DNA of 64,000 nucleotides, from assembly GCF_032444005.1 (NCBI RefSeq), contig NC_091285.1, positions 39,618,001-39,682,000 of the forward strand. Reading direction: 5' to 3'. The notes below the pieces were generated by a model. The model made no database searches. It had not been told where the DNA came from and worked only from the letters and a program-made list of their open reading frames with translations. The position numbers were made by a program, and so were the translations under genes. Source of the stretch: Ranitomeya imitator. Lineage: Eukaryota. Below are positions 1 to 64,000 of this stretch, piece after piece. How positions within the stretch are numbered: the first letter of the stretch is position 1; each line of letters begins with the position of its first letter.

Positions 1-667
1 AAATAATGTTATTTCTCATGGACACACCAGACCGCTTATTCTAAAAAGTTGCCTGAAATTCCAGTTATTCTTTAAATCATTTTAATGCAGTAATTATCAG
101 GAAGGGTTATATTAGAAAATTAACTTTTGTTTAAATCAGGTCTTTAAATGTAGGTATTTTATAATTTATGGGTCATTTTGTTCTCATATCTCAATCTGTA
201 TTACATAAAAAAATAGAAAACTTGCAATTATTATACTGACCACTAGGGCTTTTTTTTTTAGACTCAAACTTCCTGTTGTAACAGGAAATAACACATGTAC
301 ATTATCAACAATGGTCAGACCCCAACTGTATGTTTTGTATTGAGGCGTCTAATGAGTGTGTGCAAAGGTCATTGTGAAGGGGGTGACCTAAAGTTATTGG
401 TGGATCCTGTATTATCAGCTGTTTCCTGTCATTGTAATTCTGACTCTGCTGATAAGTAGACTGCTGAAAATTCTTCCTGAAAAGACAGGAAGTATGACTC
501 TAAAAACAAAAAAAGAAAAGCCCCAGTTTGCAAATCCTCAGTGTCCAACTACCAGGATCCTGCCCAATCCTGAGCATAAAAAGTCTGCAGCTCTTTGGCA
601 TCGGTGGGAAGGCACCCTTCATCACAGTGTTATGGCATAAACTAGTGACATACTGTAAAATTATATA

Positions 668-2290
668 CAGTACAGACCAAAAGTTTGGACACCTTCTCAT
701 TTAAAGATTTTTCTGTATTTTCATGACTATGAAGATTGTACATTCACACTGAAGGCATCAAAACTATGAATTAACACATGTGGAATTATATACTTAACAA
801 AAAAGTGTGAAACAACTGAAAATATGTCTTATATTCTAGGTTCTTCACAGTAGCCACCTTTTCCTTTGATGACTGCTTTGCACACTCTTGGCATTCTCTT
901 GATGAGCTTCAAGAGGCAGTCACCGGGAATGGTTTTCACTTCACAGGTGTGCCCTGTCAGGTTTAATAAGTGGGATTTCTTGCCTTATAAATGGGGTTGG
1001 GACCATCAGTTGTGTTGTGCAGAAGTCTGGTGGATACACAGCTGATAGTCCTACTGAATACACTGTTAAAATTTGTATTATGGCAAGAAAAAAGCAGCTA
1101 AGTAAAGAAAAACGAGTGGCCATCATTACTTTAAGAAATGAAGGTCAGTCAGTCCGAAAAATTGGGAAAACTTTGAAAGTGTCCCCAAGTGCAGTGGCAA
1201 AATCCATCAAGCCTTACAAAGAAACTGGCTCACATGAGGACCGCCCCAGGAAAGGAAGACCAAGAGTCACCTCTGCTTCTGAGGATAAGTTTATCCGAGT
1301 CACCAGCCTCAGAAATCGCAGGATAACAGCAGCTCATATTAGAAACCAGGTCAATGCCACACAGAGTTCTAGCAGCAGACACATCTCTAGAAGAACTGTT
1401 AAGAGGAGACTTTGTGCAGCAGGCCTTCATGGTAAAATAGCTGCTAGGAAACCACTGCTAAGGACAGGCAACAAGCAGAAGAGACTTGTTTGGGCTAAAG
1501 AACACAAGGAATGGACAATAGTCCAGTGGAAATCTGTGCTTTGGTCTGATGAGTCCAAATTTGAGATCTTTGGTTCCAACCACCGTGTCTTTGTGCGACG
1601 CAGAAAAGGTGAACAGATGGACTCTACATGCCTGGTTCCCACCGTGAAGCATGGAGGAGGAGGTGTGATGGTGTGGGGGTGCTTTGCTGGTGACACTGTT
1701 GGGGATTTATTCAAAACTGAAGGCATACTGAACCAGCATGGCTACCACAGCATCTTGCAGCGGCATGCTATTCCATCCGGTTTGCGTTTAGTTGGACCAT
1801 CATTTATTTTTCAACAGGACAATGACCCCAAACACACCTCCAGGCTGTGTAAGGGCTATTTGACCAAGAAGGAGAGTGATGGGGTGCTGCGCCAGATGAC
1901 CTGGCCTCCACAGTCACCAGACCTGAACCCAATCGAGATGGTTTGGGGTGAGCTGGACCGCAGAGTGAAGGCAAAAGGGCCAACAAGTGCTAAGCCTCTC
2001 TGGGAACTCCTTCAAGATTGTTGGAAGACCATTCCCGGTGACTACCTCTTGAAGCTCATCAAGAGAATGCCAAGAGTGTGCAAAGCAGTCATCAAAGCAA
2101 AAGGTGGCTATAGAACCTAGAATATAAGACATATTTTCAGTTGTTTCACACTTTTTTGTTAAGTATATAATTCCACATTTGTTAATTCATAGTTTTGATG
2201 CCTTCAGTGTGAATGTACAATTTTCATAGTCATGAAAATACAGAAAAATCTTTAAATGAGAAGGTGTGTCCAAACTTTTGGTCTGCACTG
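668..2290 (+). mobile_element. Tc1-like DNA transposon, DD38E (Intruder-type), near full length, in an NDST1 intron
   Basis: Starts TA|CAGTACAGACCAAAAGTTTGGACAC and ends GTCCAAACTTTTGGTCTGCACTG. Inverted repeats of about 270 bp (668-937 / 2024-2290) flank a transposase ORF. The right flank reads AA instead of TA. Confidence 0.95.
1080..2120 (+). CDS. Tc1-family transposase with DD38E triad (346 aa from ATG 1080)
   Basis: MARKKQLSKEKR..., GRPR motif, [24 protein letters not shown] count 38 residues between the second D and the E. A 5-bp loss near the end changes YFEEPRI* (seen in the sister copies) to YRT*. Confidence 0.9.
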   Translation: MARKKQLSKEKRVAIITLRNEGQSVRKIGKTLKVSPSAVAKSIKPYKETGSHEDRPRKGRPRVTSASEDKFIRVTSLRNRRITAAHIRNQVNATQSSSSRHISRRTVKRRLCAAGLHGKIAARKPLLRTGNKQKRLVWAKEHKEWTIVQWKSVLWSDESKFEIFGSNHRVFVRRRKGEQMDSTCLVPTVKHGGGGVMVWGCFAGDTVGDLFKTEGILNQHGYHSILQRHAIPSGLRLVGPSFIFQQDNDPKHTSRLCKGYLTKKESDGVLRQMTWPPQSPDLNPIEMVWGELDRRVKAKGPTSAKPLWELLQDCWKTIPGDYLLKLIKRMPRVCKAVIKAKGGYRT

Positions 2291-2682
2291 AATACAAAAT
2301 ATCCCTTTAATTGAAAAAATATTACAAATGGACTAAAAACTACTGAAAAATACCCAGTCACTAAGAGGTTAAGCCATTCGATTTATGAGATCCATTACTT
2401 TTTTTGCACTCGGCCTCATTAAATCAGATCTGTACTTAACATAGAGAGACATTTGGCACTTGAAGGGCTGAGAATTTTCCGCTCTTGACATGTCTAAATG
2501 GCAACTCAAGGATTTTCTATTTTTCACTTAAAACTCTTAATTGACTTTAAAAAAAAAAAAGTTTCCCCCTTCATTTTAACACTTTACAGTTGGCAGCACA
2601 GACATGTAATTAGTGCAATTATCTCAAATGCCTAACACCAGGAAAGACCAGCTCCTTTATTTCTTTCTTATTTTTTTTCCAG

Positions 2683-2785
2683 GTTTGATGCCAAGAAGGG
2701 ATTTTGGTGCCAACTTCTGGATGGCGGGAAAACCAAATGTTTGGGAAAGAGTAAGGGGAGAAAATACCCAGATATGGACTCGGAT
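2683..2785 (+). CDS. NDST1: NDST1 penultimate coding exon (heparan sulfate N-deacetylase/N-sulfotransferase 1)
   Basis: Polypyrimidine tract plus AG at 2681-2682 and GTAAGT at 2786. Encodes [34 protein letters not shown], matching the NDST sulfotransferase C-terminal region. Confidence 0.95.
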
Positions 2786-3947
2786 GTAAGTTTTGAGAAG
2801 TTCCTTGTTACAATTTTTTAGTTTTAGACCCAGTTAAAAGGCTCTGTTCTGGTCTTGGGCTATACAAGGAAAGTGTTAAAGGGGTTATTCAGAACTATTT
2901 TTTTATTTTTTATAAAACTAACAGAAGCAACCACCTGTCAGTTCTGCCCGGCAACGGCTCAGAGGAGTCACCAACCGCTCCTGCCAACGATTCAGCTGCT
3001 CCACATCAACAGAACAGCTCTTCCTCTTCCAGGCTGCTCTGTTGACTGGGCATGACAGCCAAAGTCATGCTGATTGACAGCGTGCTCCCCGCCGTGTTAT
3101 GTAGTCATGCCCTCCAACAGATCAGAGCGGAAGAGAAGCTGCTGCTTTATTGAAGTGACTTCAGTGGAAGCAGCTGAATCGCTGGCAGGAGTGGTCTGTG
3201 ACCACTGGAGGTATCTTCTATGAAAACAAGCATGGAAACAATACCATGCTTGGCCTTCTCCCACCACTGGCCCCATTGGTCTCTAGGACACGTTAATGGG
3301 TCTACCAAAGATAGCTGAGATCTTGACAATTTCTGGAAGTTCTGTAGAGAATTAATAAAGTTAAATTCGCATGACCTACCTCCACTCCATTCAGACCGTA
3401 GAGCCTCATACTTGGAATCGTTGGGGGTCTCAACGGTCAGATTAGCAGCGATGAATAAGTTATTCCATATCCATGTTATTCTGCAGCTATTAGAGTTATG
3501 AGTTTATGTAGTCCATGCTCCTTTAGAAGATCCTTTCAACTGCTGCCCGACAAGATCTTTATCCTATATTGAAACAGTCAGTGTAAGGGAATTCACCAGT
3601 CTAAGCCTCTGCTTCCAACTAAGTACTCCGACAGCAGGATTTCCCCTACACAGACTGTTTTAATGTTGTGTATGGATCATTACTGAGCAGCAGTTGGAAG
3701 CGGCTTCTAAAGGACCATGAACCAGACATTGAAACAGCTTGTGCTTGGAAGATAAAGAAGCAAAATTAGATTATGAAGTATGCTACAAAAATTATATCCT
3801 TTCACTGCCTGGAGAAAAAATAAATTAAAAAGATTTGATTTAAAAAAAAAAAAAATGTGTTAGGAAGTCTAGAAAATGTCTAGCCAAAGAAAAGACTGTG
3901 TGAAGACCTTTGTCGGCCATGCGCTACGTAGCGTTATTTCTTCTTGA

Positions 3948-4091
<144 letters not shown>

Positions 4092-4377
4092 CTGTTGGCT
4101 GCTGCTTTTAGGAAGAGGACAAAGTCTCAAGAATTTGACCAAGTAGTTACGGCATCAAGGAACTCAAGGCCTATGCGCTTGGCAAGTGACTTCCATGAAA
4201 AGACATCGACATTGACGTCCTTTACTCCTGAAGGCATCACACACAGCATCGGACATGCAGCCTGAAGGGCCTGTTTTAGAGGCCTGGTTTATATTGTGTA
4301 GGATCCTCTGCTTTCTAGGGTCTTACAAATTTGTGTGACTGTTGTAAACTTGGACTCAACCACTTCTTAAAAGTATT

Positions 4378-4383
4378 AATAAA
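4378..4383 (+). terminator. Candidate NDST1 polyadenylation signal
   Basis: First AATAAA after the NDST1 stop codon. The true 3' UTR may be much longer. Confidence 0.3.
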
Positions 4384-4904
4384 TGAGCCCCAATGACATG
4401 GGCAAGATGTAAATCTTGGATAGGTCTGGAATCGAACTGTCCAACAACGTGAGCTGGTGTCCAAAATCCCTCTGTACTGGAAGTGCCACTAAGCTATGAA
4501 ATACCATGTATTTCAGGAATATTTCCCCGTCTTCCCACAGAGAGACTTATTTTCCAAGATGCTTCTTGGAATCGCGTAGATAACTGAATGTGATATTTGG
4601 TTGAGTGAAATCCTTATTATTCATGTAATTAGTGTACAGTTTGGTGCAAGCAGTGTATTGAGCTATTTTCTGATTAACGCGCCTCATACGGCAGCACTAG
4701 CGGACACAGGTACGAAAGCTTTTAAAGGGGTTCTAAACACCTAAATTATGCTCCCAAAAGAAAAAAATATATGAAATCCTCAATATCTTACAGCATTGTA
4801 ATGTACAGCCAGTCACTAAATGAGAAGCGCTCTCTTCCCCTCTCACAGCAGGAAGGCCCAGCACTAATTAGTTACCGAGTAAAATCAAGCTTTGTAACGA
4901 AATA

Positions 4905-5504
4905 CCGTATTTTTCGGACCATAAGACGCACCCCAAATTTAAAAAAAGTATAATGTAAAAATGGGGGTCTGTCCTATAGTCCGAATGTGGCTTACGGGGG
5001 GTGGGGTTGTGGTAGTGGAACAGGGTCATAGCAGGCAGGAAGTCAGCGGCGGCATGAGTGGGGTGATGCTGCGGGCCCTGTGCTAAGAGGAGGAGGTGTC
5101 CCGGCAGTGCGAGGCAGGAGCCATTGATCTCCCGGCGGTAGGCTTGAGTAAAATGTCGGCGCTGCGAAGCCGGAGCAGAGTCACCACTCTGCACATTGGG
5201 TGGGCTTCAGGAAAATGCACAGATTGAGATCTTGGCTCATTGAGTCGGCATTTTACTGAAGTCCGCTACCGGGAAATCAATTGATCCTACCTCACTTCAC
5301 CAAGACACCCCCTCAGCCCGGGGCTTGCAGCATCGCCCCACTCCTGCCGATGCCAGCTTCCTGCAGAGGTAACCCTGCCTCCTGTGACCGCATACCACCA
5401 CCGCCCCTACCCCACCGTAAGCTACATTCGGACTATAAGACTCACCCTCATTTGCCTCCCAAATTTGTGGCAAAAAAGTGCTTCTTATAGTCCGAAAACC
5501 ACAA
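4905..5504. mobile_element. Non-autonomous pogo/Tc2-type element
   Basis: TA|CCGTATTTTTCGGACCATAAGACGCAC at the left end and degenerate inverse CTTATAGTCCGAAAA at the right end. No ORF. Confidence 0.55.
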
Positions 5505-5685
5505 TACTTGTTTCTCCATTTCTTTAACGGCACAGGAATGGCACATGTCAGGTGTGGGTGCATGAAGCGCTGGCCCTGCTTCACAAGCGACAGGAGCTAG
5601 CTCTGATAGCTGCTGTTTAACACCTTAAGTACTGCTGTCCATTACTGACATTTAAAGGGATTATCTGTTGAAAACAAGTTATTAC

Positions 5686-5903
5686 TAGTGATGAGCGAGT
5701 ATACTCATTGCTCAGGTTTTCCCGTGCATGCTCGGGTGGTCTCCCGAGTATTAGTGACTGCTCGGGGATTTAGTTTTCATCACGGCCGAAAATTATGCAG
5801 CTGCGGTGATGAAAACTAAATCTCCGAGCAGTCATTAATACTCGGGAGACCACCTGAGCCTGCTGGGGTAAACCCAAGCAATGAGTATACTCGCTCATCA
5901 CTA
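5686..5903. mobile_element. Palindromic MITE, probably hAT-derived
   Basis: TAGTGATGAGCGAGTATACTC ... GAGTATACTCGCTCATCACTA with a largely palindromic body. No clean 8-bp TSD. Confidence 0.65.
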
Positions 5904-5913
5904 GTATCACCTA

Positions 5914-7565
5914 CAGTTAGGGCCAGAAATATTTGGACAGTAACACAATTTTCGCGAGTTGGGTTCTGCATGCCACCACATTGGATTTGAAATGAAACCT
6001 CTACAACTGAATTCAAGTGCAGATTGTAACGTTTAATTTGAAGGGTTGAACAAAAATATCTGATAGAAAATGTAGGAATTGTACACATTTCTTTACAAAC
6101 ACTCCACATTTTAGGAGGTCAAAAGTAATTGGACAAATAAACATAACCCAAACAAAATATTTTTAATTTCAATATTTTGTTGCAAATCCTTTGGAGGCAA
6201 TCACTGCCTTAAGTCTGGAACCCATGGACATCACCAAACACTGGGTTTCCTCCTTCTTAATGCTTTGCCAGGCCTTTACAGCCGCAGCCTTCAGGTCTTG
6301 CTTGTTTGTGGGTCTTTCCGTCTTAAGTCTGGATTTGAGCAAGTGAAATGCATGCTCAATTGGGTTTAGATCTGGAGATTGACTTGGCCATTGCAGAATG
6401 TTCCACTTTTTGGCACTCATGAACTCCTGGGTAGCTTTGGCTGTATGCTTGGGGTCATTGTCCATCTGTACTATGAAGCGCCGTCCAATCAACTTTGCAG
6501 CATTTGGCTGAATCTGGGCTGAAAGTATATCCCGGTACACTTCAGAATTCATCCGGCTACTCTTGTCTGCTCTTATGTCATCAATAAACACAAGTGACCC
6601 AGTGCCATTGAAAGCCATGCATGCCCATGCCATCACGTTGCCTCCACCATGTTTTACAGAGGATGTGGTGTGCCTTGGATCATGTGCCGTTCCCTTTCTT
6701 CTCCAAACTTTTTTCTTCCCATCATTCTGGTACAGGTTGATCTTTGTCTCATCTGTCCATAGAATACTTTTCCAGAACTGAGCTGGCTTCTTGAGGTGTT
6801 TTTCTGCAAATTTAACTCTGGCCTGTCTATTTTTGGTATTGATGAATGGTTTGCATCTAGATGTGAACCCTTTGTATTTACTGTCATGGAGTCTTCTCTT
6901 TACTGTTGACTTAGAGACAGATACACCTACTTCACTGAGAGTGTTCTGGACTTCAGTTGATGTTGTGAACGGGTTCTTCTTCACCAAATTAAGTATGCGG
7001 CGATCATCCACCACTGTTGTCATCCGTGGACGCCCAGGCCTTTTTGAGTTCCCAAGCTCACCAGTCAATTCCTTTTTTCTCAGAATGTACCCAACTGTTG
7101 ATTTAGCTACTCCAAGCATGTCTGCTATCTCTCTGATGGATTTTTTCTTTTTTTTCAGCCTCAGGATGTTCTGCTTCACCTCAATTGAGAGTTCCTTTGA
7201 CCGCATGTTGTCTGCTCACAGCAACAGCTTCCAAATGCAAAACCACACACCTGGAATCCACCCCTGACCTTTTAACTACTTCATTGATTACAGGTTAACG
7301 AGGGAGACGCCTTCAGAGTTAATTGCAGCCCTTAGAGTCCATTGTCCAATTACTTTTGGTCCCTTGAAAAAGAGGACGCTATGCATTACAGAGATATGAT
7401 TCCTAAACCCTTTCTCCGATTTGGATGTGGAAACTATCATATTGCAGCTGGGAGTGTGCACTTTCAGCCCATATTACATATATAATTTTATTTCTGAACA
7501 TGTTTTTGTAAACAGCTAAAATAACAAAACTTGTGTCACTGTCCAAATATTTCTGGCCCTAACTG
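5914..7565 (-). mobile_element. Intact Tc1 DD34E transposon
   Basis: Perfect 28-bp TIR CAGTTAGGGCCAGAAATATTTGGACAGT at both ends, TA on both flanks, inner inverted repeat AAAAGTAATTGGACAA (~6121 and ~7345), uninterrupted ORF. Confidence 0.95.
6169..7206 (-). CDS. Tc1 transposase, DD34E, 345 aa, apparently intact
   Basis: MRSKELS... paired-like [29 protein letters not shown] (34-residue spacing), ends KGFATKY*. Confidence 0.93.
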   Translation of the reverse strand: MRSKELSIEVKQNILRLKKKKKSIREIADMLGVAKSTVGYILRKKELTGELGNSKRPGRPRMTTVVDDRRILNLVKKNPFTTSTEVQNTLSEVGVSVSKSTVKRRLHDSKYKGFTSRCKPFINTKNRQARVKFAEKHLKKPAQFWKSILWTDETKINLYQNDGKKKVWRRKGTAHDPRHTTSSVKHGGGNVMAWACMAFNGTGSLVFIDDIRADKSSRMNSEVYRDILSAQIQPNAAKLIGRRFIVQMDNDPKHTAKATQEFMSAKKWNILQWPSQSPDLNPIEHAFHLLKSRLKTERPTNKQDLKAAAVKAWQSIKKEETQCLVMSMGSRLKAVIASKGFATKY

Positions 7566-7794
7566 TATCTGAAGGATTGTTGGGAGTCTGACAGATGAGA
7601 CCAGCAGGAAAGGGCACCGTTATACCACTAAATTGGTGTGGCAGTGCACATTCTCATCCACTGCTTCATTCACTCCCTATGGGGCCGCTGAGCACTGTGC
7701 TTGGATTTTTCTGGCAGCCCCATACAGTATAAATTGCACTCTGGTCAGGCGTCCCCATTTTGTAGCAGGGTTAAAAGTGCCCCATGAGGACTAA

Positions 7795-8118
7795 GACTAT
7801 GTGCACACGTTGCGGATTTGGCTGCGGATTCGCAGCAGTTTTTCATGCGTTGTACAGTACCATGTAAACGTATGAAAAACGAAATCCGCAGTGCACATGG
7901 TGCGGAAAAAACGCACGGAAACGTAGCGTTGTTTATTCCGCAGCATGTCAACTCTTTGTGCAGATTCCGCAGCGGTTTACACCTGCTCCATAATAGGAAT
8001 CCGCAGGTGTAAAAACACAGGAGGAATCCGCACAAACCCACGGTAAATCCGCAGTGCGGATTTTGCAAAAACAGTGCGGAAAAATCCGCATACCAATCCG
8101 CAACGTGTGCACATAGCC
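7795..8118. mobile_element. PIF/Harbinger-type MITE
   Basis: TIR G(A/G)CTATGTGCACACGTTGCGG with 3-bp TAA duplication (7792-7794, 8119-8121). Confidence 0.85.
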
Positions 8119-8324
8119 TAAACATTCCCCTTTCTGCTGATCGGTGTTTGTACCAGAAGCTGAAGCCCCGACTAATCAGCAAGTTGTCACCTATCCTGTG
8201 AACAACCCCTTTAATTAAAGTGATGCTAACAGGAAGGTGCTTCGATTTGAGCCCCCATTGTTTGCTCCCAAAGTAATTGCAGGGAGCCGATGTAAGAACC
8301 GAAATTTGCCTACATACTACAGTT

Positions 8325-8609
8325 AATAATAATAATAATAATCTTTATTTTTATATAGCGCTAACATATTCCGCAGCGCTTTACAGTTTTGCACACATTA
8401 TCATCACTGTCCCCGATGGGGCTCACAATCTAGAATCCCTATCAGTATGTCTTTGGAATGTGGGAGGAAACCGGAGAACCCAGAGGAAACCCACGCAAAC
8501 ACGGAGAGAACATACAAACTCTTTGCAGATGTTGTCCAAGGAGGGATTAGAACCCAGGACCCCAGCGCTGCAAGGCTGCTGTGCTAACCACTGCGCCACC
8601 GTGCTGCCC
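8325..8609 (-). mobile_element. tRNA-derived SINE (V-SINE-like) with L2-type tail
   Basis: Minus strand: tRNA-like head GGGCAGCACGGTGGCGCAGTGGTTAGCAC, central TTTGCGTGGGTTTCC...CCGGTTTCCTCCCAC domain, tail TGTAAAGCGCTGCGG and (ATT)n. Confidence 0.85.
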
Positions 8610-8749
8610 GTTACAGTTCTGCATTATATAGAACAAGCCATCGAAGGTTCAAAGAGGACTAAACAAAGTTACAAAAATAGTTGTTGTTTTTTTTTTTTTT
8701 TTTTTAAAAAGCAACCTTTTCCCCAGGCCAAATAAAAAAAAACAAAAAA

Positions 8750-9190
8750 AAAAACACGCTATTTGGTATTGTCGCATCCACAAAAGTTTGTTCTATCATA
8801 ATAAATTATTTAACCTGTACAGTAAATGCCATAAATCAAAAACAACAACACCAGAATTGCTATTTTTCATTTGCGGCACCTTCACAAAAAATGCAATAAA
8901 AAGTGATCAAAATGTCATATGTGCCCTAAAATAATATCATTAAAAACTCCAGATCGCCATGCAAAAAAATACAAGCTGTCACACCGCTCAATGGATGTAA
9001 AAGTTAAAAAAAGTTACGGGTCTCCGAAAATTGGCGTCACAATTTTACAAAGTTCAGAATTTTTTTTAACCACTAAATTTTTAAAAAAAAATTTATATTT
9101 ATTTGGTATTGCCGTAGTCGTATTGAACTGGAGAATAATGCAACCAGTTTATTTTTACCGCACAATGAACACTAAAACTACAAAAAACCC
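8750..9190. repeat. Degenerate remnant related to the internal region of the large TTAA elements
   Basis: Diverged matches such as AATAAAAAGTGATCAAAA and TTTGGTATTG to 16440-17100. Boundaries approximate. Confidence 0.4.
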
Positions 9191-10199
9191 CAAAAATGTT
9201 TACAACCCCTTTAAAAAAAAATGGTAGGGCCTCTCCAAAGATGGCCGATAGCATCCCGAAACATTTGCCCAATTTTGAAGAATGAGTCTTCAGACTTTGC
9301 CGTCATGGGAATCTGACTAGAATACACTGTAGCAATAATAATCAGGGATTCTGTGATGTAAAGTCACGTATGATTGCAAGCTTTCAGGACAGAATGGCGA
9401 CTGGTGACTCTAGATGGGAAGTGTCCCAGCATGCAATGCTCTCGTAGTATAGCTCAGAGTTCACATATTCGCCAAATTCTGCTCTTTATTCCCTGTGTAC
9501 ATCGTCATTGGATTTTCTTTATACATTTGCTGGTCCTTTAACCACTCTTGACACTGAGGACTAATAATGTTTTTTTTTCTTTTAAAGGTGCAGTCCCACT
9601 TTTCTATACGTGCTGCGGTTATAACTGAGCTGCTCAGTAAAATATTCCATTTCAATGTTATTTTTTTTTAATCAAATTTTGGATTTAGGCTGGTGCTACG
9701 TGATAATTTTTGGACACGTCCAAAAATCGCTACTTCATAGTTTAATGCAGGAGGATGGGCTTGAACCACGACCCACAGGGCACTGCAACCGTGACAAGCA
9801 AGTTGCAAAAAATCTGCCTATTTGGTTTTGGCCTTTGTGGTTTACTCTAAGGGTCGCAATGGAACCCCGTTCACCTGCATTATACTTAAGTGGTAGCTGC
9901 ACAGAGTAAAGTTGCGCTGTAGCCCCACCGAATGCGGTCGATAAAGCTCTTTCCGTGTAATCGATATTATTATGAACTTTTTCTTCCTTTTATAGCATTG
10001 TTTTAGATCTTGTCCCCTTCTCTTATTAACCATGTGGTAATGTCATTAAATGGAATGAAATGAAAGTTAATCTGGTACCAATAATTTGGGGTGAGATGGA
10101 GCGCCAGCTATACAACCCTCAGTAATGCTTGTAAAGTAGTCAAAATAAAGTGTCTTATGTATGGTAATAAATACTGGTGGTACCGCTCCATGTGCCATC

Positions 10200-10500
10200 T
10201 TGGATTTCTACAAGATTTCGGAGGTGTCTGTGGGAATTTTTGCCCATTCATCCAGAAGAGCATTTGTGAGGTCAGACATTGAGAACAGATGAAAGGCCGG
10301 ACTCACAATCTCAGTCCTAGTTCATCCCAAAGGTGTTGAACGGGATTAAATTCCGGGCTCTGTGCGACAGGTCACGGCTTTCGCACCAAATTTCCCCAAC
10401 CATGTCTTTATAGACCTTTCCTTGTGCTCTGGGTACAGTTATGGATAACAGAAGAGGTCCTTCCCCAAACTGTTCCTACAAAGTTAAAAGTAAACAATTG
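10200..10500 (-). mobile_element. Degraded Tc1 transposase 3' fragment
   Basis: Minus strand resembles the eroded catalytic C-terminus (…PDLNP…HLWDEL… region). Boundaries approximate. Confidence 0.5.
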
Positions 10501-10530
10501 TCCAAAATGTCTTCTATACTGAAGTATTAA

Positions 10531-10910
10531 AGAGGCCGTCCACTACTCGGACAACCCCTTCTCAATCGCTATATTTCCGCTTGTAAAATAAAAACCTCCT
10601 GTACTCAACATTCCGGGTGTCCCAGGGATTGCATGACACTGTCACGTGATCCCTGCATCCAATCAGCGGCTGTTCACTCTCACTTCCTTGGGACATAAAT
10701 GACATCTTGAGGAAATCAGAACAGCAGCAACTCTAACTTCTTCCAAGTGTTAATTTTGTCCGAAGAAACTGAACAGTGGCTAATTGGTTGGAGAGCTCAC
10801 TTGACATAAAAATGTCACACAAGCCTCGAGAGACACAGTATCGGCGCCTGATATATGTAGGGGGAGGATTTACTTTCCAGGAGAGAATATTTTGTAGTGG
10901 ACAACCTTTT
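10531..10910. mobile_element. T2/Kolobok-type MITE
   Basis: TTAA|AGAGGCCGTCCACTAC ... GTAGTGGACAACCTTTT|TTAA. Confidence 0.6.
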
Positions 10911-11302
10911 TTAAGATTCCCCTTCACTGCAACTAAGGGGCCTATGTCAAACCCTGAAAAACAATATACGTTAATACCATTATCCCTCCTCCAACAAACT
11001 TTACAGCTGACACAATGTAGTCAGGCGGGTGATGTTCTGGAATTCACCAAAAACAGACTCCAGATAGAGAAGTGTGAACCGTCACTAGACGGCACATTTC
11101 CGCCATTATCCAGTGGTGGCGGAAACTGTGAAACTTTACATTTTTGTTCAGTGTACATAGGAGTAAATAATATGAGTGTATCTGTAACCACCACTGGAGA
11201 AAAAAACATTTTTCATGAGCTGAACTCAAAGTTCTGAGACTTTTATCTCAGGACAAAAGTCCTTTTTCTGTCAAATATGGTCACAAATTTGTGTAAATTT
11301 GT

Positions 11303-11870
11303 TGTCAAGACTCCGTGACTGATATACCGGTCAGTGCAGGGGTCCTGATTCAGGTCGGGCACGACGAGACTGCGCAGAGCCCGGAGGGAGCTGACCGCCG
11401 GCCAGCAGGACCTGCGGCATGTGACTTGCCAAAGGCGGACCCGGGGCAGGGCCAGCCACAACACTCCAGGAGGGAGTCGCTGAGCGTGACGGGGACCTGC
11501 TGGAAGGCAAGGTGGTAAGGGGCGCCAATGAGCGCTAAACAGGAGGGACGTCAAAGTCAGGCCAAGAGTCAAAACCGTACAAGGGGTATAGATGGGAGAT
11601 TAGTCAGGGACGTAGCTGAAGTCGGAAACCAGGAACACACACAGTACCAAACCAGAAGACGAGAGCAACGGTAAACGGACCGGGTCAACAGCAGGGAATC
11701 GGACAAGGCAGGCACCGACAGGGGGTCAACTAACTCAGCCGAGGGCAGAAGTATAACTGACAAGGAATGGAGCCGGACAGCAGTCATATAAACCCCTCCC
11801 AGAGCCAAGGAGAGGCTCCAAGTATTAACCCCTGGAGCACCGGCCCGCAGATTCGGAACAGAACATGACA
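11303..11870 (-). mobile_element. Solo LTR (probably Gypsy-type)
   Basis: TGTCA...TGACA termini, 5-bp flanks TTTGT/TCTGT (one mismatch), TATA-like TTTATAT on the minus strand. It splits the Tc1 TIR. Confidence 0.75.
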
Positions 11871-12485
11871 TCTGTGTTAGTGAGCACTTCTTTGCCGAGA
11901 TAATCCATCCACCTCACAGATGTGACATATCCAGATGATGATTAGACAGCATGGTTATTGAACAGGTGAGCCACTCTAAAATGTAGTTTTACAGTATTTG
12001 GGGACCCAGAAGGGGGGAAGAAACCCAATCAGTATCTGGTATGACCACCATTTGCCTCATGCAGTGCAACACATCTCCTTCGCATAGAGTTGATCACGTT
12101 GCTGATCGTAGCCTGTGGATGTTGGTCCACTCCTCTTCAATGGCTGTACGAAGATCTTGTATGACCAGCATACTCACCAAACTTGTCACCCATTGATCAT
12201 GTTTGGAATGCTCTGGATCGGTATATACGACAGCATGTTCAAGTTCCTGCCAAGTATCCGGCAACTTCGCACATCCATTGAAGGGAAGTGGACCAACATT
12301 TAACAGGCCACAAACACCAACCTAAGCTATGCGAAAGAGATGTTTTGCACTGCATGAGGCAAATGGTGGTCACACCAGATACTGACTGGTTTTCCGCCCC
12401 TAAAGGACCCACAATCCTGTAAAATCCTGTTGTAGGGTGGCCTTTTATTGTAGCCATCATGCTGTCTAATCATCATCTGGATGTG

Positions 12486-15400
12486 AAGAGCTCACTAACA
12501 CAGATTAGAGGAAGAGCTCACTAACACTGATTAGAAGAAGCGCTCACTAACACAGATTAGGAGAAGAGCTCACTAACAGATTAGAAGAAGAGCTCATTAA
12601 CACACGGATCTGCGCATTCCTACACCGCGACACCACAAAAATACTAGTGCATGCCCTTATCTCCAACCTTGACTACTGCAACCTCCTACTCTCTGGCCTC
12701 CACTCTGGCACTAATTCATCCTATACTCTGCTGCCCGACTAATCTACCTGTCTCCCCCCAGCCTCTCCCCTATGGCAAGCCCTTCACTGGCTTCCTATCA
12801 CCCAAAGACTCTAGTTCAGAACCCTTACAATGACATACACAGCCATCCACAACCTGTCTCCTCCATACATCTGTGACATGGTTTCCCGGTACTTACCTAC
12901 ACGCAACCTCCGATCCTCTCAAGACCTCCTTCTCTATTCCCCTCTCATCTCTTCTTCCCACAACCGCATCCAAGACTTCTCCCGTGTTTTCCCCATACTC
13001 TGGAACTCTACCACAACACATCTGACTCTTGCCTACCATAGAAACCTTTAAAAAGAACCTGAAGACTCACCTCTTCCGACAAGCCTACAACCTGCAGTGA
13101 TCCTCAACCTACTGAACCGCCGCACAACCAGCTCTACCCTCTCCTAGTAAATCTTCACCCATCCCCTGCAAACTGTGAGCCCTCGCGGGCAGGGTCCTTC
13201 CTCTTTATGTACGTGTGTGCCTTGTTTTTTGCTCATGTTTAGTACTATTTGTCTATATTTGCCCCCTTTTCACATGTAAAGCGCCATGGAATAAATGGCG
13301 CTATAAAAATATACAATAATAATAATTAGAAGAGCTCACTAACCCAGATTAGAAGAAGGGCTCACTAACATAGATTAGGAGAAGAGCTCACTAACCCAGA
13401 TTAGAAGAAGAGCTTACTAACACAGATTAGAAGAAGAGCTCACAAACCCAGATTAGAAGAAGAGCTCACTAACACATTAGAAGAAGAGCTCACTAACACA
13501 GATTAGGAGAAGAGCTCACTAACACAGATTAGAAGAAGAGCTCACTAACACAGATTAGAAGAAGAGCTCACTAACACGTTAGGAGAAGAGCTCACTAACA
13601 CAGATTAGGAGAAGAGCTCACTAACACAGATTAGAAGAGCTCAATAACACAGATTAGAAGAAGAGCTCACAAACCCAGATTAGAAGAAGAGCTCACTAAC
13701 ACATTAGGAGAAGAGCTCACTAACACAGATTAGGAGAAGAACTCACTAACAGATTAGAAGAGCTCGCTAACACATTAGGAGAAGAGCTCACTAACACAGA
13801 TTAGGAGAAGAGCTCACTAACACATTAGGAGAAGAGCTCACTAACACAGATTAGGAGAACTCACTAACAGATTAGGAGAAGAGCTCACTAACACAGATTA
13901 GGAGAAGAGCTCACTAACACAGATTAGGAGAAGAGCTCACTAACACATTAGGAGAAGAGCTCACTAACACAGATTAGGAGAAGAGCTCACTAACACAGAT
14001 TAGGAGACGAGCTCACTAACACATTAGGAGAAGAGCTCACTAAAACATTAGAAGAGCTCACAGATTAGAAGAGCTCACTAACACGTTAGGAGAAGAGCTC
14101 ACTAACACAGATTAGGAGAAGATCTCACTAACACAGATTAGAAGAGCTCAATAACACAGATTAGAAGAGCTCACTAACACAGATTAGAAGAAGAGCTCAC
14201 AAACCCAGATTAGAAGAAGAGCTCACTAACACAGATTAGGAGAAGAGCTCACTAACAGATTAGAAGAAGAGCTCGCTAACACATTAGGAGAAGAGCTCAC
14301 TAACACAGATTAGGAGAAGAGCTCACTAACACAGATTAGGAGAAGAGCTCACTAACACATTAGGAGAAGAGCTCACTAACACAGATTAAGAGAAGAGCTC
14401 ACTAACAGATTAGAAGAAGAGCTCGCTAACACATTAGGAGAAGAGCTCACTAACAAAGATTAGGAGAAGAGCTCACTAACACAGATTAGGAGAAGAGCTC
14501 ACTAACACATTAGGAGAAGAGCTCACTAACACAGATTAGGAGAAGAGCTCACTAACACAGATTAGGAGAAGAGCTCACTAAAACATTAGGAGAAGAGCTC
14601 ACTAACACATTAGGAGAAGAGCTCACTAACACAGATTAGGAGAAGAGCTCACTAACACAGATTAGGAGAAGAGCTCACTAACACAGATTAGAAGAAGAGC
14701 TCGCTAACAGATTAGAAGAGCTCACTAACACAGATTAGAAGAGCTCACTAACACAGATTAGAAGAGCTCACTAACACAGATTAGGAGAAGAGCTCACTAA
14801 CACAGATTAGGAGAAGAGCTCACTAACACAGATTAGAAGAAGAGCTCGCTAACAGATTAGAAGAGCTCACTAACACAGATTAGAAGAGCTCACTAACACA
14901 GATTAGAAGAGCTCACTAACACAGATTAGGAGAAGATCTCACTAACACAGATTAGAAGAGCTCAATAACACAGATTAGAAGAGCTCACTAACACAGATTA
15001 GAAGAAGAGCTCACAAACCCAGATTAGAAGAAGAGCTCACTAACACAGATTAGGAGAAGAGCTCACTAACAGATTAGAAGAAGAGCTCGCTAACACATTA
15101 GGAGAAGAGCTCACTAACACAGATTAGGAGAAGAGCTCACTAACACAGATTAGGAGAAGAGCTCACTAACACATTAGGAGAAGAGCTCACTAACACAGAT
15201 TAAGAGAAGAGCTCACTAACAGATTAGAAGAAGAGCTCGCTAACACATTAGGAGAAGAGCTCACTAACACAGATTAGGAGAAGAGCTCACTAACACAGAT
15301 TAGGAGAAGAGCTCACTAACACATTAAGAGAAGAGCTCACTAACACAGATTAGGAGAAGAGCTCACTAACACAGATTAGGAGAAGAGCTCACTAAAACAT

Positions 15401-15560
15401 TAGGAGAAGAGCTCACTAACACATTAGGAGAAGAGCTCACTAACACAGATTAGGAGAAGAGCTCACTAACACAGATTAGGAGAAGAGCTCACTAACACAG
15501 ATTAGAAGAAGAGCTCGCTAACAGATTAGAAGAGCTCACTAACACAGATTAGAAGAGAAT
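12486..15560 (+). repeat. Minisatellite, ~23-26 bp unit AGAAGAGCTCACTAACACAGATTAG(G)
   Basis: Direct tandem array with a SacI site (GAGCTC) in most units, interrupted by L2 at ~12603-13326. Confidence 0.97.
12603..13326 (+). mobile_element. 5'-truncated L2 LINE fragment
   Basis: Eroded RT C-terminus (…LVHAL…LDYCN.LL.GL…), 3' UTR ending TGTAAAGCGCCATGGAATAAATGGCGCTAT plus (AAT)n. Confidence 0.85.
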
Positions 15561-17229
15561 TAGAAAAAAATCTCTGATTTCAGCATATGAAAAATGGGAG
15601 CAAAAAACAAAAGTGTTTCTTTTATATTTTTGTTCAGTATATTTGCAGATAACGTTGAGTTCGGTATTGGAAAAACAAATCTCAGACCACCAAAGAGATT
15701 TTTATTAAAAAATTAATCATCAGAGAACTTTGAACCTGTTTAGATTAGAAAAACATTAACCCCTTTCTGACATCGGACGTACTATCCCATCCATGTGGGG
15801 TGGGCCCCCATGACCATGGACGGGATAGTACGTCCAGCGCGATCGGCGGCGCTCACCGGGGGAGCGCCGCCGATCGCGGCCGGGTGTCAGCTGCCTATCG
15901 CAGCTGACATCCGGCACTATGTGCCAGGAGCGGTCACGGACCGCCCCCAGCACATTAACCCCCGGCACACCGCGATCAAAGATGATCGCGATGTGCCGGC
16001 GGTACAGGGAAGCTTCCCGCAGGGAGGGGGCTCCCTGCGGGCTTCCCTGAGCCCCCCGCAGCAACGCGATGTGATCACGTTGCTGCGAGGGTCTCACCTC
16101 CCTCCCTGCTCCCTCCAGCCCCGGATCCAAGATGGCCGCGGATCCGGGTCCTGCAGGGAGGGAGGTGGCTTCACAGAGCCTGCTCAGAGCAGGCACTGTG
16201 AAGGCTGCAGCGCTGCATGTCAGATCAGTGATCTGACAGAGTGCTGTGCAAACTGTCAGATCACTGATCTGTGATGTCCCCCCCTGGGACAAAGTAAAAA
16301 AGTTAAAAAAAAAATTTTCAAATGTGTAAAAAAAAATAAAAAAAAATATTCCAAAATAATGAAAAAAAAATAAAAATATTATTCCCATAAATACATTTCT
16401 TTATCTAAATAAAAAAAAAAAAACAATAAAAGTACAAATATTTAGTATCGCCGCGTCCGTAACGGCCCGACCTATAAAACTGGCCCACTAGTTAACCCCT
16501 TCAGTAAACACCGTAAGAAGAAAAAAAAAAAACGAGGCAAAAAACAACGCTTTATTATCATACCGCCGAACAAAAAGTGGAATAACACGCGATCAAAAAG
16601 ACAGATATAAATAACCATGGTACCGCTGAAAACGTCATCTTGTCCCGCAAAAAACGAGCCACCATACAGCATCATCAGCAAAAAATAAAAAAGTTATAGT
16701 CCTGAGAATAAAGCGATGCTAAAATAATTATTTTTTCTATAAAATAGTTTTTATCGTATAAAAGCGCCAAAACATAAAAAAATGATATAAATGAGGTGTC
16801 GCTGTAATCGTACTGACCCGAAGAATAAAACTGCTTTATCAATTTTACCAAACGCGGAACGGTATAAACACCTCCCCCAAAAGAAATTCATGAATAGCTG
16901 GTTTTTGGTCATTCTGCCTCACAAAAATTGGAATAAAAAGCGATCAAAAAATGTCACGTGCCCGAAAATGATACCAATAAAAACGTCAACTCGTCCCGCA
17001 AAAAACAAGACCTCACATGAGTCTGTGGACCAAAATATAGAAAAATTATAGCTCTCAAAATGTGTTAACGCAAAAAATATTTTTTGCAATAAAAAGCGTC
17101 TTTCAGTGTGTGACGGCTGCCAATCATAAAAATCCGCTAAAAAACCCGCTATAAAAGTAAATCAAACCCCCCTTCATCACCCCCTTAGTTAGGGAAAAAT
17201 TTAAAAAATGTATTTATTTCCATTTTCCC

Positions 17230-17575
17230 ATTAGGGCTAGGGTTNNNNNNNNNNNNNNNNNNNNNNNNNNNNNNNNNNNNNNNNNNNNNNNNNNNNNNNN
17301 NNNNNNNNNNNNNNNNNNNNNNNNNNNNNNNNNNNNNNNNNNNNNNNNNNNNNNNNNNNNNNNNNNNNNNNNNNNNNNNNNNNNNNNNNNNNNNNNNNNN
17401 NNNNNNNNNNNNNNNNNNNNNNNNNNNNTTGGGGCTAAAGTTACAGTTAGGGTTTAGATTACATTTACGGTTGGGAATAGGGTTGGGATTAGGGTTAGGG
17501 GTGTGTCTGGGTTAGAGGTGTGGTTAGGGTTACTGTTGGGATTAGGGTTAGGGATGTGTTTGGATTAGGGTTTCA
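17230..17575 (+). repeat. Interstitial telomere-like repeat (TTAGGG/CTAGGG variants)
   Basis: TTAGGGCTAGGGTT before the gap and degenerate GGGTTAGGG units after it. Confidence 0.85.
17245..17428. other. Assembly gap (184 N) inside the telomere-like tract of copy A
   Basis: Run of N flanked by TTAGGG-like sequence. Confidence 0.99.
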
Positions 17576-17589
17576 ATTATAATTGTGGG

Positions 17590-20320
17590 GTTTCCACTGT
17601 TTAGGCACATCAGGGGCTCTCCAAACGCGACATGGCGTCCGATCTCAATTCCAGCCAATTCTGCGTTGAAAAAGTAAAACAGTGCTTCTTCCCTTCCGAG
17701 CTCTCCCGTGTGCCCAAACAGGGGTTTACCCCAACATATGGGGTATCAGCGTACTCAGGACAAATAGGACAACAACTTTTGGGGTCCAATTTCTCCTGTT
17801 ACCCTTGGGAAAATACAAAACTCGGGGCTAAAACATATTTTTTGTGGGAAAAAAAAGGATTTTTTATTTTCACGGCTCTGCGTTATAAACTGTAGTGAAA
17901 CACTTGGGGGTTCAAAGTTCTCACAACACATCTAGATTAGTTCCCTGGGGGGTCTAGTTTCCAATATGGGGTCACTTGTGGGGGGTTTCTACTGTTTAGG
18001 TACATTAGGGGTTCTGCAAACGCAATGTGACGTCTGCAGACCATTCCATCTAAGTCTGCATTCCAAATGGCGCTCCTTCCCTTCCGAGCTCTGCCATGCG
18101 CTCAAACGGTGGTTTCCCCCAACATACGGGGTATCAGCGTACTCAGGACAAATTGGACAACAACTTTTGGGGTCGAATTTCTCCTCTTACCCTCGGGAAA
18201 ATACAAAACTGGGGGCTAAAAAATAATTTTGGGGGGAAAGATTTTTTTTTTTTAATTTTCACGGCTCTGCGTTACAAACTGTAGTGAAACACTTGGGGGT
18301 TCAAAGCTATCACAACACATCTAGATGAGTTCCTTAGGGGGTCTAGTTTCCAAAATGGTGTCACTTATGGGAGGTTTCTACTGTTTAGGTACATTAGGGG
18401 CTCTGCAAATGCAATGTGACACCTGCAGACCATTCCATCTAAGTCCTCATTCCAAATGGAGCTCCTTCCTTTCCGAGCCCTGCCATGCGCCCAAACAGTG
18501 GTTCCCCCCCACATATGGGGTATCAGCGCACTCAGGACAAATTGGACAACAAATTGTGGGGTAGAATTTCTCCTGTTACCCTCGGGAAAATACAAAACTG
18601 GGGGCTAAAAAAATAATTTTTGTGGGAAAAAAATTTTGTTTTATTTTTACGGCTCTGCATTATAAACTTCTGTGAAGCACTTGGTGGGTCAAAGTGCTCA
18701 CCACACCTCTAGATAAGTTCCTAAGGGGGTCTACTTTCCAAAATGGTGTCACTTGTGGGGGGTTTCTACTGTTTAGGTACATTAGGGGCTCTGAAAACGC
18801 AATGTGACACCTGCAGACCATTCCATCTAAGTCTGCATTCAAATGGCACTCCTTCCCTTCTGAGCCCTCCCATGTGCCCAAACAGTGGTTCCCCCCACAT
18901 ATGGTGTATCATCGCACTCAGGACAAATTGGGCAACAAATTTTGGGGTCCAATTTCTCCTGTTACCCTCAGGAAAATACAAAACTGGGGGCTAAAAAAAT
19001 AATTTTTGTGGGAAAAAAATTTTGTTTTATTTTTACGGCTCTGCATTATAAACTTCTGTGAAGCACTTGGTGGGTCAAAGTGCTCACCACACCTCTAGAT
19101 AAGTTCCTTAGGGGGTCTACTTTCCAAAATGGTGTCATTTGTGGGGGGTTTCAATGTTTAGGCACATCAGTGGCTCTTCAAACGCAACATGGCGTCCCAT
19201 CTCAATTCCTGTCAATTTTGCATTGAAAAGTCAAACGGCGCTCCTTCCCTTGCGAGCTCTCCCATCCGCCCAAACAGTGGTTTACCCCCACATATGGGGT
19301 ATCAGCGTACTCAGGACAAATTGTACAACAACTTTTTGGGTCCAATTTCTTCTCTTACCCTTGGGAAAATAAAAAATTGGGGGCAAAAAGATAATTTTTG
19401 TGAAAAAATATGATTTTTTATTTTTACGGTTCTACATTATAAACTTCTGTGAAGCACTTGGTGGGTCAAAGTGCTCACCACACCTCTAGATAAGTTCCTT
19501 ATGGGGTCTACTTTCCAAAATGGTGTCACTTGTGGGGGGTTTCAATGTTTAGGCACATCAGTGGCTCTTCAAACGCAACATGACGTCCCATCTCAATTCC
19601 TGTCAATTTTGCATTGAAAAGTCAAACGGCGCTCCTTCCCTTCCGAGCTCTCCCATCCACCCAAACAGTGGTTTACCCCCACATATGGGCTATCAGCGTA
19701 CTCAGGACAAATTGTACAACAACTTTTGGGGTCCAATTTCTTCTCTTACCCTTGGGAAAATAAAAAATTGGGGGCGAAAAGATAATTTTTGTGAAAAAAT
19801 ATGATTTTTTATTTTTACGGTTCTACATTATAAACTTCTGTGAAGCACTTGGTGGGTCAAAGTGCTCACCACACCTCTAGATAAGTTCCTTAGGGGGTCT
19901 ACTTTCCAAAATGGTGTCACTTGTGGGGGGTTTCAATGTTTAGCCACATCAGGGGCTCTCCAAACGAAACATGGCGTCCCATCTCAATTCCAGTCAATTT
20001 TGCATTGAAAAGTCAAATGGCACTCCTTCGCTTCCGAGCTCTGCCATGCGCCCAAACAGTGGTTTACCCCCACATGTGGGGTATTGGCATACTCAGGACA
20101 AAATGTACAACAATGTTTGGGGTCCATTTTCTCCTGTTACCCTTGGTAAAATAAAACAAATTGGAGCTGAATTAAATTTTTTGTGAAAAAAAGTTAAATG
20201 TTCATTTTTATTTAAACATTCAAAAAATTCCTGTGAAGCACCAGAAGGGTTAATAAACTTCTTGAATATGGTTTTGAGCACCTTGAGGGGTGTAGTTTTT
20301 AGAATGGTGTCACACTTGGG
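17590..20320 (+). repeat. ~390-bp tandem array, 7 units
   Basis: Unit starts near 17591, 17986, 18375, 18763, 19149, 19540 and 19931. Confidence 0.92.
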
Positions 20321-23300
20321 TATTTTCTATCATATAGACCCCTCAAAATGACTTCAAATGAGATGTGGTCCCTAAAATAAAATGGTGTTGTAGAAATGAG
20401 AAATTGCTGGTCAACTTTTAACCCTTATAACTCCCTAACAAAAAAAAATTTTGGTTCCAAAATTGTGCTGATGTAAAGTAGACATGTGGGAAATGTTACT
20501 TATTAAGTATTTTGTGTGACATATCTCTGTGATTTAATTGCATAAAAATTCAAAGTTGGAAAATTGCGAAATTTTCATAATTTTTGCCAAATTTCCGTTT
20601 TTTTCACAAATAAACGCAGGTACTATCAAAGAATTTTTACCATTGTCATGAAGTACAATATGTCACGAGAAAACAATGTCAGAATCACCAGGATCCATTG
20701 AAGCGTTCCAGAGTTATAACCTCATAAAGGGACAGTGGTCAGAATTGTAAAAATTGGCCCGGTCATTAACGTGCAAACCACCCTTGGGGGTAAAGGGGTT
20801 AAATAAAAGGAGTGTGGCGGAGAGCATTGGTTATTCCTTTTAGGCTGATGCTACACATTCGACATCTGCTGAGTTCTGTGTTCACCTCGTTCTCCTAAAA
20901 CAAAAAACATTTATTCCGAGATCAGCTGAGTCCACACAACATATCCGGAATTTCTCAGCAAATGTCTCCAGAGTGAATAAAGCTTCCCTTAAAAATGCAA
21001 GGATCGCCTATTGTTGTTTTAGGCAGTTTCAGGCGTCCTTAATTGGCCCAGAACATGAAATATGTAAGCAGATGCTCAATGCTCTTCGAATTGTAGGATC
21101 CTCTTCCCCAGCTTCCTTCCATTACACATAACTCTTTAAAGAATTATAGAAGGGTTTTTTGCTTTCTTTCATTTTTGTTAAAGGTTGTCTGGCATAGATG
21201 TGTATTTCATCACACATTTCGAATGACAAACGCACCTTTCTCAAGTCCAGCTCTGCCTCTCTGCCTCTGCCCCAGTCTTTGTTTACAGGCTGCAGCTCGG
21301 AAGCACCACAGCTTGTGCCATCTACATTGGATATCACAGGATAGGTGACAAATATCTGACTGCTGGGGGCCCATTTCACACAAGACCTACGTTGTAGTGG
21401 ATCGGATTTGGCATTAGAGGCACCCCAATATTCATTCTCTAACCTATGTCCAAGAATCTGGATTTCAGGATCCCACTTGCGAACAACCTCAGAGTTGTCA
21501 TCATTAACAGCCGATGATGGTTTCCAATATATAAGCCATGAAGTATAGTCCAACAAGCCAAGGTCAAGGCAAGCAGAATTGGCTCAATACAGTTGTAGCA
21601 ATGCTACTCACTTGAGAGCGATATAAGGTATCACAGGAACCTTTTCTATATAAAATTCGGGCTGGTTTATCTCAGTCCTCATAAACCACATCAGTGGAAA
21701 CTCAAATATAGCCCTAGTCCGGCATAATGTAAAACATAAAGCAAAAAACTCCATACAATACTGCTGGTTAGCCCACCCGGCTTAGAATCCAGCTACTTAG
21801 TCCTTTAGCAAAGGCACTCAATCCAGGAGATCTGCACACCTCCATGCACACAGGCATGTGGGAGACTAACAGCCTAATTTTACAAAGTGAACCATACCCA
21901 GGGATGGAGATATGGTGAACAGCCGTCTCTTCCAACTCTTCAGCTGCTCACAATCAACCAGTCATGGCCGATTACCCCTTACAAAAGCATTCCTCCAGGT
22001 TTGTCTCCCATCCACTATGTGTCTGACAGCCATCTTACACAGTATATTGGCAGGAGGTCAGGGTCAGAATACAACTATGAAGGACAGCTTTGGATAGATA
22101 GGAACCTCTGCACTGTTTTACTCAATAGATTAATGGGGAAGGATCTTTTAAGTAACTGGGAAAGTATTGGTTGGAGAAGGTGGATCTGTGGGCACTGGCC
22201 CTGTCAGAGAAGTCAGTGCATGCGCGCACCTTAGTGGCAGTGTCATTGCTTCCAGCAAAAATACAATGTCAGCAGCCACAAACTATACTGGGGGTGCAGA
22301 GGGAAAGTGTGGAATTCGTAGACTGTCAGGACACCAAAGGCGGTGGTAAGGAGACGTGACACCGTTCGTCAGTAAATAGTGTCCTGAGTCCTCTGGAGTT
22401 TGAATTAAGTGGATGTACCCTATTGCTCCATTAGGGTATGTCCACATGACGTTTTTTCAGGTGCGTTTGGAGCAGGTCCAGTTCGAAACCCATATGAGAA
22501 AACACAAAAATGTTTAAAAGAAAGTGTAGAAATATGTGTATTTATATGCTGTTCAAATATTCAGGCTTTTGAGCATCTTTTAACGGCTTCAGGTTTCCAT
22601 AAAAGTGATCCGACCATTCTTCTGGCATTTACCGCTCTGAAGACACTCAATGAGAAAGCTCAAAAGATGCCCAAAACACACCCGGGTATCTTTTTTGAGT
22701 GTTTTGTCCAAGTTTTTGCTTCAAAAATCGCTAGTGGAGTCTTCATAGTAGAATGGGGTTAAAAAGTACACCCCTTCTTTCAGTGTTATAAGGACCTGTC
22801 ACTGTCATGCTGCTTACAATTAGGACGGTATGAATTTGCCAACGAGTTCCCATTCAATTCCTGGAAGTCTACTAATAAGGTCTCGGAAGGCCACTTCTTT
22901 CATATGTGATGTGCTTTATATAATGCTTTGTGATGACAATATTGATTTTAGTGGCATTAATAGAAAATTGGACAATATGGCCCAGAGAAAATTATACTGT
23001 GGAGGAAAACTAAATGACCTGATTCGGACGAGGCTGTGTGTAATATATACAGGGCAACACTATATGGAGAGAAGTATTGGGACACATATCTTAATGTTTT
23101 CACCTTTTTCACTCAGTCCCATTGCCCGGTTGTATGATATGCAGCCCCTCGTCACCATTGTATACCCCATTGCCCCCTGTTCTATAACATCCGACCCCTC
23201 ACCTACATTGTATAACATTCGGCCCTTCCCCCCCAGTGTCCCCCAGCCCAGGTGCATAACCTCAGGTCCCTCACCAAGCCATCTGCCTTTACTAACAGGT

Positions 23301-23425
23301 ATAACATTGGACCACATTGCCCATAGTGTATAACATCTGACCCCTCGCCCCCCAGTGTATAACATCCAGCTTCCCCCCCCCCCCCCCCGGTGTATAATAT
23401 CCGGCCTCTCGTTGGATGTTATGGC

Positions 23426-23483
23426 GACGTTTCGGATACAATCCTTTCTCAAGCGCTTTAGAAAGGATTGTATCTGAAACGTC
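23426..23483. repeat. 58-bp loopless palindrome of a Penelope-like terminal motif
   Basis: GACGTTTCGGATACAATCCTTTCTCAAGC|GCTTTAGAAAGGATTGTATCTGAAACGTC, with 27 of 29 positions paired. Confidence 0.7.
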
Positions 23484-23543
23484 AACACTTTTGGGCAATA
23501 ACATCACTTTTTTCTGGAACTCTGCTGTGCTGTTTCCCCCTTT

Positions 23544-23580
<37 letters not shown>

Positions 23581-23586
<6 letters not shown>

Positions 23587-23725
23587 ATTATAGCGCCATT
23601 TATTCCATGGCGCTTTACATATGAGGAGGGGTATATATAATAAAAACAGGTACAATAATCTTATACAAGTCCCGACTGGTACATGAGGAGAGAGGACCCT
23701 GCCCGCGAATGCTCACAATCTACAA
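23581..23725 (-). mobile_element. L2 3' tail fragment next to (TA)n
   Basis: Reverse complement of the L2 tail at 13170-13320 (ATAGCGCCATTTATTCCATGGCGCTTTACA). Confidence 0.75.
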
Positions 23726-23730
23726 ATATA

Positions 23731-25315
<1,585 letters not shown>

Positions 25316-25323
25316 TATATATA

Positions 25324-25960
25324 CAGTACAGACCAAAAGTTTGGACACACCTTCTCATTTAAAGATTTTTCTGTATTTTCATGACTATGAAAATTGTACA
25401 TTCACACTGAAGGCATACTGAACCAGCATGGCTACCACAGCATCTTGCAGCAGCATGCTATTCCATCCGGTTTGCGTTTAGTTGGACCATCATTTATTTT
25501 TCAACAGGACAATGACCCCAAACACACCTCCAGGCTGTGCAAGGGCTATTTGACAAAGAAGGAGAGTGACGGGGTGCTACGCCAGATGACCTGGCCTCCA
25601 CAGTCACCAGGGGTGAGCTGGAGCGCAAAGTGAAGGCAAAAGGGCCAACAAGTGCTAAGCATCTCTGGGAACTCCTTCAAGATTGTTGGAAAACCATTCC
25701 CGGTGACTATCTCTTGAAGCTCATCAAGAGAATGCCAAGAGTGTGCAAAGCAGTCATCAAAGCAAAAGGTGGCTACTTTGAAGAACCTAGAATATAAGAC
25801 ATAATTTCAGTAGTTTCACACTTTTTTGTTAACTATATAATTCCACATGTGTTAATTCATAGTTTTGATGCCTTCAGTGTGAATGTACAATTTTCATAGT
25901 CATGAAAATACAGAAAAATCTTTAAATGAGAAGGTGTGTCCAAACTTTTGGTCTGCACTG
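25324..25960 (+). mobile_element. Internally deleted DD38E Tc1 copy (637 bp)
   Basis: Same termini as 668-2290 with TA flanks. The left TIR is fused directly to mid-transposase at ACTGAAGGCAT, and a second deletion removes the LNPIE motif. Confidence 0.92.
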
Positions 25961-26449
25961 TATATATTTAGGTGTATGTATATATAGATTTCAGCTAATT
26001 TTATGGTAAGGTGAACAGTATCAGTCAAAATGATAACTCGTCCCACAAAAATAGAGGCAATAAGGCCTCATGCCGCCATGTTGCTGCAGAAGCATGAAGC
26101 CACGGCTCTAGAAAAACAAGGAGGCAAAAACAACCTCCAGAAAGCCTCAAGCAAAACTGTTCACATCAACCAATCACAGCTCCCTTTTCTTTTCTTTTCT
26201 TTTTACCTGAGCTGGAGCAATAAAACGGAGACGCTGATTGGTTGCTATGGGCAACAAGCACGCATTCTGAGTATTCCCAAGAATGACTACAGATCCGCCA
26301 TCTTTGTTACTGGAAAACGGATATCTGTGATCTCTCAAGCTGTGATTTTCCAAGATGAATAAATCCTTTCCGTTGCAGTTTCGTACAATATTACGGCCAT
26401 AAACATTATTCTTTTAGGAAAAAAAAGATCTCGCTTTACTGCGGTGACC

Positions 26450-26525
26450 CCGGAAGTGGCGAGGAGGAGCCACTTCCGGTTATGGGAGTGACCTTTGCCC
26501 CCTCCGCCCAACTTCCTTCCTTTCC
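26450..26525 (+). promoter_or_regulatory. RPS14: RPS14 core promoter: paired ETS/GABP sites and polypyrimidine (TCT/5'TOP) initiator
   Basis: CCGGAAGT at 26450-26457, inverted CACTTCCGG at 26471-26479, CTTCCTTCCTTTCC at 26512-26525 containing YCTYTYY. YY1-like AGATGGCGGC at 26606-26615 in a CpG-rich intron start. Confidence 0.8.
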
Positions 26526-26553
26526 TGTAGCGGCTCCTCGAGAAGACGTAGCA
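26520..26553 (+). other. RPS14: RPS14 non-coding exon 1 (start approximate)
   Basis: TOP-like start, ends …GAAGACGTAGCA before GTAAGT at 26554. Exon 2 begins AA-ATG, as expected for a non-coding first exon. Confidence 0.7.
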
Positions 26554-27141
26554 GTAAGTGCGGCCTCGGCAACCGAATCCGAATCCATCCTTCGTAACTG
26601 AGGGGAGATGGCGGCGGGGAGTAAGGGGGCACGGTGCTCGGTGTGGAGGGGGCCGGTGTACTGATATCGCCGGAGTCAGGGACACCCTGGGCTCTGCGGC
26701 CCCGCATGCTCCTCTACGGAGCGGAGGGTGGCTGTGCCTTATTTACATAGGACTGCAGGTCAGTGTGCGCCTCCAGGCCTCGCAGCTCGGCTGTTTCCCC
26801 CCATGGCTCCTCTCATGTGCTCGGGGTCCTAGTACCTGGCACCAGGGGTCCGCAGCCCCCTCTGGGATGGGCCAATATCTGCGCCTGTTAGTGCTCTGCT
26901 TCCCTTCCTCCGGTCCAGTCCTGAGCCCGGTGTCCCCATGTAATGTGCCCTAATATAGTGCTCACCTCCCTATAATTCGTCCATTGTTTGTGTTTCGCCA
27001 GAACATTAATGTATCACGCGGCCTTAACCCCTAGTTACCCCAGATGTTTTTATGTAACGTAATGAATCCTCGTTCTGTACTTACCAAACCGTGTTGCGTT
27101 TTTCTACCGTAGTTATTAAAGGGGTTGTCCGGCCTTGGGTT

Positions 27142-27392
27142 TAGTGCTCACCGAACCTGCTTGGATAAGGTGTTATCTGAGCATGCTCATGTTTTTAAAT
27201 TGATTATTTTCGGCGTGCTTGATAAATGTTTCGAGTCCCCCGTGGCTGCACGTCTTGCCACTGTCCGAAAGCCGCAACACTGGAGGGATTGCTCGATATG
27301 CTGCTTCTGCATGCAATAAGTTCGCAAGACACTCGGTTAGCACCCGAGCATGCTCAGATAACGCCTTATCCCGGCACGCTCGCTCATCTCTA
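27142..27392. mobile_element. Degenerate palindromic hAT-like MITE in RPS14 intron 1
   Basis: Inverted GATAAGGTGTTATCTGAGCATGCTC / GAGCATGCTCAGATAACGCCTTATC. Right end CGCTCATCTCTA resembles the MITE at 5686. Confidence 0.55.
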
Positions 27393-27821
27393 CTCGGGTT
27401 ATAAATTTACGTTCGATCTGTGATGGCAGGCTAGAGATTTGTCGTATTGTGCGTGCTGCGTGATGAGGACTCGCCAGTCTCGGTGCTGGCAGCAGGCAGT
27501 ATTTTGTATACATCCTGCCACAGTCCAGATAGACATGTCCAGGTTCTGTTCTCTCGCATTGAGCGAGGCTGCTCGTTTCTAGTCGGCCTGTGACCACCGC
27601 TCATATTGGGGAATCCTCGCTGTGCGCAAAAATCTGCAGTCAACCATTTGTAGGAGTGGTGAGGTCTCGGCTGCTGGGACCTTCACGGATCAGCAGAAGG
27701 ATCTGGACCACTGCTACATTGGTTCTGTGGGGCTACAAGATAAAGCTGAGCACATAGTGGATGCACATGGTGGCGCCATGTGCCGGTCGCAGCAGTCAGA
27801 CCCCCTCTAATCAACCAGTAA

Positions 27822-28106
27822 GTCTACGTTCACACTAGCGTTGCACCGCCCTGCGTCGGCGACGCACGGAAAAACGCGCGCAAAAACGCGCGCTTTTTGC
27901 GACGCGTGCGTCGTTTTTTGACGAAATCGGACGCAAGAAAAATGCAACTTGTAGCGTTTTCTTGCATCCGACGCTAGCTTCTAAAACGACGCACGTGTCG
28001 GAAAACGCGTGCAAAAAGACGCACGCGTCCCCTATGTTAAACATAGGGGCGCGTCGCCGCTGCGTCGCCGACGCAACAGCGGCGCGACGTTAATGTGAAC
28101 GTAGCC
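27822..28106. mobile_element. PIF/Harbinger-type MITE in RPS14 intron 1
   Basis: TIR G(T/G)CTACGTTCAC with TAA duplication (27819-27821, 28107-28109). Confidence 0.8.
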
Positions 28107-28391
28107 TAATTGGGGTCTGCGTAGCTTTTGGTTGGTGGCAGCAACCAAGATTAAGAAGCTTTACGCCTTCAGCTTGGCACGTGGCTGTGCCCAATAAGTG
28201 CAGCTGATGCCATGGCATTTTGCGCCCTGTTCTTCTGCCCCTGTGGCCCCCTACTCGCCCTACACCAATCCCTAGCATGTCCTCCCCCCATTCCTGCAGT
28301 TACTGATTTTGTCTGCGATTATACAGAAGCATTACAGCAGTGTCTGACCCGTATATGTGATAGGTGGGTGCCTATATAATGTCCTGTGTGA

Positions 28392-28556
<165 letters not shown>

Positions 28557-28602
28557 TAAGTGACCCCCCTCCCGATCCTAAAGCTGTAGTGTAGTCACGT
28601 GA

Positions 28603-28800
<198 letters not shown>

Positions 28801-30475
28801 TAATGGACGAGAAGAGGCACCGTGTTGGGTGACCCTTAAGGTATATTCCCACTGGTTGGACGCTGCGTACATCCACAGCCGCCAGATGTTACACCATAGT
28901 GGAGGGGACTTAGAGAAATCTCATCTCCACTATGCTGCACTTTTCGAGACCGCAGCATGTCAATTTATCTTGCGGAGATGCTTAGTCTCCTCAAGATAAC
29001 TTGCTGTATATGTTTGGCAGTGGAGAGCCGCAGAGCAATGCCCTAGGAATGGGACCACTGGCATCTATAAATGTGTGAAATGGGAAGAGGAAAAATGTGA
29101 ATCGGTGAATTCAGTTGCGTTATTCTCCGGTCAACCCAAAAATGCAGTATTTGGGCTCAGATGATGTGATGGTATGCCAGGATCCCGCTGCAGGAACAGT
29201 GTTTCACATGGCTGCGCTGACTTGCACATTACACCCTGATGTGTCCGATTGCTGCCTGTGGAGCCATTCAGTGACCGTTTAGGGGGCCTTATGTCAGTCT
29301 ATGGTAGAGATTGGCTTCACCTGTGGCTGTCAGCTGCAGACCACTGTAAAGGGACTGTTGGCACAAAGTCCATACACTGGGTGCATCACGGCTGCCAACC
29401 ATTTTATATCCACCTTCCCACCTGCTTGGTTTCCATCTATCTCTTCTCTGCCTCTATGAAGCCAGAGCTGTCAATCAAAGTAGAGCATGGTGGTGAGAAA
29501 ACAAGCAGGTGGGAAGTTGTATATAAATGGCTCCACCATGAAGCAGCAGGGCTTGGTCTGAACAGTCATTCTATGCTAGGCCCTTTAAAAAGTCCGCTTT
29601 AGAATTAAAATAAATAAAAATTCTAGTGTAAATGATCATGGGTTGAATCTACTTACAGCAGTAAGCCATGTCTTCCCTTAAGAGAGATCCACACTAGTCC
29701 TTAAGATCCTGCCATGAGATTCTTGCTGCCCGAACCACAGGCAGCAGCACTTCAGAGGAAACCTGTTTATAAAGGCCAACTGGGGACCATTGATTGTGAG
29801 TGCCCAGCCCGAGGCTTCTCCACCCTGATCCTTCTGACGGTTCTTTTATACACAAAGGGGGTGAGCTGTCCTTATAGGGGAAGTGGCAGCGAGATGCCAC
29901 CGGGACCTGTCTTGGGCTAGTCATTCAAGGCACATGGTCGTGGGCATTCAGAAGTTTCAGGGTACATTAACGGTACCGGGGCCCAATTCCTGCTGCCACT
30001 AGTTCAGGCAATATTAGATTAAGTGTCTTGCTCTCTGCACCCCCACAGTCATCTGTTAGAGGGGCAGCAGGGTACATGTGACCGCTGTAGCCACCTTTTA
30101 CATTGGCTTGTATGTTCCCCGTCACTCTTGTAGCTGCAGGTAGACACTGAGGGAGGCAGCAGCACTCGCATGCGCCGTACGACCACTTCATACGTGTTCA
30201 CTAGAGGTACTAAAGGTTAGATTTGCCATGCTGCATCTGTGCCTGATGGTCACCCAGTCAGTATGGCTTGTTGGCCTCCTCAGCGCCCTATGTAGGGTGT
30301 TAGTCAATAAGTTGAAGGGTTTCTACCGCACCATATACCTCCACACCGGGGGTAAGAGGCACCGCTGCAGAAACCTGTCGTCGGTGCCACTTGTGGATGT
30401 GATGGGGGATTCTTTAAGCCCTCGTGTCTTTTTGTTATTGCCAATATATTCATGTCAATAAGCACAAATTTATAG

Positions 30476-30616
<141 letters not shown>

Positions 30617-31419
30617 TAAAGGGGGTTGTCCACTACTCGAACTACTTAAGTGCTATGTAACACCTTGTAAAATAGCACGAGCCTATGCTCTGCTCCTCCA
30701 CTGCTCTCCTGTGGCTCCTATCAACTTGGTAGATGATGTCAGCCGCCACTTCAGATGACTTGGACATCCAGTAAAAGTGAGAGCTGCTGCCGACTTCCCC
30801 CAAATTATCGTTAGGTAGGAAGGAAGTGAGTGAAGTGACCGCTGCAGGGCTTGTATGATGTCTCAAGGCCATATGAGACCCACTGCCATCATCGCTGGAA
30901 AGTGCTGGTATCTGAGGGGAGCATAGGTTGGCTTTATTTTATAAGATGGCATATCGCGTTTGAGTAGTGGAGATCCCCTAATGTGATAATGTGTGCCAAA
31001 CTGTAAAGCGCTGCGGAATATGTTAGCGCTATATAAAAATAAAGATTATTATTATTATTATTATCCCCTGTAATGGTAAATATTCTGTACTCATGGGGAA
31101 ATGCAGACTAGGCATTAGTAGAAGGCGATGTGTTTTGTGCCTTTTCAGGAGGGCACCCATCCTCTACTTCCTGGCATGCTGGGTGAATCGCTTCTCCTTG
31201 ATTTGTTTGGACCAGTGATCTCCCTGCGACATTGGCCCAAACTGTTTTGCTTTGTGGAGACCACTTTGCCTGTCCAGTGTCTGAAGCAAAAGTGGCCCCG
31301 ATACGGCCCGCTGCAGAGCAGTGCTTACAAGATCTGTGGGAAAGAGCTTGTAAGCACTGCATGTTTACGGTCACTTCAGAATGACGTTGTGCACAAATGT
31401 CTTCTATTAGTCTTCATAG

Positions 31420-31638
<219 letters not shown>

Positions 31639-31664
31639 TTTTCCAGCCTTGTCCATCAGTTGTT

Positions 31665-31670
31665 AATAAA
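31665..31670 (+). terminator. RPS14: RPS14 polyadenylation signal
   Basis: AATAAA 27 nt after the stop codon, with a T-rich tract downstream. Confidence 0.8.
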
Positions 31671-31963
31671 ATTGCCAGACCAAAACCAACGAGTCGCTTT
31701 TTATTTTACTAGATGTAGTTGAATTTTATTCAGGCAATGGAAACCATCCACATGATGCCAGTCACAGTGAAGGTCAGATTTATAGGGGATCTAAAGAGAC
31801 ACATCTGATTCGGGAGGACGGCAGCATTGGATGTCGTATTATGTGGGTCTTCTTCCCTAGAGGTTCTACCAGAGATGGGCGCAATGATCGAGGGCAGAGT
31901 CGGCAGAAGGGGGTATTGTGGCGCATGTGGCCTCGTGCACGGAGTACAGACCATGGTGTTTAA

Positions 31964-32719
31964 CCCCTTCATGACTTTGGGATTTTTCGTTTTTCCGTGT
32001 TCGTTTTTCACTCCCCTCCCTCCCAGAGCCATAACTTTTTTATTTTTCCGTAAATATGGCCATGTGAGGGCTTATTTTTTGCGTGCCGAGATGACGTTTT
32101 TAATGATGGCATTTTGGTGCAGATACGTTCTTTTGATCGCCCGTTATTGCATTTTAATGCAATGTCGCGGCGACCAAAAAACGTAATTCTGGCGTTTTGA
32201 ATTTTTTTCTCGCCACGCTGTTCAGCGATCAGGTTAATGCTTTTTTTTTTAATTGATAGATCTGGCGATTCTGAGCACGGTGATACCAAATATGTGTAGA
32301 TTTGAATTTTTTTTTTTTTTTTTTGTGATTTTTGATTGGGGAGAAAGGGGGGTGATTTAAACATATATATACAGGGTGGCGCTCACAGCTACCGGCGATC
32401 AGTAACCATAGAGGTCTCTAGGACCTCTATGGTTACAATGGAGACGCATCGCCGACCTCCGATCATGTGACGGGGGTTGGCGATGACGTCATTTCCGGCC
32501 GGATGCGGTAGTTAAATGCCGCTGTCTGCGTTTGACAGCGGCATTTAACTAGTTAATAGGCGCGGGCAGATCGCGATTCTGCCCGCGCCTATTACGGGCA
32601 CATGTCAGCTGTTCAAAACAGCTGACATGTCCCGGCTTTGATGCGGGCTCACCGCGGAGCCCTGCATCAAAGCGGGATCTGACCTCCGACGTACTATCCC
32701 GTCCGAGGTCAGAAAGGGG
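31964..32719. mobile_element. 756-bp TTAA/piggyBac-type MITE
   Basis: TTAA|CCCCTT ... AAAGGGG|TTAA. The right end GTCAGAAAGGGG and the nearby GACGTACTATCCC match the hairpin end of the 5-kb elements. Confidence 0.85.
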
Positions 32720-33808
32720 TTAAAGGAGATTCCTGTTTGTTTTTTTGAACTGATCTTTAGTCTTCCCTGGTCAAGCCTCGAGTCTCCGCTGTGTTTCCAG
32801 GGTCTGCTATTGTTTGCAGTGCTGATGTCACATCGACGGTGCAGCGGCCTAACTTGATGTTTTGGTTTTTTTTTTCCGGAGGCGTTTTACTCGCTGATTG
32901 TCTTCAGCGCTGTTGACATGAAGTGAGCACTAAAGACACTTAACACATGCCAAAGGTAGCAGTGGAGACTCCACACTGGACCTGGGGAGGGTGGGTAAAG
33001 CTAAATGGATTATTATTTTGTTATAACTTCTCCAGGGTAAAGGGATTTTCTGAAACTGCTTCAGTTTCTGCAGAGATGTCTGGTAGCTCCCTGCAGAGCA
33101 CATCTCGCAGATCGGGGGGCTTCTGTACACTTCTCATTGTACAGTGTCTGTATAATTCCATACATTCCATATCTTACTATGCAGAAGACCACCGCAAACT
33201 GTCTACAATAGGACGTGTTCATACAGGAGTCCTTATCGGTGACATGGGGGTCTTCATCACATCTGAGCGGGCTCGAACACATCACGTATTACACTCCATC
33301 TGGGAGGCGAAACGCAGAACCGACCGTGTGCCGCATCGTCCTCCTCCTCCTGCACATTATTAAAAAAAAAAATAGTCATTTTGTGTAACAGTGTATTCTA
33401 TATGGCAGTGCCCCTACAGAAACCCACGAGAACGCTGCCGAAAGATTTACTGTCGCTATGCTAAATTATTCTATGGGTTCACATGTAGAAAAAAAAAACG
33501 ACTCCAACGCAAGTAACCAAATTTACATAATGGGTGCAGAAAATATGTAACCCCAAAAGCTCGTGGCGGGAACATGGCCTTTGTGCTATTGATGATGTAG
33601 ATTTCCTATTGGGGCATTTTGTATCTTTTTTTTTTTTAGTGTTTTCGCAAGTGGAAATGCACTAAAAATGCACGTGCATTTTTTATCTGTGGGTTTTTTT
33701 TTTTTTTGCATCTAATGAAATTTTATGTGGTAAATTGTTGCAGATTTCAAAACAAAACTGCAGCTTTAAAAAAAAGAAAAACACCCAGTGGGCAGGAGAT
33801 TTCTGTAA

Positions 33809-34150
33809 GGGTATGTGCACACGTTGCGGATCCGCAGCGTTTTTTTGCAGTGCGGAAACGCTGCAGATCAGCAATTGATTTACAGTACAATGTAAATCAA
33901 TGAGAAAAAAAAATGCTGTGCACACTTTGCGGAAACGCTGCGGTTTAAAAGAAGTAGCATGTCACTACTTTTTTGTGATTCTGCAGCGTTTTTGTACCCA
34001 TTCCATTATAGAAAACCGCAGGGGTAAAAAATGCAGCAAAAACGTGGAACCGCACAAAACGCGACAAATCCGCAGGTGCGTTTTCTGCCAGGGGAGACAG
34101 AATCCGCACCAGAAATTCCTAAGCCTAATCCGCAACGTGTGCACATAGCC
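33809..34150. mobile_element. PIF/Harbinger-type MITE (same family as 7795-8118)
   Basis: TIR GG(G/C)TATGTGCACACGTTGCGG, TAA duplication. Confidence 0.85.
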
Positions 34151-35738
34151 TAAATCCGATCATTTTACTGGAACTGACGCTGCGTTTTTTGCGCAGTGAA
34201 AATACTCCGGGTCAAAAACTCAGTGGGAACTTAACCTTAGCGGATTTGAACCTCCCATTGCTTATATCGCAGTATTGCTGTGTTTAGTGTACATTTTTCA
34301 TGCAGGCTGTGTAACACAGCTGGCGTCTGCCTGATGTGAAGCAGGATCGGCTGCTGAGCCTGCTCCATCCACAAGGATTCAACAGGTTATGTTTTCTCTG
34401 AAACACCATAACAAAAACATAAAGATCTGGCTGGGGACCATAGCAGGAAACCAGATTAGCCGCTCTCTGCCCTTGGCCGGCTATTCCCAGCGCTGCTAAA
34501 GGTGATTGACAAGTTTTTTTTCCATGGGAGAAATCTTAGTCACCTGCAACAGCGATGGGAAGAGTCGTCGATGGTCGACCACGACTAGTCTGGTCTCCGG
34601 ATGTGGTCACTCTCCAGATCTCCTACCCCTGAGCATCTTATGGAAAGATATACCCTGCTGCACTCATGCAGCCCAGCTCAGATTCATGATGCCTGTGCTT
34701 TAGGCTGCATGAATCGGCTGACAGGTGCCCTCTCTATCATCTCTATCTCTATCATCTCTATCATAATAATAAGGTGTCCTGCAGTAACTGTGTTCTGTCA
34801 GAAGGTGGCGCAATGTGAGCGACATATAGTAAAATGCGTATACAGGCGTATTACGTCCTCGCATAGGTCTGGCCAGTTTCCAGTCTGCATAGCTAAGCAG
34901 GATAAAATCCTATTTGATTCAATGTATTGTGTAACTCGAGGGAGACTGGATGCAACTGTAACAAACCCTCAGCTGTGAGAAGTGCAAGGATCCCATACAT
35001 TTAGTATCCTGACTTCTTTTTATAAGTGATTCATGATGGATCCAGACAATGATTGTTCCTGTTGATGATAAAAGACCTCATGAAGCCCAGACAGGTCTGT
35101 GCAGGTTTTCAGCTCCCAGTGTAAACACAAACCGTTCCATTCACTGACCGCAAGCCGAGATCTCGACAATGGCGAGAAATGTATTTACAGTAGATTGGAA
35201 TGTTGCAATACCCGGAAAATCCCTTATTTCCTGGAATTGTTGCACCTGATGATTATGTGGTCAGTCAAGGGGAGGAGGACATTCCAGTGAAAATTCACCC
35301 CACCCCCTCACACCGAACTTCTACACCTCCTCCGAAGGATGGCTTAAAGGGGTGTTCCAAAATCCAAAGGAATTTTCATTCTAAATCCCTGTCTATTTAG
35401 TGTCATAATCAAAACCGTTATCTAACATACAGTACTTGTATTAACCATTTCTGTCCTTCCCGCACTACACTGTCTTAACTGCTTTTTTCCTTTTTCAAGA
35501 CATTTTGAGAATCCCAGTGCATGCTGGGATATGCAAATGAAGCTCATCAAGGGACAGAGGCAGTGGTCACTGCTGCAGCCTCTGCCCCCCCCCCCCCCCC
35601 TTAAATTTATTTTACTCGCTTATATAGCTCCATTAATTCCACAGCGCTTTACAGGTGTTTTTGGCACTGTCCCCGTTGGGGCTCACAATCTAGATTTCCT
35701 ATCATGTAGGTCTTATGGAGTGAGGCAGGAAACTAGAG

Positions 35739-35922
35739 CAGAGGTGTCAAACTGCATTCCTCGAGGGCCGCAAACAGGTCATGTTTTCAGGATTTCCTTG
35801 CATTGCACAGGTGATAATTTAATCACCTGCACAGAATGATTCCAGCACCTTGTGCAATGCAAAAGAAATCTTGAAAACACGCATGGTCTGAGGCCCTCGA
35901 GGAATGCAGTTTGACACCCCTG
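35739..35922. mobile_element. hAT MITE
   Basis: TIR CAG(A/G)GGTGTCAAACTGCATTCCTCGAGGGC, 8-bp flanks AACTAGAG/ATCTAGAG. Confidence 0.85.
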
Positions 35923-35933
35923 ATCTAGAGACC

Positions 35934-36983
35934 TGTTGTGAATTCTGCTCTTGGGTTCCCTCCAGTGGTGGTAGGTGGGAATGCAGTTGTCTCTGAGTCA
36001 CAGTCCTGGCCAGGTGTATCTGCTAATTGCTGTTCTGACTGGGATATTTAAGTGTGCAGGATTCATTAGCCGTTGTCAATGTTTCTTTGGAAGTATTGGC
36101 CTCACCTGCTTAGCTGGGAATTTCAGCAAAGATAAGTGTTTGGTTTTTGTATCTGTGGCACACTGTTGTGTGCTTGTTTCAGTTTTTTCCTGCTCTGTTT
36201 GTATGATTCACTGGAGTTGCAGATATACGCTCCTACATTTTTAGTTGGATGTAGGATGTTTTTTGTATATTCTGCTGTGGATTTTTTGAAGGGTTTTAGT
36301 ACTGACCGCACAGAACTGTGTCCTATCCTGTCCTATCTAGCTAGAGTGGCCTCCTGTGCAATCCTGTTTTTTCTGCCTGTGTATGTTTTTTCCTCTCCGA
36401 CTCACCGCCAATATTTGTGGGGGGCTGTCTATCCTTTGGGGATTTTCTCTGAGGCAAGATAGTATTCCGATATCCATCTTTAGGGGAATTTAGTCCTCCG
36501 GCTGTGACTAGGTGTCTAGGTGTGTTAGGTACACTCCACGGCTACTTCTAGTTGCGGTGTTACGTTCAGGTTTGCGGTCAGTATAGTGGCCACTTTCTCC
36601 AGTGAAAGTTCTCATGCAGCTCCTAGGTCACCAGATCATAATAGTACAACTGGCCAAGATGTAGGAGCGTATATCTGCAACTCCAGTGAATCCTACAAAC
36701 AGAGCAGGAAAAAACTGAAACAAGCACACAACAGTGTGCTACAGATACAAAAAACAAAACACTTATCTTTGCTGAAATTGGCAGCTAAGCAGGTGAGGCC
36801 AGGCAGAGATCCAATACTTCCAAAGAAACATTGACAACTGGCAAGGGCTAATGAATCCTGCACACTTAAATATCCCAGTCAGAACAGCAATTAGCAGATA
36901 CACCTGGCCAGGACTGTGACTCAGAGACAACTGCATTCCCACCTACCACCACTGGAGGGAACCCAAGAGCAGAATTCACAACA
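35934..36983. mobile_element. LTR-derived element with two inverted copies of the same LTR end
   Basis: Both ends read TGTTGTGAATTCTGCTCTTGGG inward. Arms at 35934-36239 and 36658-36983, flanked by direct repeat GAGACC. Confidence 0.75.
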
Positions 36984-38138
36984 GAGACCCCAGAAGAAAC
37001 CATTCAAACATGGGAAGAACATACAAACTCTTTGCATATCAAAGTGATGCTCATTTCAGTGGCTGGGCTAGTCCCTATGCGACGTGCACAATGACAGTGC
37101 GCTCTCTGGGCGCTCAGTTCAGCAGTAACAAATCGTCAAGAACAGTGTCAGAATACCAGTGGCATCACTTGTGGAGGTGTCACTGGTCTCTCCATGCTGG
37201 GTATTCTGACAACGTGCTCTGCAGCCGATTTATTACTACTGATCTGAGCTGGCGGTGAGAGAGTGCACTGTCATTGTGCACACCACGCAGAGACTAGCCC
37301 AGCCAATGAAACAGGCATCACTGATTGTTCCATTTCAGAGAGGGGGCAGAAGCTTCACCCTCTGCCCCTCTGATGATACTTCATTTGGGTATCCCAGCAT
37401 GCACTGGGATTCTCAAACGAAGTGTCATCAAAAGTGAATTTGGAGCAAAAAAAAGAGAAAAGCAGTCAGATAGTGTAGTGAGGGAAGGATAGGAGAATAT
37501 TTAATTCAAGTATATTAGAAAATAGTTTATATTATGGCATGGAATAGATAAGGATTAAAGCTGAAAATAAATTTGAATTTTTTAACCGCCCCTTTAAGGC
37601 TAAGCACGTATGATCAGATGAGACAAAGTCTACTAATGTGACTTATTTCTGACTGGTAGTGCTCAGAAGTGTGAGCACAGATTGTAGGCAAGTGCAAAGT
37701 GACTGCAACATGTACCATTTACCATCTGTGCAGAAACAATGGAGCATCTCTGCCACGACTGCTGAACTGCCAGCGCCAGCCTCTGACATGATGGCTCATC
37801 AACCGCAAAACCATTGCAGAGGATCTCCAGGTCGGAGCTACTCATTTACATTAATATATTTGTATTTAAATAAATCCAGCTGAGCTGTAATACCAGATAC
37901 AACCAGTGGACAAGGATGGCGCTGTTTCAGGAAAAATAAAATTCATGCAATTTCTTTGCACGGTTTACGCCATAACAGAGGCTTTTTTGTTGTTTTACTT
38001 TAAAAATTGTTCTCTTGCATCCTGCTGGAGGTTTTCTGCCTTGGTGACGTGTTTTTGCACATACCATTAGTTATTGAAACTTGGGTCTATGAAGACTGTG
38101 ATTTCATGTTTGTGGTAGGAAGTCTGTTCACACATTGT

Positions 38139-38141
<3 letters not shown>

Positions 38142-38188
<47 letters not shown>
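38142..38188. repeat. (TA)n microsatellite
   Basis: Pure TA run. Confidence 0.95.
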
Positions 38189-38193
<5 letters not shown>

Positions 38194-39775
38194 AGTAGAC
38201 TGAGCATGTTCCCACCCCTCTCCATGCCCAGTTTGTGAGCATTCACCATGGCAAATTTTCCAGGTTCCTTACATTTGTCCATGCCCAATTTAAGATCATG
38301 GTCTTTGCATCTCACCCTTGCCCAAAATCAGGGAGTGCTCCTTACACCGCTTCATTACCAAACTCAATGTGTGCTCCATTCATATCTCCATGCCCAATTT
38401 CGGAGAAGGGACTGATTCACGCCAGTCTTAACGAAGGGCTCGCTGGAGTACGATGCGCACGCCACTTAACGAATTTGGCACATTTTCTTTGTGGTGTGAT
38501 CCTCCGTGTACCTAGCCAGTAATGATACTCCAGTCAGGGACTAGAGTATCATTTCTGGTGTAAAAACCACTGGCACTTTCATGCTCGGATAACACTTAAT
38601 CCCAGCACGTTCCCTCATAAACGTCGGCAAATTTTTGTGCAGCTTCGAATTACCCCAAAATATTGCAATTTTTCAAACTGTTTTACCTTAGTTTTCAGGC
38701 GAAAACACTTGGACAAATCGTCGTATTATTTTAATACATTCGTAGCGAACAGAGACGCCATACTACTGCAACGAAAAATCCGATTATCCCCAAATTAGAG
38801 GAAGAGAAACCATCACATCGTATATAGCACAGAACTGGGACAGTAAGCAGGATCTTCATATTCTCCAGAAAGCAGAAACGGAGACAGGGGCGGCGGTGGT
38901 GAGTAACCTCGGCCATCGCTGGAAACGCCCAATAGTCATCTACTACATTCAACTTCTGAAGAAATAAAAGTTAAAATTCCAAATGTCACAGGTTATTGTA
39001 CCGCAGCCGCCTTCATGGACTCTGCTTTATCCTCTTTGCTAGTGATTGCTGCTGGGGAGATGGAAAGTCCCAAATAACTCAATGGAAAGTTGAAGATGTT
39101 GCCCACTACTGGACAACGTCTCATAACCCACACTTAGCGCCCGATAAAATAAAAAAGCCTATACTCACCTGTGCTGGCGCCGTTCCCACATTGTCAGCAC
39201 TCTGACTCCCGGGGCGGTTATAGTGACACATGATCCCGGCGCCCAATCAGGTAGTAGACTGCGTAAGAGTCTCCGCCTCCTGAAGGCGTATACACCCAAA
39301 AATGATGCAAAGTGTAGCACACGGTGAATGTCGGCACCATTATAGTCAATGGCCCCGTTGGTGCATACACCCAAATCCCGCTTTGCGATGAGACCACTGA
39401 ACGCGGGCAAGAACGCAATGTGATAACGCCCTTATTTGCCTTTGATCCTCTTGTTCTCATACTACATTTTAGATTTCTTGGTACAAGTCAACAGACCAGC
39501 TCCGTAGCCTGGTGGACATAGCCCTGTCCTGTGACGAAATACCTTCATGCACAAAATGCTTTTATGTTTTGTATTAGCCCTCCTTTATTGGAGAAATCCA
39601 GGATATACAGTACAGACCAAAAGTTTGGACACACCTTCTCATTTAAAGATTTTTCTGTATTTTCATGACTATGAAAATTGTACATTCACACTGAAGGCAT
39701 CAAAACTATGAATTAACACATGTGGAATTATATACTTAACAAAAAAGTGTGAAACAACTGAAATTATGTCTTATA

Positions 39776-41013
39776 CAGGGTGGAGCGCGGTAATTTGCTG
39801 ATTTGGGAATGAAATAAAAAAATTATGATCATTAGAAAAATTTATTTTATATTTTAATTATACTGAACAGTAATGGAATTTTTAAATTACATGGTTTTAA
39901 ATAGTGTATCTGGCAAATGTCGACCTTCGCTATCCACACACTGCTGCATACGTTTTCTGAAGTTTTCATGAACTCTAACAAGCATGTCCACTGGTATTCT
40001 GCCAATTTCAGCTTCAATATTGTTCCTTAGGTCTTCCAAGGTGTTGGGACGGTTGATATACACCTTAGACTTCAGGTAACCCCAAAGGAAAAAATCGCAT
40101 GGGGCTAAATCTGGTGAGCGTGCTGGCCAGTTCACATCTCCCCTCAAAGAGATAAGCCGTCCAGGAAACATTTGCCTCAAACAATTCATGGTAACCCTCG
40201 CTGTGTGTGCAGTGGCACCATCCTGTTGGAACCATGTATCCTCTAGTTCCATTGCCTCAAGAGCCGGCTGAAAATAATCCTGTATCATAGACAAGTACCA
40301 TTCGGAGTTCACAGTTATGGCACGACCATTATCCTGAAAAAAGTAAGGACCAATGATGCCTACTCGTGATATGGCGCACCACACAGTGAAAATGAGGTGA
40401 AAATGTGCCTCATCAGAAAAAAACACAATTGCGTCACGGGGTATCGTTGCTAACATGTCTTCACAAGAGGTCCGCCGTGTCAAATAGTCCCATGCTGACA
40501 AATGTTGGACCACGCACATTTTATACGGGTGAAAATTCAGTTCATCATGAAGAATCCGGTGGAGAGAACGTCTTGAAATGCCAAGAGCAAATGATTGCTT
40601 CCGAGCAGAGCGTTTCGGAGATTGCAGTACTGCTGCTCTAACTCTCTCGATGTTTTGTGGTGTTGTAATCCTTCTCTCAGGTCCCCTTCGTACACATGAC
40701 ACATTCCCTGCTGTTCTGAATGCATTCACCCAATTTACAATTGATTGCCGTCCAGGAACAAATCCGCGTGGAGGAACAGCGAATTGTAAACGAAAAGCAC
40801 GCTGCACTGCAATGATCGAGTGGGCATTTGAAAAATACGCTTCAACACAAAATGACCTCTCCTCACGTGTCCACTGCATGATGGCAACTGAAAGGCAGAG
40901 GAATACAAATCTCCCATCAGCCACTGTAAGCCACACCCACTCTCCCCTCTCTTCGACCGACAGTGCCGCTACAGCATGCAGTGCAAAAAAGCAAATTACC
41001 GCGCTCCACCCTG
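39776..41013 (-). mobile_element. DD41D (Visitor/rosa-type) mariner-like transposon
   Basis: Perfect 23-bp TIR CAGGGTGGAGCGCGGTAATTTGC with TA on both flanks. Confidence 0.92.
39887..40879 (-). CDS. DD41D transposase, open frame with a probable in-frame internal deletion
   Basis: MQWTREERSFCVEAYF…FSDEAHF…FQQDGATAH…WPARSPDLAPCDFFLWG, with 41 residues between the second and third D. SDEAHFHL runs straight into IFTVWCAIS, lacking the usual NKQN…ENP…PLH segment. Confidence 0.8.
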   Translation of the reverse strand: MQWTREERSFCVEAYFSNAHSIIAVQRAFRLQFAVPPRGFVPGRQSIVNWVNAFRTAGNVSCVRRGPERRITTPQNIERVRAAVLQSPKRSARKQSFALGISRRSLHRILHDELNFHPYKMCVVQHLSAWDYLTRRTSCEDMLATIPRDAIVFFSDEAHFHLIFTVWCAISRVGIIGPYFFQDNGRAITVNSEWYLSMIQDYFQPALEAMELEDTWFQQDGATAHTARVTMNCLRQMFPGRLISLRGDVNWPARSPDLAPCDFFLWGYLKSKVYINRPNTLEDLRNNIEAEIGRIPVDMLVRVHENFRKRMQQCVDSEGRHLPDTLFKTM

Positions 41014-41015
41014 TA

Positions 41016-44000
41016 CTAGATGGTTGCCCGATTCTAACGCATCGGGTATTCTAGAATATGTATGTCCACGTAGTATATTGCCCAGCCACGTAGTATATTG
41101 CCCAGCCACATAGTATATTGCCCTGTCACGTAGTATATTGCCCAGCCACGTAGTATATTGCCCAGTCACGTACTATATTTCCAGCCACTTAGTATATTGC
41201 CCAGTCACGTAGTATATTGCACAGCCACATACTATATTTCCAGCCACATACTATATTGCCCAGCCACGTAGTATATTGCCCAGCCACGTAGTATATTGCC
41301 CAGTCACGTAGTATATTGCCCAGCCACGTAGTATATTGCCCAGTCACGTACTATATTTCCAGCCACGTAGTATATTGCCCAGTCACGTAGTATATTGCAC
41401 AGCCACGTACTATATTTCCAGCCACATACTATATTGCCCAGCCACGTAGTATATTGCCCAGCCACGTAGTATATTGCCCAGTCACGTAGTATATTGCCCA
41501 GCCACGTAGTATATTGCCCAGTCACGTACTATATTGCCCAGCCACGTAGTATATTGCCCAGCCACGTAGTATATTGCCCAGTCACGTACTATATTGCCCA
41601 GCCACGTAGTATATTGCCCAGTCACGTAGTATATTGCCCAGCCACGTAGTATATTGCCCAGTCACGTACTATATTTCCAGCCACGTAGTATATTGCCCAG
41701 CCACGTAGTATATTGCCCAGTCACGTACTATATTGCCCAGCCACGTAGTATATTGCCCAGTCACGTAGTATATTGCCCAGCCACGTAGTATATTGCCCAG
41801 TCACGTACTATATTGCCCAGCCACGTAGTATATTGCCCAGTCACATACTATATTGCCCAGCCACGTAGTATATTGCCCAGTCACGTAGTATATTGCCCAG
41901 CCACGTAGTATATTGCCCAGTCACGTAGTATATTGCCCAGTCACGTAGTATATTGCACAGCCACGTACTATATTTCCAGCCACGTAGTATATTGCCCAGC
42001 CACGTAGTATATTGCCCAGTCACGTACTATATTTCCAGCCACGTAGTATATTGCCCAGCCACGTAGTATATTGCCCAGTCACGTACTATATTGCCCAGCC
42101 ACGTAGTATATTGCCCAGTCACGTAGTATATTGCCCAGCCACGTAGTATATTGCCCAGTCACGTACTATATTGCCCAGCCACGTAGTATATTGCCCAGTC
42201 ACGTAGTATATTGCCCAGCCACGTAGTATATTGCCCAGTCACGTACTATATTTCCAGCCACGTAGTATATTGCCCAGTCACGTAGTATATTCCCCAGTCA
42301 CGTAGTATATTGCACAGCCACGTACTATATTTCCAGCCACGTAGTATATTGCCCAGCCACGTAGTATATTGCCCAGTCACGTACTATATTTCCAGCCACG
42401 TAGTATATTGCCCAGCCACGTAGTATATTGCCCAGTCACGTACTATATTGCCCAGCCACGTAGTATATTGCCCAGTCACGTAGTATATTGCCCAGCCACG
42501 TAGTATATTGCCCAGTCACGTAGTATATTGCCCAGTCACGTAGTATATTGCCCAGTCACGTAGTATATTGCACAGCCACGTACTATATTTCCAGCCACGT
42601 AGTATATTGCCCAGCCACGTAGTATATTGCCCAGTCACGTACTATATTTCCAGCCACGTAGTATATTGCCCAGCCACGTAGTATATTGCCCAGTCACGTA
42701 CTATATTGCCCAGCCACGTAGTATATTGCCCAGTCACGTAGTATATTGCCCAGCCACGTAGTATATTGCCCAGTCACGTACTATATTGCCCAGCCACGTA
42801 GTATATTGCCCAGTCACGTAGTATATTGCCCAGCCACGTAGTATATTGCCCAGTCACGTACTATATTTCCAGCCACGTAGTATATTGCCCAGTCACGTAG
42901 TATATTCCCCAGTCACGTAGTATATTGCACAGCCACGTACTATATTTCCAGCCACGTAGTATATTGCCCAGCCACGTAGTATATTGCCCAGTCACGTTCT
43001 ATATTTCCAGCCACGTAGTATATTGCCCAGCCACGTAGTATATTGCCCAGTCACGTACTATATTGCCCAGCCACATAGTATATTGCCCAGTCACGTAGTA
43101 TATTGCCCAGCCACGTAGTATATTGCCCAGTCACGTACTATATTGCCCAGCCACGTAGTATATTGCCCAGTCACGTAGTATATAGCCCAGTCACGTAGTA
43201 TATTGCCCAGTCACGTAGTATATTGCCCAGCCACGTAGTATATTGCCCAGTCACGTACTATATTTCCAGCCACGTAGTATATTGCCCAGCCACGTACTAT
43301 ATTGCCCAGCCACATAGTATATTGCCCAGTCACGTAGTATATTGCCTAGTCTCATAGTATATTGCCCAGCCACGTAGTATATTGCCCAGTCACGTACTAT
43401 ATTGCCCAGCCACGTAGTATATTGCCCAGCCACGTACTATATTGCCCAGTCACGTAGTATATTGCCCAGCCACATAGTATATTGCCCAGTCACGTAGTAT
43501 ATTGCCCAGCCACGTACTATATTTCCCAGCCACATAGTATATTGCCCAGTCACGTAGTATATTGCCCAGTCACGTAGTATATTGCCCAGCCACATAGTAT
43601 ATTGCCCAGCCACATAGTATATTGCCCAGTCACGTAGTATATTGCCCAGCCACGTACTATATTGCCCAGCCACGTAGTATATTGCCCAGCCACGTACTAT
43701 ATTGCCCAGCCACGTAGTATATTGCCCAGTGACGTAGTATATTGCTCAGCCACGTAGTAGATTGCTCAGCCACGTAGTATATTGCCCAGTTACGTAGTAT
43801 ATTGTCCAGTCACGTAGTATATTGCCCACAGCACAGAGCCACGTAGCATATTGCACAGCCCATGTAGTATATTGCCCAGCTATGTAGTATATTGTCCAGC
43901 CACGTATGACACAGGTTAAAAAAATAAAAAATAAACACATACTCACCCTCCGCAGGCGCGTTGTAGCACTGTCCACGGATTATTGCTGGCGGCGGCCATC

Positions 44001-44664
44001 TTCCGGAGGTCGCGTGTGCACAGATGGTAGTGCTCGGCTTCTCGGGGCTTCAGGAAAATGGCCGCAGGATGCCGCGCGTGCGCAGATGGAGATCGCGGCG
44101 GCCATTTTCCTGAAGCCGAGTTCCATTGCAAGTCCCAGGGCTGGTGTGAGCAAGGACCTATGATGACGTCGTGGTCACATGACCCTGACGTCACGGCAGG
44201 TCCTTGCCACACACCAGCCCTGGGACGGGACCGGAAGCTGCCGCTTGCAATTGAGCGGTCCAGGGAGCGTGGCGAGGAGCGAGAAAGGCGGCGGAGGGTG
44301 AGTATAGCAGGTTTTTTGTTTTTTTTTATTATTTTTAACATGACATATTTTTACTATTGATGCTGCATAGGCAGCATCAATAGTAAATAGTTGGGTGACA
44401 CACAGGGTTAATAGCAGTGGTAACGGAGTCCGTTACACCGCGGGCCGTTACCGCTGCCATTAACCCTGTGTGAGCGGGATTACGGAGCGGGCGCCGGGCA
44501 GTGAGTGCAGGGGAGTAGGGGAGGGACTAATCGGACTGTGGCCGTCGCTAATTGGTCGCGGCAGCCATGACAGCCAGATGCCGAGACCAATCAGCGAACG
44601 AATAACCGTGACAGAAGGACAGACAGACAGACGGAAGTACCCCTTAGACAATTATGTATATAGA
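41016..44664 (-). mobile_element. Non-autonomous Helitron
   Basis: Minus strand starts TC (TCTATATAC…) and ends with hairpin CCCGAT-GCGTTAGA-ATCGGG followed shortly by CTAG. Inserted between A and T with no TSD. Confidence 0.85.
41066..43906 (+). repeat. 20-bp minisatellite GCCCAG(C/T)CACGTA(G/C)TATATT, ~140 units, inside the Helitron
   Basis: Direct tandem array with 19-bp (TTTCCAG) variants. Confidence 0.97.
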
Positions 44665-44910
44665 TTCTAGGTTCTTCAAAGTAGCCACCTTTTGCTTTGA
44701 TTACTGCTTTGCACACTCTTGGCATTCTCTTGATGAGCTTCAAGAGGTAGTCACCGGGAATGGTTTTCACTTCACAGGTGTGTCCTGTCAGGTTTAATAA
44801 GTGAGATTTCTTGCCTTATAAATGGGGTTGGGACCATCAGTTGTGTTGAGCAGAAGTCTGGTGGATACACAGCTAATAGTCCTACTGAATAGACTGTGAG
44901 AATTTGTATT

Positions 44911-45953
44911 ATGGCAAGAAAAAAGCAGCTAAACGAGTGGCCATCATTACTTTAAGAAATGAGGGTCAGTCAGTCCGAAAAATTGGGAAAACTTTGAAAC
45001 TGTCCCCAAGTGCAGTGGCAAAAACCATCAAGCGCAACAAAGAAACTGGCTCACATGAGGACCGCCCCAGGAAAGGAAGACCAAGAGTCACCTCTGCTTC
45101 TGAGGATAAGTTTATCCGAGTCACCAGCCTCAGAAATCGCAGGTTAACAGCAGCTCAGATTAGAGACCAGGTCAATGCCACACAGAGTTCCAGCAGCAGA
45201 CACATCTCTACAACAACTGTTAAGAGGAGACTTTGTGCAGCAGGCCTTCATGGTAAAATAGCTGCTAGGAAACCACTGCTAAGGACAGGCAACAAGCAGA
45301 AGAGACTTGTTTGGGCTAAAGAACACAAGGAATGGACATTAGACCAGTGGAAATCTGTGCTTTGGTCTGATGAGTCCAAATTTGAGATCTTTGGTTCCAA
45401 CCACCGTGTCTTTGTGCGACGCAGAAAAGGTGAACGGATGGACTCTACATGCCTGGTTCCCACCGTGAAGCATGGAGGAGGAGGTGTGATGATGTGGGGG
45501 TGTTTTGCTGGTGACACTGTTGGGGATTTATTCAAAATTGAAGGCATACTGAACCAGCATGGCTACCACGGCATCTTGCAGCGGCATGCTATTCCATCCG
45601 GTTTGCGTTTAGTTGGACCATCATTTATTTTTCAACAGGACAACGACCCCAAACACACCTCCAGGCTGTGTAAGGGCTATTTGACCAAGAAGGAGAGAGA
45701 TGGGGTGCTACCCCAGATGACCTGGCCTCCACAGTCACCAGACGTGAACCCAATCGAGATGGTTTGGGGTGAGCTGGACCGCAGAATGAAGGCAAAAGGG
45801 CCAACAAGTACTAAGCATCTCTGGGAACTCCTTCAAGATTGTTGGAAGACCATTCCCGGTGACTACCTCTTGAAGCTCATCAAGAGAATGCCAAGGGTGT
45901 GAAAAGCAGTAATCAAAGTAAAAGGTGGCTACTTTGAAAAACCTAGAATATAA
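44911..45953 (+). pseudogene. DD38E transposase pseudogene
   Basis: Relative to copy 1 there is a 10-bp deletion after CAGCTAA (frameshift near codon 7) and TGC>TGA at 45900-45902. The catalytic core is otherwise intact. Confidence 0.9.
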
Positions 45954-46569
45954 GACATATTTTCAGTTGTTTCACACTTTTTTGTTAAGTATATAATATA
46001 CACACATATAATGTGTTATTTCAGTTTTGATGCCTACAGTGTGAATGTACAATCTTCATAGTCATGAAAATACAGAAAAATCTTTAACCCCTTTACCCCC
46101 AAGGGTGGTTTGCACGTTAATGACCGGGCCAATTTTTACAATTCTGACCACTGTCCCTTTATGAGGTTATAACTCTGGAACGCTTCAATGGATCCTGGTG
46201 ATTCTGACATTGTTTTCTCGTGACATATTGTACTTCATGACAATGGTAAAAATTCTTTGATAGTACCTGCGTTTATTTGTGAAAAAAACGGAAATTTGGC
46301 GAAAATTATGAAAATTTCGCAATTTTCCAACTTTGAATTTTTATGCAATTAAATCACAGAGATATGTCACACAAAATACTTAATAAGTAACATTTCCCAC
46401 ATGTCTACTTTACATCAGCACAATTTTGGAACCAAAATTTTTTTTTGTTAGGGAGTTATAAGGGTTAAAAGTTGACCAGCAATTTCTCATTTCTACAACA
46501 CCATTTTATTTTTGGGACCACATCTCATTTGAAGTCATTTTGAGGGGTCTATATGATAGAAAATACCCA

Positions 46570-48905
46570 AGTGTGACACCATTCTAAAAACTACACCCCT
46601 CAAGGTGCTCAAAACCATATTCAAGAAGTTTATTATCCCTTCTGGTGCTTCACAGGAATTTTTTGAATGTTTAAATAAAAATGAACATTTAACTTTTTTT
46701 CACAAAAAATTTAATTCAGCTCCAATTTGTTTTATTTTACCAAGGGTGACAGGAGAAAATGGACCCCAAACATTGTTGTACAATTTGTCCTGAGTATGCC
46801 AATACCCCACATGTGGGGGTAAACCACTGTTTGGGCGCATGGCAGAGCTCGGAAGCGAAGGAGTGCCATTTGACTTTTCAATGCAAAATTGACTGGAATT
46901 GAGATGGGACGCCATGTTGCGTTTGAAGAGCCACTGATGTGCCTAAACATTGAAACCCCCCACAAGTTACACCATTTTGGAAAGTAGACCCCCTAAGGAA
47001 CTTATCTAGAGGTGTGGTGAGCACTTTGACCCACCAAGTGCTTCACAGAAGTTTATAATGTAGAACCGTAAAAATAAAAAATCATATTTTTTCACAAAAA
47101 TTATCTTTTCGCCCCCAATTTTTTATTTTGTCAAGGGTAAGAGAAGAAATTGGACCCCAAAAGTTGATGTACAATTTGTCCTGCGTACGCTGATACCCCA
47201 TATGTGGGGGTAAACCACTGTTTGGGCGGATGGGAGAGCTCGGAAGGGAAGGAGCGCCGTTTGACTTTTCAAAGCAAAATTGACAGGAATTGAGATAGAA
47301 CGCCATGTTGCGTTTGAAGAGCCACTGATGTGCCTAAACATTGAAACCCCCCACAAATGACACCATTTTGGAAAGTAGACCCCCTAAGGAACTTATCTAG
47401 AGGTGTGGTGAGCACTTTGACCCACCAAGTGCTTCACAGAAGTTTATAATGCAGAGCCGTAAAAATAAAACAAAATTTTTTTCCCACAAAAATTATTTTT
47501 TTAGCCCCCAGTTTTGTATTTTCCTGAGGGTAACAGGAGAAATTGGACCCCAAAATTTGTTGCCCAATTTGTCCTGAGTGCGATGATACACCATATGTGG
47601 GGGGGAACCACTGTTTGGGCACATGGGAGGGCTTAGAAGGGAAGGAGTGCCATTTGAATGCAGACTTAGATGGAATGGTCTGCAGGTGTCACATTGCGTT
47701 TGCAGAGCCCCTAATGTACCTAAACAGTAGAAACCCCCCACAAGTGACACCATTTTGGAAAGTAGACCCCCTTAGGAACTTATCTAGATGTGTGCTGAGC
47801 GCTTTGACCCACCAAAGGCTTCACAGAAGTTTATAATGGAGAGCCGTAAAAATAAAACAAAAATTTTTTCCCACAAAAATTATTTTTTAGCCCCCAGTTT
47901 TGTATTTTCCCGAGGGTAACAGGAGAAATTCGACCCCACAATTTGTTGTCCAATTTGTCCTGAGTGCGCTGATACCCCATATGTGGGGGGGAACCACTGT
48001 TTGGGCGCATGGGAGGGCTCGGAAGGGAAGGAGCTCCATTTGGAATGAGGACTTAGATGGAATGGTCTGCAGGTGTCACATTGCATTTGCAGAGCCTCTA
48101 ATGTACCTAAACAGTAGAAACCTCCCACAAGTGACACCATTTTGGAAACTAGACCCCCTAAGGAACTCATCTAGATGTGTTGTGATAGCTTTGAACCCCC
48201 AAGTGTTTCACTACAGTTTGTAACGCAGAGCCGTGAAAATTAAAAAAAAAAATCTTTCCCCCCAAAATTATTTTTTAGCCCACAGTTTTGTATTTTCCCG
48301 AGGGTAAGAGGAGAAATTCGACCCCAAAAGTTGTTGTCCAATTTGTCCTGAGTACGCTGATACCCCGTATGTTGGGGGAAACCACCGTTTGAGCGCATGG
48401 CAGAGCTCGGAAAGAAAGGAGCGCCATTTGGAATGCAGACTTAGATGGAATGGTCTGCAGACGTCACATTGCGTTTGCAGAACCCCTAATGTACCTAAAC
48501 AGTAGAAACCCCCCACAAGTGACCCCATATTGGAAACTAGACCCCCCAGGGAACTAATCTAGATGTGTTGTGAGAACTTTGAACCCCCAAGTGTTTCACT
48601 ACAGTTTATAACGCAGAGCCGTGAAAATAAAAAATCTTTTTTTTTCCCACAAAAAATATGTTTTAGCCCCGAGTTTTGTATTTTCCCAAGGGTAACAGGA
48701 GAAATTGGACCCCAAAAGTTGTTGTCCTATTTGTCCTGAGTACGCTGATACCCCATATGTTGGGGTAAACCCCTGTTTGGGCACACGGGAGAGCTCGGAA
48801 GGGAAGAAGCACTGTTTTACTTTTTCAACGCAGAATTGGCTGGAATTGAGATCGGACGCCATATCGCGTTTGGAGAGCCCCTGATGTGCCGAAACAGTGG
48901 AAACC
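46570..48905 (-). repeat. ~390-bp tandem array, 6 units
   Basis: Reverse complement of the array in copy A, with one fewer unit. Confidence 0.9.
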
Positions 48906-48919
48906 CCCCAATTATAACT

Positions 48920-49430
48920 GAAACCCTAATCCAAACACACCCCTAACCCTAATCCCAACAGTAACCCTAACCACACCTCTAACCCAGACACACCCCTAAC
49001 CCTAATCCCAACCCTATTCCCAACCGTAAATGTAATCTAAACCCTAACTGTAACTTTAGCCCCAACCCAAACTGTAGCCCTAGCCCTAACCCTAGCCCTA
49101 ACCCTAGCCCTAACCCTAGCCCTAATCCCAAACCTATTCCCAACTGTAAATGTAATCTAAACCCTAACTGTAACTTTAGCCCCAACCCAAACTGTAGCCC
49201 TAGCCCTAACCCTAACCCTAATCCTAACCCTAGCCCTAACCTTAGCCCTAACCCTAGCCCTAAACCTAATCCCAACCCTAGCCCTAACCCTAGCCCTAAC
49301 CCTAATCCTAACCCTAGCTCTAACCCTAGCCCTAACCCTAGCCCTAACCCTAGCCCTAACCCTAGCCCTAACCCTAACCCTAGCCCTAACCCTAGCCCTA
49401 ACCCTAGCCCTAACCCTAGCCCTAGCCCTA
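48920..49430 (-). repeat. Interstitial telomere-like tract (CCCTAA/CCCTAG alternating)
   Basis: Long runs of CCCTAGCCCTAA plus degenerate CCCTAA units. Confidence 0.92.
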
Positions 49431-50960
49431 ATGGGAAAGTGGAAATAAATACATTTTTTTAATTTTTCCCTAACTAAGGGGGTGATGAAGGGGGGTTTGA
49501 TTTACTTTTATAGCGGGTTTTTTAGCGGATTTATATAATTGGCAGCCGTCACACACTGAAAGACGCTTTTTATTGCAAAAAATATTTTTTGCGTTACCAC
49601 ATTTTGAGAGCTATAATTTTTCTATATTTTGGTCCACAGAGTCATGTGAGGTCTTGTTTTTTGCGGGACAAGTTGACGTTTTTATTGGTAACATTTTCGG
49701 GCACGTGACATTTTTTGATCGCTTTTTATTCCGATTTTTGTGAGGCAGAATGACCAAAAACCAGCTATTCATGAATTTCTTTTGGGGGAGGCGTTTATAC
49801 CGTTCCGCGTTTGGTAAAATTGATAAAGCAGTTTTATTCTTCGGGTCAGTACGATTACAGCGACACCTCATTTATATCATTTTTTTATGTTTTGGCGCTT
49901 TTATACGATAAAAACTATTTTATAGAAAAAATAATTATTTTGGCATCGCTTTATTCTCAGGACTATAACTTTTTTATTTTTTGTTTGCTGATGATGCTGT
50001 ATGGGGGCTCGTTTTTTGCGGGACAAGATGACGTTTTCAGCGGTACCATGGTTATTTATATCTGTCTTTTTGATCGCGTGTTATTCCACTTTTTGTTCGG
50101 CGGTATGATAATAAAGCGTTGTTTTTTGCCTCGTTTTTTTTTTTTTTTTCTTACGGTGTTTACTGAAGGGGTTAACTAGTGGGCCAGTTTTATAGGTCGG
50201 GCCGTTACGGACGCGGCGATACTAAATATGTGTACTTTTATTGTTTTGTTTTTTTTATTTAGATAAAGAAATGTATTTATGGGAATAATATATATATATT
50301 TTTTTTCATTATTTTGGAATATTTTTTTTTATTTTTTTTTACACGTTTGAAAATTTTTTTTTTTACTTTTTTACTTTGTCCCAGGGGGGGACATCACAGA
50401 TCAGTGATCTGACAGTTTGCACAGCACTCTGTCAGATCACTGATCTGACATGCAGCGCTACAGGCTTCACAGTGCCTGCTCTGAGCAGGCTCTGTGAAGC
50501 CACCTCCCTCCCTGCAGGACCCGGATCCGCGGCCATCTTGGATCCGGGGCTAGAGCAGGGAGGGAGGGAGGTAAGACCCTCGCAGCAACGCGATCACATC
50601 GCGTTGCTGCGGGGGGCTCAGGGAAGCCCGCAGGGAGCCCCCTCCCTGCGCGATGCTTCCCTGCACCGCCGGCACATCGCGATCATCTTTGATCGCGGTG
50701 TGCCAGGGGTTAATGTGCCGGGGGCGGTCCGTGACCGCTCCTGGCACATAGTGCCGGATGTCAGCTGCGATAGGCAGCTGACACCCGGCCGCGATCGGCG
50801 GCGCTCCCCCCGTGAGCGCCGCCGATCGCGCTGGACGTACTATCCCGTCCATGGTCATAGGGGCCCACCCCACATGGACGGGATAGTACGTCCGATGTCA
50901 GAAAGGGGTTAAATGAGGTGTGTCCAAACTTTTGGTCTGTACTGTATATATACACATATA

Positions 50961-52098
50961 CACTGCTCAAAAAAAATAAAGGGAACACTCAAACAACAGA
51001 AACTAACTCCAAGTAAATCAAACTTCTGTGAAATCAAACTGTCCACTTAGGCTACTTTCACACTTCCGTCGGTACGGGGCCGTCGCAAACCGTCGGCCCG
51101 ACGTACTGACGGACGTTGTGCAAAATAGTGCACAACGTGGGCAGCGGATGCAGTTTTCAGGCGCTTCCGCTGCACATTGTGAGTTCTGGGGAGGAGGGGG
51201 CGGCGTTTAGGCCAAAAATTTGCGCGGTCAAAAATGGCGGACGCGTTGCACAAAAAAAGTTACATTGAACTTTTTTGTGACGACAGTCCGCCAATTACCG
51301 ACGCATCCAGTGCACGTCGTATGGAACGTGTGTCCATACGTCGTGATGCGTCGGTAATACAAGTCTATGTGCAAAAAACGCATCCTGCGGGCAACTTTGC
51401 AGGATGCGTTTTTTTGCACAGAATGACGCATTGCAACGTCTTTATAAAGACGGAAGTGTGAAAGTAGCCTTAGGAAGCAACACTGACAATCAATTTTACA
51501 TGCTGTTGTGCAAATGGAATAGACAGCAGATGGAAATTATTGGCAATTATCAAGACACACTCAATAAAGGAGTGGTTCTGCAGGTGAGGACCACAGATAA
51601 CATCTCAGTACCAATGCTTTCTGGCTGATGTTTGGTCACTTTTGAATGTTGGTTGTGTTTTCACACTCCTGGTAGCATGAGACGGACTCTACAACCCACA
51701 CAAGTGGCTCAGGTAGTGCAGCTCCTCCAGGATGGCACATCAATGCGAGCTGTGGCAAGAAGGTTTGCTGTGTCTGGCAGCGTAGTGTCCAGAGGCTGGA
51801 GGCACTACCAGGAGACAGGCCAGTACACCAGGAGATGTGTAGAGGGCCGTAGGAGGACAACAACCCAGCAGCAGGATCGCTACCTCCTCCTTTGTGCAAG
51901 GAGGAACAGGAGGAGCACTGCCAGAGCCCTGCAAAATGACCTCCAGCAGGCCACAAATGTGCATGTGTCTGCACAAACAGAAACCGACTCCATGAGGATG
52001 GTCTGAGTGCCCGACGTCCACAGATGGGGGTTGTGCTCACAGCCAAACACCGTACAGGACGCTTGGCATTTGCCACAGAACACCAGGATTGGCAATTT
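50961..52098 (+). mobile_element. 3'-truncated Tc1 element (different family)
   Basis: TA|CACTGCTCAAAAAAAATAAAGGGAACAC TIR. Frameshifted transposase N-terminus [30 protein letters not shown]…, no catalytic domain or right TIR. Confidence 0.8.
51050..51469. mobile_element. PIF/Harbinger-type MITE nested in Tc1
   Basis: TIR GGCTACTTTCACACTTCCGTC, TTA duplication (51047-51049, 51470-51472). Confidence 0.85.
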
Positions 52099-53566
52099 GA
52101 GCAGTGTATATACATGCTTTATCATCGAGGTTGGTGTCACAGATACATATGCAGAGCGCAGCAGTTTAGATGAAATCGGCAACTTCTGCTGCCCTCTGCA
52201 TAGGCAGCAACCAAGATAACAAAGCTCAGTATGATGAAGTAAGCTTTGTCATCCTGCTTTCTTCCTGGATAGAGCACAAGCTCATCTACCGCACTCTGAG
52301 ATTACATAGGCTGCAGTGTGTTCCACAGCTCCTCCTCTCACTTTTAATTTTGTGAGAAGAGAAAAAAAGATGGCCGATCTGTCACAAATTTAACAAAGTG
52401 TCCTTGTAAGTTAAAACCCCCCCCCACTAACGTTATAATATATTTAACTTTTTGTAACATCCTTTCTTTAAGACCTTATTCAGATGCCAGTTTTCTTCAC
52501 ATATGAAAGAACGAACTGAGTTTCTCTGTGATTTTTATCAGATTTTCATCAGCATTTGTCCAGCGTTTTATTAGGGTTTTTTTCACCGCCGAGAAAATAA
52601 AGTTTCTCCACCTTCTCATGTGGCATCAGAGTGATGTCCATTTTTTTGACTGACCCATAGACTTTCATTGCTGAGTTGCCGACATTGCTATGTCTCTTTC
52701 CTCATGTGCAGGCATTGCAGGACCTTAGGATCCATGGTTAGGACCACTGATATAGCGACAGTTAGATAGCTAGATGCTAATGGTATTTAACCATGCTTAA
52801 AGTCCTGCAAAGCCTGCGCATGAGGAAAGAGACATAGCGAATCAGAAGAACTATACTACATTTCTAATTGGAAGAATTTGCTAGTATTATTATTATTATA
52901 CCTACTGCATATGCAGACATGAGCAGAGGGGTCCCACTGATTATCATGGGGTCCGTCTGGGTTCCTCTATTTTTTTTTTAGAACAGAAGAAAAAGTCCTG
53001 CATGTACAGCCACCAAACGAAATTGAGATGGACCCCATAATAATGAATGTGCCTCGTCTGCTGTACTCATACAATGGATGACTTTTGCACATGAATACAG
53101 TTTGTTACTAAAATAGAAGACACAATGAAATGGGTAAATGCAGAGGCATAGCTAAGGGTTTTGGTCCAGGAGGGCGAAGCTTCTGAGTAGGTCCCTAACC
53201 AGGTAACCTTGATTACAACTCGGTGACGGCCCCTAATAGTGGAGGAGAACCTCAGTAGATGACCGTGCTGTTACTGAAGATAATCTCTATATAACGACCA
53301 ACATGGATATTACCACCATATGGTCAGTGGTAAATGCCAGTCCTATGGAACATATAAGAGATCACAGCACAGTTACAGAAAATCTCTTACCGCTGATGTT
53401 CTCTGATGGAATCATTCACTTTTCCTGTCTTTTCCGTCTGGCCCAGACCAACATGACAACTTCTACCATCTACAACTCGTCTGCAGAGAATACAACAAAG
53501 ACACATTTCACATCTCATATTCCCACCATCACCATCTATTCCCAACCTGGACAACTCCTCATCCTG

Positions 53567-55134
53567 CTGATACCCCAATACTGAGCAGCTGCTGCCGTAT
53601 GTGTCCCTATTACTGCCCCTGATATCCCAATACTGAGCCGCTGCTGCCGTATGTGTCCCTATTACTGCCCCTGATACCCCAATACTGAGCCACTGCTGCC
53701 GTATGTGACCCTATTACTGCACCCTGATACCCCAATACTGAGCCGCTGCTGCCGTATGTGTCCCTATTACTGCCCCTGATATCCCAATACTGAGCCGCTG
53801 CTGCCGTATGTGTCCCTATTACTGCCCCTGATACCCCAATACTGAGCCACTGCTGCCGTATGTGACCCTATTACTGCACCCTGATACCCCAATACTGAGC
53901 CACTGCTGCCGTATGTGACCCTATTACTGCACCCTGATACCCCAATACTGAGCCGCTGCTGCCGTATGTGTCCCTATTACTGCCCCTGATATCCCAATAC
54001 TGAGCCGCTGCTGCCGTATGTGTCCCTATTACTGCCCCTGATATCCCAATACTGAGCCGCTGCTGCCGCATGTGTCCCTATTACTGCACCTGATACCCCA
54101 ATACTGAGCCGCTGCTGCCGTATGTGTCCCTATTACTGCACCTGATACCCCAATACTGAGCCGCTGCTGCCGTATGTGTCCCAATTACTGCACCTGATAC
54201 CCCAATACTGAGCCGCTGCTGCCGTATGTGTCCCTATTACTGCCCCTGATACCCCAATACTGAGCCGCTGCTGCCGTATGTGACCCTATTACTGCACCCT
54301 GATACCCCAATACTGAGCCGCTGCTGCCGTATGTGTCCCTATTACTGCCCCTGATATCCCAATACTGAGCCGCTGCTGCCGTATGTGTCCCTATTACTGC
54401 ACCTGATACCCCAATACTGAGCCGCTGCTGCCGTATGTGTCCCTATTACTGCACCTGATACCCCAATACTGAGCCGCTGCTGACGTATGTGTCCCTATTA
54501 CTGCACCTGATACCCCAATACTGAGCCGCTGCTGCCGTATGTGTCCCTATTACTGCACCTGATACCCCAATACTGAGCCGCTGCTGCCGTATGTGTCCCT
54601 ATTACTGCACCTGATACCCCAATACTGAGCCACTGCTGCCGTATGTGTCCCTATTACTGCACCTGATACCCCAATACTGAGCCGCTGCTGCCGTATGTGT
54701 CCCTATTACTGCCCCTGATATCCCAATACTGAGCCGCTGCTGCCGTATGTGTCCCTATTACTGCACCTGATACCCCAATACTGAGCCGCTGCTGCCGTAT
54801 GTGACCCTATTACTGCACCCTGATACCCCAATACTGAGCCGCTGCTGCCGTATGTGTCCCTATTACTGCCCCTGATATCCCAATACTGAGCCGCTGCTGC
54901 CGTATGTGTCCCTATTTCTGCACCTGATACCCCAATACTGAGCCGCTGCTGCCGTATGTGTCCCTATTACTGCCCCTGATATCCCAATACTGAGCCGCTG
55001 CTGACGTATGTGTCCCTATTACTGCACCTGATACCCCAATACTGAGCCGCTGCTGCCGTATGTGTCCCTATTACTGCACCTGATACCCCAATACTGAGCC
55101 GCTGCTGCCGTATGTGTCCCTATTACTACACCTG
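53567..55134 (+). repeat. 52-53 bp minisatellite, ~30 units
   Basis: Unit CTGATACCCCAATACTGAGCCGCTGCTGCCGTATGTGTCCCTATTACTGCAC. Confidence 0.96.
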
Positions 55135-55297
55135 CTGTGTGATTCTCTCTGCCTTCTAAATTCTAAAGCAACCCTCTATAATATAGTAATGCCGGGTGCA
55201 AGTGCCCTAGAAAACAGTGCCCACATTTTGCCCCCTAGAAAGTAATATTGCCCTGTGTGCCCCTTTGATAGCCACAGTAACCTGAGTCCCCCTATAA

Positions 55298-55492
55298 CAG
55301 GGGTGTCAAACTGCATTCCTCGAGGGCTGCAAACAGGTCATGTTTTCAGGATTTCCTTGTACTGCACAGGTGATAATTTAATCACCTACACAAATAATGA
55401 GTTGGTGATTAAATTATCACCTGTGCAGTACAAGGAAATCCTGAAAACATGACCTGTTAGCAGCCCTCGAGGAATGCAGTTTGACACCCCTG
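55298..55492. mobile_element. hAT MITE (same family as 35739-35922)
   Basis: TIR CAGGGGTGTCAAACTGCATTCCTCGAGGGC, perfect 8-bp TSD CCCTATAA. Confidence 0.9.
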
Positions 55493-55749
55493 CCCTATAA
55501 CAATAAGTGCCCACTTTACATTTAATAAATTCCCGAGTCTCCCCCTGTACAGCTCCCCTATACACAGCATGATGCTCTCTTATACACAGTATACTGACTC
55601 CTTAGTAGCCCCCAAACTGTTTGATGGCTCCAACAATATATAATGACCCCCACACTGTAATCTCCATACTGTATGATGGCCCCCTAGATAGCCTCCATAT
55701 ACAGTAGCATAATGCACCAAATAGTCCACAATATAGTATAATGCACTCC

Positions 55750-56295
55750 CCATAGGCAGACTCTATAGCATAAGGCAGCCCCCATAGGCAGACACTGTAA
55801 TAAGGCAGCACCCCCATAGTCAGACCCTGTAATGAGGCAGCACCCCTATAGTCAGACCCTGTAATGAGGCAGCCCCCCCATAGGCAGACCCTGTAATAAG
55901 GCAGCTCCCCCATAGTCAGACCCTGTAATAAGGCAGCTCCCCCATAGTCAGACCCTGTAATAAGGCAGCACCCCCATAGGCAGACCCTGTAATAAGGCAG
56001 CTCCCCCATAGTCAGACCCTGTAATAAGGCAGCACCCCCATAGGCAGACCCTGTAATAAGGCAGCTCCCCCATAGTCAGACCCTGTAATAAGGCAGCTCC
56101 CCCATAGTCAGACCCTGTAATAAGGCAGCACCCCCATAGTCAGACCCTGTAATGAGGCAGCCCCCCCCATAGGCAGACCCTGTAATAAGGCAGCTCCCCC
56201 ATAGTCAGACCCTGTAATAAGGCAGCTCCCCCATAGTCAGACCCTGTAATAAGGCAGCACCCCCATAGGCAGACCCTGTAATAAGGCAGCAGCAC
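55750..56295 (+). repeat. ~32-33 bp minisatellite
   Basis: Unit CCCCCATAG(T/G)CAGACCCTGTAATAAGGCAGC(T/A). Confidence 0.93.
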
Positions 56296-58346
56296 CCATT
56301 CAAAAATAAATAAATACTCACCTCTCTTCTTCCTGGTTCCTGCGCTGCTCCCTCTGATCTCCTGACAGCGGGGGCCGGGCAGTGACGTCATCACGACCGC
56401 TGTCAGTGTCGGCGATGTCAGACGGCGGCACTGACAGGGGGATGATGGGAGAAGGAGTGTAGCGCTCCTTCTCCCATCATTGCTATCAGCTGTATTTTCT
56501 GAATGCCGGTACAGCTGATCTTCCGATGACGGCGGGAGGCCCACTGCTGGCACCGGGCCCCCCACCTGCTCAGGGGCCCCATAGCGGCAGAGCAGGGGGA
56601 TCGATTCTCCCTGCTCTTCTGCAGAAAGTAACTGTATCGCGCCGATACAGTTGCAGTAGCGTAGCTCCGGTTGGGCCCCCTCAGAGCAGCGGGCCCGGGG
56701 CGATGGCCCCCTCTGCCCCCCGGTAGCTACGCTACTGTGTAAATGGTAATGTGACTGTAGCCTGACTGCGGCTGGAGACTGCTTACCATACAGATACAGT
56801 ACTTATGGCACTTTCCATGTTTCGGTTTTTCTTCCAGACTGAGGAAAGGAAGGGGAATTTCTCTCTTTTAAGTCTGAGTCGTCAGTAACCACTAAAGGGG
56901 AACTTTTTCGGCAATGTACGAACGTATTCATGCAATATAAACTACTGGACTGTATATTAATGGAAATGATGGGGACTCTAGCAAAAGTTCTAATTGGGCT
57001 CCACACCAGTCCTAAAAAAATGTTTGCGGGGTCACAGCACAATTACATAGGGGCATACCTCCCAACTTTTATAGACAGGGAAAGGGAATGCTATACTCAC
57101 AAAGTAATAGTGCCCCTACTGAAGCCCCTTAATATTCTCACCTACCACGATAACCCTTTCATGTCCCCTATAGTGTATGATGCCTCCAGAAATGCCCTAT
57201 ACATGCAGTATGATACCTCCTATATCATTTTTCCACTCTTTCCACATAATATGATGCCCCCAACACAGTATGATGTACCCACAGTTCCCCTACACACATT
57301 AAAAGGTCCCCATAGTGACACCTAACATCGAACAATGTCCCCACCATTTCCCACACACATTATAAAGCCCCCACAGTGACCCATTAACACAGTATGATGT
57401 CCACACACACATTGTAAAGTCCTCATAGTGACTACTGACACATCCCTACATTGTGAACACCAATGTTGGTTACTATGTATGGACCCTCAATAATTTGGAG
57501 AATTCACAAGTACAAGTTCCCATTGATAGGAAAGGTTTTTCCCATCCTAGGAGGTGTAAAAACATTGCATAATTGGAGTATTGCCAAAAACATAATCATG
57601 GAAAACTGCCCTTATCCACATTAAAGTCATTTGACACATGGTAAGGTAGCAGTACTAGATACAGGTTAGGACCATCCCAGTGGGTGCACCGTGACGTGGT
57701 GGGATGGCTTTTAGAGCTAAGTAATCAATGTTCTTTATATGTACTATTACTATGCAATTATTTATTCTTATTTATGCTCATTTTATTTAGGTTTTTTTTG
57801 TGTGTGAAATGATTACAGTGTGAAGATGCCCTTACTTATTGCATATATACCATTTTATAGTCCAGCTCATTTCTTTGGTTTTGGTGTTAGTTGATATGCC
57901 TGTATATTGGCCACTTCGGTGTACGTGCGCCTGCACATTAATATAACACCATGGGAGCTGGCCTTGTTCCATATCTTCTGCATTATTGACCAAACCAATA
58001 GAGCTACTCCAGATTCCTTACCACAATTACCAATTTAATAGCGTCGTCCCCACAGCAAACTCCTATCTTCAGGCTTCTTATTCTTGCAGCTAGCTGTCCC
58101 CAGCTGAGTATGGGTATGTTCACATGACATTTTTTTCAGGTGGATTCCACCTGGAACCTGCTTGAAAAAGAGCTAAAAATTGTCAAAAAGCATGAATATG
58201 TCCACAGCAATGTCAAAATGGCTTGCTGTGCACATGGGTTTTGTCACTTTGCCCCTTCAGGGTTCGAAACTGTGAAGTGTCTAAATGTAGTGACCTCACC
58301 GTTCTTCAGGCAGCTTCTGCTTGGAAGTGAAATGCCCACTATCTTA

Positions 58347-59870
58347 CAGGTGCTCAGAATATCATCAAAAAGTTAATTTATTTCAGTTCTTCAACACAAA
58401 AAGTGAAACTCATATATTATATAGAGTCATTACAGACAGAGTGATCTATTTCAAGTGTTTATTTCTCTTAATGTTGATGATTATGGTTTACAGCCAATGA
58501 AAACCCAAAAATCATTATCTCAATAAATTAAAATAATTAACAAAAAACACCTGCAAAGGCTTCCTAAGCGTTTAAAAAGTTCCCTGTTTCAGTAACTCCA
58601 CAATCATGGGGAAGACTGCTGCCTTGACAGATGTCCAGAAGGACACACTCCACAAGGAGGGTAAGCCACAAAAGGTCATTTCTAAAGAAGCTGGCTGTTC
58701 ACAGAGTGCTGTATCCAAGCATATTAATGGAAAGTTGAGTGGAAGGAAAAAGTGTGGTAGAAAAAGGTGCACAAGCAACCGGGATAACCGCAGCCTTGAA
58801 AGGATTGGTAAGAAAAGGGCATTCCAAAAATGTGGGGGAGATTCACAAGGAGTGGACTGCTGCTGGAGTCACAGCTTCAAGAGCCACCACACACAGACGT
58901 ATCCAGGACATGGGCTACAAGTGTCACATTCCTTGTGTCAAGCCACTCATGGCCAATAGACAAGGCCAGAAGCGTCTTACCTGGGCCAAGGAGAAAAAGA
59001 GCTGGACTGTTGCTCAGTGGTCCAAGGTGATGTTTTCAGATGAAAGTAAATTTTGCATTTCATTTGGAAATCAAGGTCCCAGAGTCTGGAGGAAGAGTGG
59101 AGAGGCCACAATCCAAACTGATTGAGGTCTAGTTTAAACAATCAGTGATGGTTTGGGGGGGCCATGTCATCTGCTGGTGTAGGTCCACTGTGTTTTATCA
59201 AGACCAAAGTCAGCGCAGCCATCTACCAGGAAATTTTAGAGCACTTCATGCTTCCCACTGCCGACAAGCTTTTTGGAGATGGAAATGTCATTCTTCAGCA
59301 GGATTTGGCCCCTGTCCACACTGCCAAAAGTACCAATACCTGGTGTAAAAACAACAGTATCACTGTGCTTGATTGGCAGCAAACTCACCTGACCATAACC
59401 ACATAGAGAATCTATGGGGTATTGTCAAGAGGAAGATGAGACACCAGACCCAACAATGCAGACGAGCTGAAGGCTGTTATCAAAGCAACCTGGGCTTCCA
59501 TAACCCCTCAGCAGTGCCACAGGCTGATTGCCTCCATGCCACACTGCACTGATGCAGTAATTGATGCAAAAGGAGCCCCGACCAAGTATTGAGTGCATTT
59601 ACTGAACATACATTTCAGTAGGCCAATATTTTGGATTTTAAAATAATTTTTCAAGCTGGTGTTATGAAGCATTCTAATTTACTGAGATAATGACTTTTGG
59701 GTTTTCATTGGCTATAAGCCACAATCATCAACATTAACAGAAATAAACACTTGAAATAGATCACTCTGTCTGTAATGACTCTATATAATATATGAGTTTC
59801 ACTTTTTGTATTGAAGAACTGAAATAAAGTAATTTTTTTGATGATATTCAAATTTTGTGAGAAGCGCAGG
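58347..59870 (+). mobile_element. Degraded full-length Tc1 (DD34E-type) with frameshifted transposase
   Basis: TIR remnants GAATATCATCAAAAAGTTAATTT and its inverse. Fragments MGKTAALTDVQK…, FSDESKFCISFGNQGPRVWRKSGE, QQDLAPVHTAKSTNTW, …KGAPTKY* lie in shifting frames. Confidence 0.85.
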
Positions 59871-59932
59871 TAGTTGAGGCCGAGGCTTCCATGTGCGAAC
59901 TGGGCCTCTGACATCACTTTGTGTCATGCTGT

Positions 59933-60924
59933 TGTAACACCCCAGGTAACCGGTTGTTACAGTGATGTTGCCTTCCTTTCGTGGAGGGTGATATCCTGCT
60001 TGGAGGCAGGGGAGATTCTCTGTACCAGATAAGGCACCCACACACTACACATTCCGAATCCAGGCCAGAAGAGGAAGCTCTGAACCCGGATTCAGGGCAG
60101 CTTCCCTCAGATAGATATATCCTGGTCTGGAGGAGGAGTTAGACAGTTAGTCGGATTGAGAGGAGAGAGAAGGAAGTCTGGATCTGAGTGCAGACAACGG
60201 AGCCATGCAGCCAGAGCTGAGCTGCAGCTCCAAGAAAGAAGGAGAACACGAGGGGTTGAAAGTGGTGGAGCCAAAGAGGGAAGGAGCACAGTGGAGGAAA
60301 AGGGGCTCAGAGGGGAACTGTGACCGGGCATCCTCAGAGCCAGAGTGCAGAAGCCGGGTACCGGGAGCCTGAGGTCGTGTCGCTCTCCAGGACGCACGCC
60401 AGAACCGGAGGGCAATAGACTGCATGTTACTTGCCCACACCAAGTCTGAAGTGAAGCAGTATCTTGAGAGCCCGAGTCGTGATAGAGACCCTGTAAAATG
60501 GCTCACACTGCCCACCGTGCCTAGGCACCTGTCCCAGGACAGGAGAGGAAAGGAATACCTTGCCAGCAAGCTTCAGGCAGCAGCGACTTCGCACATCACT
60601 GCAAGTAGTAAAGGCTTACGGACCTCACCAGGAAAAGGGGATTTGCTTATTGCCTCCAAGCCGGCCAGACCAGAGCTACACCTGTGCCTGGTACCCTGGA
60701 CTGAGGCCTACTACTACCATCAGTAAACCAGGTAAAGACTTTACCAATCTGTGTCCTCCACTTATTTGTCGTCATACACCATCCTTACCATACAGCGGGA
60801 GCCCTGGGGGCCTACTTCACCTGTGGGAAGTTATACCATCTTGCTGCAACAACACCACCCCAGAGGACCCCTTTAAGCAGCGTCGGTCCCTACTGACCGA
60901 ATACCACAGGTGGCGTCACGAACA
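59933..60924 (+). mobile_element. LTR-like sequence (probable Gypsy LTR), boundaries approximate
   Basis: Starts TGTAACACCCC with GC-rich promoter-like body and ends near GGCGTCACGAACA. No TSD confirmed. Confidence 0.5.
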
Positions 60925-61404
60925 AACTCTATTCCAAAAAACCCTTTAAGAACACTCCCTTAGCAAAGGGCGCCCAGGGCCACGGACCGGACCGGGTCGA
61001 CGCCACCGTGACATTCCCCTGTGAGTACTGGACCCGGTGCAGAGTCTAGGCGGGCGAATCACTGTCATGGTGCGCAGTGAAGTCAGAAGCCTGGACGATG
61101 GCCATAGGTTGCAGCGTTTAACATGAGGGGTGAAGTGGAAAGAAGAGGCATGGAGGACTGGACGGTGGGGGCTCCTCAGACCCCAAAACATAAAGAACAT
61201 TCAATTTGCTTTTAATAACTTCGATGTGAATGAAATTTTTCTGATAAATTCACAATATTTGCTGAATTCGAATCTCTGCAGATTTGCCTGGCTGACGACT
61301 CCATTATATACACGGCCCCGGTGTAGACTTTAGGTTTAGAGCCGGAGATTATACCTGTATTACGCTCCCTTCCCCCATATTACAGCACACAGTCTGAGAG
61401 AACG

Positions 61405-61590
61405 AGAAAGTCCCACACCGTGAAAGCCTGTCTGCTCGGCAACAAGTGATGCCGTTCTGTAGCCAATCAGTAGTCTAGATGTGGACTCCGACTGAGGAAA
61501 AAAACCTCTTCTGCTCGGGGTATTTCCAATTCGTGTGTTGTTATTAAGTATTTTTAAGTCACTTTCACTTCCTAACGAAGCTTCATTGGT
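61405..61590 (+). promoter_or_regulatory. CD74: CD74 promoter: X box, inverted Y box, two kB-like sites, ETS-IRF composite
   Basis: CTCGGCAACAAGTGATG (61435-61451), CCAATCAG (61463-61470), AGAAAGTCCC (61405-61414), GGGGTATTTCC (61517-61527), ACTTTCACTTCC (61561-61572, reverse complement GGAAGTGAAAGT), ATTGG near 61586. Confidence 0.75.
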
Positions 61591-61692
61591 TCTCGAAGGA
61601 GATTTTAGCCACTTTTAGATATTAGCCAGTGCGACTATTAAATCAGTGCGTCCAGAACACGGGTCCGGAGAGGAGCAGACCAGAACCACAAG

Positions 61693-61772
61693 ATGGCCGA
61701 GGAAGCCCAGAACCTGGTGCAGCAGGAGATGCCGGCCGAGGACGTGATCACGATGGGCGACAGGGAACCACG
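61693..61772 (+). CDS. CD74: Probable CD74 (MHC class II invariant chain) coding exon 1
   Basis: AAGATGG Kozak context. Encodes MAEEAQNLVQQEMPAEDVITMGDREP(R), similar to my recollection of the Xenopus Ii N-terminus (MAEESQNLV…). Phase-2 donor CG|GTATGA as in human CD74 intron 1, expected position downstream of RPS14, class II-type promoter. Exon 2 was not found in the window. Confidence 0.78.
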
Positions 61773-61845
61773 GTATGAATATACGGGTTAGAGAGATACC
61801 AGAGTGCTATACATATGAAAAAGGGGGTAACATACATGTGGCATA

Positions 61846-62101
61846 TATTATTTATTATGCTTATTTATATAGCGCCATCATATTCCGCAGCGCTTTACAG
61901 ACATTATCTCTGTCCCCATTGGGGCTCACAATCAACATTCCCCATCAGTATGTCTGGAGTGTGAGAGGAAACCGGAGAACCCGGAGGAAACCCACGCAAA
62001 CACGGGGAGAACATACAAACTCCTTGCAGATGTTGTCCTTGGTGGGATTTGAACCCAGGACCCCGGTATTGCAAAAGAACAATGCTAACCACTGAGCCGC
62101 C
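61846..62101 (-). mobile_element. V-SINE-like copy in CD74 intron 1
   Basis: Same head, central domain and tail as 8325-8609. Confidence 0.85.
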
Positions 62102-62289
62102 ATATTTATAAACAGATTGTCAGACAGGTACAGAGTGTACAGCACCATCACAGGCTTACAGTCTACAGGGTATTGGAGATGGACACAGTGGGGCGGGTGG
62201 GAGGTTGCAGCGGGGTAATTGCAGGATCTAAGCATTTTTTGAATGCATGAGTTTTGAGGTTTTTTTTTGAAGGTTTCAAATGTGGAAGA

Positions 62290-62460
62290 TAGATAATAAA
62301 TAGATAGAGAGATAATATATAGATAGATAATACATAGGTAGATAATAGGTAGATGATAGATAATAGATAGATAATAGTTAATAGAAGGATGATAGATAGA
62401 TAATAGTTAATCGATAGATAATAAATAGATAATAGATAGGTAGATGATAGATAGATAGAA
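62290..62460 (+). repeat. Degenerate (GATA)n tract, preceded by an L2-like 3' fragment (~62100-62285, minus)
   Basis: TAGATAGATAATAG-type repeats. Confidence 0.75.
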
Positions 62461-62895
62461 AATAAAAATGGAGGTAGCACACCAGTTGAAGGTGAAAAAA
62501 GGTGCTATTTAACAGACCAAAGTGCCAACGTTTCGGCTCGGGGTTGTGAGCCTTTTTCAACCTGCATTTTTTGCTGGGTTTTTCAGGATCCCATAGTTTA
62601 GTTTTGCTTCCACCACAGAAGCATGAGCAATGCAATGTGTTAGATCATCAATGCAAGACATATGTGAAACCACAACACTATTTTGGAAAAAAAGAGCAAT
62701 TTGATCAAATTATTTAGTGTAAAAAGATTTTTATGTCCGAAAAAATAGCGATTTTTCTCAACAAAAAAGTTCACATCAGTTCATGGAAGAATACACAATT
62801 ACAGACGTAACAGCAGGGATAGGTGAGTCGGTCGGGAATAGTTTACCTAAGACATTGGCAGACCATTGAGTTTGTAGGACACAGTTTACTTTTTA

Positions 62896-63112
62896 GGGTA
62901 TGTGTCCACGTTCAGGATTGCATCAGGATTTGGTCAGGATTTTCCATCAGTTTTTGTAAGCCAAAACCAGGAGTGGGTGATAAATGCAGAAGTGGTGCAT
63001 ATGTTTCTATTATACTTTTCTGCTAATTGTTCCACTCCTGGTTTTGGCTTACAAAAACTGATGAAAAATCCTGACCAAATCCTGATGCAATCCTGAACGT
63101 GGACACATACCC
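62896..63112. mobile_element. PIF/Harbinger-type MITE
   Basis: TIR GGGTATGTGTCCACGTTCAGGATTGCATCAGGATTTGGTCAGGATTT, TTA duplication. Confidence 0.85.
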
Positions 63113-64000
63113 TTACACTTTGGTCGGCCCTTGAGTTGCTCCGGTCTTGTTCACTCTCACACCTTGGTCAGCCGATGTGTACTTTGCACATATCGCTAAT
63201 GTTGTTAAATTGTAGTAATCCTAACTGTCATTTCCAGGAGACCAAGACGTTATGTTTTAAACTTGGGAAAAACACAAAAATAAATGTGTTTCACACTCTG
63301 CTGTACCTGCTTTTTTTTTCACTAACAACGCAGTTAAACCTGATACCTGCGTTTGTGCACTTACTTATTGCTTTCTATGGTTGAAAAATTGCTGCAAAAA
63401 CGCTGAAAGAAGTGACTTTCTGCAGTGTCATAATCAGAGTTTTCGGGAACCTGGGATACAGGAGTTTTTTTTTGCCTGGGTCCATATACTCTGAGGATAC
63501 GGGCGACACGGTGATATTGGGGATCACTGGAGCAAAGCAAAGCTGGACTACACGCCACCACTATCAGCAGCATGAGACGCTCAGGAGTGGGCACTGACAG
63601 AAGGGGCCCCTGTACACGGACAGTATATGGGCCCTTTGCAGTACATAATGCACAATTCCACCTGCCTTGAGGTGGACGTGGTCCCCTAACCTCCTGGAAC
63701 CTCTTGGACCCCCGTCGGATGCATAGGTTTATATATGACCCCTGAAGAAGCTCATGATTGTCTCGGTCACCGGAGACTTTCGCTTTTATTTTCCAAGTGA
63801 TTTGCTTTAAATTTTTCACTTTGCTCATCAGCCATTTACTAATATTGTAATATATATCTAATAGTACATCACTAATATGCATTTTATAATTATTAACGGG
63901 GTCTTCCAGTTCTTAATAATGAAGGACTATCCTTCAGGCCCCCCCCATAAACATTAGAGGAAAGTTGTGTGAATCCATCATTTTCAGCCTATTTGTAACA

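What the first reader, a model, noticed from the sequence alone, without database searches (positions are those of the whole stretch)
11871..15639. A 3-kb minisatellite born from a ~25-bp piece of a Tc1 terminal repeat, with the ancestral monomer preserved in the opposite TIR
Seen: the left arm has a single copy of TCTGTGTTAGTGAGCACTTCT (11871-11891), whose reverse complement AGAAGTGCTCACTAACACAGA differs at one base from the array unit AGAAGAGCTCACTAACACAGA. The array starts where the right arm reaches that region (12486), and TIR sequence resumes after it (~15575-15639). Inference: in situ amplification inside one TIR only, giving a before-and-after record of satellite birth.
Basis: seen in the sequence. 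Interest (0 to 1): 0.7.

Follow-up and report, generated by a model that had tools for sequence, protein, structure and literature searches.

The report
Minisatellite grown from a Tc1 end
A dead, rearranged Tc1 "jumping gene" in a poison-frog genome has had a 27-letter piece of one of its long end-repeats copied about 95 times head-to-tail; it is a clean but ordinary example of the known way transposon ends seed tandem repeats.

Summary
A 26-bp unit (AGAAGAGCTCACTAACACAGATTAGG) is repeated about 95 times at 12485-12604 and 13328-15556. One copy with a single mismatch sits on the opposite strand at 11871-11891. Tc1 terminal sequence resumes at 15557-15638.

Three corrections apply:
- The "3-kb array" is 2.35 kb of repeats split by a 723-bp retroposon fragment (12605-13327).
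- Both arms are 3'-type Tc1 ends, each abutting a transposase C-terminal remnant. The structure is a head-to-head or foldback derivative, not a canonical element with its two TIRs.
- The array replaced about 50 bp outboard and about 40 bp inboard of its source. The left arm is itself broken by a 567-bp insertion and lacks its tip.

Three unrelated public contigs, and other copies seen in frog read sets, carry the source segment once. The derivation from the Tc1 end is therefore solid.

Array-type contigs occur in runs labelled as four different organisms, so the array is old. Two 652-bp blocks differing at 2 bases show it is still growing. Whether it was born at this locus, or occurs at other loci, could not be tested.

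The scan has already noted many other Tc1-born minisatellites in this genome, on other DNA. This is a known kind of event and its interest is low to moderate.

The parts
11207..11302 (.). Left arm, outer part of the Tc1 long end-repeat; the terminal ~46 bp are missing
   Evidence: Pairs with 15572-15596 (I10). Aligns to canonical L010 from CATTTTTCATGAGCTGAAC onward. Family contigs diverge before 11207 into the canonical outer sequence (table 7).
11303..11869 (.). 567-bp insertion of another repeat family into the left arm, with an apparent 6-bp target duplication ATTTGT/ATCTGT
   Evidence: Family copies join 11298-11302 directly to the motif (tables 5 and 5c). Contigs of all four runs start at 11302/11303, and one ends at 11870 (table 8). 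Flanks printed.
11870..11892 (-). Single-copy source segment in the left arm (reverse complement AAGAAGTGCTCACTAACACAGAT)
   Evidence: One mismatch to the array core; 95-96% complementary to array units; aligned to canonical copies in A1.
11893..12013 (.). Left arm, inner part of the end-repeat
   Evidence: 82.5% identical to L010 over the whole left arm; inverted repeat with 12458-12485 (I3).
12014..12155 (-). Tc1 transposase C-terminal remnant on the reverse strand (...SMRRRCVALHEANGGHTRY*)
   Evidence: Translation; aligns to the L010 3' coding end; inverted repeats I1 and I2.
12160..12395 (+). Tc1 transposase C-terminal remnant on the forward strand, frameshifted (PAYSPNLSPIDHVWNALDR...HEANGGHTRY*)
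   Evidence: Translation; Pfam DDE_3 E=1.9e-4 at profile positions 113-139 of 146; aligns to L010.
12396..12484 (.). Right arm, inner part of the end-repeat
12485..12604 (+). Array part 1: five old, divergent monomers
12605..13327 (+). 5'-truncated retroposon 3' fragment with an (AAT)n tail, inserted into the array
   Evidence: Sequence; its 3' end recurs at 23583-23717, 61847-61899 and 35620-35657; a very large number of contigs is laid on it. No Pfam match.
13328..15556 (+). Array part 2: 90 monomers with higher-order periods of 50 and 76 bp
14091..15556 (+). Youngest part of the array: blocks 14091-14742 and 14905-15556 differ at 2 of 652 bases; 14615-14759 and 14760-14904 are identical
15557..15640 (.). 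Right arm, outer end-repeat with an intact terminus (...TTTATATTTTTGTTCAGTA) followed by TA
   Evidence: Aligns to the L010 terminus; sequence.

Best explanation
This is a decayed, non-coding Tc1-like remnant made of two 3' ends facing each other. In the right-hand end, a 27-bp stretch lying about 150 bp inside the long end-repeat was duplicated and then amplified to about 95 tandem copies.

Shown:
- The monomer is that stretch with one base lost and one changed.
- The array lies exactly at that stretch's position and has Tc1 end sequence on both sides.
- Canonical copies carry the stretch once.
- The inner monomers are divergent, and a retroposon fragment is inserted among them.
- The outer 1.5 kb consists of multi-monomer blocks that are 99.7-100% identical.

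Inferred:
- The first duplication arose by replication slippage or break repair with minimal microhomology (C|T at both edges).
- Growth was by unequal exchange or slippage of blocks of 1 to about 25 monomers, at this locus.
- The same turnover removed about 50 and about 40 bp of flanking end-repeat.
- The array has no function. It is a neutral by-product and probably a length-variable marker.
For: - Array anatomy.
- Homology of the monomer to a contiguous canonical segment: alignment A1, with canonical copies L010, L011 and L012.
- Family copies in frog runs with a single motif between 11298-11302 and 11890: table 5c.
- Right arm with the array collapsed is 84.1% identical to L010 and its terminus is intact. 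Left arm is 82.5% identical.
- Block duplications with 2 differences in 652 bases and 0 in 145.
- Array-type contigs, with go-back joints typical of tandem repeats, occur in runs of several organism labels: tables 3 (place 12528), 5c and 7.
- The process is known from the literature: PMC9659126 (its table lists TIR-derived satDNAs), PMC4079207, PMC12628747.
Against: - No other locus of this genome could be searched, so 'grown at this locus' rests only on the absence of contrary evidence.
- X1 contigs carry monomer variants absent from the window. They may come from the other allele or from another locus.
- Neither 'before' nor 'after' state is intact.
- The perfectly identical blocks could in part be assembly collapse or expansion; no read-level check of the array itself was possible.
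Confidence: 0.75

Rival explanations
1. The array was not born here. A Tc1 derivative that already carried tandem copies of this segment in one end transposed or was duplicated, so the same array-bearing end exists at several loci. This would be a Tetris-like or miDNA4-like family.
For: - Array-type contigs occur in runs of four organism labels.
- X1 contigs carry monomer variants not present in the window.
- Palindromic and foldback derivatives of this end exist elsewhere (L012).
- The scan has noted many Tc1-born arrays in this genome.
Against: - The joint between outer end-repeat and array was seen only in X3, in two contigs at about single-copy depth (table 5: 11244 to 12558).
- The bin holding the arm-to-array junction (12442-12508) has few contigs.
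- No second copy lies in the 64-kb window.
- Depth cannot be read as copy number.
Confidence: 0.2
2. The two arms are not parts of one element. They are two independent, 5'-truncated Tc1 copies that came to lie head to head. On this reading the left copy is only a paralogous reference, not the 'opposite TIR'.
For: - Both arms are 3'-type ends.
- The arms are no closer to each other (82.6%) than each is to a copy from another source (82.5% and 84.1%).
- The left terminus is missing, so no shared target duplication can be shown.
Against: - The two coding remnants abut without spacer at 12155/12160.
- Palindromic derivatives of this family exist (L012).
- One X3 contig 17% diverged from the window, and one X8 contig, run colinearly across the centre (table 8, records 22 and 30). 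This hints at further copies with the same centre.
Confidence: 0.3
3. Part of the array length is an assembly artefact: repeat blocks were mis-expanded.
For: The 145-bp blocks are identical and the 652-bp blocks are 99.7% identical.
Against: The blocks sit in a consistent monomer-variant pattern with unique variants on either side. Tandem contigs exist in independent runs.
Confidence: 0.1

Closest known systems
Tetris foldback transposon and its TIR-220 repeats (Drosophila virilis; PMC4079207)
   Same: It is a non-autonomous, foldback-like DNA transposon whose terminal inverted repeats contain internal tandem repeats that expand to kb-size arrays.
   Different: The Tetris unit is about 220 bp, is present in both TIRs as a family feature, and also forms arrays outside the element. 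Here the unit is 26 bp, canonical copies carry it once, only one arm is expanded, and arrays outside the element were not tested.
miDNA4, a Tc1/mariner MITE with an internal satellite in Xenopus tropicalis (Scalvenzi and Pollet, as summarised in PMC12628747 and PMC9659126)
   Same: It is a frog Tc1/mariner-derived non-autonomous element whose internal repeat exists as one monomer or as arrays of variable copy number. Microhomology-mediated replication or repair is the proposed mechanism.
   Different: In miDNA4 the authors propose capture of a pre-existing tandem repeat by the MITE. Here the monomer is plainly the element's own end-repeat sequence, conserved in copies from unrelated sources.
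Xstir satDNA from the Xmix MITE TIR in Xenopus laevis (Hikosaka and Kawahara, as summarised in PMC12628747 and PMC9659126)
   Same: It is a tandem array derived from the TIR or internal sequence of a frog DNA-transposon derivative, with composite forms of element plus array.
   Different: It belongs to a different transposon family and has a longer unit. The proposed stem-loop excision mechanism involves two neighbouring elements.
Other Tc1-born minisatellites noted by this scan in the same genome (for example s1-294891, s1-280660, s1-312670)
   Same: Same genome and same superfamily; a short piece of a dead Tc1 is amplified to a kb-size array.
   Different: Those arrays derive from transposase coding segments. 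This one derives from the non-coding end-repeat. I did not re-test them.

Membership tests
Tc1-like DNA transposon (IS630/Tc1/mariner) | DDE transposase (Pfam DDE_3 / HTH_Tnp_Tc3_2) coding sequence | tested here: inconclusive
   Only C-terminal remnants remain. DDE_3 scores E=1.9e-4 at 21.8 bits, below the 28.6-bit cut-off, aligned to the end of the profile. The translation ends in the Tc1-typical ...HEANGGHTRY* (the 'typical' is from my own knowledge). The DNA aligns at 82-84% to L010, which retains more of the ORF.
Tc1-like DNA transposon (IS630/Tc1/mariner) | Terminal inverted repeats ending at a TA target duplication | tested here: inconclusive
   The right terminus is intact and followed by TA. 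The left arm lacks its terminal ~46 bp, so the pair of termini and the TA duplication cannot be shown. The arms are inverted repeats at 82.6% identity.
Tc1-like DNA transposon (IS630/Tc1/mariner) | Canonical layout: 5' end, ORF, 3' end | tested here: not met
   Both arms are 3'-type: the end-repeat abuts the transposase C-terminus in each. It is a rearranged derivative or two truncated copies.
Transposon-derived minisatellite / satDNA | Monomer homologous to a contiguous segment of the transposon | tested here: met
   25 of 27 positions match the canonical TAAATCTGTGTTAGTGAGCACTTCTCC: one A is lost and one A is changed to T (A1).
Transposon-derived minisatellite / satDNA | Array located at the homologous position, flanked on both sides by transposon sequence | tested here: met
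   the inner end-repeat lies up to 12484 and the outer end-repeat from 15557.
Transposon-derived minisatellite / satDNA | Ancestral state is a single copy in other members of the transposon family | tested here: met
   L010, L011 and L012; the left arm; frog family contigs (table 5c).
Satellite DNA in the strict sense (dispersed or long arrays independent of the transposon) | Arrays at several loci, or arrays lacking transposon flanks | not testable with these tools
   No eukaryotic assembly is searchable here. The array dimer has 0 hits in the metagenome, viral and prokaryote collections. Contig depth is not a copy number.

The most novel reading that the evidence does not exclude
The 27-bp stretch of this Tc1 family's long end-repeat is a recurrent seeding hotspot. 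It would expand independently at many loci and in several frog lineages because of how foldback derivatives of the element are replicated or repaired, or because the stretch resembles the element's own terminus. In inverted orientation it matches the terminal sequence at 16 of 21 bases. On this reading, Tc1 ends would be a systematic source of the unusually many minisatellites in poison-frog genomes.
Probability: 0.07. Interest if true: 0.5.

Novelty: new member of a known kind. Interest (0 to 1): 0.25.

Why it matters
This is a tidy, fully sequence-resolved case of a minisatellite whose founder segment can be named to the base. It shows a visible age gradient: old monomers with a retroposon insertion at the inner side, and near-identical blocks at the outer side. 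That makes it useful as an illustration and possibly as a length-variable marker with one SacI site per monomer.

It adds one non-coding (end-repeat) example to the many Tc1-born arrays of these very large, Tc1-rich frog genomes (PMC6278860, PMC11152451). It does not change what is known about how transposons seed tandem repeats (PMC9659126, PMC12628747).

Tried and rejected
- **Viral-contig scan for the 17-mer motif.** Nine hits, all matching only the motif itself. I took them as chance matches.
- **Array dimer in other collections.** 0 hits in metagenome, viral and prokaryote genome collections. This is uninformative, because no frog assembly is in them.
- **Earlier-findings search by sequence and by relatives.** Word searches found no note on this 26-bp unit.
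- **Copy number of the array from read laying depth.** The array bin sums to 13,000-52,000 against a unique depth of 5-18. I rejected this: overlapping short unitigs inflate the sum, the place-level figure is tenfold lower, and the tool itself says depth is no copy number.
- **Pfam on the retroposon fragment.** No match, so its class rests on its (AAT)n tail and its abundance.
- **Array not sent to read laying.** The array-to-terminus junction and the array length were therefore not checked in reads.
- **My first reading, from memory of salmonid Tc1 elements.** I took the motif region to be a 5'UTR joined aberrantly to an inverted coding end. L010 corrected this: the same junction is the normal 3' end of the family.
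Full report
**What is there**

Tandem Repeats Finder reports a 26-bp period array at 12485-12604 (4.7 copies) and 13328-15556 (89 copies). The consensus is AGAAGAGCTCACTAACACAGATTAGG, with higher-order periods of 50 and 76 bp. The 21-base core occurs 89 times on the + strand with up to 3 mismatches. It occurs once on the - strand, at 11871-11891, with a single T-for-A difference. None is expected by chance.

The two array parts are separated by 12605-13327. This is a fragment of another repeat that ends in an (AAT)n tail, and its 3' end recurs three times elsewhere in the window. It is best read as a 5'-truncated retroposon inserted into the array; Pfam gives no match for it. The repeat proper is therefore 2.35 kb, or 95 monomers: 51 of 26 bp, 26 of 24 bp and 10 of 23 bp, with the remaining 8 of other lengths.

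**The element around it**

The stretch 11926-12485 is a palindrome. BLAST aligns it to its own reverse complement at 70% over 586 columns. A global alignment of the two arms gives 82.6% over 298 aligned columns.

The centre holds Tc1 transposase C-terminal remnants in both orientations:
- Forward at 12160-12395: PAYSPNLSPIDHVWNALDR ... HEANGGHTRY*, frameshifted. Pfam DDE_3 matches at E=1.9e-4 on the last part of the profile.
- Reverse at 12014-12155.

Outside the palindrome, 11207-11231 pairs with 15572-15596. Between 11303 and 11869 the left arm is interrupted by a 567-bp insertion.

**Canonical copies for comparison**

No second copy of this family lies in the window. I therefore fetched copies by exact search for the consensus of the motif region. 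The hits were two contigs in the metagenome collection (L010 = MDSQ01000216.1 and L011 = JACCDQ011790598.1) and one contig filed under a bacterial MAG that is plainly eukaryotic contamination (L012). Their source organisms are unknown.

L010 shows the full end in this order: TA, the terminus CACTGAACAAAAATATAAA, about 290 bp of end-repeat, then the reverse complement of the transposase C-terminus. The end-repeat therefore abuts the 3' end of the ORF.
- The left arm, with its insertion removed, aligns to this at 82.5%.
- The right arm, with the array collapsed, aligns at 84.1% and has an intact terminus followed by TA.

Both arms of the window are thus 3'-type ends. The structure is either a foldback derivative or two truncated copies head to head. 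It is not a canonical element with its own 5' and 3' TIRs.

That the family has a true long TIR is only partly shown. L010 keeps the innermost 17 bp next to the ATG, and L012 is a palindromic derivative of the inner end-repeat.

**Origin of the monomer**

All three canonical copies read ...GTC[T/A]AAATCTGTGTTAGTGAGCACTTCTCCTTTGCC... with the segment present once. The reverse complement of the array reads ...TCTCC|TAATCTGTGTTAGTGAGCTCTTCTCC|TAATC... (alignment A1). The monomer is therefore the contiguous canonical 27 bp TAAATCTGTGTTAGTGAGCACTTCTCC with one A lost and one A>T change. On the other strand that change creates the SacI site GAGCTC. Microhomology at the edges of the founder segment is minimal (C|T).

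Contigs of four public runs laid on 10700-12700 add independent support. Family copies join 11298-11302 directly to 11887-11897 through a single motif, for example ...CTAAATCTGTGTAAGTGAGCACTTCTG... (tables 5 and 5c). This also proves that 11303-11869 is an insertion. Contigs of that inserted family start at 11302/11303, and one ends at 11870 (table 8). The flanks show an apparent 6-bp duplication, ATTTGT/ATCTGT.

Family contigs also diverge before 11207 into the canonical outer sequence (table 7). The left arm has therefore lost its terminal ~46 bp.

**Position and collateral damage**

The array sits exactly where the segment lies in the right arm, but it is not a simple expansion. Relative to L010 the right arm lacks about 50 bp on the outer side, between ...CAGAGATTTTTTTCT and the array. 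It also lacks about 40 bp on the inner side: TTTGCCGAGATAATCCATCC.ACC and GGTGTGGCATG.

**History inside the array**

Coding each distinct monomer as a letter gives this string:

OPQER | insertion | ISITGUACCJADVGBAWFABDXAABAAYZaJ AKLCGAEFAABMEFbABAANBAACH DD AACHDD AKLCGAEFAABMEFAAcAANBAACH d

- The inner monomers, on both sides of the retroposon, are mostly singletons ending in ...TTAGA like the canonical sequence.
- The outer 1.5 kb is built of large blocks. 14091-14742 and 14905-15556 differ at 2 of 652 bases, with a perfect run of 365. 14615-14759 equals 14760-14904 exactly.
- Growth was therefore by unequal exchange or slippage of multi-monomer blocks, most recently at the outer side. 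The recent events are far younger than the element, whose arms differ by about 17%.

**Age and distribution**

The earlier notes of this scan identify the genome as a poison frog.
- Run X1 (organism A) holds the locus at 98-100% identity: record 1 has 10 differences in 536 bases and record 8 has 0 in 246.
- Run X3 (organism B) holds the flank and left-arm junction at about 95%: record 17 has 26 differences in 538 bases. The element and its 567-bp insertion therefore predate the A/B split.
- At place 12528, 33-38 contigs in each of X1, X3, X8 and X14 carry the array consensus A instead of this monomer's T.
- Go-back joints typical of tandem repeats appear for X1, X3 and X8 (tables 3, 5c, 7).
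- In X3, two contigs at about single-copy depth join outer end-repeat to array on the opposite strand (11244 to 12558). This is what the orthologous array-to-terminus junction would look like.

The array thus exists in runs of at least three, probably four, organism labels.

X1 also has monomer variants absent from the window, such as ...AACTGCAGATTAGGA.... They may come from the other allele or from another locus. I do not use the summed depths as copy numbers; see Tried and rejected.

**Verdict**

The derivation of the minisatellite from the Tc1 end is secure, and the one-arm asymmetry at this locus is real.
- The 'opposite TIR of one element' is doubtful.
- The 'before-and-after' record is blurred by deletions and insertions.
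- 'Birth in situ' is plausible but untested.

Tandem repeats born from transposon TIRs and from Tc1/mariner derivatives are well documented. Examples are Tetris TIR-220 (PMC4079207), and Xstir and miDNA4 in Xenopus (PMC9659126, PMC12628747). Poison-frog genomes are very rich in Tc1 (PMC6278860, PMC11152451). This 64-kb window alone holds at least six other kb-scale arrays and four long Tc1 transposase ORFs. The scan has already noted many Tc1-born minisatellites in this genome.

**Limits kept**

The N run at 17245 was not touched. Read laying was given 2,001 letters without the long array.

Noticed in passing
window 11303-11869: A 567-bp member of a separate repeat family is inserted in the left arm, right at the outer edge of the source segment. 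It has an apparent 6-bp target duplication (ATTTGT/ATCTGT). Contigs of the family occur in all four runs. Bin 11705-11771 is extremely abundant in X8 and X14.
   Followed up: partly
window 12605-13327: A 5'-truncated retroposon-like 3' fragment with an (AAT)n tail. Its translation contains ...ILVHALISNLDYCNLLLSGL.... It is by far the most heavily covered part of the laid stretch, and it has no Pfam match.
   Followed up: partly
window 10968-11157: A fragment of another Tc1 family (reverse transposase-like sequence, many contigs) is followed by an inverted Tc1 terminus, CTTTACATTTTTGTTCAGTGTA, at 11136-11157. This lies 50 bp upstream of the truncated left arm. It could be a separate element's end or a small inversion of the missing tip.
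   Followed up: no
window 17587-20153 and 46733-48810: Two arrays of a ~390-bp unit lie in opposite orientation about 27 kb apart. A 717-bp stretch is 99% identical between them (17684-18400 versus 48810-48095). This suggests a large, young inverted duplication or an invertible segment.
   Followed up: partly
window 41066-43906, 53567-55134, 55743-56299, 48922-49431: Further minisatellites are present: a 20-bp unit x142, a 52-bp unit x30, a 32-bp unit x17, and an interstitial telomere-like (CCCTAA)n block. The 20-bp array starts 130 bp from a mariner-like ORF (39890-40936, DUF4817 HTH).
   Followed up: no
window 1017-2117(+), 6172-7206(-), 24089-25006(+), 44904-45899(+): Four long open Tc1 transposase reading frames of 306-367 aa, with HTH_Tnp_Tc3_2 plus DDE_3. 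They belong to families unrelated at DNA level to the dead copy studied here.
   Followed up: partly
L012 (JBOFFX010000056.1): A contig filed under a Spirochaetia MAG carries a palindromic derivative of this vertebrate Tc1 end, plus (ATCT)n and other eukaryote-like repeats. It is probably host contamination in the bin.
   Followed up: no
L010 3590-3884 (canonical end-repeat): In inverted orientation the source segment (CACT-AACACAGATTTAGACA) matches the element's own terminus (CACTGAACAAAAATATAAACA) at 16 of 21 bases. A direct-orientation match of similar weak score lies at about 55 bp from the tip. This is possibly chance.
   Followed up: no
window 15760-16290: A GC-rich, strongly self-complementary element lies directly right of the Tc1 terminus, for example the 29-nt arms 16216-16244 / 16248-16276. 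ORFs are open on both strands, which is probably an artefact of composition.
   Followed up: no
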